Assembly: GCF_963921235.1 (NCBI RefSeq)
Contig: NC_086107.1
Span: forward strand, 100,318,001-100,382,000
Origin: Mobula hypostoma
Taxonomy: Eukaryota
DNA: 64,000 nt
Direction: 5' to 3'
Shown here: one piece after another, positions 1 to 64,000 of the stretch
How the letters are laid out: each line of letters starts with the position of its first letter
Numbering within the stretch: position 1 is the stretch's first letter
Program-made: the position numbers and the translations under genes
The notes under the pieces: generated by a model
What the model saw: the letters and a program-made list of their open reading frames with translations, nothing else
What the model was told of the DNA's origin: nothing
Databases searched by the model: none

Positions 1-378
1 CTTCCTAATAGTAATCAACAGAGTTCATACAGTGTACGCTGCCACATTCTTTTGACTATAAATGAACAAAATTGGTGCAGACACCTAGTGCAGATAATGG
101 AATGCCTTCATACAGTGCTTTTAATGGCTGCATCCTCTAAGTCTTCACTTTCATTGTAACATTCAAGCTGATTGTTAATATCTTCAAACTTTTCGTAGTC
201 GCTAACTTGCTGAAGTAGTGAAATCGTTTCATTTTCACTCCCAGCTGTTTCTGGCATCTCCAAGCCTGAATGCTTGAAACCGCAGTGAGGAAAACAGTTC
301 TGAATTGTCTTTCTGTTTTATTTCTCACCAACTATCAGTGACAAAAATCACTGCTTTTTGAACATAAAGACAAACACA

Positions 379-1243
379 GATGAGAAATAACATCTGACAG
401 TCAACACTGGCACACCTCAAGGATGCGTGCTTAGCCCATCGCTCTTCTCTCTACAACCACGTGCGTGTGGCTCAACCACCATCTACAAATTTGCCGATGA
501 CACAACTATTGTTGGCAGAATTTCAGTGAGTAATGAAGAGGTGTACAGGAGTGAGACAGAATAGATCAGCTGGTTGTGGGGTGTTGTAGCAACAACCTCA
601 CCCTCAATGTCAGTAAAACTAAGGAATGGATTGTGACTTCAGGAAGGGGAAGTTGAGGAAACACACACCAGTCCTCATCAAGGGATCAGCAGTGGTAAGG
701 GTGAGCAGTTTCAAGGTCCAAGGTATCAACACCTCTGAGGATCTATCCTAGCCCAACATATTGATGCACTTACAAAGAAGGCATGACAGTGGCTATATTT
801 CATTAAGAGTTAGAGGAGACTTAGTATGTCATCAAAGACTCTCGCACATTTCTACAGATGTACCATGGAGATCATTCTGACTGGTTGCATCACCATCTGA
901 TATGAAGGGGGCATTGAACAGGATTGGAAAAAGCTGCAGGAAGCCGCAAACTCAGCCAGTTCCATCATGAGCACTAGCCTCCCCAGCATTAAGGACATCT
1001 TCAAAAGGCAATGCCTCAAAAAGGCAGCAACTATCGTTAAGGACTCCCATCAGCCAGGACGTGCTCTCTTCTCAAATGGATAATGAACACATGAACACTA
1101 CCTCACTATTGCACCCCCCACACACTTTTTTTGCACTACTTATTTAATTTAATTTTGCATAGCATATTGTTCTTAATTATGCATTGTGATGTACTGCTGC
1201 TGCAAAGCATCGAATATCATGGCGTGTGTCAGTGATATTAAAC
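379..1243 (+). mobile_element. Degraded Rex1/Babar-type LINE, RT to 3' tail
   Basis: Encodes NTGTPQGCVLSP and KFADDTTIVG with stops and frameshifts. Confidence 0.8.
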
Positions 1244-1244
1244 C

Positions 1245-3003
1245 ATGGGTAGAGAAGGCGATGAGGTCCTGCAAAGTGAGTTCAGGGAGTTAGGTACCAA
1301 GTTAAAGGAAAGGACGTCCACAGTGATCTCAGGATCGCTACCTGTGCCATGTGCTAGTGAGGCCAGAAATAAGGAAGATAATACAGTTTAACACATGGCA
1401 AAAAAGATGGTGCAGGAGGGAAAGTGGGACCTGTGAAGATGGGATGGAACTGGAGGGGGACCAATATCTTTGCAGGAAGGTTTGTTAGTGCTGTATGGGG
1501 AATTTAAACTAGAGTTGCAGAGGGATAGGAACCAGAGCATCAGAACAGATAGTGAAGTAGCTCTAGGGAAAAATATCATTAACCCTGTATACATTTCAGG
1601 AATCGAAAGGCTGAGCATAGAGGGACTGATGTTCTAGGTTGTGTATATTCTAATACAAAGAATATTGTAGGAAAGGCAGGTGAGCTTAGGGCATGGATTG
1701 CCATGTGAAATTATGACACTGTAGCTATTAGTGATGCTTGGTTGCAGGAGGAGCAGGACTGGCAGCTCAATGTTCCAAGATTCCATTGACTTAGACGTGA
1801 TAGATAAAGGGAGAAGGCTGGCATTACTAATGAGGGAAAAAGTCATGGCAGTGCTCGTCAGGACAGACTGGAAAGCTTGGCTAGTGAGGCTATATATGGG
1901 TGGAACTGAGGACTAAGAAAGGGATGACCACATTAATGGGATTATATCATAGACCACCTAATAGTCAGCAGGATTTAGAGAAGCAAGTTTATAGAGAGAT
2001 CACAAACTGTTGCAAAAAAACACAAGGTAATAGTAGGCAATTTTAACTTTCCACATATTGACTGTTATCCCATGGAGTAACAGAGATGGATGGGATAGAG
2101 TTTGTCAAAAGTGTTCAGGGAAGTTTTCTTAATCAAAACATAGAGGTCCCAGCTAGAGAAACTGTGATACTGGATCTCCTATTAGAGAATGAGACAGGGC
2201 AGGTGACAGAAGATGGTGCATTAAGTTTGTTTGTTTATTAACTGATTGATTGAGATGCAACGCAGAACAGGCCCTTCCGGCCCTTTGAGCCGCACTGCCC
2301 AGCAATCCCCTGATTTAATCCTAACCTAATCGTGGGACAATTTACAATAACCAATTAACCTACCAACCAGTATACATTTGGACTGTGGAAGGAAACTGGA
2401 GCTTCTGGAAGAAGCCCAAACTTACTGTGTACGGGAGTTGGGATGTTATGCTGAATTTGTTTAAGACATAGGTGAGGCCTAATTTGGAGTATTGTGTGCA
2501 GTTCAGGTCACCTACCTGCAGGAAAGGCGTCAATAAAATTGAAAGAAGAATTACAAGGATGGTGCCAGGAATTGAGGACCTGAGTTACAGGGAAAGGTTG
2601 AACAGGTTAGGACTTTCTTCCCTACAGCATAGGAGAATGAGGGGAGATTTGATGGAGGTATACAAAATTATCAGGGTTATAGAAAGGTAAATGAAAGAAG
2701 GCTTTTTCCACTGAGATTGGGTGACATTAGAACTAGAGGTCATGGGTTAAGGGTGAAAGGTGAAATGTTTAAGGGGATCTTCTTCACTCAGAAGGTGACG
2801 AGAGTGTAGAACGAGCTGCCAGCCAGAGTGGTAGATGTGGGTTTGATTTCAAAATTTAAGAGAAACCTGAATAGGTACATGGATGAAAAGGGTATGGAGG
2901 GCTATGGTCCAGGTGTGGGTCGATGGGACTAGGGCAGATTAATAGTTCGGTACAGACTATCTGGGCCAAAGGGCCAGTCACTGTGCTGTAGTACTCTGTG
3001 ACT
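1245..3003 (+). mobile_element. Degraded CR1 LINE (ORF1 remnant, endonuclease, 3' end), interrupted by a minus-strand SINE at ~2250-2420
   Basis: YHRPPNS-like endonuclease motif; ORF 2472..2690 RPNLEYCVQF...RRMRGDLMEVYKII. Confidence 0.8.
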
Positions 3004-3361
3004 ACCCATTCCGAAGCTGTAGACATTGTTTGCTGTAGTACTCTGTGACTACCATTTGTAGAGGTTGTTTACAAGGCAAACCTTTTTAACTGATGTTATC
3101 GATTAGGTAGTAAACAAACTTCTGGAACCATAAGCCTGTGTGACAAAAGCGCTTCTACAAAGGCTGTGGGTATGGACTTCCAGGAATTTGACCTAGTCTG
3201 AGATGCTTCCAGTGGTGTAACTGGAAATATGCCACTGGAGATGTAATAGTGTGCGATGCAAATAACAGCGTTATGCAGCCGATTCCACGGTGATTATAGG
3301 TTTGGGAACTCAACTCCAAAGCAAAAACCAAATAGTGACAAGGCATCAGTCCAAACAATGG

Positions 3362-3449
3362 CAGACATCCCACCTCTCCCGGAAGTGAGTCTCCTGCAAA
3401 TTGATGGTGCTACCTCCCTGAAATGAGTTTTTGCAGGGTGGGATGTCTG
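3362..3449. mobile_element. 88-bp MITE with 13-bp TIR (cagacatcccacc) and 6-bp TSD (caatgg)
   Basis: TIRs at 3362-3374 and 3437-3449; caatgg at 3356-3361 and 3450-3455. Confidence 0.75.
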
Positions 3450-3504
3450 CAATGGGCACAAAAATGCAAGGCAACTGCTGCTTTCCATGCTCAGCAACTT
3501 GTTT

Positions 3505-3515
3505 TCAAGAACCAT
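3505..3515 (-). CDS. Candidate terminal coding exon segment (phase 1: N-G-S-stop), followed by putative 3'UTR
   Basis: Acceptor ggtctttttttggatcag then ATGGTTCTTGA; phase fits the preceding exon but too short for homology support. Confidence 0.35.
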
Positions 3516-3704
3516 CTGATCCAAAAAAAGACCAATTATAGATACAAACTCAACTTATAACAGAGTACAAGGAGTGTTTCACCACTTCCATGGGATGACC
3601 AGATCTCAGCATTAAATGCAATGCCAGTCTGCTCATCCTCAAAAACTGACATGGTTGTGATCCGGTAAAAGACTGCCCACAACTCCTAAAACAAAAACAC
3701 CCAC

Positions 3705-3990
3705 TGGCATGGTGGCAATGCAATTGGCACAACCCTTTACAACTCTTGCCAGTCTCTGTAAGGAGTTTGTACATTCTCCCCGTGACCACATGGGTTTCCT
3801 CTGGGTGCTCCCCTTCCTTCGCACAATCAAAAAAAAGTTGCACAAGTTAGGGTCAGTGAGTCGTGGGCATGCCATGTTGCTGCTGGAAACATGTTGACAT
3901 TTGCAGGCTGCCCCCAGCACGTTCGGGACACCAACAGTGCATTTCACTGCATGCTTCGATGCACGTGTGACAAATTAAAGCTACCTTCTT
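3705..3990 (+). mobile_element. tRNA-derived V-SINE/HE1-like SINE (degraded)
   Basis: V-domain-like ggagtttgtacattctccccgtgaccacatgggtttcctctgggtgctcc. Confidence 0.7.
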
Positions 3991-4006
3991 TATCCTTAAA
4001 ACTTAC

Positions 4007-4265
4007 TCTGTGTAAAGTTGTGCTGGAACGTAACTGAGGTAGATCCAGTAGGCGCGGTGGTGGAGACGGTGGCTTCTGGTGCAAAGCTCAGCAGGTTGAG
4101 TGGCAGCTGGAAGGGAAGGGAAACAGGAACCAGACTGCCCAACATGCTGAATGCTGCCGCCGTGTTCAAGGATGCAGACGTCGCATTGAGATTTGTTACA
4201 TTCAGGGGGGATGGCATGAGAGTCAGCGGTGACGTGTTTGCCAACAATGTTGATCCAGAAGTCAC
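4007..4265 (-). CDS. UBN1/UBN2: Ubinuclein exon (259 nt, 0/1): [25 protein letters not shown]...[16 protein letters not shown]...FQHNFTQ
   Basis: ORF 3996..4265; acceptor ctccctttccag, donor gtaagt; UBN2-like C-terminal motif. Confidence 0.9.
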
Positions 4266-7200
4266 CTGGAAAGGGAGGTAAAAAGAAATGAATGCAAAAA
4301 GGAAATAAAGATATCATGGAATCCTCCTCTAAAGTATTTTCTGAACCAAACATTTCATTGCTAACCAAGTTCATTTACTGACTGGGTAAGATGACAACCT
4401 GCTACGAGGATAGCAGCTCCTGCCCATCAATTGTTAAGCACTGACCCCACTTGAATGTAGACACCAGCCACGCACAAACTAATCATACACTGCTGAACTC
4501 AACTTTCAGCCATTGGAGCAGTGAGCCAGTCGGTTGTTTGAAAGGAGAACAAAGTTTAAAGATAAACACACAAAATGCCAGAGGAACTCAGCAGGCCAGG
4601 CAGCATCACTGGAAAAGAGTAAACAGTCAACGTTTTGGGCTGAGAACCTTCATCAGGAATGGAGAGGAAAGGGAGAAGTCAGGGTAAGAATATGGGGGGA
4701 GATGAGGAAGAAGTTCAAGGTGGCAGGCGATAGGTGAAACAAAGAGCTGGGAAGTTGATTGGAGAAAGAGATAAAGGACTGGAGAAGGGAGAAAGAGATA
4801 AAGGACCGGAGAAGGGAGAATCTGATAGCAGAGGACAAAAGAAAGAGAAGGGGATGAAGACCAGAGTTAGGTGATGGGCAGGTGAGAAGGGGTGAGAGAG
4901 GGAAACAGGAATGGGGTATAATTACCAGAAGTTCGAGAAATCAATGTTCATGCCACCAGGTTGGACGCTACCCAGACGGAATATAAACTTAAAGATCATT
5001 TGGGTAGTTTTGGTGGGAGGCTCCACCAGGAATGGCCTCAAGCCCGGCTTCGAGAGGAGGAGGGGTGGATGGGGCTAGCAACCCCATCCAGTAAAAACCC
5101 AATGTGACAGAAATGCCAACAGAAGTTCCAAAGACCTCATTCCTGGGAGATCAAGGATACACCACGATGACTACATCTGGAGACAGTGTGAAAGACTGCC
5201 CCAGGTCAGGGGACTGAGGCAACCTTCTATCAGCAGCCTAAGGCCCAGTAGGGGTGAGGAGCTTAATTAGGTTGGTGGGAGGGTGAAGGTGGGGGAAGAG
5301 AGAGGAGACGAGGGGTGGGGGGAGGGAGCAACAGCACATTGCAACTGATTGAAGTTCCACCTGCTTGGGAAGAACCTGTCTTTGCAACAAAACATAGTCT
5401 AAAAGACAAGAAGGCAGGGAATCACGATGTTGAGGGTCATTACCTGGATACCAGCGGATGATCCTGAGGCAGAGGAAGTTCTGTGAAGGGAGGGCAGCAT
5501 TTTTATAGCAACCTGAGCACCACTTCCGGTCCCCCCACTCACATTAGTCCTTGTGCCAGCTCCGGTCGGGCTGCCCCTGTTAGCGGCCGAATTGCTCACA
5601 GTCCCGGTCCTGCTGACAGAGGCGCTGGAGCTGACGGTGCAGCGGCTGGTGGTGCTGGGGCCCACTGATCCGGCAGCACTGCTCCTCCCTGCTGCTCCAC
5701 TGCTCTTGACGGGCACCCCGCTCGTGCTCAAGCTGCTGCGGCTGACTGTGGCGGCCGCGCCGGTTTTGCCGGGTGTGGCGGGACCGGAAGGGCTGGCCAG
5801 TTTCTGAGGCACTGAGGTTTTTTTCACAAGGGACGCTGACTGCTGTTGACCGATGGCCGAGCTGGCGGATGACGGCCTGTTGGAGAGTTTGGCACTGCCT
5901 TGCCTGCTGGCGGAGCCCCCGCCCGGATTACCCGTCCCCGCTGACACACTCTGGCTCCCTGTGCTGGAAGTGGTGGCAGTCTTGAGAGGGCCAGCCATGG
6001 TAAACGGAGGCTTGAAGCCTTGCACCGAGGTGCTGACGGGTACCGTGGCTTTCGGCAAGTAACTGCCAGAGGTAGATGGGCTGACGCTCGTCCGAGAGGC
6101 CAAACTGTGGGGGACGTGTGTGCTGCTGGTGGCCGAGGGGGCAAACGATGTCTGGTAGGCAGCCGGCTTCTCTGACACCTGCGGCAAGTGACTCGAGAGC
6201 AGGTGCTGCGGACAGGTGTTCAGCTTCACCACAGGGTTCTGGTGAACCTTGCTGATGACGTGTGAGGGAGACGTGAGGCTGTTGTGATGCACGCTGGACT
6301 GGGGGGACTGCTTGTTGATTTGGGCCTGCGACTGGCTCTGCCTCTGTGCACCAGACTGCTGCTGTTTGGCCGTGCAGGCCACAGAAGGAGCCTTGGGTGC
6401 CTGCGGCGAAGGAGCTGTGTAGCCAGCTATCAAGCTGCTCATTCCTGGTCGACCTGCATCCTGGAATTTCTTGGTGCTTGAACTGTGACCAAACAAATGA
6501 CTGAAGGTCGAAGGTACGGGGGAAAGTGTGGATGCTTTCGGAGAGGGTGTGGTCGCCTTTGCTGACGGTGTTGTCACCTTCGGAGAAGGCGTGGTCACTT
6601 TTGGAGAGGACGTGGCTTCTTTTGGTGATGTGGCAAGTTTTGGGGATGATGCGACAAGTTTTGGGGAGGATGCGACAAGTTTTGGGGAGGATGCAGCTTC
6701 TTTTGGAGAAACTGTCAGAGGTGTGGCCTTGGCCACAACCTTTTTATCCTCTTTCATCATAGGCTGTGGCCGTGGTGTGCCTGGGACAGAATTATTTACA
6801 ATTCTGGTGGTCTTGGGTGTGCTGTTGAAGACAGACAACGCATCTGACACAGATTCTAAGGAAGGGGGTTTAATGGTTAGATCCTCATCCAGAGAATCAT
6901 CCAAGTAAATAGTGTCTTGGTTTGGGGTACAACTGGAACTCGAGATATTGATAGATGTGATGTTGCCCATTGGCAGCCCCTTCAGCCCAGCATCGGCAGG
7001 CGCAGAAAGCTTCTGTTCTTTCTTTGGGCTTAAATCCTATTTAAATGGGAAAAAAAAAGCACAAAAATGTGACATGTTAGCAACTGTAAAAGTTGTCAGA
7101 TAACCTCAACTCCCACCCAAATTTCACAATAACCTTTTGCGGGACAACTTTTCTTTTAACTAACACACACAAGATGCTGGAGGAACTCAGCAGGCCAGGC

Positions 7201-10200
7201 TGCATCTATGGAAAAGAGTAAACAGTTGTTTTGGGCTGAGACTCTTCGTCAGGATTGGAAAGGATGGGGAGAAGTCAGAGTAAGAAGGTGGGGAGAGGGG
7301 AGGAAGAAGCACAAGGTGGCAGGTGATAGGTAAAAGAGATAACGGGCTGGAGAAGGATGAATCTGACAGATAAGGGTAGAAGACCATGGAAGAAAGGGAA
7401 GTGGGAGGAGCTCCAGAGGGAGGTGATGGGTAGGTAAGGCGATAAGGTGAGAGAGGGAAGCAGGAATGGGGAATGTTGAAGGAGGGGTGCAGATACTTGA
7501 AGTTTGAGAAATCAATGTCCTTATCTATCCCAATTACAAACTTTGAGGTTTCCACCACTGACACCATCTACATGAGGTCCCGCCCCAAGACGATGCCATC
7601 TATCATCAAAGACCTCCACCATCTGCATCATGCCCTCTTCTCACTGCTTTGTGGGCAGGAGGTTTAAGTCCCATACCACCAGGTTCAAGAACAGCTACTT
7701 TCCTACAAACCACTGGGTTCTTGCCAACCTGCACCTCAGCAACGGATCACCTCTTGCATTACCTGATTGTGTTCTGGTTTTGCACTAATTTTTTTTTTAC
7801 TTTGCACACTTTTGCCCCACTGCCTTGTAATAGTTCATGTTCTGTGTTGTCTGAGTGTACATGCCTGTGCCTCTGCAAGCAAGTCCTTTGTTGTAGTGAG
7901 ACCTCACCGTATATTTCTGCATATGAAAAGAAGCTCAGCTTGAGGGGACTGCCTGAACTTGACAGCTGCAAGAAGGCAATACCTATCATTAAAGACCCTC
8001 ACCAGCCAGGACACGCCCTCTTCTCATTACTACAGTCAGGGAGAAGGTAAAGGAGCCTGAGGACGCCCATTCAACGTCTTAGGCACAGCCGCTTCCCTCT
8101 GCCGTCAGATTTCTGAACAGTCCATGAACTCATTAAATCACTATTCTGCTCTCTTTTTGCACTTTCTATTTCTTTTTTATATAAATTTCTTACTGTAACT
8201 TACAGTAACTTTTTAATATTGCACTGTACTGCAGCCACAAAACAACAAATTTCACGACACCTGTCAGTGACAATAAACCTAATTCTGATAGGTGCCATGC
8301 GGTGGTGGTGAGGGCAAGTGGTGACACTGGGTTCCTGGGCTGCTGAGGGTTGGAGAGAGTGGAGACGGGGCATGACAGGAGGAGAAAAGTAGGGAATGAA
8401 GTCCGGCAAGAATTGGGAGCAGGGGACAAGGCCAAGTGGTGACACTGGGTTCCTGGGCTGCTGAGGGTTGGAGAGAGTGGAGACAGGGCATGACAGGAGG
8501 AGAAAAGTAGGGAATGAAGTCCGGCAAGAATTGGGAGCAGGGGACAAGGCCAATGGGGTAGGGTTGGGGAGGTGTGGAGAGCAACACAACCAAAGAGATA
8601 AAGGAGGGTTGGGAGGGAAGTTTACTGAGAGCAGAGCAGTTAGCACAATGACATTACAGCTCAGGACGACGGAGTTTGGAGTTCAATTCCAGCGCCGTCT
8701 GTAAAGAATATGTACACCCTCCCTGTGACCACGTGGGTTTCCTCCCAGAGTCCAATGGCAGTTAATAGGTCATTGTAAATTGTCCTGTGTTTAGGCTAGG
8801 GTTAAAGTATGTGGGTCACTAGGCAGCGTTGGATCAGAAGGACCTGTCCATGCTGTATTTCTAAATAAATAAAAATATATAATTTTGCAGAAGTGGTGGA
8901 AAGCCTGAGCATGGAGAAACAAGGTGTCCTGGAAAGTAACTACTGGGAGAGAGATTATTCCTACCTTAGTTTTAGACATCCATTTTGCAATCCAGCTGAA
9001 ATTACTAAACCTAAACTTGTCATCGCACACTGCTGCTGTTAGCTAGTTAAATAAATTACCTGTAAGCTTGAGGAAGGAAGCAAAAGGAACAGGAAATAGA
9101 AGGATTTACCTTAACTTTTGGTTTCGGTGCCAGTATCACCTTCTTCTTGGCTCTAAGAAAGGAAAGACAGTGAGGAAAGGAACTTGACTGCAACAACCTA
9201 TACAGTATTTTATAAATAATGTTGTAAATCCAAATGTATTACACAGTTGCCATCTGAAAGTGAAAGAAACATTAATGATCATTTATCTGGCTACATGAAT
9301 ACAATAAAACACAGATGCATGAAACAATTCCCCACCTTTCTACAAAGATTAATTTTATAGTTAGAGACATAAACAGCCACAATCAACTTTGACCCATTAA
9401 GAGAGACTGGCTCAGGAAGACTCCAGGTGACTGCAAAACCTGTTCAAAGATGGAGTCTGGGTCTTTGTGGGAGGAGTGAAAATAATGAACAATAAAAACA
9501 AATGGTTTCTACTCACGGTGTGGCTGTCAGATGATTATGCACTTTCTTGCTCTCCTTCAGCAGCATCCTGCAACAAAACACAGAGTCAATATCAAGGTCC
9601 ACGACCAGGTCCAAATAGCAGTTTTGAGAATGATATAACATAGCTGAAGGAGCAGGTAGAGATGAGGAAGCAGGAGCCTGCAAAAAGACTTCGATAGATT
9701 AAGCGAATGGGCAAAGAAATAGCAGAGGGAATATTATGTAGGGGAGTACAGTTGCAAGAAAAAGTTTGTGACCCTTTGCAATTACCTGGTTTTCTGCATT
9801 AATTACTCATAAAATGTGTTCTGATCTTCATTTAAGTCACAATAAAAGACGAACACTATCTGCTTAAACCAATAACACACAGACAATTGTACTTGTCATG
9901 TCTTTATTGAACACATTGTTCACAGTCCTAGCTGGAAAAAGTACGTGAACCCTTATATTTAATAACAGGCAGAATCTCCTTTAGCAGCAATAACCTTAAC
10001 CAAATGTTTCCTCTAGGTGCTGATCAGACTTGCACAACAGCGAGGGGGAATTTTAGACCACTCCTCCATATAAAACTGATTCAGTTCATCAACATTTCTG
10101 GCATACTATGCATGAACAACCCTCTACAAGTCATGCCACAGTATCTCAATTGGGTTAAGGTCTGGACTCTGACTTGGCCATTCCAAAACAAGAATGTTCT

Positions 10201-13200
10201 TCTTTTTAAACCATTCTGTTGTTGAATTACTCTTGTGAGTTTCAGATCATTGTCTTGTTGCATCATCCAACTTCTATTAAGCTTCAGGTGACAGACCGCT
10301 ACCCTGACATTTTCCTGTAAAATGTCTTGTTACAATTTTGAATTCGTTGTTCCCTCAACGATTGCAAGCTGTCCAGGCCCTGAGACAGCAAAGCAGTCCC
10401 AAACCATGATGCTCTTTTAACCATGCTTCACAGTTGGGATGAGGTTTTGTTTGGTGTTGGTGTGCAGTGCCTTTTTTCCTTCACAGTAGTATGCATTTCT
10501 GCCAAAAAGTTCAACTTCTGTCTCATCTGTCTACAGAACATTGTCCCAGAAGCGTTATAGAACATCCAGGTGGTATTTTGCAAACTTGAGATGTGCAGCA
10601 ATGTCTTTTTTTGTAGAGCAATGGATTCCTCAGTGGTGTCTTTCCATGAACACTATTCTTGTTCAGTGTTTTTCTTGTAGTGGACACATGAACAGAGACT
10701 TTAGCAAGCTCTAGAGATTTCTGACCGTTTTTTGCTTTTACTCTTGGGTTCTTCTTCACCTCCGTCAGCATTTCACATTGTGCTCTTGATGTGATCTTTG
10801 GAGGACACCCACTCCCAGGGAGAGTAGCAACAGTACTGAATTTCCTCCATTCGTAGACAATACTGTGGACTGATGAATACTCAGGTCTTTAGAAATGCTT
10901 TTGTAGCCTTTTCCAGCTTTATGCATCTCTACAATTCTTCTAAGATCCTCTGAAAGTTACTTTGATCGAGGTATGGTACACATAAACAGATCTTTCTTGA
11001 GAACAGCTGGGTCTGTCAGTAACCTGACTTTCTCTGTCTTTTCTCTGCATTCAGGCAGAAGTTATAAGCCCGAAAGGAAAGCTCAATGACAGATTCTATC
11101 CCACTGTTATAAGACTATTGAATGGTCCCCTAGTACAATAAGATGGACTCTTGACCTCACTGTTTACATCTTGTGTGCTTGCGTATTCCCGCTGCCTGCA
11201 GTGCATTCTCTGTAAATAGAACTCTTTATTCTGTATCCTGCTATAGTTTTACATTGTACTACCTCAATGCAATGTTGTAATGAAATGATCTTGACACGTG
11301 ACAATAATAAACCAATTTACTAAGTTCCCTCACATTTTGCCAAACTCCAGCAGATATAATGAGCTACAAGTCTATCCAGTCCCTCATAAGACAATCTGCT
11401 CATTCCAGGTTATAGTAGAGGACTGTCTCTGCTCTGCTTCTAAGGCAAAGAAGTTGGATGGGGAATCCTGCTTTAGTAAACTGTCCAAATATCACGAAAA
11501 AGCACCTGGGGAGATGGGAGTGCAATATCAGATGTTTCTGCTTTCCTTCTCCTGCTTCTTACATCCACATGATCGGACAAAGGTTATCACTGAGGAAATG
11601 CACACATCGGTCCAACTAATAAAATTACCAAGGATAATGAGGGATCATCTTCCACAAAGTAATGGGATGAGCTGGAGCTGAGAATGTCAGAGCTGCAGTG
11701 TCCGTGAGCAAGTGCAAAAACTATAAAGGCAATATTAAACCCACGTATTATTGATTATCAAGTAGATCCTGTGCTCTCTCATGTGAATCCTTTTAAGGCT
11801 CTGGTCAATTGCTGTGGCATTACCTTCAGACTCCAAATAACCTCTAGAGCAAAGACCTCCCAATTCTGAAAATTCTGTGGCACTTGGCATCAGATCCCAT
11901 TTCTGAAGAGCTGGGGAACATGAAACTGGGCAAGCAATACTATCCCAATTTCATATGGTACATCTGTTTTATAGAATTATACAAATTTCTAATTGAAGTA
12001 TGGTTAATTGTTCTTGGTTACTGCTATCTTCAGTGCTTTCTCCTGAGAATAACATTTAAAACTGGACAAGTGTGAACCATTAGGCCATTTGCCCATTAAG
12101 TCTACTTCTTCATTTGATCATTGTTGATTTATTTTGCCTTTCAACCCCATTGTCCTGCCTTCTCCTCATAACTTTTGACACCCTTACTAATCAACAACCT
12201 ATCAACACCCACTTTAAATATATCCAGTGACTTGGCCTCCACAGCCATCTGTAGTAACGAATTCTATAGATTCACTACTTTCTGACTAAAGAAATCCCTG
12301 GTCATCTCTTCTGAAGGGATATCCTTCAATTCTTGAGTTGTCCCTCTGGTCCTAGTCTCTCCTACTATTGCAAACATCCTCTCCACGTCCACTCTATTTA
12401 GGCCTTTCAATGTTTGATAGGTTTCAATGAGAATTCTGCCCCCCCCCCCCATATTTTTCTAAACTCCAGCAATTACAGGCCCAGAGCAATCAAATACTCC
12501 TCATACTTTAACCCTTTCATTCCCAGGACTATTCTTGTAAACCTCCTCTGTACCCTCTCCAATACCAGCACATCCTTTGTTAGCTATGGGGTCAAAAACT
12601 GTACATAATATCCCAGCTGCAATCTGACCAATATCAGCATTACATCCTTGCTTTCATATTCTAGTCCTCTTGAAATGAATGCAAAGATTGCATTTGCCTT
12701 CCTTACTACTGAGTTAACCTGCAATTTAACCTTTAGGGAATCCTGCATTAGGACTCCCCACTTCCTTTGCACCTCGATTTCTGAATTTGCTTTCTGTCTG
12801 TGCCTTTAATCCTTCTACCAAGTGCATGACCATACTCTTCTCTACACGGTGTTGCATCTGTCACTTCTTTGCCCATTGTTCTAATCTGTCCAAGTCCTCT
12901 TGCAAACTGCCTGCTTCCTCAACACTGCCTGCCTCTTCATCTATATTTGTATCATCTGCAAACTAGGCTAGATTTAGGAATGAATCACACATTCTTAGAA
13001 ATGTATCACATAAATCAAGAGCTTCTTTAAAATCTTTCAATCCTTAAAGGGCTAGAAGCCATTGAAAGCTACTGAATGTACTTCCATCATCTCTTTCATA
13101 AAGTCAGGACATCGGCTATATATTCAATTATGTAGTTTCTAAAATGCAGACAATATTTTTGTATAGCTAGCATGGCAGCCAAACCAATCATTGAGTTCAC

Positions 13201-16200
13201 GAATGGTCCTCTTTATATTTAAACTTTGTGGGTTCAGTCAATAGAACTAACGGCTTACAGAAGTGATAATCCAGTTTCCCAAACAAATAAACAATGGCTC
13301 CTGAAATTACTTAGCTTCTGTATAGTCATTTCACCTTTATAGTAAAGGCCACACCAGAAGGAGGGAGGGTACAGGAAACAGACTAATGAAAGACATGCTC
13401 AGTGACGCGGTAATTGTCAGAGGTCCATCACTGTTTAGATTACTTGACTTTGCTTAAAGAAGGTCAATAAAGTGACAAAAACCAGCACATCTTACCTTGA
13501 CTGCATCCAACCTTTAGGCCAGATAGGTTTCACCTCAGTTTCCATAAAAGCTTTCAGATAATCCTCTGGTGACTGTGATTTGTTTTGCTCCAGTTCATAA
13601 CATCCCAGCTTTATCTTCACCAGATTACACAGCAAATCCCTGATGAAGTAATGGTAAAGAGATTGTTGTTAATATCTGGGTAGTTTTGGTCAATCACCTT
13701 GCACTGTTGGTTCTCTCTTTTCCCTTAACTTCTCATAGCATGCTCCACCAGCTAGATGTTCATCTTCTCATGAGAAATCAAGTTTGGTCAAATAAACCCA
13801 AGCTATCCAATGTTTCCTCAGAACTACACCCTTCCACTGCTAGGTTCTTGATTAGCCAGGGCATCAATGGGTATGGGGAGAAGGCAGGGAGTGGGGATGA
13901 CTGGAAGAATTGGATCAGCCCATAAATGAATGGCAAAGCAGACTCAAAGGGGTGAATAGCCTACTTCTGCTCCTATATCTTATGATCTTATGAACCAAAA
14001 CTCAAGTGTAGATCTAACCAGTGTTTTTACATAGCTCCAACATGATAGCTCAGCTCTTACATTCAATGCCTCAGCCACAACGGCAAGTATACCAGATGCA
14101 TTTGTCACCTCCCTAACATCCTGTGTTGCCACCTTCAGTGAGATATGAACCTGTACTCTAGGGTCCATCTGTACTTCAATACTCCTAAGATCCCTGCACC
14201 TCTCACTCGCCTGGTTTGAAATCCATTTGCCATTGCTCCACCCAACTTTCCAGCTGACCTTTGTCTTGCTGCATCCTTAGATAACCTTCTTCACTGTTGA
14301 TGACCTTGCCAATTTTTCTGTCATCTTCATACTTACTAATCATACCAACAATATTCTCATCTAAGTCATTTATGTATACTATAAACAATGGAAGTCCCAA
14401 CACTGATCTCTTCAGTACACCACTTGTTATACATTATCAGTCAAAAAAATCATCTTATCCACCACTACCCTCCGCTTCCTATCACCAAGCCAATTTTGGA
14501 TTCTGTTTGCCAACACACCTCAGATGCCTAGTACCTCACCTTCTAGACCAGACTAGCAAAACAGGCCTTATCAAAAGCTTTACTGAAGTCCATGTAAACC
14601 ACATCCTGTCTTCATCAAATTTCTTAATTATCTCCTTAAAAAACTCACTCAACTTAGGATGACATGATCTCCTGGCAGGAAGCCAAGCTGACTTCTCCCT
14701 TCAGTCCCTGCCCTTTCAGGCGAAAATAAATCCTGCTTCTCAGAATCTTCTTCAATAACTTTCCTACCAGCGAAGCAAGGAGCATTAGCATGTGGCTTTC
14801 AGGATCATCCCGACTACCCTGTTTGAACAAGGGGACAGCAACATTCCCCACTCTTCCAGTACTTCACCGATGAAGATACAAAGATCCTCCATCAGAGCCT
14901 CTTACTTCTCATAGACGTTTTAAAATTCGTTATTCAGGTGGGGGGCGTCACTGGCAAGGACTGCATTTATTGCCCATGAGAAAGTGGTATAGTTATCAAC
15001 CTCCATGAACTGTTCAAGGTGTGATGCTTTGTGGTAAAGGCTCACCAACAATAGGAATTGCCAGATTTGGACTTAGTGACAATGGAGGCACAGTGAATGC
15101 ATTTCCAGATCGGGATGGTGTGCAACTTTAAGGGGAACCTCTAGGTGGTAGTGTTTCCTTGTTCTACTTCCTTTGGTAGTAAGATCACATGGTTGAGAGG
15201 TGCGGTCAGATTAACCCCAGTGAGGAACTACAGTGCATTTTGCAGATGGTACACACTATACAAACAGCGCACCAATGGGGATCAAGAAAGTTAACTCTCT
15301 TTGATTTCAGGAGAAGGAAACCAAAGTAAGTACAATCACGAACAAAGTTCAGCAGTGCCTCCACTATCTTAGGAGTTGCCAAAGACTCAACGTGACATCT
15401 AAAATTTTGACAAACTTCTATAGATGTGTGGTGGATAGTATATTGACTGGCCGCACCACAACCTGGTATGGAAGTACCAACGCCCTTGAATGGAAAATCC
15501 TTTAAAAAAAAGTGTGGATACGGCCCGGTTCATCGTGGGTAAAGCCCTCCCCACAACAGAGCACATCTACGTAAAACACTGTTGCAGGAAGGCAGCATCA
15601 GGGACCTCCACCGCGCAGAACACGTTCTCTTCTCGCTGCTGCCATCAGGAAGGTGCTACAGGAGCATAAGGACTCACCCCACCAGGTTCAGGAATAGTTA
15701 TTTCCACTTAACCATCAGGATCTTGGACCAAAGGGGATAATTTCACTCAACTTCACTAAATCATTGAAATGTTCCCACAACCTACAGACTCACTTTCATT
15801 GACTCTTCATCTCATGTGCTCGATATTTACTGTTTAATTAATTATCATTTCTTTATTTTTGTAGTTGCACAGTTTGTGTCTTTTGCACACTGATGAATGC
15901 CTAAGTTGGTGTGCTCTTTCATTGATTCTATTGTGGTTGTTATTCTATTATGGATTTATTGATGTATGCGCACAAGAAAATTAATCTCAGGTTTCTATAT
16001 GGTGACATATATGATAATAAATTTACTTTGAACTATAGTGAAGATATTAAATGGTCAAGGCAGAGGAAGACAGTGCCAAATCAAGTAGATGTTTTGCCCT
16101 GTAAGGTAATGAGCTTCTTCAGTATTATTGCAGCTGTAGAGAAAACGTCATCAAACTCCAGACTTGTGCCTCATAAACAGTGGAAAGGTTTTTGGGTGTC

Positions 16201-19200
16201 AGAAGGCAAATGACTCACCATAGGATACCCAGCCCCAGACCTGCTCCTCAGCCACAATGTGGCTCAAATATTTGAGTTTCTGGTGAATGGCATCCCCTAG
16301 GGTATTGATGCTAGGAGGCTCGATAACACTATTCAGCATCAAGTACAACTGGTTAGCTTCTCTTTTGTCTGGACATTGTCACATGTCGCAATGTACTGTC
16401 TCATTTGCTGGGGAGATGCAAGTGGAATGGAACACTGTGCAGTGAACATCTCCATCTATGACTTTACAAGGACAGAAAAAAAAATGAGCACTCGGTTCAT
16501 TTTCAAGGTAGCATGGAGTGACCAGCAGAATAATGCTAGGGTCATTTTGAAGGGATGATTCAGGAGTGAGATTCAGATACTCTGAGAATTCTGTATTTCC
16601 TAGGGGGCTGTGGATACTTAACGATCAGCCGGGTCCAAAGATGAAATGGATTGATTATCTACCATGTGGAAATGGGAATCAGTGAAAATTGTTGTAAAGG
16701 TTCATGCAAGTTCCACTGAAAGGAAGAACAGACTGGATGGGATGTTTTGGACTGTCAATCTAGATTTGTGTTGGCTTTGGAAGAGGACTTGAGCACAAAA
16801 AAAAATTGGTTCAGAAGCAAAGAAACTTAGTGTCAAAGTACAAAATCTACCAACAACATTCTTGACACTCAAATTGTACAGAAGTGCCAAAGCTAGACAT
16901 TGTGGCCCCTCCGATGATAAGAACTGACTGTATGCTGGACAGAGTAAACCAAGTCTAAAGAAAGACCTCCATATGTCACCATAAAATGGAATTACATCAC
17001 AACGAAAGGTTCGAGATAATTATGTTAATATATTCAGTAGTGACATATATCTTGAATCATACATCCTGTGGAGTATCATTACAAGTCTTCTTAAAGATAC
17101 TTTTCTATACTTTGCATGAAAAGAGACTCCTACATGGCAAATTGCCTCCCAGGTACCAGGGTCAGAGGTGTCTCAGATCTGGTCCACAGCATTCTTAAGG
17201 AGGATGATGTGCAGCCAGAAGTCATGGTATGCACTGATACTAATGACATAGGGTAGGGTAAGGGGATGAGGTCCTGAAGAGCGAATATAGACAGCTAGGT
17301 AGTTAGCTAAAAAGCAGTAACTCAAGGATAGTAAACTCTGGATTTCAGCCTGTGCCGGTAAGGTAATAGGGAAATCCTGGGAATTATAGATCAGTGAGTC
17401 AGGATTCATAGACAAGATTTAAGAGCATTTGGAGAAGCATAGTCTGCATGGAGATAGTCAGCATGGCTTTGTGAAGGGCAGGTCATGCCTCACAAGCCTG
17501 ACTGAATTCTTCGAGGAAGTGACAAAACAAATAGATGAAGGCAGAATAGTAGATGTGGTATATATGGATTTAATTAAGGCATTCAACAAAGTTCTCTGTG
17601 GTAGGCTCATTCATAAAGCCAGGATGCATGGGATCCAGGGAAATTTGGCTGAGTGGATTCAGAATTGGCTTGCCCACAGAAAGCAAAAGGTGGTACTAGA
17701 TGTCGAGAGTATTCTGCCTGGAGGTCAGTGACCAGTGGTGTTCCACAGGAATCTGTTCTGGGATCCCTGCTCTTTGTGATTTTTATTAATGATGGATGGG
17801 GTGGGTTAGTAAGTTTGCAGATGACAGGAAGTTTGGCAGTGGTGTGGACAGTACAGAAGAATGTTGTAGTTTATAACAGGATATTGATAGGATGCACAGC
17901 CGGGCTAAGAAATGGCAGATGGAGTTCAGTCCAGAATAATGTGAGGTGATACACTTTGGAAGGTCAAACCTGAAGGCAGAGCATAGGGTTCTAGCAGCGT
18001 GGAAGACCTTGGGATCCACATCCATAGATCCCGAAAAGTTGCCGCGTAAGTTGATAGGGTAGTTAAGAAGGTGTCTGGTGTGTTGGCCTTCATTAATCAG
18101 GGGATTAAGTTCAAGAGCTACCAAGTAATGCTGTAGCTTTATAAAACTGGTTAAACCACACGGAGTATTGTGTTCAGTCCTGGTCACGTTATAGGATGTG
18201 GAAGCTTTAGAGGATGCAGAGGAGATTTACCAGATTTGTCTGATCCCTCTGAGGAAAGGTTGAGTGAGTCCTTTGGAATGAAGGAGGATGAGAGGTGACT
18301 TTAGATAGAGGTGTATAAGGTGATAAGGCGTATTGATAAGAGTGAGTAGCCAGTGCCTTTTCCCCAGGGCAGAAATAGCTAATATGAGAGGTCATGATTT
18401 TAAGGTGATTGGAGGGAAGTATTGGGGGGGGGGGGGAACCAGAGGTAGTGTGCTTTCTCACTGGACATCGTTTCTAGAATTGTATTTCCAGTTCATCCAG
18501 TAGGTGCTTGAGCTGCTAAGACAGAAAGGACTTCTAATAGATAGAACCTCAATAACAGGAAGCATTTTACGCTCCAGATATTTTCTTTCACTGGCTGTGG
18601 CTGCAGCTTTTCGACAAGAAACACACAGTGCCTGAGTTATGCAACGTGTCAGTTTTTCTCTAGTTCATTCAGATGAATTCATTGCATCAACTGGAACAAA
18701 AATAGGAACTGATGCAAATATACTGAACTTCTGTTAAGCTCTATGAGGAAAGAACGGTTGTGTGTGTGCGTGTGGGGGGGGGTGACTGGTTGCATTAGGA
18801 ACATGTGTACTAGGCACGTAAACATTTAAGTATGAAGAGCAGCAAGGGTGAACATTTCCACAGAGACAATGATGAAGCAAGGGGGAGAGGATGGACATTT
18901 TGGGTTGGATCTGGAGTAATGGGAGGCTTAAGTTCAGGAAGAAAATGAAATTGTAGAGAGATGAAGTAGAATAGAAAATGACAAACAGAATAACATGAAA
19001 GACAGAAATATTGAAAAGGATTAAAAAATTGGCAGGCATTTTGGAAAATGTACAGCAGAAAATTAATGGTGAGATTTAAAACAAAAGAACTATCATGTAT
19101 AGGAAATGGAGGGTTCACACTCAGAACACTATCTGGTACTGTAGGAACCTCAGGAGGGCACTCCACTCCTTCAGCTTGCTTCAATTCAATCAGATCGTGC

Positions 19201-21230
19201 CTGATCTGTGCTTCATATACACATTGTTGGACTTGATACCTTTAACCCAGAAAATATTTCTATTCTGTCTTAAAAATTCCAATGCCCCAACACCTTTTTG
19301 AGAAGGCTGCAGATCTTCCTGCAGAACTACCTAATCGGCTAAGCTACATTTCAACATGCCACTCCTAGCACTCTATTCACCAAGAGAAAAGGTTCCTCAG
19401 TATCTAGGCAATCAAGGCGTCAAAAGATTAAAGATGAAGATAAAAAAGAATATTTCACAGTTAAAATAAAAAGTACAGTAGAAAATGTCATAAATGCTAC
19501 AAAAAACTGTTTATTGACAAAGATAGAATTATTACATAATCTATAGAAGAGGAAACAGATCTCAGGATAAAATAGAAAATTTGAAATTAAATACAAAGCT
19601 TTTATCAATAAGACTGCCCATTATCATTAGTCAAGAATTGATAAAAATCTAACTGATTCTTTGCTATTTTACATGGTTAAGTTTGAGTGCCTCTGGTCAC
19701 AAGCTTGGTTCAGTTATTATTACCCTTGAAAGCCACTCAGTTGTACCAATCCACAGCAAATGATAACAGCCTCATCAGCATCTCTTCACAGCAACTAAGG
19801 ATGGAGATTAAATGCCAGAGGCACGCACACATTCTTCAAAAGTATGTGAACTAGAATTGCATGTACAATAAGCCTAAAACATCAGAGCAAATAACTTAAG
19901 CTGTTGAAATCAAAATTGGTTTTGAGTGGAGTAAAAAACCTAATTTGAACCTGCCGGTTAAAACAAAACTGAACTTTCTGTATATGTCATTTGTGTATTG
20001 CTGAGTGTTCGAGTTAACAGTTTACTGGGTGAAATCCAGCGTGCTATATTAACTATTTTCAGTTAACTGGTGAAGTAGCAGGGCATTTAGCCCATATACA
20101 GTACTGTGCAAAAGTCTGAGGCACATATATATATAGCTAGGGAGCCTCAGACTTTTGTACAGTAATGTAGTAATTTAATGTATTGCTCTGAACTGCTGCC
20201 AAACAAAAAAAAAAATTCAGGACACACGAGTGACGATAAACTTGATTCTGATATGGGTCTCTAGAGTGGGAAGGGGGGCAGGGAGAGGGGAGTCATGGTT
20301 GGGAAGAAGGGAAGGGAGAGGGGAGGGAGCGGGAAGCACCAGAGAGACATTCTGTAATGATCAATAAACCAATTGAGCTTGCCTGGTGTCTCAGGGCTTC
20401 CACCAGATTTACAAACTCACTCTGTGCTCCACATTGACAAATCCAGCATTGTGCAAACGTTGTAGGCACCCTAGCTATATATATGTGCCTAAGACTTTTG
20501 CACAGTGCTGTACACAACCAAAGTCACAGCGAGTCCTTCTGGCAAGTGGATATGCAAGTTCAGACTTATTTATTCTAATCTTTTCTAAAATATAATAGTT
20601 TTCTTAATATTTAAATGTGAATGAAATCTTGTGAAGTAGTGTTGGTTACAGAATAGTTTAACTACATGTTGAGAGACTTTATTGTCATTGGTGGGAAGCT
20701 ATAAAAAGAATAAATTTATATCCAATTTTAATTATGTGGAAAAAAGAATTTATAACAGTAGAAATTTAATTAAAATTAAACTAGGCATGACAACCCGCCT
20801 CAGAGTACTGAAATGTTACGTTTATCCAGTTATGTTATATGGCTCAGAATGTTGGACAATATCTAATAACATGACGAAACAAATTGTAGCAGCAGAGATG
20901 TGGTTTTTGAGAAGGATGCAAAGAATATCATGGATGAAACGAATATCTACCGAGGATGTCATGAACAGAGCAAACACAAAAAGAGAAATAATGTATGAAA
21001 TCATGAAAAGGCAATGTAACTTTACTGGACATGTGATTAGGAAAGAGGAGTTAGAATGCACGGTAATTATGGGAAGGATTGAAGGGAAGAAAGCAAGAGG
21101 ATGACAAAGGCAAATGATGATGGAGACAGCAGCCAGAGAATTGGAAATGAATACCAATGAATTGATCCACTTGACCCAAAACAGGAGTGTGTGGGCCACG
21201 GCAGTCAAAGCTCAAACTGGGCACGGCACT

Positions 21231-21279
<49 letters not shown>

Positions 21280-24200
21280 GATGATGAGAAATTTAAATGT
21301 GAAAAAGCACTATCAGGAGTAATTTATTGCTAAGAAATAGAAGACCACAGACGAAACACTGGTAAAAAGGATTAGAATGGATGGGTAAACAACAGGAATT
21401 CTGCAGATGCTGGAAATTCAAGCAACATACATCAAAGTTGCTGGTGAACGCAGCAGGCCAAGCAGCATCTATAGGAAGAGGCGCAGTCGACGTTTCAGGC
21501 CGAGACCCTTCGTCAGGACTAACTGAAGGAAGAGTGAGTAAGGGATTTGAAAGCTGGAGGGGGAGGGGGAGATGCAAAATGATAGGAGAAGACAGGAGGG
21601 GGAGGGATAGAGCCGAGAGCTGGACAGGTGATAGGCAAAAGGGGATACGAGAGGATCATGGGACAGGAGGCCTAGGGAGAAAGACGGGGGGGGGGTGACC
21701 CAGAGGATGGGCAAGAGGTATATTCAGAGGGACAGAGGGAGAAAAAGGAGAGTGAGAGAAAGAATGTGTGCATAAAAAGGAGTAACAGCTGGGGTACGAG
21801 GGGGAGGTGGGGCCTAGCGGAAGTTAGAGAAGTCAATGTTCATGCCATCAGGTTGGAGGCTACCCAGACGGAATATAAGGTGTTGTTCCTCCAACCTGAG
21901 TGTGGCTTCATCTTTACAGTAGAGGAGGCCGTGGATAGACATGTCAGAATGGGAATGGGATGTGGAATTAAAATGTGTGGCCACTGGGAGATCCTGCTTT
22001 CTCTGGCGGACAGAGCGTAGATGTTCAGCAAAGCGGTCTCCCAGTCTGCGTCGGGTCTCACCAATATATAAAAGGCCACATCGGGAGCACTGGACGCAGT
22101 ATATCACCCCAGTCGACTCACAGGTGAAGTGATGCCTCACCTGGAAGGACTGTTTGGGGCCCTGAATGGTGGTAAGGGAGGAAGTGTAAGGGCATGTGTA
22201 GCACTTGTTCCGCTTACACGGATAAGTGCCAGGAGGGAGATCAGTGGGGAGGGATGGGGGGGACGAATGGACAAGGGAGTTGTGTAGGGAGCGATCCCTG
22301 CGGAATGCAGAGGGGGGGGGAGGGAAAGATGTGCTTAGTGGTGGGATCCCGTTGGAGGTGGCGGAAGTTACGGAGAATAATATGTTGGACCCGGAGGCTG
22401 GTGGGGTGGTAGGTGAGGACCAGGGGAACCCTATTCCTAGTGGGGTGGTGGGAGGATGGAGTGAGAGCAGATGTACGTGAAATGGAGGAGATGCGTTTAA
22501 GAGCAGAGTTGATAGTGGAGGAAGGGAAGCCCCTTTCTTTAAAAAATGAAGACATCTCCCTCGTCCTAGAATGAAAAGCCTCATCCTGAGAGTAGATGCG
22601 GCGGAGACGGAGGAATTGCGAGAAGGGGATGGCGTTTTTGCAAGAGACAGGGTGAGAAGAGGAATAGTCCAGATAGCTGTGAGAGTCAGTAGGCTTATAG
22701 TAGATATCAGTGGATAAGCAGAGGATAAGAATGGATGGGTGTTTAATGGGCTTCAGAGATGGGGTGGGCCCGTATCTGTGCTGTACGACTGTGAGGAAAC
22801 AAAACTATAGAGAAAGGAAATGTTCTTAGGTAGTATATTTTTAAAACAATGTCGATGAGGCCAACCTTAAAAGAATCATCTGACTAATATAATTTCAATA
22901 CTGTTTTTTTGCTACTTCTGTTATCAGCTGTAAATCAGGACACGAAGTATTCTGCCATGTACTTGGCTTTGTGTCATTTCTGAGAATGCAGAAGGATAGA
23001 TTTGAATCAAGTTATCTTCCAACACAGAGTGTAGACCATAGGATGAAATGTTTTATGTATATGTTTCAAATTTAGCATAGAAAAGTATATTTTATGGAGA
23101 AAATAACAGAACAACTTCATATCTTAAAAAAAAAACTGCAGTTTACTGAAGCACGTGTACTGACTGTTCAGTAACCTTGGTCATAGGAGGAACTGATACA
23201 AGCTATGAGTCGCATCACTAGTCTAGTTCAATCCTTTTCTTTTTATTTAACTACCTTTAAATCCACTTCTGGGGAAACGAGAAGTTAGTGCAGCAGTACA
23301 GCATCAAGGTCAAACTCTGGTCTGTCAGCCTCTCCAACAATTGAGAGTCAATAATAAAATTCATTCATCTGAAGGGCATCTCAAAAACAGAATTTGGTGC
23401 AGGTATTAAAAACTAACCAAGGAATAGAGATAAAATGAGAGAAAGCAGCTACAACAAAGGAGATACAATAGAACAGACAACACTTCAGATTCACCTCAGG
23501 ACATAATAAAGTGTTTTTAAAAACACAAACATGAGGATGCTGGAAATTCAAGCAACACAGATCAAAGTTGCTGGTGAACGCAGCAGGCCAGGCAGCATTT
23601 CTAGGAAGAGGTACAGTCGACGTTTCGGGCCGAGACCCTTCGTCAGGACTAACTGAAAGAAGAGCTAGTAAGAGATTTGAAAGTGGGGGGGGGGGAGACC
23701 CAAAATGATAGGAGAAGACAGGAGGGGGAGGGATGGAGCCAAGAGCTGGACAGTTGATTGGCAAAAGGGATATGAGAGGATCATGGGATAGGAGGCCCAG
23801 GGAGAAAGAAAAGGGGGGGAACCCAGAGGATGGGCAAGGGGTATAGTGAGGGGGACAAAGGGAGAAAAAGGAGAGAGAGAAAAAAAATGTGTGTATATAA
23901 ATAAATTAACAGATGGGGTACGAGGGGGAGGGGGGGGCATTAGCGGAAGTTAGAGAAGTCAACATTCATGCCATCAGGTTGGAGGCTACCCAGACGAAAT
24001 ATAAGATGTTGTTCCTCCAACCTGAGTGTGGCTTCATCTTTACAGCAGAAGAGGCCATGGATAGACATATCAGAATGGGAATGGGATGTGGAATTAAAAT
24101 GTGTGGCCACTGGGAGATCCTGCTTTCTCTGGCGGACAGAGCGTAGATGTTCAGCAAAACGATCTCCCAGTCTGCATCGGGTCTCGCCAATATATAGAAG

Positions 24201-27200
24201 ACCACATTGGGAGCACGGGACGCAGTATATCACCCCAGCCGACTCACAGGTGAAGTGTCGCCTCACCTGGAAGGACTGACTGGGGCTCTGAATGGTGGTA
24301 AGAGAGGAAGTGTAAGGGCATGTGTAGCACTTGTTCCACTTGCAAGGATAAGTGCCAGGAGGGAGATCGGTGGGGAGGGATGGGGGGGACGAATGGACAA
24401 GGGAGTCGCGCAGGGAGCAATCCCTGCTGAAAGCATGGGGGGGAGGGAAAGATGTGCTTGGTGGTGGGATCCCGTTGGAGGTGGCGGAAGTTACGGAGAA
24501 TAGTAAGACCATAAGACAAAGGAGCAGAAGTAAGCCATTCGGCCCATCGAGTCTGCTCCGCCATTTTATCATGAGCTGATCCATTTTATCCTATTTAGTC
24601 CCACTGCCCCGCCTTCTTACCATAACCTTTGATGCCCTGGCTACTCAGATACCTATCAATCTCTGCCTTAAATACACCCAATGACTTGGCCTCCACTGCT
24701 GCCCGTGGCAACAAATTCCATAGATTCACCACCCTCTGACTAAAAAAATTTCTTCGCATTTCTGTTCTGAAAGGGCGCCCTTCAATCCTGAAGTCATGCC
24801 CTCTCGTACTAGACTCCCCCATCATGGGAAACAACTTTGCCACATCCACTCTGTCCATGCCTTTTAACATTCGAAATGTTTCTATGAGGTCTCCCCTCAT
24901 TCTTTTAAACTCCAAGGAATACAGTCCAAAAGCGGACAAATGTTCCTCATATGTTAACCCTCTCATTCCCGGAATCATTCTAGTGAATCTTCTCTGTACC
25001 CTCTCCAACATCAGCACATCCTTTCTTAAATAAGGAGACCAAAACTGCCCACAGTACTCCAAGTGAGGCCTCACCAGCGCCTTATAGAGCCTCAACATCA
25101 CATCCCTGCTCCTATACTCTATTCCTCTAGAAATGAATGCCAACATCGCATTCGCCTTCTTCACTACTGACTCAACCTGGAGGTTAACTTTAAGGGAATC
25201 CTGTACGAGGACTCCCAAGTCCCATTGCATCTCAGAACTTTGAATTCTTTCCCCATTTAAATAATCGTCTGCCCGTTTATTTTTTCTGCCAAAGTGCATA
25301 ACCATACACTTTCCAACATTGTACTTCATTTGCCACTTCTCTGCCCATTCTTCCAATCTATCCAAGTCTCTCTGCAGACTCTCTGTTTCCTCAGCACTAC
25401 CGGCCCCTCCACCTATCTTCGTATCATCAGCAAACTTAGCCACAAAGCCATCTATTCCATAATCCAAATCGTTGATGTACAATGTAAAAAGAAGCGGCCC
25501 CAACATTGTTCCCTGTGGAACACCACTGGTAACCGGCAACCAACCAGAATAGGATCCCTTTATTCCCACTCTCTGTTTCCTGCCAATCAGCCAACGCTCT
25601 AACTTTCCTGTAATTCCATGGGCTCTTATCTTGTTAAGTAGCCTCATGTGTGGCACCTTGTCAAAGTCCTTCTAAAAATCCAAATATACAACATCCACTG
25701 CATCTCCCTTGTCTAGCCTACTGGTAATTTCCTCAAAAAATTGTAATAGGTTTGTCAGGCAGGATTTTCCTTTAAGGAATCCATGCTGAGTTCTGCCTAT
25801 CTTGTCATATGCCTCCAGGTACTCTGTAACCTCATCCTTGACAATCGACTCCAACAACTTCCCAACCACCGACGTCAAGCTAACAGGTCTATAATTTCCT
25901 TTTTGCTTCCTTGCCCCCTTCTTAAATAGCGGAGTGACATTTGCAATCTTCCAGTCTTCCGGAACCATGCCAGGATCTATCGACTTTTGAAAGATCATCG
26001 CTAATGCCTCCCCAATCTCCACAGCTACTTCCTTCAGAACACGAGGGTGCATTCCATCTGGTCCAGGAGATTTATCAACCTTTAGCCTATTCAGCTTCCT
26101 GAGTACTTTCTCTGTCGTAATTGTGACTGCACACACTTCTCTTCCCTGCCACCCTTCAGTGTCCGGTATCCTGCTGTCTTCCTCAGTGAAGACTGATGCA
26201 AAATACTTGTTCAGTTCCTCTGCCATCTCCTCATCTCCCATTACAATTTCTCCAGTATCATTTTCTATTGGTCCTATATCTACTCTCACCTGTCTTTTAC
26301 TCTTTATATACTTGAAAAAGCTTTTAGTGACCTCTTTGATATTATTTGCTAGTTTCCTTTCATAGTTAATCTTTTCTCTCTTAATGACTTTCTTGGTTTC
26401 CTTTTGTAAGGTTTTAAAAACTTCCCAATCCTCTGTCTTCCCACTAATTTTTGCTTCCTTGTATGCCCTCTCCTTAGCTTTAACTTTGGCTTTGACTTCT
26501 CTTGTCAACCACGGTTGTATCCTTTTACCGCTCGAAAATTTCTTCTTTTTTGGAATATACCTGTCTTGCACATTCCTCATTTCTCGCATAAACTCCAGCC
26601 ACTGCTGCTCTGCCGTCTTTCCCGCCAGTGTCTCTTTCCAGTCAACTTTGGCCAGTTCCTCTCTCATGCCACTGTAATTTCCTTTACTCCACTGAAACAC
26701 CGACACATCAGATTTTGGCTTCTCTTTTTCTAATTTCACAGCGAACTCAATCATGTTATGATCACTGCCTCCTAAGGGTTCCTTCACCTCAATCTCTCCA
26801 GTCACCTCCGGTTCATTACACAATACCCAATCCAGTACAGCTGATCCCCTAGTGGGCTCAACAACAAGCTGTTCTAAAAAGCCATCTCGCAGACATTCTA
26901 CAAATTCTCTCTCGAGATCCAGTGCCGACCTGATTTTTCCAATCTACTCGTATGTTAAAATCCCCCACAATTATCATAACACTGCCCTTCTGACAAGCCT
27001 TTTCTATTTCCAGTTGTAATTTGTAGTCCACATCCCTGCAGCTGTTTGGAGGCCTATAAATAACTGCCATCAGGGTCCTTTTACCACTGCTATTCCTTAG
27101 CTCAACCCATAAAGATTCTGCACCTTCCGATCCTATATCACCTCTTTCTAATGATTTAATATCATTTCCTACCAATAAAGCCACACCTCCCCCTCTGCCT

Positions 27201-30200
27201 ACCTTCCTATCCTTCCAATACACCGTGTATCCTTGGACGTTCAGCTCCCAGAGACCTCCTCCTTTGTCCTATCTATGTCATTGGTACCAATATGTTGGAC
27301 CCGGAGGCTGGTGGGGTGGTAGGTGAGGACAAGGGGAATCCTATTCCTAGTGGGGTGGTGGGAGGATGGAGTGAGAGCAGATGTGCGTGAAATGGGGGAG
27401 ATGCGTATGAGAGCAGAGTTGATGGTGGAGGAAGGGAAGCCCCTTCCTTTAAAAAAGGAGGACATCTCCCTCGTCCTGGAATGAAAAGCCTCATCCTGAG
27501 AGCAGATGCGGTGGAGACGGAGGAATTGTGAGAAGGGGATGGCATTTTTGCAAGAAACAGGGTGAGAAGAGGAATAGTCCAGATAGCTGTGAGAGTCAGT
27601 AGGCTTATAGTAGACATCAGTAGATAAGCTGTCTCCAGAGATAGAGACAGAAAGATCTAGAAAGGGGAGGAAGGTGTCGGAAATGGACCAGGTAAACTTG
27701 AGGGCAGGATGAAAGTTGGAGGCAAAGTTAATGAAGTCAACGAGCTCAGCATGTGTGCAGGAAGCAGCACCAATGCAGTCAGTGTTTTGTTGAATTGGCA
27801 AAAATTGGAATAAGGAGACCAGGCTAGAAGAGGCAAAGGGACTGAGAGAATGGAATTTGAAAAAAATGGAAGCATCTAATCTCATGTATCTTGCATTCTC
27901 AAATATAGCCATTCCAGGAAGGACCGAATTATTGTTTATTTAAGGAAGATTAAGTAAATTATTTTGGAAATGATCTTTGAATTTAGATTAAGAAAAGCTA
28001 AATATTCTTTTATGGTGATGTAAGTTGATGGATAAATATTGGCCATGACTGCTTCCTCAAGATTAAAGTCTCACTTGAATGATGAAAGTGCTACCTGCAT
28101 TTTTCGCCACTCAAAAGGGTGAAGGTACTGGGATTTGTTGAAGTTTAATTACTGAGACAGATATTTGATTGTTAGGTGGTTTATGGGACAATGATGGGCA
28201 AACAAAGTTGATACAAAATATCCAACTCTACTTTTATGCTCCCAGGTAAGATAAAGAGATCGGAAATAAAACAATAATTACATTGGAAATCAAAGTCCTC
28301 AGAGTAGTACCAAACCTTCTACACATAAATACAGCACTATTGGTTTTGAAAGGTATCACTGTTTGTTTAGACTGACTTTCAGTCTTTGAATAACTATACA
28401 ATTATTAACATTGCTTTTGGTTCCTCAATGCACTGTGATAATCATAATTATCAACACCAAAAATGTAAAAGCACCCCTCAGCTCATAGAACTCTTACCTG
28501 ACATAATCATTCCAAAGAAACTTTTTCCGTGGTCCTGATACCCTTCGGCCTGGCTTATCGTCATCCTCCTCTTCAGATCCATTTTTATCTCGATCCTCTT
28601 CAGATGCTATCCTGAGGAAAAAACCAAGTGTATCACAGAGAGCTGGGAACTATTCCCCACTGAACTTGCATTTACAGAGAGCTGTTCATCTGCAGTATTC
28701 ACACAGGTATAGGCACCAACCCTAAGCAATAACAAAAGTCTAAGAGTGGGAAAGGATGAAACGTACAGTCAGTACATGAAAGACAAAAAACCTACAGAAG
28801 CTGGAAATGAGAAATACAGTGCTGTACAAAATTCTTAGGCATATATGTATAGCTAGGGAGCCTAAGATTTTTGCACAGAACTGTAGTAATTTTAAGTATT
28901 GCACTGTACATCTGCCACAAAAAAAACATATTTCATAACACGTGAGTGATGACCATCGTGATTCTGATACGGGTCTCTATTGTGGACTGAGAGTGGGAAG
29001 GAGGCAGGGAGAGGGGACCCATGGTTGGAAAAAGGGCAAAGGAAAGGGGAGGGAGCGACAAGAGAGACATTCCGTAATGATCAATAAACCAACTGTTTGG
29101 AATCAAATGACCTTGCCTGGTGTCTCAGGGCTGGGTATGTCTGCACCCGTGCCAACCCCCTGACCCTGGCACTCCTCCTCTACCATCTGTCCCACACCCC
29201 TCCCGCGGTGCTCCGCCACCATCACCATTCCCAACAGTCCTTTCTCCTGCCAGATTTGCAAACTCACTCTCTGCTCCATGTTGACAAATGAAGTACGTTG
29301 CAAAAGCCTTAGGCACGTTAGCTATATATGTGTCTAAGACTTTTGCATAGCACTGTAAAAAACAGAAAAATGTTGTAAGCATTCATACGTCAGTCAGCGT
29401 ATGTGTAAAGAAAATCAGTTATTGTTTTAGGTCATTGCTATTTTCCTTTCCACAGGTGCTGCCTGACCTGCTGAGTCTTTCCAACACTTACTCTTTTCAG
29501 AGGGCATGATGCAACCTGACCAAAAAAAAAGTTGCCAAATGAGAAACAAATGCATATTGCCTCCACGTACTTCAGCTCAACACTACATTCAAACAATTTG
29601 CAATAAATTAGAAGCAAAGGGATTTAGGGCTGTAGAAACACGAATTGCTAAAAGCTACTGCTTCTATATCAATGGGCCTAAGGAACAATGACTTGCTGCT
29701 TCATTTTGACGCAACCTTGTTTAGACCTCGCTGAGAAGCACTTAACCAGGACAGAAAATGCAGAAGCAGTTAATGTTTCAGGGCTGAGAGAAGTAAAGAC
29801 AAAGACAAAAAAACTTTCTCTTTTGTTCTTGCCTACATTTCTTCCTTTCTCTGCATCTGAAAGTCAATTTCATCTCCTTAATTCCTTCAGTGACAAGTTT
29901 CTGCAGATTTGGCAGGCAATCTAAAATTTCGACAGACTTCTACAGATGCACAGTGAAGAGTATCCCGACAGATTGCATTATGGTATGGAAGCACTAACGT
30001 CCAAGAGTGGAAAAAACTATAAAAAGTGGTGGATATAGCCCAGTCCACTACAGGAAAAGCCCTTCACACCATTGAGTATATCTATAAGGACTCATCTCAT
30101 GTTCTCTATATTTATTGCTTATTTATTTAAATTATTGTTTCTTCTTTTTTTGCATTTGCAGTTTGTTGTCTCCTGCACTCCGGTTGAACAGCCTAGTTGG

Positions 30201-33200
30201 GCGGTTGTTCAATGATTCTGTTATAGTTACTATTCTATAGATTTGTTGAGTTTGCACGCAAGAAAATGAATTTCAGGGTTGTCTATGGTGACATATATGT
30301 ACTTTGAACTTTAAGGAGCAGTGCCGCAGGAAAGCAGCATCCATCATTAAGTACCCGCACCACCCAGGCTATGCTCGCTTCTCACTGCTACCATCGGGAA
30401 GGAGGTACAGGAGCCTTAGTTCCCACACCACCAGATTCAGGGAGTTATTACCATTCAACCATCAGGCTCCTGAACCAGCATGGTTAACTTCACTCACCTC
30501 ATCACTGAACTCACGTCCTTGGTGTTATTTATTTATGAATTGTATTTGCCTGATTTGTCTTCTTTTGCGCACTGGTTGTTTCTCAGTCTTTGTGTGTAGT
30601 TTTTCATTAATTCTATTGTATTTCTTTGTTCAACTGTGAATGCCTCCAAGAAAATGAATCTCAGTGTAGTACATGGTGACAATAAAGTTACTTTGAACTT
30701 TGAAGTGGTCGCACATAATGCATTCCTCACCTATGAAGTCTCTCCAACATTAGGGGTGCAAACGCTAAGTGATTTCCTCAGTCCAGAAATCAGAATTAAT
30801 GGTGATGACCTGTTGCATTGGCAGTCAAGGTCAGCTAATCTTTCATGGTTCTTCAAATTCCACAATGTTACCTGACTCCATCCCTGCCTCAACCCATGTG
30901 CTGCTGAAACTACTGCCTACCCTGTGTTCTCCTGCTTGATTGCCCATCCTTCATAAACCTAGAATCATGTTCCATCATCATCATCATCTTCTTTTTCTTA
31001 AGACAATCGCTGAGGACTGAGGATGAACTGCTTCCAATTCAGTTCTGTTGTGGCTGAGGAGATCTACGTGAGATTTATAGCCTGTCATCAGTGCCTGACA
31101 CAGGCAGATGGGCTCCTTTCCACATTATTACTGGGTTTCTACATGCTCCTAATGGAGAGACCTGAGACTCTTAGTGCCACCTGGGACACTCCATTCTGAG
31201 CAGGCATGGGTCAGTTGGAGGGGATGTTTCCTTCCCTCCAAACCCCCAAGAAGATCCTCAGCATTTTTCTTTCAATCTCCCAATAATCATTTGAATGGAA
31301 ACTCAGTGTCAATTGCTTGCTTCAGGGACCTAAGTGCTGGAAATATAAATTCTATGGTTTGCCCACCAGAGACAACTGGGTGCAATTAGAGCCTCACTGG
31401 AAAAGGACACTGATGTTGATTCATTTTTCCTGTAAGTTGTCTTAGTCACTGAAGAACAGAGGGTGGTGGGGATTACTGCTGACTGAGTAACCATTGCTTT
31501 CTGAGTGGTTTGATATTTTGAACATCTCAAGCTAACACACGAGAGGGTGGTGATCATCATCACTCTATGTTGTAAGAGTCCTGTTCACATTTCACCCCAT
31601 TAACTTACCTAGCTCCCTGCCCAGCAACAATTTCACGCACATAACTTCCTCCAGTTCCACAAAACCCTCAAAATGTTACAGTCCAGTACTTGAAGTTTTG
31701 TGCAGCACTTGGGAGAAAACACTTGGAGAAAGGTGTAAGGATACACATACTTGGCAGACCGGGCCTTTGTGTGTGCTTGCAGTTCTTCCTGGTATTTTAT
31801 CAACTGTGCCGGCATTGCATTTGCCACTGCTTCCTTCAGTTTCTGTGTAGGATCACGTAACCGCTCATCCTGCAAAGGCAACAGAGATGTTGATAAAGGA
31901 ATACAATTCGCACTTCTGTCGTGCATTTACAACTCGGCACACCCCACAGCACAGTCAATGAAGTTGTTTTGAAGTACAGTCTTTGTCATATTATAAGAAA
32001 CATTGCTGCCAATATGCATGCAGCAAACATACACAAACAGCACGCCGATCACATTCTACTTTAGAATATTCGTTGGAGTTAATTATTATCTAGACAGTAA
32101 GGGAAATCCTGCTTTTCAAACAGCGGCACCAGATCCCAGGAAGCAGAAAGGATCTCGTTTTCTTGTTTGAAAGTTAACTTCCATGACAATACCACAAGTA
32201 CTTGGCCTGTCCCCTAAAACCCTCACTTAATTTTTATAGATGCACCGTAGAAAGCATTCTTCCAGGGTGCATCACAACCTGGTATGGAAGTTGTCCTGTC
32301 CAAGACTGGAAGAAGCTGTAGAAGATCATGAACACAGCCCAGCACATCACACAAACCAATCTTCCGTCCTTGGAATCACTTTACACCGCATGCTGTCGGA
32401 GCAGTGCTGCCAGGATAATCAAGGACACGACCCACCCAGCCAACACACCTTTCGCCCCTCTTCCCTCTGGGAGAAGGCTCAGGAGCTTGAAGACTCATAC
32501 GGCCAGATTTAGGAACAGCTTCTTTCCAACTGTGATAAAGACTGCTGAATGGATCCTGACCCGGATCTGGGCTGTACCCTCCAAATATCCGGACCTGCCT
32601 CTCGGTTTTTTTGCACTGCCTTACTTTCCCTTTTCTATTTTCTATTTATGATTTATAATTTAAATTTTTACTACTTACTATTGATTTGTACTCCAGGGAG
32701 CACAAAGCACAGAATCAAATATCGCTGTGACGATTGTACGCTCTAGTATCAATTGTTTGGCAACAATAAAGTATAAAGTACTTCACTGGACTGTCAGCCT
32801 CAAACCACTGGAGTCAGGATTAAATCCCTAATCTCCACAGACTGGGAAGGAAGCAAATTTACTCAGCATAGTTTAACCTCCGTTGGCAGTGCACATAACG
32901 GAGAAGAAATCATGTAAGATTCGAAGGAGGTCATCACCATTTTAAAATGACACATTCTTCACGAATATAAATGTTGATTTTATTTACAATTAAAGAACAA
33001 AAATTATGGAGTTAACTACTGTAAACAACTTGAATCATTTAGAGCAACACACATCAAAGTTGCTGGTGAACGCAGCAGGCCAGGCAGCATCTCTAGGAAG
33101 AGGTACAGTCGACGTTTCAGGCCGAGACCCTTCGTCAGGACTACTAGCTCTTTCTTCAGTTAGTCCTGACGAAGGGTCTCGGCCCGAAACGTCGACTGTA

Positions 33201-36200
33201 CCACTTCCTAGAGATGCTGCCTGGCCTGCTGCGTTCACCAGCAACTTTGATGTGTGTTGCTTGAATTTCCAGCATCTGCAGAATTCGTGTTTATGAATCA
33301 TTTAGAGGTTCTCTCCAACACAATTAAAGCAGTTGGGAGGGGCAGACCTGGGAGTATATCATGAGCATAGTGACAAGTTTACACAGGCAATTTCTACTAT
33401 AAGCATTAACACAGGAATTTTTAATGGAAAAGTTTGCAACTGCAACATTGACCGAAAATAAGGCAACGTCTATAAGAGCGCACATTTATTATTTTAGGTA
33501 ATCTATTACTACTGAAAGAACAATAGAGATGGTTCCAGATGATGAAACCTTGAACAAAAAAAAACCTCCTGGAGGAACTCAGCAGGTCAAGCTGACGCCG
33601 ATGCAGGAATTTGTCTCAAAATGTTGACAATTCCTTTCCCCCTCCACAGTATGCTGTGTTCCTCTAGCAGATTGCTTGCTGCCCAAAGCACCTTCACAAT
33701 AGGAACTAGAACGGTATGGTTTGTTCAGCCCTGAGTAAAACAAACAATCTAGAATCTAGACTCTAGATCCTCTGTTTGGGAATTTCACGAGCTCTGATTG
33801 CTGCTTCCAGTCTGATCCACAGCCTAGGAATTGGGCAGGATGCTTAAAGTTTGTGCTAATGAACTTCAGGGAAACACTTCTGTTCAAGATTTATGATTGT
33901 TCAATGTCAGTGTAAAGGAGAACAAAATAATTGTTATTCTAGCTCCAAAGCAGCACAATAAGATAAAGAACACAATAATAAAAAAACACAATAAACATAA
34001 ACACATAAGATAGCTTATGTAAACCAATTTCCCCCGGGATCAATAAAGGATGACTATGACTATGTACATAGATCGATTGCATGTCCATAAAGCGGTGCCA
34101 TGCACAGGAGTGTCTGTACATAAGGTGGCTGACAGGAAATGATGAAGGAGTGGTGGTGGGGTGTGTGAAGGGGAGGCTTGCTGCTTGAGGTAACTATTTC
34201 TGAGTCTGGTGGTCCTGGTGTGGATGCGGTGCAGCCTCCTCCCTGAAGGGAGTGGGGCAAACAGCCCGTGAGCAGGGTGGGTGGGATCCTTCATGATGTT
34301 ACTGGCTCTCTTCCAGCACCTTTCTGATGGTGGGTAAGCTGGTGCCAGTGATGCACTGGGCAGGTTTGAACATCTGTTTAGAGCCTTCCTGTCCACCACA
34401 GCGCAGCTTCCATACCAGGCAGTGATGCCGCTTGTTAGGATGCTCTCTACTGGGCATCTGTAGAACGAAATGAGTGTGGGTATGCACAATCCTGCTCTCT
34501 TCCAGCCTTCTCAGAAAGTAGAGGTGTCAGTGAGCTTTTCTGACTGTGCAGAATGTGTTCCGATGTCATAAGAGGTTGTGCAAGGTGTGAGTTCTTTTGA
34601 AGTTGATACCCATCTCCTTTGTCTTGTTGACATTGAAGGAGAGTTACTTGCCAGGCCTCAAGCTCTTCCACTTTCTCTCTATACACCATCTCATCGGTGC
34701 TGGTGACAAGCCCCACCAATGTCATGTTATCGGCGAACTTGACAATGTGATTATCCGGGTGCTTAGTTGTGAGGTCATGTGTGACCAGAATGTACAACAA
34801 TAGGCCCAGCACACAGCTCTGGGGGGGGGGAGGGGGCACCCGTGTTGAGGATGACGGGGAGCGAGGGGTCATTGCGCATCCTGACTATCTGGGTTTCTGG
34901 TTGGCATTCGTACTTTTTGATTTTGCAATGGGTAATATATAGTGATGTTGTTGGAATTCTCATGTGACCTGCAGGGCTTCAGAGTCAGCTACTAATTGAT
35001 AGATAAAGACAGATAATTGATTAACCTTTTCAGGAAAGACCATCCAATATAGGCCAAAAGCTGCGATGCACAACTAGTGATCCATGAAGATCATTCTGCC
35101 CCCAAACCACATTTTATCGACTTTCACACAAGCCAAGAGGTGGCTTCAGAAATCAGTCAGTTAACACACACAGGTTAAGCTTTCTCACTTCCATGGTATC
35201 TGAAGTTCTTCAAACAAAAATGGATAAGGAACAATCAAACCTGTTTGTATTTGAATCTAGGTTTCCGCCTGTAAACTCCCTTTCCTCAAGCAGATCTGTC
35301 ATTATTGGTTATGGAAGCAGCAGTTTAGTGTTTGCTTAATGTTCTTGAAAGCTCTCTAAGCTCATGCTTAATGTTCTTGAAAATTAATAGACTGATTTTG
35401 AAAGAAAATGAGAAATAAAGTTCCCTTTTAATTATATATATTTCGCTTCCTTTCCCTCTCCAGCAGCAACCTAATCCATGAATTCAGCTCCCAAAATCAA
35501 GACCTCGTGCTCCTCTGATAGCCAAAAGAGCCGCACCCATAGGCTTTCTGTGAAAAAAACTTAACTTTGTGAATGCCGCCGACAATCAGTAACAATCAAC
35601 AATTACAACAAATCAGGGGATTAATAATTAAATTTTAAAATTAAAGCCTTAGAAAGATCAGACACTTAAAATACTGCAAAATACAAAAAAAATTTAAATA
35701 CATTTAAATTAAACAGTTTTAACTCAGAGTTCAAATATGTAAATTACAAATATGTAAATAGAACCTTTCTCTCCTCATTGAAATTAATAATTACTTAATG
35801 CGCACCCAAGCCAATCACTGTGCTCCTATATCCAACATTATTGCAGCCAAGACCCATGCAAAACAGGAGAGGCAAGGCAAGAGTGACTTCAATACAGCAC
35901 TTGAAAGAAGGAGCCCTGTTAAAACAGGTCAATGGGAATGGAAACTGGTCAAGAGGTCTCCACTCACATAAAGGAAAATGGTTATGTGGTTTACAGAGAG
36001 ACATTTACCTAAGCCCCAAGACAGCAGCAGGAGTTCCTCAGGGCACGGCCCAAGACTCAACCACCTTAACTGTTTTATCAACGACCTTCTCTTCTTAAAA
36101 GTTGAGTGGTGTCGTAGCAACAACCTTGCACTCAGTGTCAGTAAAACCAAACAGCTGATTGTGGACTTCAGAAAGGGTAAGACGAGGGAACAAACACCAG

Positions 36201-39200
36201 TCCTCATAGAGGGATCAGAAGTGGGGAGAGTGAGCAATTTCAAGTTCCTGGGTGTCAAGGTCTCTGAGGATCTAACCTGGTTGCAACATATTGATGCAGC
36301 TATAAAGAAGGCAAGACAGCGGCTATATTTCATTAGGAGTTTGAGGAGATTTGGTTTGTCATCTAAAACACTTGAAAGCTTATTCAAATGTACCATGGAG
36401 AGTATTCTGACTGGCTGCATCACTGTCTGCTATGGGCAGGGGGGAACTACTGCACAAGATCGAAGTAAACTGCAGAGAGTTGTAAAATTAGTCAGCTCCC
36501 TCATGGGCACTGGCCTCTGTAGTTTCTAAGACATCTTCAAGGAGCGATGCCTCAGGAATGTGGTGTCCATCATTAAGGAGCCCCACCATCCAGGACATGC
36601 CCTCTTCTCATCGTTACCATCAGGAAGGAGTGACAGAAGTCTGAAGGCACACACTCAGTGATTCAGGAATATCTTCTTCCCCTTTGCCATCCAATTTCTG
36701 AATGGACATTGAACCCATGAACTCTACCTCACTACTTTTATTTTCTATTTTTGCACTAATTATTTTAACTATATATGCGCAACATTCAGGCATGGAATGG
36801 TATGGCAAGTATCATAAGCCCTGCAGGCTTGCCCCAAGAAATTCCCATTACGAACAAGCGAGCACTTAACAAACCACCTTCACCATTCAACAATAGTACC
36901 ATTGCCGTCTTCCACCGTCAATGTACTGGACTAGAAACAAGCCACTTAAACCAGGTCAGACACTGTACCCTCCAGAGAGTGACTCAAGGCTAGACTCAAC
37001 AAAGGCTTACCAGCATCTACTTGCAGAGTGAGTGTTCCATCACACCACAAGTGGGATGGAATACTTCATACTTTCCTGTTTAGTGCAATTCCAAGAATAC
37101 ACCAGAACAATTCAGGACGATACAGCCCACTTTGACTGGCAAGCCGTCCATTACCCTGAACATTCAGTCCTGAACAAACAGCAGTGTGGTTGGTGCTGGG
37201 ATCAGTTACAAAATGCATTACAGGTTCTTGCCAACATCTCCCCTGACAACGTCAATCACTTTAAAGTGTGAAAATGTCAAGACTTGCAACATAAACATTA
37301 TTCCAACTTGGAAATATCTTGCCATTCCTTCAGGGTGGCAGAAACAATTAGGACGGGCAACTAATTCACTCTGGAATGACTCCATTATCTCAGAAATTAA
37401 AACAAGAAACAAAACCTTCAACCTTTCACTCACTTTCTAAGTACACAAAGAGTATTTAGGATGGTATAGCAGCACTGCGATTGGTGATGTGCTACGTGGT
37501 CACAGAGCAGCTCAGTATCGAAGATCAATCTGTTAAGCTTGGAATCCTTTACTATCTCCCGCTCATCATACTGAATTATCCTGATCAGTCTGGGAGTTAT
37601 CAGGATTAAATTATCTGATAAAATATAAAGAAACAATTCAATCTGCTGTGTTTGTTCTGCCTCTTTGATGAAAAATTTTCTATAATCTTTTCCTCATAAC
37701 TGGGCCCTTTCAAGTAGGAGGCAGGCAAACCGCAGAGAACCTCATGCCAAAAATCATTTCACCATGTTGGAAAATGGAAAATGCATCTCTACTTATGGCA
37801 ATATGGTGGCTCAACTGCACAAGAGCAAAGGAGGTGACCAAAGATGATACGGTAGAGATGCAAGTCAAATGGACAGGCACTGTTGATATGAATCCAACGG
37901 CGCTTCCCCTCCCTGAGATCAGAATGAAGAACGTCATAAAATGGTGCTAGGCCTTCTTAAAGGGTAGGGTAATATGTCAGGCATTAAGCTCACATTAGTA
38001 GTGACACAGGTAAAAGGAGATATAAAGTCTTGCAACATGAATTCAAAGAGCTAAGTAGCAGATTTAAAGAGCAGGAGTTGAAGGCTGCAACTTCTGGATT
38101 ATTTCCAACACCATGCACTAGGAATTGGAGGTCAGGTTTGATGAAAGAAATGGTGCAAAGGGAGGGCTTTTGGATTACTGGGATCTTTCCTGGGAAGGCA
38201 AGGCCTGGAAATGAACCAGAACAGGTCAACCCTCTTGTGGAGATCTTTGCTCATGTTATTGGGATGGCTTATAGGAACACAAGCTAAATTCCATCTTTTT
38301 TAATGAAAGGAGTCTGATGAGTACAGATAAACTGAAGGAATGGATTAGCAAATGGAAATATAATATTGTTGCTATCGCAGAGATATGGTTGAAAGAAGAG
38401 CCAGCAACTCAACTTTCCACAGTATAGTACCTTCAGGCATAATGGAAAGGGTTGTAACGGAGATGGGGGCATTGCAGTATTAATTCGGGAGTCAGGAAGG
38501 ATAGTCTACAAATCTCTTTAAATATAGTTATATGGGTACAACAGGCATTTAAACAGTGAGAGACAAAGAAGCAGATTATGTGACAAATGACAGAGCAATG
38601 CAAGAATAATTACATTAATAAGGAATTTCACCTTCCCTGATTTTAAATGGAATTTTTAAAGGGTCCAGGAGAGCTTTTAAAACCAGTTTCTTAGGATAGT
38701 TGTTGGAAACAAAGGGTGGTACTGGATCCAATCTTGAGAGATGAAGCCAGAGAAATGATTGGAGCGTCAATGGGAAAATATTTTGGAGTTCGTCATAACT
38801 TTTAAATTTCAAAATAGTAATGGAAAAGGATAAGGGTGGTCCCAGAAATGAAAATGCTGAATTGCAGGAAGGTCAATTTCAATATCATAATGCACAGCTG
38901 GAAAAATTAGACTGTGGGATGCTGCCTGGTTGAGAGGACATGTGCTGTCACGAGAGGCTGGAAAAACTTGAGCTGTTTTCTCTAGAGCACCGGAGGCTGA
39001 GGGGAGATCTGATAGAATTTATAAAATTATGAGAGGTATAGACAGAGTGGACAGAGAGTGTCTGTTTCCCAGGGCTGAAATGTCTAATATCAGATGGCAT
39101 GCGTTGATGGTGAGAGGGTGTAGGTTCAAACGGAATGTGAGAGGCAAATACATTATAGGCTTTTAAGAGACGTTTGGATGTGCACATAGGTGTAAGGAAG

Positions 39201-42200
39201 GTGGAAGGATATGGACATGGTGTAGGTAGGAGGGATTAGTGTTTGGGTGGTTTTGATTTGCTTTTTAGCTGGTTCAGTACAACTTTGTGGGCCGAATGGC
39301 CTGTTCCTGTGCTTACTGTTCTACATTCTATGTAAAAAGGAGTATTGGATATCATTAGGAGTTTAAAGATGGATGAGTCCCAGGACTTGATGAGATGTAT
39401 CCCAGGATTCTTCGGAAGGTAGATTGCCAGGTCTCTCACTGACGCTTTTTAATCTTTGCTGACCATGGAAGTCAGGCATCTGGAAGCCAGCCAACAAAAA
39501 GAAACATAGAAACATAGAAAATAGGTGCAGGAGTAGGCCATTCGGCCCTTCGAGCCTGCACCGCCATTTATTATGATCATGGCTGATCATCCAACTCAGA
39601 ACCCTGCCTCAGCCTTCCCTCCATACCCCCTGATCCCCGTAGCCACAAGGGCCATATCTAACTCCCTCTTAAATATAGCCAATGAACTGGCCTCAACTGT
39701 TTCCTGTGGCAGAGAATTCCACAGATTCACCACTCTCTGTGTGAAGAAGTTTTTCCTAATCTTGGTCCTAAAAGGCTTCCCCTTTATCCTCAAACTGTGA
39801 CCCCTCGTTCTGGACTTCCCCAACATCGGAAACAATCTTCCTGCATCTAGCCTGTCCAATCCCTTTAGGATTTTATACATTTCAATCAGATCCCCCCTCA
39901 ATCTTCTAAATTCCAATGAGTACAAGCCCAGTTCATCCAGTCTTTCTTCATATGAAAGTCCTGCCATCCCAGGAATCAATCTGGTGAACCTTCTTTGTAC
40001 TCCCTCTATGGCAAGGATGTCTTTCCTCAGATTAGGGGACCAAAACTGCACACAATACTCCAGCTGTGGTCTCACCAAGGCCTTGTACAACTGCAGTAGT
40101 ACCTCCCTGCTCCTGTACTCGAATCCTCTCGCTATAAATGCCAGCATACCATTCGTCTTTTTCACCTCCTGCTGTACCTGCATGCCCACTTTCAATGACT
40201 GGTGTATAATGACACCCAGGTCTCGTTGCACCTCCCCTTTTCCTAATCAGCCACCATTCAGATAATAATCTGTTTTCCTATTTTTGCCACCAAAGTAGAT
40301 AACTTCACATTTATCCACATTAAATTGCATCTGTCATGAATTTGCCCACTCACCCAACCTATCCAAGTCACTCTGCATCCTCCTCACAGCTAACACCGCC
40401 ACCCAGCTTCGTGTCATCCGCAAACTTGGAGATGCTGCATTTAATTCCCTCATCCAAGTCATTAATATATATTGTAAACAACTGGGGTCCCAGCACTGAG
40501 CCTTGCGGTACCCCACTAGTCACCGCCTGCCATTCTGAAAAGGTCCCGTTTATTCCCACTCTTTGCTTCCTGTCTGCTCACCAATTCTCCACCCACACCA
40601 ATACCTTACCCCCAATACCGTGTGCTTTAAGTTTGCACACTAATCTCCTGTGTGGTACCTTGTCAAAAGCCTTTTGAAAATCCAAATATACCACACCCAC
40701 TGGTTCTCCCCTATCCACTCTACTAGTTACATCCTCAAAAAATTCTATGAGATTCGTCAGACATGATTTTCCTTTCACAAATCCATGCTGACTTTGTCCG
40801 ATGATTTCACCGCTTTCCAAATGTGCTGTTATCACATCTTTGATAACTGACTCCAGCAGTTTCCCCACCACCGACGTTAGGCTAACCGGTCTATAATTCC
40901 CCGGTTTCTCTCTCCCTCCTTTTTTAAAAAGTGGGGTTACATTAGCCACCCTCCAATCCTCAGGAACTAGACCAGAATCTAACGAGTTTTGAAAAATTAT
41001 CACTAATGCATCCACTATTTCTTAGGCTACTTCCTTAAGCACTCTGAGATGCAGACCATCTGGCCCTGGGGATTTATCTGCCTTCAATCCCTTCAATTTA
41101 CCTAACACCACTTCCCTACTAACATGTATTTCGCTCAGTTCCTCCATCTCACTGGACCCTCTGTCCCCTACTATTTCTGGAAGATTATTTATGTCCTCCT
41201 TAGTGTAGACAGAACCAAAGTAATTATTCAATTGGTCTGCCATGTCCTTGCTCCCCATAATCAATTCACCTGTTTCTGTCTGTAGGGGACCTACATTTGT
41301 CTTTACCAGTCTTTTCTTTTTTACATATCTATAAAAGCTTTTACAGTCAGTTTTTATGTTCCCTGCCAGTTTTCTCTCATAATCTTTTTTCCCCTTCCTA
41401 ATTAAGCCCTTTGTCCTCCTCTGCTGAACTCTGAATTTCTCCCAGTCCTCAGGTGAGCCACTTTTTCTGGCTAATTTGTATGCTTCTTCTTTGGAATTGA
41501 TACTATCCCTAATTTCTCTTGTCAGCCACGGGTGCACTATCTTCCTTGATTTATTCTTTTGCCAAACTGGGATGAACAATTGTTGTAGTTCATCCATGCA
41601 ACCTTTAAATGCTTGCCATTGTATATCCACCGTCAATCCTTTAAGTGTCATTTGCCAGTCTATCTTAGCTAATTCACGTCTCAAACCTTCAAAGTTACCC
41701 CTCTTTAAGTTCAGAACCTTTGTTTCTGAATTAACTATGTCACTCTCCATCTTAATGAAGACTTCCACCATATTATGGTCACTCTTACCCAAGGGGCCTC
41801 TCACGACAAGATTGCTAATTAACCCTTCCTCATTACTCAAAACCCAGTCCAGAATAGCCTGCTCTCTAGTTGGTTCCCCGACGTTGGTTCAAAAAACCAT
41901 CCCGCATACATTCCAAGAAATCCTCTTCCTCAGCACCTTTACCAATTTGGTTCACCCAATCTACATGTAGATTGAAGTCACCCATTTAACTGCTGTTCCT
42001 TTATTGCACACATTTCTAATTTCCTGTTTAATACCATCTCCGACCTCACTACTACTGTTAGGTGGCCTGTACACAACTCCCACCAGCATTTTCTGCCCCT
42101 TAGTGTTACGCAGCCCTACCCATATCGATTCCACATCTTCCCGGCTTATGTCCTTCCTTTCTATTGTGTTAATCTCCTCTTTAACCAGCAACGCCACCCC

Positions 42201-45200
42201 ACCTCCTTTTCTTTCATGTCTATCCCTCCTGAATATTGAATATCCCTGAACGTTGAGCTCCCATCCTTGGTCACCCTGGAGCCATGTCTCTGTGATCCCA
42301 ACTATATCATAATCATTAATAACAACCTGCACTTTCAATTCATCCACCTTATTACGAATGCTCCTTGCATTGACACACAAAGCCTTCAGGCGCTCTTTTA
42401 CAACTCTCTCAGCCCTTATACAATTATGTTGAAAAGTGGCCCTTTTTAATGTGGCACCTTCATAAAAAAGGGTAACAAAGATAACCCAGGTAGTTATCAA
42501 CCACTGAGTCCAACATGAGTGGTAAGAAAGTTACTGGGAACAAAAAAAATCTAAGAGACAGATTTAATTCTGATTTAGAAAAGCAGGGATTAACTATTTA
42601 CATCTATATTAGCGCGCAGATTGGAAAAGCTTTTACCTGGCCTAATCCATTTAGACCAGACTGGATTTATTCAACAAAGACAAACACAGGACAACATAAG
42701 GAGAACTCTGCACATATTAGAACAGGTTAATAAGAACGAGACAGAGACAATGGTAGTAGGATTGGACGCTGAGAAAGCTTTTGATTCGGTTAGTTGGGCA
42801 TTCCTATACAGAGTGTTAGGAAGATTCGGCTTTCAAGAAAGGTTTATTAAAGTAATTCAGACTCTGTATGACAGCCCAACAGCCCGAATTAAGATAAATG
42901 GGGACCTCTCTGACTCCTTCATTTTAGAGAGAGGCACTAGACAGGGATGCCCAATTTCTCCTCTCCTTTTTGCGCTATATATTGAACCACTTGCCCAACT
43001 AATAAGACAGAGCGAAATCGTAAAAGGTATCAAGGTGGCAGGGATTGAACAGAAAGTGGCGTTATTCGCAGATGATGTTTTGGTCTATCTGAGTGTACCA
43101 GAAAAATCATTTATAGGATTGTTTACACTGTTGGATGACTTTGGGAAAATATCAGGTTATAAAATAAATGTAAAGAAAACGCAGGTTATGTCCCTAAATT
43201 ATACACCATCCAAAAAATTGCAGGATACATACCATCTTAAGTGGGAAGCTAAATCATTAAAATATTTAGGAATAACCCTGCCGAAGGATCTTTCAACACT
43301 GTCACAGGTAAATTATGGGCCATTAATCTCAGAGATAAAAGCAGATATGCATAGATGGAATCTTATCCCCTTTTTAAGTTTAAATTCAAGGATAAATACT
43401 ATAAAAATGAATATTCTTCCTCGGTTATTATATCTTTTCCGTACTTTACCAGTGGAGGTGGATGATAATCAATTCAGGGAATGGGACAATTGGATTTCCC
43501 GCTTCATTTGGCAAGGAAGGAAACCTAGAATTCGATATAACACCTTACAGTTAGGGAAGGAAAGAGGAGGTATGGTTCTTCCTTGCCTGAGAAATTATTT
43601 TTATGCCTCACAGATAACCCCTCTGTTATATTGGTGTAATAGGGAATATAAGGCTAGATGGAAGGAAATAGAATTTGGATTAGTTGACAGTTTTCCTCTT
43701 CAGGCCTCAATAGCTGACAAAGGATTGATGGCCCAGTTGGAAAAATTTAATAATGCTTGGATAAATCTTACATTAAAAGTATGGCAGAAGGTGGTTAATT
43801 CATGTGGAATTAATAACATGCTAAAACTCTTTAGATGGTGTGCATATGATACCGAATTCCTTCCCAACAGAGGAGATAAAAGATTTGAGCTATGGATAAA
43901 GAAAGGTCTTACAACCTACCTCTCATTTATAGATAAAAGAGTATTACAAAGTTTCCAAATCCTGCAGGACAAACATGGCCGAGAACATAATGACTTTTTT
44001 AGGTACCTTCAAATACGAAACTATGTTAACCAGAGTTGTAGATATACAGACCTATCAACAGTAGAATTAGAATTTTTCAAGATTCTGAATTCGGCTTGCA
44101 GTTCAATACCTAGTAAATCAGTTTCTCGCCTATATAATGCACTCTCCCATGCTAAAAATGTAAATACACTGTATATTAAAGAGAAGTGGGAGAACGAAGC
44201 GGGGTTGGTACTTTCAGAGGAGGCTTGGGGGAAAATCTGCAGCTTTCAATGGTCCTCGACTAATTCTTTGACTTGGAGAGAACATTGTTGGAAAAACATT
44301 ATAAGATACTTCAAGACCCCATATCAGGAAAAATATAAAGATACAAATGTGATGTGTTGGAGAAGGTGCGGCTCTAAGGAGGCAAATCATTTTCATATTT
44401 TCTGGGATTGCCCTAAATTAAGTCTATTTTGGGAAGGTATTCATAGAACATTAGTTAAGGTACTTAGGTCCCAGATACCTCTGAACTTTGAGACGCTCTA
44501 TTTGGGGCATATATTGTTCCTTGAACAGAAGGAAGATATAAAGTTGCTGCAGGCCCTCTTAGCGGCAAGTAAGAAATCAATCACTAGAAAATGGCTAAAT
44601 CCAATACCACCTACATTAGAAGATTGGTACGAAATTATCTTGGAAATATTTAAAATGGAAAAGTTGACCTACTCCCTGAGAACTCAAAAAGAAACATTTT
44701 ATCAAATCTGGAATAAATGGATTGAATATATAACCCCAATGCGAGCAGACTTTAGATGACTCTCCTAATGATTTATATTGCTCTTCTCATCAACACAGTA
44801 ATATTGCTAACGTAAGCACCCCTAGTCTAAATGTTTGTTGTGTTTTTTTTTTGGAAAATAGAGAATTAACACAAGTAAAGGGAAAGATTTGGGAAAGGGA
44901 TAAAAAAAAAATGAAAAAATTAAGTAAATAAGTACACAGGGATTGAATAATTATGTCTGCGGGCAGGAACAAGCACGAACAAATTGGGATATAAACACCT
45001 ACAATGGTTGGTATATAGGCTTGTATGCAACATTTTGGACCAGTGGAAATGGTCCAGCAGGGTTGTATGGAAACTATTATTACCATTTTTCTTAACAACT
45101 AATTTCATTACTTAGCCTAATAGGTTAGATTTACCACAGTACATAATTATCTATTTAAATGTTTATTTTGCTTTTATATCATCTCAATGTGTACTTAAGA

Positions 45201-48200
45201 ATGTATAAATAATTGTAGTTTTATACATATAAAAAAATGGAAAAGGTTATATGTGTGAAAAAAGTACATGATAAGTGTGAACTCCTTATCCAAATAAAAA
45301 TAAAATTTAAAAAAAAAGAAAAGCAGGGATTATACAAAGATAATCAGTATGGTTTTGTTGTAGAGAACATTTTGACTCAGTAATTTGACTGTGTTCTTTA
45401 AAGAGATAACAAAGTATATTGATTAAAGGTCTTAGTAAATCCTTTGACAAGCTCACGTGTAGGAGATTAGTCTAAAGCAGGGGATCCCAACCTTTTTTAT
45501 GCCATGGACCAATACCATTGAGCAAGGGGTCCGTGGATCCCAGGATGGGAACCCTTGGTCTAAAGCGTTAGAGCCCATGGCATCCAAGGCAAGTCAGCAA
45601 ACTGGACACAAAATTGGCTTGGTACAGGAGGCACAGGGAGGTAATAAAAGGTCATTCTTGTGACGATGCCTGTGACCACAGGGGTTGATGCTGGGGCCCT
45701 TACTATTTGATATATATGTTAAACAATTTTAAAGTTGATGTAAAAGTAAACATGGGATGGCAGGTCTTTCATATGAAGAAAGACTGGATGAACTGGGCTT
45801 GTACTCGTTGGAATTTAGAAGATTGAGGGGGGATCTGATTGAAACGTATAAGATCCTAAAGGGATTGGACAGGCTAGATGCGGGAAGATTGTTCCCGATG
45901 TTGGGGAGGTCCAGAACAAGGGGTCACAGTTTGAGGATAGAGGGGAAGCCTTTTAGGACCGAGATTAGGAAAAACTTCTTCACACAGAGAGTGGTGAATC
46001 TGTGGAATTCTCTGCCACAGCAAACTATTGAGGCCAGTTCATTGGCTATGTTTAAGAGGGAGTTAGATATGGCCCTTGTGGCTACAGGGGTCAGGGGGTA
46101 TGGAGGGGAGGCTGGGTTCTGAGTTGGATGATCAGCCATGATCATAATAAATGGCGGTGCAGGCTCGAAGGGCCAAATGGCCTACTCCTGCACCTATTTT
46201 CTATGTTTCTATGTTTCTATGTAAACCCACATATAACACAAAAGTGTTGACCCTGACAAAGGTGGTCAGATTCAGATTTATGTATCTATCACATGTACAT
46301 CGAAAGATACAGTGAAATGCATGGTGTATGTAACAACCAACACACCCAAGGACACATACATACCCCTCTAAACCTAGGATAGGCCTCCAGTGTACTCATG
46401 GACTCACACACTGAGCCTTCAACTTCCGCAGCAGACCTGCATAGATTTGCAGACCTGGGGTTCTGCCATAGGTTACATGACGATAATGATCAGATGATAA
46501 AATGGGCAGAGCAATGATAGATGGAATAAGTGTGATGTACTTAGAAGGATGAATAAAGTTAGGACATAGACATGAATGGCTGGCTCGAGTACAGGGGTTC
46601 CCAGCCTGGCACAGACCCCTTGCTGAATGGTATTGGTTCATGGCATAAAAAAGGTTGGGAACCCCTGCTCCAGGGATACTGAGGGAGAGAAGGGTTGATT
46701 TACAAGGATTCCTGAGGAATGTAGCACAGTTAGATAAGATGGTGAAGGCGGCACTGGGAATGGTTGTCTTCAATAGCCGGACATAGAATATAGAAAGAGA
46801 GGCCATAACAACTATATTAAGCAGTGGTACAGCTACAGGTGGAGTACTGTGTGCAGTTCTAGTGCCACACAGCAGATTGGAGATTATAATGGAAACAATG
46901 CGAAGAAAGTTTACCAGAATATTGCCTGAGTCGGAATGAATCAGTCATGAGGAGGGACTACAGAAATTTTTTTTTTCCTTGGAATGAAGGAACCTGCCAA
47001 GAGACTCAGCTGAACCACAGAAAACTACAAGGGGCATTACAGAGAGGGTAGAAAGTGAGAAACTCTTTCCCTTAACATAGATGTCCAAAGCTAGATGGTG
47101 TAATAAGGTTAAAATGGGTTTAAAGAGTATTTGAGGAAGAATATTTTCACCAGGGTGGAACACACTGACTAAAAGAATAATGGAGACAGAGACTCTCATA
47201 ACGTTTAAGTGTCTTGATGAGCATTTGAATGGCCAAGGCAAAGGCTCTGAGCTGGAAAATAGGGTTTAGTATTGACGGTTGGCAGGGACATGGTAAACAA
47301 ATGGTCTTTTCTGTGCTGCATGACTATGACTTAAGTACTCAATCATCCTTTGAAAAGCAATGACATCCATTCCACAAATCTTCTGTCTATAGACTTTTCT
47401 CTTAAGTTCCCCTCCAGTTCTTTCGCTGTTTTGAACAGGGACAGCGTCCTTTGAACTCAAAAGCTCTTTAAACTTTTTATTGGGGAGGAATGTACACAAG
47501 ACAAAATAGCTTGTCCTACCAAACAACAATCAAAATGGTTTGCTTGTCTTTGAGCTTTATATACCTGCTCATTGAGGTGCAGCTTCTTCAGACGTTTCAT
47601 CAACTGGTCCTTACTGCAGGGCAAGAAAGAAGCCAGATAGCTGTACACTCCTGAACGCTGAGTCGGATTCAGATCCTGCACTTGTAACTCAATACTGCAC
47701 AGACAGACACATACAGCATGGTTAGCATCAATGATAAACCTTACATCCAGCACCCTCCCCACTCCCAAGACATACAGTTGCAACTAAAAGTTTGTGAACT
47801 CTTTGCAATTACCTGGTTTTCTGCATTAATTACTTATAATTGCGGTCTGATCTTTATCCAAGTCATAATAGGCAAACACAATCTGCCTGAACAAGTAACA
47901 CACAAAATGCTGGAGGAATTCAGCAGGCCAGGCAGCATCCATGGAAAAGAGCACAGTTGAGGTTTCGAGATGAGACCCTCCAGCAGGTCTCAGCAGGTCT
48001 CGGCCCAAAACGTCAACTGTGCTCTTTTTAGCATCTGATTTCCAGAATCTGTAGATTTTCTCTTGTTAGTGATGGAACACCTTGACACCAAGTTGTCCAA
48101 AGTGTTCAAAAAATGCTAAACAAGTTAAAACTGGGGGATTGCTCAAGTACTACGTAATGACTTTCCCCTTCTCTGCACATACTAAACATGATAATTCGAG

Positions 48201-51200
48201 TACTTGCATATGCCTGAACTGCTGGGATTCTGAAACAAAGCTACTGAACGTTTAACAAGTTTGTTTTAAGCAAGAGAACCAGGTACAGTTGCAAGAAAAA
48301 GTTTCTGAACCCTTTGCAATTACCTAGTTTTCTGCATTAATTACTTATAAAATGTGGTCTGATCTTCATCTAAATCATAATAATAGATAGACACAATCTG
48401 CCTAAACTAATAACACACAAACAATTGTACTTTTCATATCTTTATTGAACACATTGTTTAATCATTCACAGTCCAGGCTGGAAAAAGTATGTGAACCCTT
48501 GTATTTAATAACTGGTAGAACTTCCTTTAGCAGCAATAACCTCCAACAAACATTTCATGTAGCTGCTGATCAGACTTGCACAATGGCGAGGAGGAATTTT
48601 AGACCATTCCTCCATACAAAACTGCTTCAGTTTATTAATATTTCTGGGATACCTTGCATGAACAGCCCTCTTCAGATCATGCCACAGCCTCTCAATTGGG
48701 TTAAAGTCTGGACTCTGAATTGGCCATTCCAAACCACAATTTTTTTTCTTGTTAAATCATTCTGCTGTTGATTTACTCTTGTGTTTCCGATCATCATTCA
48801 TCCTAACATAATGGTGTGCATTTCTGCCAAAAACTTCAACTTTTGTCTCATCTGTCTACAGAACATTGTCCCAGAAGCGTTGTGGAACAGCCAGGTGGTC
48901 TTTTGCAAACTTGAGATGTGCAGCAATGTGTTTTTTCAGAGAGCAGTGTTTGCCTCTGTGCTGTACTTGCATGAACACCATTCTTGTTCAGTGTTGTTCT
49001 TACAGTTGACACATGAACAGAGACTTCAGCAAGTTCTAGAGATTTCCGCAGGTCTTTTGTTGTAACCCTTGAGTTCTTTTTCACTTCTTTCAGCATTGCA
49101 CGTTGTGCTCTTTGTGTGATCTTAGCAGGACGCCCACTCCTAGGGGGAGCAGCAACTGTACTGAATTTCCTCCTTTTGTAGACAATTTCTCTTATTGAGG
49201 ACTGATGAACACTAAGGTCTTTAGAAATGCTTTTGTAGCCTTCTTCAGCTTTATGCATCTCTACAATTCTTCTTCTAAAACCCTCTGAAAGTTGTTTTAA
49301 TCGAGGCATGGTGCACATAAACAGATCTTTCTTGAGAAGAGCAGGCTCTGTCAGTAACCTGACTTTGTGTTGCCTTTTTTATAGAGCAGGGCACCTCTAC
49401 AACCCACACATCCAATCTCATCTCATTGATTGGAACACCTGTCTCCAAACAGCTTTTGTAGAAGACATTACCCCAGAGATTCACATACTTTTCATACTCC
49501 ATATTGATGAGAAGTAGTACAATTGTTTGTGTGTTCACAAACGAGAAAATCTGCAGATGCTGGAAATCCAAGCAACACACACAAAATGCTGAAGGAACTC
49601 AACAGGCCAGGCAGCATCTATGGAAAAGAGTAAACATTCAACATTTTGAGCCCAGACCTGGCATGAGTCCTGATGAAGGGTCTCAGCCCAAAACGTCAAC
49701 TGTTTACTCTTTTCCATAGATGCTGCCTGGCCTGCTGAGTTTCTCCAGCATTTTGTGTGTGTTGCTCAAGTCGTTCCATTAAGTCTTGCCAAACATTCTT
49801 TTTATATAGGTACTTGCTACTGTCATAAGAATTATTCTTTAAAATTCTATTAATTTTATTCTGAAGACTGTAAAACAGAGGTCTTGCTTGTGATATTATA
49901 AGTTTGAAGGAAATAGACTTACTCCAGCAAGATGGTATTAATGTCTGGGGTGAAAAATTTCTTCTTTCCTTCCCCTTCAGAAACTTTGCCAGCCTAAAAG
50001 ATACAGATCTTGGCTTAGACACACTGACAAAGTCACAGTATTAAAGACACAGGCTGTCCAACAATAATTCCTGGCTGTAAAGCATCCAATTCAGGCCTGG
50101 AATTTCTATAAATTATTGCAGAACTCATAAAATTGATATAATGTCATATAACCTGAGGTTCAAGATTCAAGATTGTTTAATGTAATTTCTGTACACAAGT
50201 GTAAAGGAGAATTAAATAATTGTTACTCCGGATCCGATGCAGCACAAACAAACACAATAAATATAAATACATAAGATAGCTTATATACTTAGATTGATTG
50301 TATGTCCATAAATTGATGCTAGGCTAGGAGTGCCTGTACAAGATTTTCACTACACATATACATATCCAGTTTTCTACTCAGAAAAGTAGTTCACTGAAAA
50401 GTATAAAAAAACAATAAGCATCAAATACTTGATAAAGGTTTTCTGGGATTGTCTGGATAGTCCAAGGAGCTAAGCAACAGAGTAATGGTGCAGGAACCAT
50501 CTTTTTTCTGTAGCTATGAACTAAAATCCTAGCTTACAGGTTGTTCCAAATCTTACATTGTGTTTACCGCACAAGATTGTGCCTTGCAGTCACAAGTGCT
50601 CAAACGAAGTCAAGATACTTGAAGAAAACAGATAAAAAGATTAAGAAAAATATTAAAAGGCAAGAAAGAATTACCAGGAGAACAAATTAGAGGTCAAGGA
50701 TGATCTCCCAAGCATTCTGGTACATACAATTTGGTCTAACTGTCCTCTCCAATCGGATCCCATCTTCTTCAGGCCTGTGTCACCTCCACCTATCACCCCT
50801 CACCTTCCTACATCACTCTCACTGTCCCCTATGCTCACCTAACTATGACCAGCCCCCCATCATCTGCCAACTCTTGCTCCCCCCCACCTTTTTATTATAT
50901 CTCCCCTCTTTCTTCCAGACGTGATGAAGGGCCTCAATGTGAAACGTTGACCATCCATTTCCTTCTACAGATGCTACCTGACCTGCTGAGTTCTTCCATC
51001 TTTTTGTGTAGTGCACTAGATTTCCAGAATCTGCATTCTCTTGAGTCTACATATAACTAACCTGTTGGCACTTGTTGTCTGCCTCTTGATAAAGCAAAAG
51101 GACCACCTGTACTTGGCTCAAGATGAACCAAAGTGATTTTCAAGGCAGATTCATGCTATCTCCAAGGAAAAATCTTTAAAATGAACAAGCTCCTCTGAAG

Positions 51201-54200
51201 GCTTAGCATGCAAAGGCCACCAATAGTGCGTAGTCACCCCTAACAGATGTTCCTCACTATTGAATCTGAAGAGAAATCACCAAGGGTTTTTTCATGACAT
51301 ACAACTGAATAATAATCACACTAATCAGTCTGTAATAGGAAAGAACAAGAAAAGATCAACTCAGTCAGATACTATCCAAATATCCCTGTCTGAAAAGGGC
51401 AGATAGGATTAAGTTCAGCTATAATAAATTTCATGGCCAAACGATTCAGGAAATAGGACTGGCAAAGTTCAGGATGGTTTAATCAACATTTATTTTCTAA
51501 TTTAGACATTGTGATTAAATTTTACTCACTTTCTCCCCACTCAAGTAATCTCACCTTAATCATGCCCGTTTATTGTGCTGCAGCTATTTCTTTGCAGATG
51601 CTGTCTGACATCATTGCCACAGGGGGTTAAAACTCCAAAAAAAAAAGCAATAATTTCAATTTTATCGCAGCATTACTTACAGACACTTCACTGATCGAAT
51701 TCATAGAACGCAGGGTCTTAAGATCGTGAATGCGTTTTTCAAGTTGGGCGGATATTCCTGATGGCAACTGGGGCACCTGCTTTTGGCTCTGGGTGGGCAG
51801 GTTGCAGCTCGAGGACACAGCAGTGTTGCTGCTTTCCTCAGGTTCAGAGGCCGGGCTTCCACTGGGTGTTTCTGCCAGCAGCTTATCTATGTCCAAATCC
51901 CCAAGCAACTCCATGGCATTGGCAGCTTCCTGAAGTAAGTCGTTCTCATTGGAATTTCCTAGAATCGAAAAGACTTGATCGGAGGCAGCTAGGTTATACT
52001 CGGAAATGCTAGGATTCTTTGTGGACTGATCGGTCAGCTGAAAGGCAGGCGGTTGCTTCACGTTGGTCTCCTGCTTCTTCATGGCTTCTTTCTCCTTTTG
52101 GAACTTTTTGAGCATTGCAGCCAGCGAAAGTGTGTCATTATGATTCCTCCGCTTCTTTTTCTGGTGCTTGACTGCATTAAGGGCCACCACTCTGAAGGAT
52201 AATCGAAAACAGCGGTGTCAAAGTTACAATAGTGCATAATACTCCATATTCAAATAATGTTCAATTTCTACCACAGGAACATGAGAATTTGAATTCAATT
52301 TTTTAAAAAACTGAAAATAAAAGGCTAATATCAATCACAGCCCCTGCAGTTTGCTTCATCATCCATTGCCGTAGTCAATTGTTTTGTTATTCCTCTCCAT
52401 GCCTTGTGCTGCATCGGGCAGCAACCTTGCTGTTTCTTTGGCATCTTTGTCTCTCTTTTTTTTAAAATGAAGGCAAGTTGCTAGCTCGACATTCAACCCA
52501 GCACAGATGGAAAGTGTGCGAAGACCCAGCCGGACTTGAACCCAGAACCACTTGCCTGGAAGTCCGGTGCTGATGCCACTATGCCACCAGCCAGCAGCCA
52601 CAGATGACAATGAACACCAATTTCAGTTTCTCATCTCATGCCCAGAGCTGACACAACACATTTACTGTTGGAGGGCTGGAAGCATAGAAGGATCTCAACT
52701 TGTGAATTTTCAATTTTCTGAGCAAAGTAAAGGTCCCAGATGGGTAAAGACTGCAACACACCATCCATCCACTTTAACTTCAATAACTATCTCATTTTCA
52801 TAAATGTTCTTAAATTTGCTTCACTAATGGTTTTTTTGAGTAACTCTTGTTCCAATCTATTTTTGGGTCTCAATTTCTCATGAAGTGCAGTAATAACTTT
52901 GTGGTAACTTTCGTCACCCTCCAAGAGAACCACAACCTTGTCATGGTTTGGAGGCTTGTGTGCTTCAATGACCCAGAGAACTACATTGGCTGGAGCCAGG
53001 GCTTTATGCTTGGCTCATGGTAGGGTCACCCTTGTCAAATAGGTCAAAGGGTAGAGGCCAGACTAAGGGTGGTCCACCTGTCTTCCAGGTTTGGGGGGGG
53101 GGGGTTCATCTCAGGGCTAACAACCCTGACTGGTCAAACAAAACGGTTACAGAAACAGCAATCTGAGTCTGAAGGTATTCCTGCGTCTTCACCTGGGACT
53201 TGCATGACTGACAGTAGTGAAAAACTCAGAGTAGGCTAATGACACGATGCAGGAAACCCTGAACAGCGCCAGAGGTGAAGGACATTCATTGCTGCCCTAA
53301 ACGCCAGCGGCATAACGGACAGTAAGTAAGTAAACAACTTTCATTGGCAACATATTATACTTGATGCAGTCTCAGCAATTCAACATCGCCGACTCACCCA
53401 GACTCCTTGGGGACTTTCAGCTTCCTTGGCTTCTTCTCTTTCATCCCCCCTTCATCCTTCCTTCTTTGTTTTTTCACCACCCTGTCTTCACCATCTCTTA
53501 ATTTTTGTTTCTTAAAAAAAACACACACACAACAATTTTTCTGCTTATTATGAAGTACTTAAGAGTATGAGAGTTTGAGAACAAGCAAGCACATCCTTTC
53601 CAGGTTCTGTGCAGAACATGAAGATGGGAAGTTCATCAACATGTCATTCAAAGACTTCTACAAAAAAAGAAAAATTGTATCAACTTCTCAGGACTTTAAC
53701 TGGAAATATAACCTATGGAATAGAAAGCTTAACAACGAAGTGCAGATTAAAGATTTACACTTGGATGAATGAAAGGAAAGTTTGAAGACAACCTTGCTAC
53801 TTGGAGGCGTTAGAATTTGGAATGTTTTACAAATAAACAGCTACTTGGGTTGTGATTAGACCACTTCAAAGGGAATGATAAAGTATCTGAAAGATATAAA
53901 AAGGTTGGGTTAAAGTAAGAAAACAGGACTGGAACAAACAGTTGCAGCTGGTGTTCATACTAGATGGAAAATAATTCAAACTGCTGACTGTTTACTCTTT
54001 TCCATAGATGCTGCCTAGCCTGCTGAATTCCTCCAGCAGGGTTGCTTTAGATTTCCAGCATCTGTACATTTTCTCATGTTTGTGATCATAGTACTTGTGC
54101 CCAGCAGCTAAATCAAGTGAACATTATTGTAGGCCAGGCGTACAACAAATGTGCAATGGACCACATTATAGGCCCGTGCTCCACGCCTGCAAACCTGCCC

Positions 54201-57200
54201 TTAAAGGACAAGGACACTGTAAACATCAACATGCAGCAACTAATCTGACTGCAACAAAGGGTCATCGAAAAGAGAGAAAGCTCACCCTCACTAATGCGCT
54301 GAGTATTTGGGGGTGGGTGGTAGGGTAGAGGTAGATGGTAGCAAAATAAAAAAAAATTCAGAACTAAAATGAGAAATATCACAGAACTAAAATCAAACCA
54401 TTACTTACTTTAGGTGATTTCAATCTTTTCTTCCCCGCCACATCTTCATCTTCAGTGTCCGATGTCTGGCGGAATTGCAGTGTTCCCGTATTTATGTAAA
54501 ATCCTCCATATTTCGTTGTCAGTGAGGCTGGAACCAATTCATCATACTGAAAAATAAATTCAGGTCTCAGCTGGAGTTTCTGATGGCTCCAGCGCTGTGA
54601 GCTGGAATTTTCAGTCTCAGTTAAGTAGGCAAGTGTACTCTGCTGAAATGACTGCAGCTGCCCAGCCTACATTACTGTCGGCTTGGCAACACCAGTGCTT
54701 ATTCTGAACCCGCCTCTTGGTACTTGACTGCACAAGCTGGAGGTTACATGTGCAGTTCAGCAACTGACAAATTGCTCCGTTGTATCACGGGTGGTGAAGG
54801 CAGCGGCTGTTTAAATCAAAATATTCCTTTGGCCTCTTGACTTGTGACTTGTTGACGTAGGAGAGGATATGGAAATATTTTGGAGTCTGGGGGGCGTGGT
54901 TAAGAAGGTAACTCATTCATTGCACTTGGTCTTGTAAACTCAGTATTTATGTAGATTTATTGTTATTTCTCAATGGTGTCAACCCTCCCCAATGTTGACA
55001 ATGGGGGCATTTAGCAATGAAAATGCTGTTGAATATAAAGTAAGGGTGGTAAGATCACCTCCTGGTGGTTTTGGTCACTGGATAGCATGAATATAAGTTA
55101 CCACATCTCTGTAGACTTAGACTTCTACTGCATGCTGAATACCTTTGCCTAGGCATACAAGGCCCTGGGTCTTGTCTTGAATACAAGATCCACCCAGCCA
55201 TTTATCCAGCTGTCCACAACAGTTGATGATATCGGCCTTGAAAATGTAGACCACTTTCCCTACCTTGGCAGCATTCTCTGCTTAAAAGCAGCCATTGACC
55301 CACAGCTCAATCACCATGCCTCCTCATGCTATTATTGCTGAAGTTATCATCAAAAAGGAAACATTCTCCATTCAAACATCCGTTTTGACCATGGCAAATG
55401 AAGTTTTGAGCTGAATGATCTTGGTAGGATCAAGATTTAGTTTCAGTGAATTAAGTCCTGTTTGTTACCGCTGGTGACTGCGCACCCATCACTTCATTAA
55501 TAAACGAAAGTAACCATCTTGGCAACTTCACGCTTTTTCCTGTGCCAGTTTGTTTTTCACTGAACTGGAGACACAACCTACAACACTATATGTCAAGATG
55601 CAGTTAATCCAGAGCCTTTCCTATGTCCAGTTCAATCAATCCTTCCTTACTCTCACATGAAAGAAACCCGGGGTTTACCCTCGGTCAATGGTAGGTGACC
55701 TTGGCATAAAAAAGATTGGGAACCCCTGAAGTAAACAAAACTCTCCAATGTAGCAAACTGTCAGTAGTTCAGTCAGAACCACATTTATTGCAGGCGATAC
55801 TCAAGTTAAAGTTCAAAGTTCGAAGTAAATTTATTATCAAAGTACATATATGTCACCATATACAGCGCTAGGTTTGTTTTCTTGCAGTAAGTCCAAGAGA
55901 CATAATAGAATCAGTGAAAGACCGCACCCAACACGGTAGGCAAACAACCAATGAAAGACAACAAGTTACAAATACAAAAGACAGAAAAAATACTAATAAT
56001 AAATAAATAAGCCTTAAGTATCAAGAACCTGAGATGAAGAGTCCTTGAAAGTGAGTCTATAGGTTGTTGTGGATGATAGTCATTGAGCAGGTTACAAAGT
56101 TCTCCTTGTGCACCGGTATGACTGAGGCCTGCTTGAAGCAGGTGGGTAACTCAGACTGCCAAAAGAAGAGGTTAAAGATATGGCTGAGCTCTCCAGCCGC
56201 TGATCGGCACCGGGTCTTCAGTACCCAGCCAGGTACCTCTACTGGGCTGGATACATTCCCTGGGTTCACCCTCCCGAAGGATGCTCTCGTGTCGACCATA
56301 AAGACTGAAATCACAGGGTCACTGGCATCTGTGGGAATTCATGAAGGTTCCCCCATGTTTTGACAGTCAAAGTGAGCATAGAAGGCATTGAGCTCATCTG
56401 GAAGCAAAGGCCTGTTGTCACCTATGTTGCTTGATTTCAGTTTGTAAGAGGTGATAGCATTCAAGCTCTGACACAGCTGTCGAACGCCCTTTATTGTTTC
56501 AAATTTAGTCCGGAAAAACACCCAACTTATGGACACCCCTACATATGAACCCAAAATATTATTAAAATCTAAAGGCTAACAAAGTACAAATGCTCATTTG
56601 TAGGAACAGCAAAATGCTCTCTCTACACTTTTAGTAATTGTTCTTTCTTATCAGTCTGGTATGCTTTTGATGCCATTGGTTACAATACTGTGGAGATGAG
56701 GTTACTACATTGTAATTTTTGTGCATTTTCCAACTTGTGGATAAAATTGACTTTTGGAAGTCTACAAGAATGGAGCCCGTTCATTACTCAAAGTCAGCCT
56801 GTTCAATTTGCTCTGCTACTGATCAGTCTTGTGAGGACCCACACAAATATGAACTAAATAAACAGGTACTCCATTATTGCCATGGATTCATACTCACTGC
56901 TTCGGAGTTGTCAATAAATGGATCAGTGTCATCATAGCCGTATCCCATGTCAATTAAATCCTGCATGCGGTCTTTCCGTCGCTTGTGGTTCTTCTGACCC
57001 TGGAATTCAGGTTAGTTGATTAATTTGCTTGACATCAATTAAGGAGTTAAAAGAGAAAACATGCAAGATTACAGTAAGTCAGTCAATATCCTTCTGCTTT
57101 TTTTGTCTCCCAGTGCAGGGTAGGTGGTTAAACTCCGGTCAGTGGGGTAGACGTTTAGGTATTTCCCTAGGCAGTGATTTGTCATCATCTGAGTGTCTTT

Positions 57201-58520
57201 TCATTTATTTCCCCTTTGTCTGGGTTTATTCAGACAAAATTGCAGAGGTACCTCCTGTAGGAATGGTGAACCCATAGAATCCTTTTCGAGGGCAAGCTAC
57301 ATTTTGCACAGAGGTGGTGACTTCACTTGCCCCATCGTTGAAATGTTCCCACAACCTGGGACTCACTTTCAAGGACTCATGTTCTTAATAATTAGTACTT
57401 ACTTATCACTACTCTCTTTTTGAATTTGCACAGTTTGTTGAGTTTTGCACACTGGTTGAATGCCCGAGTGGGTGCGGTTTTTCATTGACCCTATTATGGT
57501 TATTATTCTGTTATAAATTTATTGAGTATGCTGGCAAGAAAATGAAAGACATATATGTAGTTTGACAATAAATATACTTTGAACTTTGACGGAATCAGAT
57601 GCAATCACTAAGTTGAAGAGACATTTAATCGGGCACTTCAATAGACAAAGCACTGAAGCAGGGGGTCCCAACCTTTCTTATGCCATGGACCGCTACCATG
57701 AACCAAGGGGGTCCGTGGACCCCAGGTCGGGAACAAGAATGAGGACTCCATGCAGGTAAATGGGATTATATGAATGGTCAAAAAGGTCAGCATAGACATG
57801 GCAAGCTGAAGGGCCTGTCTCTGTGTTACCATCCATACACTTGGTGGCCAAGAATTTCCCAAATCAACGCTTGACACCAGTTCTATTTCAGAACATACCC
57901 AGAAGCTGTCTGTGAGGATTCATTTTTACAAGTCAGTAACAGAGTGAGAAAAGGCCAATGAAACTATCAAGGTACCGAGATAGCATTTTGTTTGGCAAGA
58001 AACACACCTTCAGAAGGGTTAAGTTTTGCTGCATCCTATCCAGTAGTTCTACATTTTTTCAAATATGGTGTTCTACAGGCATCAAATAAAACCACACTGT
58101 TCCACAAATATACAGCTCACTTATTCCATGTCAAGCTGAGGCCTTGTTTTAAATGAAGGCAAAAGTCGACAACTATCCATCAATGAGCAACAGACTATCT
58201 TGTCACAGGGACATGCTCTCTGTACCTCGGCTACCATGTTTCCTGCATCACAATAGAGCTGCATTTCAAAGTACTTCATGAATTGCAAAGTGCTTTGAGA
58301 ATATCCTGGGGATGCTAAATATGGATGTTTATTTGCATAAAGGGAGAAGTGTTGTTTCTCCTCAGAGTTAGCTGTTATACCACCTGCACAGAATCTCCAC
58401 CTCACACCCTTTTGTGTGTACACTTACATATTTCTCCTCAAGTTTCTTTGCTATTGCTTCCACTTCTTTCCTTTCTTTCTCTTCATCATTAAAAGGATCA
58501 TCAGGATTGGAAGAATTTCT
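4007..58520 (-). CDS. UBN1/UBN2: Ubinuclein (HIRA complex subunit; ubinuclein-2-like overall, possibly the UBN1 orthologue). Partial, 14 coding exons: 58428-58520, 56898-56999, 54409-54546, 53398-53510, 51681-52191, 49923-49993, 47565-47694, 31751-31869, 28498-28611, 13496-13639, 9517-9567, 9110-9152, 5444-7036, 4007-4265
   Basis: The spliced translation has the HUN/HRD domain ([46 protein letters not shown]), the UBN middle domain (KKFFTPDIN...[17 protein letters not shown]...[14 protein letters not shown]) and a Ser/Pro-rich C-terminus. All junctions are GT-AG and exon phases chain without a frameshift. Confidence 0.95.
4565..4985 (-). mobile_element. Penelope-like element 3' fragment with degenerate hammerhead motif
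   Basis: Similar to the 3' end of the element at 21387-22720, including the end of its ORF. Confidence 0.8.
5010..5270 (+). mobile_element. Degraded non-autonomous RTE-like element
   Basis: ggggctagcaaccccatccagtaaaaac RTE 5'-type motif joined to an RTE-like 3' end. Confidence 0.45.
5444..7036 (-). CDS. UBN1/UBN2: Ubinuclein large Ser/Pro/Thr-rich exon (1593 nt, 0/0): DLSPKKEQK...LDDSLDEDL...[11 protein letters not shown]
   Basis: Contains most of ORF 5399..6970; acceptor cccatttaaatag, donor gtaatg; [15 protein letters not shown] and GFK.PF.MA motifs. Confidence 0.92.
6518..6709 (-). repeat. Coding ~21-bp tandem repeat, about 9 SPKxxxx heptads
   Basis: [64 protein letters not shown]. Confidence 0.9.
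7162..7518 (-). mobile_element. Penelope-like element 3' fragment
   Basis: Same terminal sequence (acacacaagatgctggaggaactcagcaggcc) and ORF end IDFSNF. Confidence 0.8.
7530..8290 (+). mobile_element. Two Rex1/Babar-type LINE 3' fragments
   Basis: [20 protein letters not shown]-terminal motif twice; tail ending aataaacctaattctgat. Confidence 0.7.
8315..8550. repeat. 118-bp tandem duplication (2 copies, 1 mismatch)
   Basis: 8315-8432 repeated at 8433-8550. Confidence 0.93.
8630..8872 (+). mobile_element. V-SINE/HE1-like SINE
   Basis: B-box-like gagttcaattcc, V-domain, (taaa)n tail. Confidence 0.7.
9110..9152 (-). CDS. UBN1/UBN2: Ubinuclein exon (43 nt, 2/0): [14 protein letters not shown]
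   Basis: Acceptor tttcctttcttag, donor gtaaat. Confidence 0.92.
9517..9567 (-). CDS. UBN1/UBN2: Ubinuclein exon (51 nt, 2/2): [16 protein letters not shown](P)
   Basis: Acceptor ttttgttgcag, donor gtgagt. Confidence 0.92.
9749..11040 (-). mobile_element. Tc1/mariner DNA transposon, decayed transposase, one TIR retained
   Basis: TA then cagttgcaagaaaaagtttgtga TIR; ORF fragments 10523..10771 and 10081..10266 (QQDND motif). Confidence 0.88.
12075..12965 (-). mobile_element. CR1 LINE 3' portion, degraded
   Basis: FADDT region through [11 protein letters not shown]; ORFs 12264..12452 and 12584..12772. Confidence 0.8.
13496..13639 (-). CDS. UBN1/UBN2: Ubinuclein exon (144 nt, 2/2): [47 protein letters not shown](R)
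   Basis: Acceptor cttcatcag, donor gtaaga; EVKP.WPKGWMQ motif. Confidence 0.95.
13830..14870. mobile_element. CR1 fragments: + strand 3' end at 13830-13985; - strand RT at 13990-14870
   Basis: ORF 14203..14403 [25 protein letters not shown]1 3' stem-loop tail. Confidence 0.75.
15300..16032 (+). mobile_element. Rex1/Babar-type LINE 3' portion
   Basis: [18 protein letters not shown] motif; tail aataaatttactttgaact. Confidence 0.75.
17140..18450 (+). mobile_element. Degraded CR1 LINE
   Basis: ORF 17429..17731 [22 protein letters not shown]...VDVVYMD. Confidence 0.82.
20099..20510. mobile_element. Non-autonomous Tc1-type element (TA TSD), copy 1
   Basis: TIR cagtactgtgcaaaagtctgaggcacatatatata...tagctagg and its inverse; TA at 20097 and 20511. 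Confidence 0.85.
20770..21286 (+). mobile_element. RTE-clade LINE 3' end with (GAT)n tail and 10-bp TSD agaaatttaa
   Basis: [18 protein letters not shown]...[15 protein letters not shown]; (GAT)n at ~21232-21286; TSD at 20760-20769 and 21287-21296. Confidence 0.85.
21387..22720 (-). mobile_element. Penelope-like retroelement (Neptune-type), 5'-truncated: RT C-terminus, Cys-rich linker, GIY-YIG endonuclease, 3' hammerhead
   Basis: ORF 21814..22584 ends [12 protein letters not shown]...[30 protein letters not shown]; flanked by aggat(t/a)agaatggatgggt at 21368-21386 and 22722-22740. Confidence 0.93.
21485..21520 (-). ncRNA. Minimal type I hammerhead ribozyme motif (PLE-associated)
   Basis: Minus strand: aguc CUGACGA A GGG ucucgg CCU GAAA cg UC^ gacu. 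Core intact, stem I aguc/gacu, palindromic ACGU stem III. Confidence 0.8.
23615..23650 (-). ncRNA. Minimal type I hammerhead ribozyme motif (PLE-associated)
   Basis: Minus strand: aguc CUGACGA A GGG ucucgg CCC GAAA cg UC^ gacu; perfect stem II. Confidence 0.82.
24503..27290 (-). mobile_element. Relatively young CR1 LINE (EN + RT, few disablements) nested in Penelope
   Basis: ORFs 26858..27223, 25672..26823 and 24595..25656 (KFADDTK, RPHLEYC); tail cttatggtcttac. Confidence 0.93.
28498..28611 (-). CDS. UBN1/UBN2: Ubinuclein exon (114 nt, 2/2): [37 protein letters not shown](R)
   Basis: Acceptor tttttcctcag, donor gtaaga; GPRKKF.W motif. Confidence 0.94.
28817..29355. mobile_element. Non-autonomous Tc1-type element (TA TSD), copy 2, longer
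   Basis: Same TIRs and interior as 20099-20510; TA at 28815 and 29356. Confidence 0.85.
29920..30703 (+). mobile_element. Nested Rex1/Babar-type LINE 3' fragments
   Basis: [31 protein letters not shown]; tails ending actttgaacttt. Confidence 0.7.
31751..31869 (-). CDS. UBN1/UBN2: Ubinuclein exon (119 nt, 0/2): [39 protein letters not shown](K)
   Basis: Acceptor cctttgcag, donor gtatgt; UBN middle domain. Confidence 0.94.
32205..32780 (+). mobile_element. Rex1/Babar-type LINE 3' end
   Basis: ORF 32328..32651 [30 protein letters not shown]; (taaagta) tail. Confidence 0.8.
33107..33142 (-). ncRNA. Minimal hammerhead ribozyme motif (left arm)
   Basis: Minus strand: agucCUGACGAAGGGucucggCCUGAAAcgUC^gacu. 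Confidence 0.75.
33162..33197 (+). ncRNA. Minimal hammerhead ribozyme motif (right arm)
   Basis: agtcCTGACGAAGGGtctcggCCCGAAAcgTC^gact; predicted cleavage after 33193. Confidence 0.78.
33882..34890 (-). mobile_element. Rex1/Babar-type LINE 3' half
   Basis: ORFs 34447..34872 ([13 protein letters not shown]) and 34040..34489 ([19 protein letters not shown]). Confidence 0.82.
36095..36770 (+). mobile_element. Rex1/Babar-type LINE 3' portion
   Basis: [23 protein letters not shown]...[16 protein letters not shown] in ORF 35978..36529. Confidence 0.85.
39501..42446 (-). mobile_element. Relatively young CR1 LINE, near-complete ORF2 with a few disablements
   Basis: ORFs 41961..42500 ([20 protein letters not shown]), 41022..41840, 40578..41015, 40368..40559 (KFADDTK), 39596..40231; (tttctatg)n tail. 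Confidence 0.93.
42593..45316 (+). mobile_element. 5'-truncated L1-clade LINE with uninterrupted RT to C-terminal ORF2, polyA and 16-bp TSD
   Basis: ORF 42621..44759 ([33 protein letters not shown]...H...C); AATAAA at 45293; TSD agaaaagcagggatta at 42577-42592 and 45317-45332. Confidence 0.95.
45478..45557. mobile_element. 80-bp hAT-type MITE with 8-bp TSD gtctaaag
   Basis: cagggg.tccca-type TIR; TSD at 45470-45477 and 45558-45565. Confidence 0.85.
45754..46221 (+). mobile_element. CR1 3' fragment, same subfamily as 39501-42446
   Basis: ORF 45757..46122 nearly identical to the C-terminus of 39596..40231; (tttctatg)n tail. Confidence 0.92.
46592..46667. mobile_element. hAT-type MITE, same family as 45478, reverse orientation
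   Basis: caggggttccca...tgggaacccctg TIRs. Confidence 0.8.
47565..47694 (-). CDS. UBN1/UBN2: Ubinuclein exon (130 nt, 2/0): [43 protein letters not shown]
   Basis: Acceptor tctgtgcag, donor gtatat; UBN middle domain. Confidence 0.94.
47775..47906. mobile_element. Displaced outer part of a Tc1 TIR
   Basis: TA + cagttgcaactaaaagtttgtgaac... matching the TIRs at 48286 and 9749. Confidence 0.85.
48286..49535 (-). mobile_element. Tc1/mariner transposon (same family as 9749), decayed
   Basis: ORF 48848..49318 (paired-like HTH, GRPAKI) and 48505..48732 ([15 protein letters not shown]); full TIR at 48286, inner TIR only at ~49506-49535. Confidence 0.9.
49540..49768. mobile_element. Older fold-back Penelope-end element, hammerhead core mutated
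   Basis: Inverted arms; agtcCTGATGAagggtctcagcccAAAAcgtc (GAAA changed to AAAA). Confidence 0.8.
49923..49993 (-). CDS. UBN1/UBN2: Ubinuclein exon (71 nt, 0/2): [23 protein letters not shown](D)
   Basis: Acceptor tatcttttag, donor gtaagt; KKFFT.D.N.ILLD motif. Confidence 0.93.
50700..51045 (+). mobile_element. Degraded Penelope 3' fragment
   Basis: Pyrimidine-rich 3'UTR, degenerate tgatgaaggg...gaaacgtt, terminal gatgctacctgacctgctgagtt. Confidence 0.65.
51681..52191 (-). CDS. UBN1/UBN2: Ubinuclein exon (511 nt, 2/0): [15 protein letters not shown]...[16 protein letters not shown]...[29 protein letters not shown]
   Basis: Lies within ORF 51627..52190; acceptor atccttcag, donor gtaagt at 51680. 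Confidence 0.9.
52380..52595 (-). mobile_element. tRNA-derived SINE related to the 61325 SINE but with a different 3' tail
   Basis: A box tggcatagtgg, B box ggttcaagtcc, shared core ctttccatctgtg..gggttgaatgtcgag. Confidence 0.75.
52913..53335 (+). mobile_element. Bipartite non-autonomous RTE-type element (5'UTR + 3' end, (taag)n tail)
   Basis: RTE-like 5' accttgtcatggtttggaggcttgtgtg...ggtagggtcaccc; tail agtaagtaagtaa; possible TSD aactttc at 52906 and 53336. Confidence 0.65.
53398..53510 (-). CDS. UBN1/UBN2: Ubinuclein exon (113 nt, 0/2): Lys-rich NLS-like [38 protein letters not shown]
   Basis: Acceptor tttttttaag, donor gtgagt; phase matches the next exon. Confidence 0.9.
54409..54546 (-). 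CDS. UBN1/UBN2: Ubinuclein exon (138 nt, 0/0): [46 protein letters not shown]
   Basis: Acceptor ttatttttcag, donor gtaagt; GGFYIN.G.L.F HUN motif. Confidence 0.95.
55805..56500 (-). mobile_element. Rex1/Babar-type LINE fragments
   Basis: ORF 56057..56314 [24 protein letters not shown]; tail (tttgaac) type. Confidence 0.72.
56898..56999 (-). CDS. UBN1/UBN2: Ubinuclein exon (102 nt, 0/0): [34 protein letters not shown] (HUN domain start)
   Basis: Acceptor gaattccag, donor gtgagt; GYD.D.FIDNSE H3.3-binding motif. Confidence 0.95.
57658..57735. mobile_element. hAT-type MITE (45478 family)
   Basis: cagggggtcccaacctttcttatgccatggacc...caggtcgggaac. Confidence 0.72.
58428..58520 (-). CDS. UBN1/UBN2: Ubinuclein exon (93 nt, phase 0/0): [31 protein letters not shown]
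   Basis: Acceptor ttttggtttcaacag, donor gtaagt; conserved DPFNDE..ER..VE..AKK.E.KY motif. Confidence 0.93.
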
Positions 58521-59134
58521 CTGTTGAAACCAAAAAAAAGAGATTTGTTTGAGACGCAAGACAGATGAAACAACTGAAAGGGAAGTGTTATCCTGTGGCC
58601 TCACTTGTATACCTGCACTGGCTGGCCATCAGGAACCAAACTAAAGGACCACAGGAGATCCAGGGGTGGCACAGAGCCATAGCCAGTAGAGCCGCTGCCT
58701 CACAGCTCCAGCAAACCAGGTTCAATCTTGACCCTTTGTGCTGTCTGTGTGGAGTTTGCACGCACCCCTTGTGGCATCTGAGTTGCTTTAAAAAGTGCTG
58801 TTTGGCAAGTTAATTGATCGGATCCAGAGTAGCAATTATTACGTTCCCCCTTTACACTCGTGTTCTGAAAATGACATTAAACAGTCTTGAATCTTTACCC
58901 ACTGTAAACTGCCACCAGGATCTGGCAGTAATTTATGAAAATCTGTAAAGATTAAGATGGGTTAGGGTAGGATTAGTGCGAAAGTGGATGGTTGGCTGAA
59001 AGGTCTGTTTCTGTGCTTTGTCTCTCCAAAACTATGCTGATTTATCATTTCTAATATGGCGAACAATTGCAACAATTAGGCCAAGTAAGCATAAGGCAGG
59101 AAAGGAGAAGAATTCAACTATTATTTCCTGAATT

Positions 59135-59545
59135 TATTAGATTAGATTCAACTTTATTGTCATTGTGCCGACTACAGATACAAAGCCAATGAAATGCAGT
59201 TAGCATCTGACCAGAAATGCAAAGAAGTGTTATTTACAAAATAACTGCGAATAAAAAAAGTGCTACAGCACACAAATATAAAAGTACTGAGACAGTACAA
59301 TACGGATGCAATACTGCTTAGCGCTGTGATGTGAGGTTCAGCAGGGTCAGCGCCTCAGGGAAGAAGCTCTTCCTGTGCCTGCTGGTGTGGGAGCGGAGGC
59401 TCCTGTAGCGCCTACTGGATGGGAGGAGAGTAAGAAGTCCATGCTTAGGGTGAGATGCATCCCTGATGCTTTTCGCCCTGCCCAGGCAGCGATAATGGTA
59501 GGTGTTCTCAATGGTGGGCAATTGGGTGCCGATAATCCGCTGGGA
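59135..59545 (-). mobile_element. Rex1/Babar-type LINE 3' end
   Basis: ORF 59318..59521 DASHPKHGLLTLLPSSRRYRSLR..SFFPEA; (ttaga) tail. Confidence 0.8.
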
Positions 59546-59767
59546 TTATAAACACCTGGTTCTCCTCAATCATCCTGGGACAGGGCACAATTGACTCCAA
59601 AATACATAAGTTATTGGTCCATCTCAAAGGACCAAATGGTCTCTTCCTGTTGTTCTAGTGGGAATATTTCTATTTGGCACCAACCATGCAACACACAGTG
59701 CCATTCTTACACTGGACTAAGTGATTAGAATATCTTGAATTCCCAACAACAGAAATCCATTCCAATC

Positions 59768-61308
59768 AAAGGAATGAACAGTTGACATTTTGGGCCAAGA
59801 GCCTTCATCAGGAGGGTCTCCTTTAATTACGTCCCCATGAAGTGCCTCAACCTGAAACATCAACTGTTTACCCTTTCCACAGATGCTGCCTGACCTGCTG
59901 AGTTCCTCCAGCATTTTGTGCATGTATTGCTGTCTGATCTGCTGAGTATTTCCAGTACTTTGTGTTGTATTAATGATTAATATAACCTCCATAAAGATGC
60001 AAAAGCACGTGATGACCAAGTTAGTGCAATGAAATAGTTACAATGAGGTAAGACTACATTTGGTTTTCACACACCTATGAATGACTCCAAGCCCATGACA
60101 GACTGAGTGCAATGATTTCAAAGGTAGCCCTGCAAATCAGTTGCCAAGAGACAGCAAAAGCTGGAATCTGGAACAAAAAAATAAATAAACTGCTGAAAGA
60201 ACTCAGTGGGTCAAGCAGCATCTGTGGAGGCAAAAGGTACGTATCAACATTTCCCATCAACACCATGCAACAGTCCTGCTGATTTCTTTCAGCAATTTAT
60301 TTTTTGATCCATTTGCCAAGAGAACTGGGTCCGGACCATAAAATGCAGCCTTGCCAATGTCAGGCATGTTTCAAGATTAAACTAAGTAATTACAAAACCA
60401 GCTAATGCCCACGTTTCAGTAGAACTCAAGGAAAAGCAAAAAAAAAACAAGCAAGATCAAAGTTTCTGGGATTCATATTTCCAACCTGTTGATGCCTGTA
60501 TTAGGGTTTAACTTGAGTAAAAGATTTGGGACCTCTAGTGAATTTGGAAGCTCTAACTGAAGACAGTCATGCTATATTTATGCCATGATTGGAAAAAAGT
60601 ACAGTATCATGGAATCCACAAAAAACATCAAAATAAAAGAAAGCCACTTGATGTCTCATGTTGTGACGCTACCCAGCCTAAACCTACCTTCTAAAGTAGG
60701 GGTTCCCAACCTTTTTTATGCCATGGACCAATAGCATTAAGCAAGAGATCTGTGGACCCCAGGTTTAGAAACCCTGTTCTAAGCAAGGTCCACAGACTTG
60801 CTGATCAGTACTCTTCAAGTACTCATCGAACTACTTTTAAAATTAACAAAGTTATGGCCCACTTATACCAACTCCCAATATCAATTAGCAAAATATTACG
60901 AAATGTAAAATCTGAAGTAAAACATAAAATGCTCCAAAAAGTCAACATAGCATGTAGTGTCCATCAAGAGATGTTGTCTGATCTCAAACGAGAGAAAATC
61001 TGCCGATGCTGGAAATCCAAAACAACACACACAAAACGCTGAAGGAACTCAGCAGGCCAGTCAGCATCTACGGAAAGGAATGAACAGTCAACATTTCGGG
61101 CCAAGAGCCTTCATCAGGAGGGTCTCCTTTAATTACGTCCCCATGAAGTGCCTCAACCCGAAACATCAATTGTTTACCCTTTCCACAGATGCTGCTTGAC
61201 CTGCTGAGTTCCTCCAGCATTTTGTGCATGTATTGCTGTCTGATCTGCTGAGTATTTCCAGTACTTTGTGTTGTATTAATGATTAATATAACCTCCATAA
61301 AGATGCAA
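59768..61308 (+). repeat. 235-bp dispersed direct duplication: 59768-60002 and 61074-61308
   Basis: About 6 mismatches; includes a Penelope fold-back remnant plus adjacent flank. Confidence 0.9.
60697..60776. mobile_element. hAT-type MITE (45478 family), TSD ttctaaag/ttctaagc
   Basis: TIRs and internal sequence match 45478-45557. Confidence 0.8.
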
Positions 61309-61324
61309 TGAAACAGTACTAAAC

Positions 61325-61604
61325 GGGCCGGCTGGTGGCACAGTGACATCGGTGCCGGACCCGGGAGCGGAGGTTCCCGGGTTCGAAACCAGTCGGGTCC
61401 GCTCCTGAGTACGCTTTCCATCTGTGTCGGGTTGAATGTCGAGATCGCAACTTGACCTCGTAAAATAAAGAGAAAATACTGCAAAAATGTCTGTGTGAGG
61501 AGTGGCCACACAGCCTCTCTCTCTCGCTCCGCGCCTTGTAAAAAGCCATGAAAAAGACATCATCACGGACACACGCACGCACGCAGGCACACGCCAAAAA
61601 AGAA
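61325..61604 (+). mobile_element. Young CpG-rich tRNA-derived SINE with A-rich tail and 15-bp TSD
   Basis: A box tggcacagtga, B box ggttcgaaacc; TSD gaaacagtac(t/c)aaac at 61310-61324 and 61605-61619. Confidence 0.87.
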
Positions 61605-64000
61605 GAAACAGTACCAAACTAATTGGAAAGCCAGTCACTATTCAACTTGCGAATGCAATAAATGGCAAGGAAATATAAAAAGGAAATTGAGAAAGTTAAC
61701 CTTTATTCATAGAGCAATTGCCAGAACAACAGGAAGACCCAATTAAAAGGAAAACACGAAGATGACTTTACATCAGTGTCCACAGTCGAGAAGTCTTCGA
61801 TCAAAGTGTTTGTGTGTGTCACTGAAAATGCTGGCAAAACACAGCATGTCAGGCAGCATTGTAGAAAGAGAAACAGGGAACCTTTCAAGTCAGGGACTCT
61901 CCATCACAATAGCTGCGCTTTTCCAATCATTTTCTGTTCTACTTCAGACCTTCAGCATCAGTTGATTTAAAAAAATTTTTTGAGTAAGTTCTGAAGCTGC
62001 AAAACCCTTCATTGTTTAAGAATTAAATAAAAATATCAATAGTTGATATCCAGGTCCACAAAAAGTGCTTGGGCAAGACAACTGGCAAAATCCTTGCATC
62101 TACATGAACCAACAGCATCGGAATTGGCGTCCATCACAAGAACCAGTAATCAAACTGCAAAGTAGGAAAAAAAGTGTAATATTTGGCTACGAGAGAGGAA
62201 GAACAAGCTGACGTTTAAGACGTACAGTAGACTGACTGTATATCAGATGCCTCCGAGTGTATCAGGTACTTATTAACAAGGGGGAAATTTTCACAAGAAT
62301 CAAAATGCCACAGCGCAAGAGTACCACAATATCAAAACTTTTAACCCTTAGTAAAATAACAGTATCTGCAGAGATGCAGGAATGTTTTTCTCTCCTGATG
62401 ACAAAAAAATTAAATCCGATGTATCCCCTGATGTGTTTAATTAATGAGGATGATTCCAACTTTCTGTTCAACCTCTACTAACTGAATTTCATCACGGGCT
62501 TCTACACAAGAAAATATCCTGTACCATCAGTCAAATTAGGAAAAGAAATAAGAGGCTATTCAGCCCTTTGCCATCTACTGAGATCTAGCTGATCTCTACC
62601 ACGACTTCATTTATCCAAATCATAGCATTGAAGTTTGGGCTGACACATCAGTATAGTGCTAAGTGCTTTGCTTTCTTGGATGAAACATTAAACTAAAAGC
62701 ACTTCACTCTCTCAGACAGACATTAAAAAAATCCTTTGCACTCATTTGAGAATATCCCTTGAATTCCTGCCAATATTTATTCCTGAAATAGCTCTTCTAA
62801 GCAGGCCATTCTAACACTGCTGCTTGTGGGAAATTACAATGGATAAATTGACTGCCACAGCACAGATCCAACAACAGGGTAACTTCTATCCTGGTTTACA
62901 AGTGCTCGAGGGCACCCTGAAAAGGATGTGAAAGGCATTATACAAGTGCAATGTTTTAATGGCCAGTTATCAGGACTTAGGTCCCGGCAAAACCACATCA
63001 ATAATTCAAGTTTCTCAGTCAATAGCCCATGAAGACCCTCGATGTTATTTCAGAAGGATCATTACTTCAGCTGCCAACCAAGACATGCAGCAATGAGTCG
63101 GTTCAACAGAACAACAATGCCAGCAGCAGTGGGATTCTCTGGCAATTTCTCAGCGAGGGAAGCCATTATTCCAAGCAGCAACAAATAAACAATTCCTAAA
63201 CTATCACTGCGTCTAATGCAGGTCCCAAGTTTCAAGCTTTGGTTACAGTGATTAGCAGAACAGGTCAACACTCAATAAAAGTATTCAAATGCATAGCAGA
63301 CAGCAAGTCTTTGGAGAAGATGAGGAGATAGTCGGGATAGAGGGAGGTACGAGTCAGTGATAATGACTTGGGGAATGTGAATGAATCAGTGGAATAGTTC
63401 AGAAGAGTCCTCTTTCTCCCATGAAATGGAAAAGGCCCCATGCATTTGGTGGACTTGAAGAGCTTTACTGGGCCGGTGGACAGTACAGAAGTTCTTGCTA
63501 GCAAAAGAGATCAAAGGTCATTGTGGAAGTGGCTGATTCTCTGGACCAGCAGAGGATCTGAGGAAATGAGAAAAGGACACAAAGAATGTACGCGACAGTC
63601 AAGGGGTTGTTATTAGGGTGAGAGAGGATGATGGGTCAGCGAGGTGGTGATGGAGTAGGGTTATAGGAGGAGGAGGAGAGGGAACTGGGGTAAACGGGAT
63701 GGAGCAAGGGAGAAGACAACACACCACAGTCGATGGTGGGTCAAGTCAGTAAAAGATACGGACTGAACGACCGGGTTAACAGAGGTGATGTAACTCGGCA
63801 GTTTCAGTGGGGGAAGAAGGGTTTACGCCAACGCCAGCATGGACAGTATGGTGTTGGTCACAACCCCATACATTCCATCAGTCAATGGGGTTCAAATCCT
63901 GGCACAGATGATGAGGATCGTGAGGAGATGAAGTGATTAATTGGGGGGAGGGGGGGAAGTTACCCATTATGGCCCATTGGTCAATGGGAAACACAACTTG

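What the first reader, a model, noticed from the sequence alone, without database searches (positions are those of the whole stretch)
21485..23650. Two intact, sense-oriented minimal hammerheads 2.13 kb apart in one ubinuclein intron: possible cis-dimeric self-cleavage of the pre-mRNA
Seen: two Penelope 3' ends in direct orientation each carry aguc-CUGACGA-A-GGG-ucucgg-CC(C/U)-GAAA-cg-UC^-gacu on the minus strand, which is the host transcript strand. Both lie in intron 13640-28497; predicted cuts are at 23619/23618 and 21489/21488. Established: PLE-associated minimal type I hammerheads have a palindromic stem III (here ACGU) and cleave mainly as dimers (Cervera and de la Pena 2014; Lunse et al. 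2017). Inference: two separate insertions may supply both halves of a dimer in one nascent RNA. That would excise a 2130-nt intronic RNA that includes the GIY-YIG ORF of the 21387 element, could be circularised, and might affect host splicing.
Basis: partly seen in the sequence, partly recalled or inferred. Interest (0 to 1): 0.78.

Follow-up and report, generated by a model that had tools for sequence, protein, structure and literature searches.

The report
Ordinary Penelope-element hammerhead motifs in intron
Two broken copies of a very abundant Penelope-like jumping gene sit in one intron of a cartilaginous-fish ubinuclein gene, each still carrying the family's small hammerhead self-cutting motif, and such pairs are about as common in this genome as chance predicts.

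Summary
Minimal type-I hammerhead motifs lie on the minus strand at 23646..23619 and 21516..21489. Both are in the sense direction of a ubinuclein gene, in intron 28497..13640, with predicted cuts 2130 nt apart.

Each motif sits about 85-100 nt from the 3' end of a 5'-truncated, dead Penelope-like element (PLE). The upstream copy also carries a nested LINE.

The configuration is not special:
- The 3.48-Gb genome holds 88,531 such motifs, against 35 for the reversed control.
- Same-strand pairs within 2.2 kb occur at the chance rate: 3 observed among 100 consecutive sites, 3.4 expected.
- The window itself has 4 intact and at least 4 CpG-decayed copies.

Two hammerheads on one RNA acting as a dimer is the published model for these motifs (Cervera and de la Pena 2014). 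That work also reports very low activity. A 2024 study found protein-dependent cleavage and no RNA-seq ends at the site.

Nearest-neighbour folding disfavours the active dimer by 10-19 kcal/mol. No RNA data for the locus could be obtained.

Verdict: known kind, probably inert here. This scan has already reported similar motifs in other shark DNA.

The parts
23619..23646 (-). Hammerhead motif A (core CTGACGA ... GAAA ... CGTC; CCC variant with a G10.1-C11.1 pair). Predicted cut between 23619 and 23618. Helix I flanks agtc/gact lie at 23650-23647 and 23618-23615.
21489..21516 (-). Hammerhead motif B (CCT variant with a G10.1-U11.1 wobble, the majority form in the genome). Predicted cut between 21489 and 21488.
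23536..27939 (-). Element A: a 5'-truncated Penelope-like element. It has an RT C-terminal/linker part at 27939-27241 and a GIY-YIG part at 24590-23943, followed by a 3' tail with the hammerhead. It is split by a nested LINE.
   Evidence: (D2, D4, D7)
24595..27268 (-). LINE nested in element A. Pfam matches: Exo_endo_phos 4.4e-05; RVT_1 2.6e-16 and 1.1e-05.
21391..22790 (-). Element B: a 5'-truncated, frameshifted Penelope-like element with a linker, a GIY-YIG remnant at 22400-21817, and a 3' tail with the hammerhead. It is 90.6-94.7% identical to element A.
22791..23535 (.). Non-repeat intron spacer between the two elements. It would form part of the hypothetical 2130-nt fragment.
   Evidence: (no repeat-derived contigs laid at 22728-23483)
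13640..28497 (-). Ubinuclein intron holding both elements. The donor GT is at 28497-28496 and the acceptor AG at 13641-13640.
33043..33291 (.). Inverted pair of PLE tails in the next intron upstream. It has a sense hammerhead at 33138..33111 and an antisense one at 33166..33193. As RNA it is predicted to fold into one long hairpin (-216 kcal/mol, z -31.8).
   Evidence: (I5)

Best explanation
These are two independent, dead, 5'-truncated insertions of one very abundant Penelope-like retrotransposon family of a cartilaginous-fish genome. They landed in the same 14.9-kb ubinuclein intron in the sense direction. Each keeps the family's standard minimal type-I hammerhead about 85-100 nt before the element's 3' end, because the copies are young, not because the host needs the motif. 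The motif's native context is the element's own transcript. There, by the published model, two copies pair through the palindrome ACGU to build helix III, probably with help from the element's protein. At this locus the two motifs are most likely inert passengers of the pre-mRNA. Shown: the motif, its position, its host, its copy number and the chance-level frequency of pairs. Inferred: inertness.
For: Motif and anatomy. Host gene, strand and intron borders. Family identity rests on several results. The GIY-YIG remnant ends about 300 nt upstream of the motif in both copies. The motif lies downstream of GIY-YIG-type open frames in several of the 20 sampled loci. A family copy with a 450-aa open frame gives a weak RVT_1 match (21.9 bits). 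Its full-length database relatives of 800-960 aa carry RVT_1 plus a C-terminal GIY-YIG. By precomputed Pfam, 98 and 30 of the 120 listed proteins carry these. On rescanning, one relative scored 38.8 and 28.5 bits, both above cut-off; the other scored 25.0 for GIY-YIG, above cut-off, but 29.4 against 29.6 for RVT_1. Abundance: 58,924 matches to the 32-mer at up to 1 mismatch (control 0), and 88,531 matches with any helix II (control 35). Pairs are ordinary. There were 3 same-strand pairs within 2.2 kb among 100 consecutive sites against 3.4 expected. Of 20 sampled sites, 2 have a second intact same-strand motif within 2.2 kb and 5 within 5 kb. From the density, about 1.6% of introns of this length would hold two or more sense copies by chance (my arithmetic). 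There is no sign of maintenance by the host. All four older motif copies in the same gene that the relaxed scan picked up have lost a core or palindrome base at CpG sites, for example G12 to A at 4629, 49670 and 59784, and C15.2 to T at 61090. Folding also argues against activity. Each monomer's MFE is an inactive hairpin in which core GACG pairs with CGUC at the cleavage site (-13.5 and -11.7 kcal/mol). The double hammerhead scores -15.4, and forcing it in the 2186-nt RNA costs +18.9. The local 141-nt contexts are no more stable than shuffles (z -0.05 and -0.37). Literature: single min-HHRs show no detectable self-cleavage, and dimeric or trimeric constructs show low activity mostly at non-physiological Mg2+ (PMC4209133). 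[quoted passage not shown] The Anolis Poseidon hammerhead cleaved only with the element's protein, and no RNA-seq reads began or ended at its site (PMC11167929).
Against: The arrangement does mimic the native one. Cervera and de la Pena describe tandem motifs about 3 kb apart in full PLEs and propose that such copies dimerise, so a 2.13-kb spacing on one transcript is not implausible in principle. Both copies keep every core base. Nearest-neighbour models ignore tertiary contacts, Mg2+ and proteins. Some copies of the family still lie in long open frames of up to about 935 aa, so element protein might be present in some cells. I have no RNA data for this locus, so low-level cleavage cannot be excluded. 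The frequency estimates rest on one 3.2-Mb stretch and on 20 sites.
Confidence: 0.85

Rival explanations
1. The two motifs on one nascent ubinuclein pre-mRNA pair through ACGU into a double hammerhead and cut at both sites. This releases a 2130-nt intronic RNA that may be circularised and may disturb splicing.
For: Both motifs are complete, in the same orientation, sense to the gene and in one intron. The spacing resembles the roughly 3-kb tandem spacing described for full PLEs, and dimer-dependent cleavage is the published model (PMC4209133; PMC6765202 passages citing Lunse et al.).
Against: Published activity is low even for designed dimers, and was protein-dependent in the one element tested, with no in vivo ends seen (PMC4209133, PMC6765202, PMC11167929). 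The active fold is 10-19 kcal/mol less favourable than the alternatives in the nearest-neighbour model. In B's 141-nt context the MFE does not even form helix II. Extrapolating, roughly 3,000 such pairs exist genome-wide at the chance rate, with no visible avoidance. Older copies in the same gene decay neutrally.
Confidence: 0.05
2. Sporadic cleavage in trans. Either motif pairs not with its neighbour but with one of the many other transcribed copies of the family, possibly helped by element-encoded protein, so the second copy in cis is irrelevant.
For: There are 88,531 motif copies in the genome. The family has copies in long open frames. A bimolecular complex is what RNAcofold evaluates, and the palindrome is identical in all copies. 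Protein-assisted cleavage has been reported for an Anolis PLE (PMC11167929).
Against: The low-activity data are the same as above. The cofold MFE of two copies is an extended, inactive duplex (-33.5 kcal/mol) and not the hammerhead fold. No expression data could be obtained.
Confidence: 0.06
3. The pair arose by a local segmental duplication of one insertion and not by two insertions.
For: The copies share 90.6-94.7% identity over about 1.3 kb and have the same orientation.
Against: The 5' truncation points differ: A reaches at least 27629 and probably about 27740-27939, while B starts at 22790. The 3' ends differ. The flanks are unrelated. Only A has the LINE insertion. The motif variants differ (CCC against CCT). 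A is closer to the 33-kb copies (96-97%) than to B (90.7%).
Confidence: 0.03

Closest known systems
Minimal type-I hammerheads (min-HHRs) of metazoan Penelope-like elements (Cervera and de la Pena 2014, PMC4209133; Lunse, Weinberg and Breaker 2017, seen only as cited in PMC6765202 and PMC7761336)
   Same: The core boxes CUGANGA / GAAA / UC are present. Helix I is short (4 bp plus a U-G). Helix II is 4 bp. There is an unpaired base between positions 9 and 10.1. Positions 15.1-16.1 form the palindrome ACGU with no loop 3. The motif lies in the terminal repeat or tail of a PLE. It occurs in tens of thousands of dispersed, mostly truncated copies, and frequently as close opposite-strand pairs.
   Different: The host lineage is a cartilaginous fish, which is not named in the parts of the paper I read. 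Helix II is 4 bp, not the 7-8 bp described for Schistosoma. The majority family variant has G10.1-U11.1 instead of the 'highly conserved' G10.1-C11.1 (71 of 100). N7 is C, which lets the core pair with the cleavage site in an inactive hairpin.
Double hammerhead of tandem transcripts (Forster et al. 1988, newt satellite and viroid RNAs; cited in PMC4209133) and animal non-LTR retrozymes (PMC7229834 search listing; bioRxiv 10.64898/2026.07.22.740005 passages)
   Same: There are two same-sense hammerheads with unstable helix III on one RNA. The logic of excision and possible circularisation of the RNA between the cuts is the same.
   Different: Those are true tandem repeats of a short unit (a few hundred nt) transcribed as multimers. 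Here two unrelated insertion events are separated by unique intron sequence, and the intervening 2130 nt is not a repeat unit. No circle or cleavage product is known.
[quoted passage not shown] 2012; seen only as references in PMC7761336)
   Same: A sense-oriented hammerhead inside an intron of a protein-coding gene.
   Different: By my recollection those are single-copy, ultraconserved, canonical hammerheads with a stable helix III and loop-loop contacts. This one is a repeat copy without helix III. No Rfam hammerhead model matches it, and older copies in the same gene have decayed.

Membership tests
PLE-type minimal hammerhead (min-HHR) | Conserved core in order: C3U4G5A6N7G8A9 ... G12A13A14 ... 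A15.1 ... U16.1 H17 | tested here: met
   Both copies read CTGACGA ... GAAA CG TC. The motif gives 88,531 genomic matches against 35 for the reversed control.
PLE-type minimal hammerhead (min-HHR) | Helix I formed by the immediate flanks (4-5 bp) | tested here: met
   agtc/gact plus a U-G pair are present in both copies.
PLE-type minimal hammerhead (min-HHR) | Helix II closed by G10.1-C11.1, with an unpaired base between 9 and 10.1 | tested here: inconclusive
   The extra A is present in both copies. Copy A has G-C. Copy B, like 71 of the first 100 genomic copies, has G-U. The effect on activity is unknown.
PLE-type minimal hammerhead (min-HHR) | Palindromic 15.1-16.1 without a helix III loop, allowing a dimer | tested here: met
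   ACGU is present in both copies. A nested double-hammerhead structure can be written and evaluated at -15.4 kcal/mol.
PLE-type minimal hammerhead (min-HHR) | Self-cleavage at the predicted site | not testable with these tools
   No RNA run is on record. The contigs laid came only from the repeat parts.
PLE-type minimal hammerhead (min-HHR) | Compensatory changes in helices among copies | tested here: inconclusive
   The 100 listed copies differ mostly by CpG transitions. There were too few double changes to count.
Rfam hammerhead families | Match to a curated covariance model | tested here: not met
   There were no matches at gathering score in the window. No hammerhead match appeared at E up to 10 in 20500-24500 or in the 81 nt around motif A. 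The models presumably expect a helix III hairpin (my inference).
Penelope-like element | Reverse transcriptase domain | tested here: inconclusive
   The RT domain is absent at this locus because both copies are 5'-truncated; no RVT_1 was found in 27241-27939 or 22241-22804. A family copy gives a weak match of 21.9 bits against a 29.6 cut-off. Full-length database relatives score 38.8 and 29.4 bits, and 98 of the 120 listed carry PF00078.
Penelope-like element | C-terminal GIY-YIG endonuclease in the same ORF | tested here: met
   The window copies score 20.7 and 17.9 bits, below the 22.6 cut-off. Relatives score 25.0 and 28.5 bits at the C-terminus. The nearest Atlas clusters carry GIY-YIG (a lead only).
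Penelope-like element | Terminal repeats or partial copies in direct or inverted order, with variable 3' tail ends | tested here: met
   There are five inverted tail pairs in the window. Among the genomic close opposite-strand pairs, 12 of 15 are in the same -/+ order. The 3' ends differ among the four copies.
Retrozyme-like / double-hammerhead excision unit | Head-to-tail repeats of one unit, each with a hammerhead, giving unit-length linear or circular RNA | tested here: not met
   The 2130 nt between the cuts is made of tail A, 745 nt of unique intron and truncated element B. It is not a repeat unit.

The most novel reading that the evidence does not exclude
The two neighbouring motifs do form a cis double hammerhead on the nascent ubinuclein pre-mRNA, perhaps chaperoned by Penelope protein from still-coding family members. 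They would clip a measurable fraction of transcripts and release a 2130-nt RNA with 5'-OH and cyclic-phosphate ends that a cellular ligase could circularise. Thousands of chance pairs of dead retrotransposon tails would then act as a hidden layer of intron cutting in cartilaginous-fish genes.
Probability: 0.04. Interest if true: 0.6.

Novelty: new member of a known kind. Interest (0 to 1): 0.13.

Why it matters
As it stands it matters little. It adds one more lineage and family to the known minimal hammerheads of Penelope-like elements, and it shows that the 'two motifs in one intron' arrangement is what chance gives at this copy number. If such pairs were shown to cut host pre-mRNAs, the question would become genome-wide and directly testable with end-specific RNA sequencing. 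That test would use the roughly 88,000 motif sites, not this one locus.

Tried and rejected
- **Rfam.** Gathering thresholds gave no matches. Permissive E-values gave no hammerhead match; the only hits were spurious snoRNA-like matches on a GAT microsatellite at 21229-21315.
- **First motif pattern.** It had the wrong spacer length and found nothing. It was corrected.
- **RNA evidence.** No RNA holder is listed. None of the 24 runs is on record as RNA, and the best holds 0.49 of the sampled words. Laying contigs of four runs covered only the repeat parts. The unique spacer bins 22728-23483 had zero depth in three runs and at most 2.6 in the fourth. This says nothing about transcription or cleavage of this locus.
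- **Wider genome sampling.** I used the position list instead.
- **Solved structures.** There were no PDB relatives at E up to 1 for a family ORF or for the window ORF.
- **Lunse et al. 2017.** The paper is not held, so its rates and constructs were not seen. The supplementary figures of PMC4209133 (S6, cleavage assays) were not opened.
- **Sense-orientation bias of tails in this gene.** Among single tails the count is 4 minus to 1 plus, and the rest are inverted pairs. This is too few to claim a bias.
- **Earlier notes of this scan, searched by sequence.** Nothing was found.
Full report
**1. The observation**

Read on the minus strand, the window contains two motifs:
- agtc CTGACGA A GGG TCTCGG CCC GAAA CG TC gact, with the core at 23646..23619.
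- The same string with CCT in place of CCC, at 21516..21489.

The host gene is a ubinuclein on the minus strand:
- Pfam HUN matches the frames at 56877-57011 (E 2.8e-10) and 54382-54666 (E 2.2e-06).
- Pfam UBN_AB matches 47460-47783 (E 5.1e-12) and 13495-13668 (E 1.3e-17).
- The exon ending CAG at 28498 is followed by gtaagag. The next exon begins after ttcatcag, which ends at 13640.

Both motifs are therefore sense-oriented in intron 28497..13640.

**2. What the motifs sit in**

Each motif lies about 85-100 nt upstream of the 3' end of a retroelement copy.

*Element B (22790..21391)*
- It starts inside the linker between RT and endonuclease.
- It changes frame once.
- It ends with a GIY-YIG-type frame. 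The Pfam score is 20.7 bits, below the 22.6 cut-off.

*Element A (about 27939..23536)*
- It reaches further 5' than B.
- It is split by a nested LINE at 27268..24595 (Exo_endo_phos and RVT_1).
- It ends with a GIY-YIG-type frame (17.9 bits) and the same tail.

A and B are 90.6-94.7% identical. They differ in 5' truncation point, 3' end, flanks and one motif base. A's tail is closer to two copies at 33 kb (96-97%) than to B (90.7%). They are therefore two insertions, not a duplication. Between them lie 745 nt of non-repeat intron.

**3. Which family**

Neither window copy retains an RT domain, so I looked elsewhere in the genome.
- A family ORF from another locus finds 134,397 first-look candidates, of which 147 were scored at 81-87% identity. 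Some of those lie in open frames of up to about 935 aa.
- A copy with a 450-aa open frame gives a weak RVT_1 match (21.9 bits, below cut-off).
- Its longer database relatives number 162 at E up to 1e-10, with 120 listed at up to 57% identity. They are 800-960-aa metazoan proteins. By precomputed Pfam, 98 of the 120 carry PF00078 and 30 of the 120 carry PF01541.
- Two of these were rescanned. One scores 38.8 bits for RVT_1 and 28.5 for GIY-YIG, both above cut-off. The other scores 25.0 for GIY-YIG, above cut-off, and 29.4 against 29.6 for RVT_1. In both the GIY-YIG domain is C-terminal.

RT plus a C-terminal GIY-YIG endonuclease plus a terminal hammerhead is the Penelope-like architecture described in PMC4209133. 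Earlier notes of this scan on the same genome call it a cartilaginous fish. I did not test that.

**4. Is it a hammerhead of the known minimal kind?**

Cervera and de la Pena (PMC4209133; I read the abstract, results, discussion and bioinformatic methods) list these traits of PLE min-HHRs:
- the core boxes;
- a short helix I;
- an unpaired base between 9 and 10.1;
- a G10.1-C11.1 pair;
- palindromic 15.2-16.2 with no helix III.

Copy A meets all of them. Copy B has U at 11.1. That is not a private defect. Of the first 100 genomic matches, 71 have T there and 26 have C, while other CpG positions are changed in far fewer of them. So G-U is the main variant of the family.

No Rfam model matches, even at E up to 10 on 81 nt. 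I read it as a limit of the models, which presumably expect a helix III hairpin. Variation among copies is almost all CpG transitions, so covariation is uninformative.

**5. How special is a same-strand pair?**

- The 32-mer occurs 58,924 times at up to 1 mismatch (reversed control 0).
- The motif with any helix II occurs 88,531 times (control 35). That is one per 39 kb of a 3.48-Gb assembly.
- Among the first 100 sites, spanning 3.2 Mb of one contig, there are 3 same-strand pairs within 2.2 kb. One is spaced 2118 nt. The Poisson expectation is 3.4.
- Among 20 exact sites whose ±5 kb I fetched, 2 have a second intact same-strand motif within 2.2 kb, 5 have one within 5 kb, and 6 have one on the opposite strand.
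- Extrapolating one search gives roughly 3,000 such pairs genome-wide.
- From the density, about 1.6% of introns of this length should hold two sense copies by chance (my arithmetic).
- The window alone has four intact copies and at least four decayed ones.

The arrangement is what chance gives here.

**6. Would the pair cut?**

The 2014 authors even filtered their hits for proximity below 50 kb and noted tandem motifs about 3 kb apart (PMC4209133). The published evidence on activity is discouraging:
- They found no detectable self-cleavage for a single motif, and low activity for dimeric and trimeric constructs, mostly at non-physiological Mg2+.
- A review calls the rates 'very low, even as dimers' (PMC6765202, passages).
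- In the Anolis Poseidon element the hammerhead cleaved only when the element's protein was added, catalytic mutants did not affect insertion, and no public RNA-seq reads began or ended at the site (PMC11167929, passages).

My own folding agrees:
- Each monomer's MFE is a hairpin in which core GACG pairs with CGUC at the cleavage site (-13.5 and -11.7 kcal/mol).
- The nested double hammerhead of A with B scores -15.4, against -25.2 for the two hairpins and -33.5 for an extended duplex.
- Enforcing the double hammerhead in the 2186-nt RNA costs +18.9 kcal/mol.
- In 141-nt contexts neither site is more structured than shuffles, and in B's context helix II is not even in the MFE.

These models ignore tertiary contacts, ions and proteins, so they lower the odds but do not exclude cleavage.

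Two further points:
- Older copies of related tails in the same gene have lost G12, C15.2 or both through CpG decay. This is what neutral passengers do.
- A third sense copy in the upstream intron is locked with its inverted partner in a predicted long, nearly perfect hairpin of -216 kcal/mol.

**7. What could not be tested**

No run is on record as RNA. The contigs of the four runs I laid cover only the repeat parts and not the unique spacer. There is therefore no evidence either way on transcription, ends or circles at this locus. I did not see Lunse et al. 2017 (not held) or the supplementary cleavage figures of the 2014 paper.

**8. Verdict**

The proposed significance rests on a configuration that is common by chance in this genome, and on a mechanism that is already the textbook proposal for these motifs and has weak experimental support. 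The most likely reading (0.85) is two inert retrotransposon remnants. Measurable cis-dimer cleavage of the pre-mRNA gets about 0.05.

This is a new member of a known kind, of low interest. The scan has already reported Penelope-type minimal hammerheads in introns of other shark DNA (e1-7790369, e1-7788743).

Noticed in passing
window 33043-33291; also 47892-48020, 49556-49766, 59784-59913, 61005-61219: Tails of this element family often occur as tight inverted pairs, with a minus copy followed by a plus copy and the hammerheads 36-85 nt apart. There are five such pairs in the window. In 3.2 Mb of another contig, 15 opposite-strand pairs lie within 2.2 kb against about 3.4 expected, and 12 of them are in the same -/+ order. 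The pair at 33 kb would fold as RNA into one long hairpin (-216 kcal/mol).
   Followed up: partly
genome-wide (one search list); window 21489-21516 and 33111-33138: The commonest form of the motif has T at position 11.1, giving G10.1-U11.1 (71 of the first 100 matches). Other CpG sites are changed far less often. This looks like a master-copy variant and not decay, and it departs from the G10.1-C11.1 pair described as highly conserved.
   Followed up: partly
window 23619-23650 and 21489-21520 (minus strand): Because N7 is C, core bases G5-A6-C7-G8 are complementary to C15.2-G16.2-U16.1-C17. The monomer's predicted best fold is therefore a hairpin that buries both the catalytic core and the cleavage site. 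This could be a built-in off state.
   Followed up: partly
genome, no coordinates given on purpose: A few of the 147 scored copies of the family's ORF lie in open frames of about 900-935 aa without stops, so the family may be recently or still active in this genome.
   Followed up: no
window 21229-21315: A GAT/ATC microsatellite just downstream of element B produces weak, spurious C/D-box snoRNA matches (best E 0.031, 26 bits against an 80-bit gathering score).
   Followed up: yes
window 59768-60002 and 61074-61308: A local direct duplication, 97% identical over 235 nt and spaced 1306 nt, includes a decayed hammerhead tail.
   Followed up: no
window 9771-11042 and 48309-49377: Two copies of another repeat, 85-89% identical and about 38.5 kb apart, have transposase-like open frames on the minus strand. 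Neither was scanned against Pfam.
   Followed up: no

What the first reader, a model, noticed from the sequence alone, without database searches (positions are those of the whole stretch)
33031..33307. TSD-flanked ~250-bp fold-back element carrying a hammerhead on each strand
Seen: 33045-33293 consists only of Penelope 3'-terminal sequence arranged as ~100-bp inverted arms with about 2 mismatches and a ~17-nt spacer. It is flanked by a perfect 14-bp TSD (tgaatcatttagag). Each arm has an intact hammerhead (33107-33142 minus, 33162-33197 plus) and there is no coding capacity. Inference: a single recent insertion, either a 5'-inverted very short PLE copy or a member of a non-autonomous ribozyme-bearing family (retrozyme- or MITE-like) mobilised by PLE RT/GIY-YIG. 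Transcription in either direction gives one ribozyme plus its own antisense, a possible built-in hairpin switch and a long dsRNA in the host pre-mRNA.
Basis: partly seen in the sequence, partly recalled or inferred. Interest (0 to 1): 0.72.

Follow-up and report, generated by a model that had tools for sequence, protein, structure and literature searches.

The report
Minimal head-to-head Penelope retrotransposon insertion
This 249-bp hairpin-shaped repeat is an ordinary by-product of how Penelope-like retrotransposons insert, two short copies of the element's 3' end joined head to head, and is one of thousands of such scars in this genome, not a new self-propagating element.

Summary
Window 33045-33293 is a fold-back of Penelope-like element (PLE) 3'-terminal sequence: 101-nt arms, 98% complementary, a 17-nt spacer, and a perfect 14-bp target-site duplication. 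The self-propagating family reading is not supported.

- An exact-pattern scan of the 3.48-Gb genome found 2731 head-to-head pairs of the same ribozyme-bearing segment. Their junctions are very heterogeneous. The tail-to-tail control gave 5.
- In 50 position-ordered fold-backs, 48 have the ~33-nt PLE "tail" on exactly one arm and none have it on both. The other arm mostly ends about 34 nt earlier (41 of 48). TSDs cluster at 13-15 bp. Either arm may reach further 5'.
- The autonomous RT + GIY-YIG element with the same 3' end lies in the window at about 21.4-27 kb on the minus strand.
- Published work already describes inverted 5'-truncated copies, a one-sided 30-40-bp tail, nicking and extension of both target strands, and two internal RT start sites.

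The most likely mechanism is two short cDNAs, one primed from each nicked strand, joined at their 3' ends. The hammerheads are PLE minimal motifs with no Rfam hit, buried in a -218 kcal/mol hairpin. The insertion is shared with a related organism, so it is not very recent.

The parts
33031..33044 (.). Left copy of the 14-bp target-site duplication (TGAATCATTTAGAG).
   Evidence: family D2: two copies, 100% identical, 263 nt apart. The last 2 nt (AG) can also be read as part of the inverted arm.
33045..33144 (-). Inverted, 5'-truncated, untailed copy of the PLE 3' end. It corresponds to reference positions about 340 down to 240 and contains a min-HHR motif at 33107-33142 with U at position 11.1.
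   Evidence: Its outer end at reference position 340 matches the usual end of untailed arms (41 of 48 fall within 325-350).
33143..33144 (.). Junction. A 2-nt 'TA' can be assigned to either arm (palindromic microhomology).
   Evidence: the two HSPs overlap by 2 nt (gap -2). Sequence read.
33145..33261 (+). Direct 5'-truncated copy of the PLE 3' end, reference positions about 221-340. The first 16-17 nt form the 'spacer', which is native sequence contiguous with this arm. The min-HHR motif lies at 33162-33197, with the predicted cleavage site between 33193 and 33194.
   Evidence: Motif features were compared with Cervera and de la Pena 2014.
33262..33293 (+). The PLE 'tail', a 32-nt extension present on this arm only.
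   Evidence: the right arm reaches reference position 370; 48 of 50 fold-backs have the tail on exactly one arm. Literature.
33294..33307 (.). Right copy of the 14-bp target-site duplication.
21385..27000 (-). Source-type autonomous PLE in partial tandem. RVT_1 lies in 25672-26943 and 24595-25671, and GIY-YIG in 23940-24590, followed by a CT-rich UTR, an HHR at 23646-23618 and the 3' end at about 23530. A 5'-truncated second copy follows, with GIY-YIG in 21814-22752 and an HHR at 21516-21488. It is not part of the insertion but shows what the arms derive from.
   Evidence: RVT_1 scores E 2.6e-16 and 1.1e-05. The two GIY-YIG hits (E 5e-4 and 4e-3) are both just under Pfam's gathering score.

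Best explanation
The element is the smallest form of a normal Penelope-like element (PLE) integration product, not a family of its own.

Proposed steps (inferred unless marked otherwise):
1. The PLE RT/GIY-YIG protein nicked both target strands about 14 nt apart. This stagger gave the TSD.
2. Each exposed 3'-OH primed reverse transcription of the element's RNA near its 3' end. One strand started at the outer start site and so carries the ~33-nt 'tail'. The other started at the inner site about 34 nt upstream and has no tail.
3. Both cDNAs stopped after about 100-150 nt.
4. Their 3' ends were joined at a 2-nt TA microhomology and each was copied on the other. This left an inverted duplicate with a 17-nt asymmetric centre.

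Shown here: the anatomy, the genome-wide regularities and the link to an RT + GIY-YIG element. Taken from the literature: nicking and extension of both strands, and the two start sites. Inferred: the order of events and the coupling of the two start sites.

After insertion the element is most likely inert. Its two min-HHR motifs cannot pair with a second sense copy in one transcript, and they are locked in a long duplex.
For: Identity of the arms:
- Both arms match the 3' end of a PLE that encodes RVT_1 and GIY-YIG in the same window.

The arrangement is orientation-specific and very common:
- There are 2731 head-to-head places, against 5 for the same two 14-mers in tail-to-tail order with the same 0-120 nt gap. 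The 14-mer occurs 94,687 times in all.
- In 20 position-ordered occurrences of the 14-mer (18 loci), at least 7 loci are head-to-head pairs.

The junctions are heterogeneous (listing).

In the 50 position-ordered fold-backs L009-L058:
- 48 have exactly one tailed arm, 0 have two and 2 have none.
- 41 of the 48 untailed arms end at reference position 325-350.
- An exact TSD of 10 bp or more is present in 38 of 50, with lengths clustering at 13-15 bp.

Coupling of the two start sites:
- All 7 further pairs also have exactly one tail.
- Unpaired copies are mixed: 4 tailed, 6 untailed and 1 unclear, of 11.
- Independent choice of start site could give 'one of each' in at most half of events. P(>=48 of 50 at p = 0.5) = 1.1e-12.

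Which arm reaches further 5':
- The tailed arm in 14, the untailed arm in 16, neither (within 2 nt) in 13, and 5 not scored, out of the 48. Two separately primed cDNAs would give this pattern.

Target sites are AT-rich: TSD AT fraction 0.69 against 0.57 for the loci overall.

Literature:
- Craig et al. [quoted passage not shown]
- Arkhipova et al. 2013, PMC3846280 (passages): the tail sits on one of the inverted pLTRs, the inverted pLTR is 37 bp shorter, head-to-head is the most frequent arrangement, and palindromes occur at the junctions.
- Frangieh et al. 2024, PMC11167929 (main text): the purified PLE protein cleaves and extends both strands. RT starts at two adjacent internal sites whose spacing corresponds to the tail. 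AT-rich sites are preferred, a dimer is predicted, and the HHR is not needed for insertion.
Against: - For this one element the spacer is contiguous with the tailed arm. That is also what simple snap-back self-priming of a single cDNA predicts, so the element alone cannot separate the two mechanisms.
[quoted passage not shown] That does not by itself predict the strict one-of-each rule seen here, so the coupling is my inference.
- Junction positions were taken from BLAST HSP ends against a single natural reference copy and are only good to about +/-2 nt.
- 21 of 45 scored junctions show 1-40 nt not assigned to either arm, so joining is not always by microhomology.
- The central junction of the window element is not independently confirmed. 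Public-run contigs break inside the repeat.
- Both GIY-YIG Pfam hits are below the gathering score.
Confidence: 0.8

Rival explanations
1. Snap-back (self-primed) second-strand synthesis. A single cDNA is primed at the tail site. Its 3' end folds back on itself at the TA, and the RT copies the cDNA back until it is blocked about 34 nt before the cDNA's 5' end.
For: - The window element has the spacer contiguous with the tailed arm, as this model requires.
- Arkhipova et al. 2013 proposed self-priming from palindromes at inverted junctions.
- 13 of the 43 scored fold-backs are symmetric to within 2 nt.
Against: - In 16 of 43 scored fold-backs the untailed arm reaches further 5' than the tailed arm. 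A fold-back of a tail-primed cDNA cannot produce that.
- The three other loci with the window's own junction are of this kind.
- Purified PLE protein extends both target strands.
Confidence: 0.15
2. A non-autonomous, self-propagating fold-back family (retrozyme- or MITE-like) mobilised in trans by PLE proteins.
For: - The junction pattern recurs: 9 places with up to 2 mismatches.
- 4 of the 8 inspected loci, counting the window, share the junction and have different TSDs.
- PLE pLTR sequences can mobilise unrelated inserts in trans (Arkhipova 2013).
Against: - These 4 loci are a tiny fraction of at least 2731 fold-backs with many junctions.
- The other 3 loci have the opposite spacer-to-tail relation and a different subfamily base in the spacer.
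- Single junctions recur 53 and 57 times elsewhere, so recurrence is not evidence of copying.
- All untailed arms end at about reference position 340-351, the second start region, rather than at random truncation points.
Confidence: 0.03
3. Two independent PLE insertions that landed head to head by chance, or a palindromic assembly artefact.
For: - The family is very abundant: 94,687 exact 14-mers.
- Long palindromes are a known type of assembly error (recalled, not tested here).
Against: - One perfect 14-bp TSD brackets the whole unit.
- Head-to-head outnumbers tail-to-tail by 2731 to 5 at the same spacing.
- Contigs from the same species and from a related organism reach from unique flank into the element on both sides, at the same borders.
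Confidence: 0.02

Closest known systems
Canonical EN+ Penelope-like element insertion architecture: inverted 5'-truncated pLTR plus a one-sided 30-40-bp 'tail' (Evgen'ev and Arkhipova; Arkhipova et al. 2013; Craig et al. 2021)
   Same: - Head-to-head inverted copy at the 5' end.
- Tail on one end only, with the inverted copy about 34 nt shorter.
- TSD of variable length.
- Short palindrome or microhomology at the junction.
- An HHR motif in the repeated part.
(searches compared)
   Different: Here both copies are truncated to about 100-150 nt. Nothing of the element body or ORF remains, and the whole insertion is a 249-bp hairpin. The papers I read show full or long elements. I did not find a genome-scale count of such minimal fold-backs in the passages read.
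PAc (Poseidon of Anolis carolinensis) in vitro TPRT (Frangieh et al. 2024, PMC11167929)
   Same: - Both target strands are cleaved and extended.
- RT starts at two adjacent internal sites whose spacing equals the tail.
- AT-rich targets are preferred.
- The HHR is dispensable for insertion.

   Different: - In vitro, no strand preference for either start site was seen. In this genome the two arms of a pair almost always use different sites (48 of 50, and 7 of 7).
- The host and the PLE family are different. Here the start sites lie about 70 and 104 nt downstream of the HHR cleavage site, in non-coding sequence.
L1 'twin priming' 5' inversions (Ostertag and Kazazian 2001; recalled, not read here)
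   Same: The 3'-OH of both target strands primes cDNA on the element RNA. The two cDNAs are then joined, giving an inverted 5' segment inside one TSD.
   Different: - In L1 the inverted segment comes from a region upstream of the direct segment and is primed by chance microhomology.
- Here both arms copy the same 3' region, starting from two fixed sites.
Minimal PLE hammerheads, 'min-HHR' (Cervera and de la Pena 2014, PMC4209133)
   Same: - Helix I of 4-5 bp.
- Core CUGANGA and GAAA.
[quoted passage not shown]
- A G10.1-C11.1 pair (plus-strand copy).
- Palindromic 15.2-16.2 (ACGU) with no helix III loop.
(one search compared)
   Different: - The minus-strand copy has G10.1-U11.1.
- In this fold-back the second copy is antisense, so the same-sense dimer those authors propose cannot form within one transcript.
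Animal non-LTR retrozymes (de la Pena and Cervera; Li et al. 2026 preprint, 10.64898/2026.07.22.740005)
   Same: Non-coding, HHR-bearing and related to PLE pLTRs (abstract and passages).
   Different: Retrozymes are direct tandem arrays thought to give circular RNAs. This is a single inverted pair with a TSD, with no tandem repeat.

Membership tests
EN+ Penelope-like element (insertion product) | Sequence derived from an element that encodes an RT followed by a GIY-YIG endonuclease. | tested here: met
   The arms are 93-95% identical to the 3' end of the window's minus-strand element. That element has RVT_1 (E 2.6e-16) and GIY-YIG (E 5e-4 and 4e-3, both just below the Pfam cut-off).
EN+ Penelope-like element (insertion product) | A 30-40-bp 'tail' extension present at one end only. 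| tested here: met
   The 32-nt tail at 33262-33293 is on the right arm only. The same holds in 48 of 50 sampled fold-backs. The feature is defined.
EN+ Penelope-like element (insertion product) | An inverted 5'-truncated copy adjacent to the 5' end, all within one TSD. | tested here: met
   with a 14-bp TSD.
Hammerhead ribozyme (Rfam type I/III models) | A match to a curated covariance model. | tested here: not met
   No hammerhead family was reported at gathering score or at E<=10 on 551 bases.
PLE minimal hammerhead (min-HHR) | Conserved core, short helix I, an extra nucleotide between 9 and 10.1, a G10.1-C11.1 pair, and palindromic 15.2-16.2. | tested here: met
   Read against the description. 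The plus-strand copy meets all features. The minus-strand copy has U at 11.1.
PLE minimal hammerhead (min-HHR) | Self-cleavage activity. | not testable with these tools
   Published min-HHRs cleave poorly, and only as dimers or with the element's protein. Here the motif lies in a -217.8 kcal/mol hairpin.
Non-LTR retrozyme | Direct tandem repeats, each carrying a sense HHR. | tested here: not met
   The only direct repeat at the element is the TSD, and the two HHR motifs are on opposite strands.
MITE-like or self-propagating fold-back family | Many copies with the same internal structure and junction but different target sites. | tested here: not met
   - 2731 fold-backs have heterogeneous junctions.
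- Only 3 other loci of 8 inspected share this junction, and they have the opposite tail arrangement.
miRNA precursor (MIR6136, mir-3923, mir-676 and others) | A score at or above the Rfam gathering score. | tested here: not met
   The best hit scores 58.4 bits against a gathering score of 99. These are generic long-hairpin matches.

The most novel reading that the evidence does not exclude
The thousands of minimal fold-backs in this genome may be fossil snapshots of aborted PLE integrations. Read that way, they suggest that in vivo the two target strands are primed in a coupled way: one cDNA from each of the two RT start sites 34 nt apart, probably on one RNA held by a protein dimer. The cDNA 3' ends would then be joined to each other. 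This would explain the long-puzzling inverted pLTRs and the one-sided tail of Penelope-like elements. It would also give a large natural data set for testing the mechanism.
Probability: 0.4. Interest if true: 0.5.

Novelty: new member of a known kind. Interest (0 to 1): 0.25.

Why it matters
The element itself is ordinary, one more PLE insertion scar with no sign of function.

The survey made to evaluate it has some value for PLE biology. Short head-to-head products are very common in this genome:
- at least 2731 exact-pattern cases;
- at least 7 of 18 sampled loci.

They follow a strict 'one tailed arm, one untailed arm' rule, and either arm can be the longer one at the centre. That pattern fits priming on both target strands from two start sites, as seen in vitro, better than simple hairpin self-priming. 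How PLEs build their tandem and inverted structures is still described as undefined in the papers read.

There is also a practical point for annotation. Such hairpins can be mistaken for MITEs, miRNA precursors or new ribozyme elements.

Tried and rejected
- **Rfam.** No family reached gathering score over the whole window. At E<=10 on 32900-33450 there were only sub-threshold miRNA-hairpin hits and no hammerhead. MIR6136 turned out to be a Panax ginseng miRNA family (search listing only), so I dropped it.
It gave 9 places. I judged it uninformative once searches showed that single junctions recur more than 50 times.
- **HHR self-cleavage as the source of the cDNA ends.** Fold-backs centred on the GTCGAC palindrome, whose centre is the predicted cleavage site, number 53. 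A junction elsewhere numbers 57. There is no special excess, so I rejected the idea.
- **Fold of a single arm.** The result was unremarkable: -39.9 kcal/mol, z = -0.67.
- **Sequencing runs.**
  - No listed holder is on record as RNA.
  - Two runs guessed to be RNA gave repeat-derived contigs over the element.
  - One contig lay on the unique right flank (33348-33496, run X9). This does not show transcription of this locus.
  - No contig spanned the central junction.
  - No empty-site joint (33044 to 33308) was among the 15 joints shown of 681, so polymorphism is not excluded.
  - A-to-I editing cannot be judged from contigs of a repeat this abundant.
- **Earlier findings of this scan.** Nothing was found near this place.
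- **Protein homology, structure and complex tools.** Not used. The Pfam evidence was enough for the question.


Full report
**1. The observation**

- Arms at 33043-33143 and 33161-33261 are 101 nt long and 98% complementary, with 17 nt between them.
- A perfect 14-bp direct repeat, TGAATCATTTAGAG, lies at 33031-33044 and 33294-33307.
- A 32-nt unpaired stretch (33262-33293) follows the right arm.
- The junction string occurs once in the window and in none of 100 shuffles.
- As RNA the region folds into one hairpin of -217.8 kcal/mol, z = -28.

**2. What the arms are**

A 29-mer from the arm recurs at window 21488-21516(-) and 23618-23646(-). Those two sites are the 3' ends of a Penelope-like element (PLE) lying in partial tandem on the minus strand.
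- ORFs with RVT_1 lie at 25672-26943 and 24595-25671, and GIY-YIG lies at 23940-24590.
- A CT-rich UTR and the ribozyme-bearing 3' end follow.
- A 5'-truncated second copy comes next, again with GIY-YIG (in 21814-22752) and the same 3' end.
- Both GIY-YIG hits fall just under Pfam's gathering score. They are two independent copies matching the same part of the profile.

Against the native copy at 21380-21760(-), used as a natural reference, the left arm matches positions 240-340 inverted and the right arm matches 221-370 direct. The 17-nt 'spacer' is therefore native sequence that continues the right arm upstream. The two arms overlap by a 2-nt TA at the junction.

**3. The hammerheads**

Rfam reports no hammerhead, either at gathering score or at E<=10. 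Read by eye, the plus-strand motif is: AGUC / CUGACGA / A / GGGUCUCGGCCC / GAAA / CG / UC, then GACU, spanning 33162-33197.

This matches the features Cervera and de la Pena (2014) list for PLE 'min-HHRs' (passages):
- helix I of 4-5 bp;
- a G10.1-C11.1 pair;
- palindromic 15.2-16.2 with no helix III.

The minus-strand copy carries U at 11.1 (window 33119), a CpG transition. The second arm mismatch (33203/33101) lies outside the motif.

Those authors found that such motifs cleave poorly, and only as dimers. Frangieh et al. (2024) found that the Anolis PLE ribozyme is protein-assisted and not needed for insertion. A transcript of the fold-back in either direction holds one sense and one antisense copy inside a 101-bp duplex. 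I therefore see no basis for a ribozyme switch.

**4. One-off, family or routine product?**

The genome is 3.48 Gb in 200 contigs. The junction pattern with up to 2 mismatches occurs at 9 places. Of the 8 inspected:
- 4 share the junction (the window, L003, L005, L006), each with a different TSD;
- 3 are fold-backs with other or more complex centres (L002, L004, L007);
- 1 has no inverted arm (L008).

In L003, L005 and L006 the spacer continues the untailed arm. In the window it continues the tailed arm.

An unbiased pattern, the 14-mer covering helix I and the core in head-to-head order with 0-120 nt between, matched 2731 places with very diverse centres.
- The same 14-mers in tail-to-tail order matched 5 places.
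- The 14-mer itself occurs 94,687 times.
- Two arbitrary single junctions occur 57 and 53 times.

Recurrence of one junction is therefore expected without any copying of fold-backs.

**5. Regularities of the fold-backs**

I fetched the first 50 places on contig C1 (15 as loci from that call, 35) and compared them with the reference copy.
- 48 of 50 have exactly one arm reaching reference position 368 or beyond (the tail). None has two, and 2 have none.
- 41 of the 48 untailed arms end at position 325-350.
- Exact TSDs of 10 bp or more flank 38 of 50, with lengths clustering at 13-15 bp. TSD AT fraction is 0.69, against 0.57 for the loci overall.
- Among the 48, the tailed arm reaches further 5' in 14, the untailed arm in 16, neither (within 2 nt) in 13, and 5 near-perfect palindromes could not be scored.
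- At the centre, the two HSPs overlap in 18, abut in 6, and leave 1-40 unassigned nt in 21, of 45 scored.

A second sample used the first 20 occurrences of the 14-mer on C1 that were not in a pair. These represent 18 loci.
- At least 7 of the 18 loci are head-to-head pairs: 4 with a mutated partner 14-mer and 3 with arms of 0.3-1 kb.
- All 7 have exactly one tail.
- The 11 unpaired copies are mixed: 4 tailed, 6 untailed, 1 unclear.

If each end chose its start site independently, 'one of each' could not exceed half of events. P(>=48 of 50 at 0.5) = 1.1e-12.

**6. Comparison with the literature**

- Craig et al. [quoted passage not shown]
- Arkhipova et al. 2013 (passages): a 31-bp tail on one of the inverted pLTRs; an inverted pLTR 37 bp shorter than the direct ones; head-to-head as the most frequent arrangement; palindromes at the junction. 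They proposed self-priming.
- Frangieh et al. 2024 (main text): purified PLE protein cleaves and extends both target strands. RT initiates at two adjacent internal sites whose spacing is the tail. AT-rich sites are preferred and the protein is predicted to be a dimer.

The window element shows every one of these traits in miniature. It is therefore a member of a known kind.

**7. Mechanism**

*Best reading (confidence about 0.8 for a routine PLE integration product that is not a family; about 0.6 for the specific steps).*
1. Staggered nicks 14 nt apart expose two 3' ends.
2. One end primes at the outer start site and the other at the inner one.
3. Both cDNAs abort after about 100-150 nt.
4. 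Their 3' ends anneal at TA, and each is extended on the other.

This accounts for the one-sided tail, for either arm being the longer at the centre, and for the TSD.

*Rival.* Snap-back of a single tail-primed cDNA fits this element alone. It does not fit the 16 of 43 fold-backs in which the untailed arm is the longer.

*What is inferred.* The coupling of the two start sites is my inference. One RNA held by a dimer, with one start site per protomer, would explain it, but no experiment in vitro has shown it.

**8. Age and state**

Contigs of a related organism (run X5) run from unique flank into the element on both sides, at the same borders: 32754-33065 with 4 differences, and 33265-33650 with 9 differences. 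The insertion therefore appears to predate the split of the two organisms. The arms differ at 2 of 101 positions. No evidence bears on expression.

**9. Verdict**

The family, retrozyme and switch ideas are not supported. The element is ordinary. The survey adds modest in vivo support for two-strand, two-site priming by PLEs.

Noticed in passing
window 21385-27000 (-): A PLE in partial tandem. RT and GIY-YIG ORFs (with frame breaks) are followed by a 5'-truncated second copy, and each copy ends in the HHR-bearing 3' end. A (CAT)n microsatellite lies just downstream, at about 21250-21290.
   Followed up: partly
window 42594-44759 (+): A 721-aa open frame with a strong RVT_1 match (E 1.2e-35). 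It is a different retroelement, probably a LINE. I did not examine it further.
   Followed up: no
loci L061/62, L068, L071-L074, L077/78 (genome contig C1): Many copies are an internally deleted derivative of the PLE. Reference positions of about 357-912 are joined directly to about 3696-4665, so the RT region is missing. The same breakpoint recurs, which suggests a genuine non-autonomous subfamily.
   Followed up: no
50 fold-back loci L009-L058: The inner ends of the arms pile up at reference positions 240-244 (17 of 90 arm ends), just 5' of the hammerhead helix I. Part of this is forced by the search pattern. It could also be an RT pause or a TA/CTAG microhomology hot spot.
   Followed up: partly
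window 33108-33196, both strands: Sub-threshold Rfam hits to miRNA hairpin families: MIR6136 at 58 bits against a gathering score of 99, plus mir-3923, mir-676 and others. This shows how PLE fold-backs could be mis-annotated as miRNA precursors.
   Followed up: partly
window 32700-32795 and 33564-33595: Very high summed contig depth in all four runs laid. These flanking segments belong to other abundant repeat families.
   Followed up: no
L002 (G000:C21:157556290-157559318): A three-part structure: an inverted arm, then a second short inverted piece (reference positions about 272-240), then a direct arm. It suggests more than one template switch in a single insertion. The short piece ends near the predicted HHR cleavage site.
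   Followed up: no
window 33006-33301: ATG ORFs of 96 aa (+) and 88 aa (-) run through the palindrome and encode near-identical peptides, because the antisense of the PLE 3' end is open. I take them as chance.
   Followed up: no
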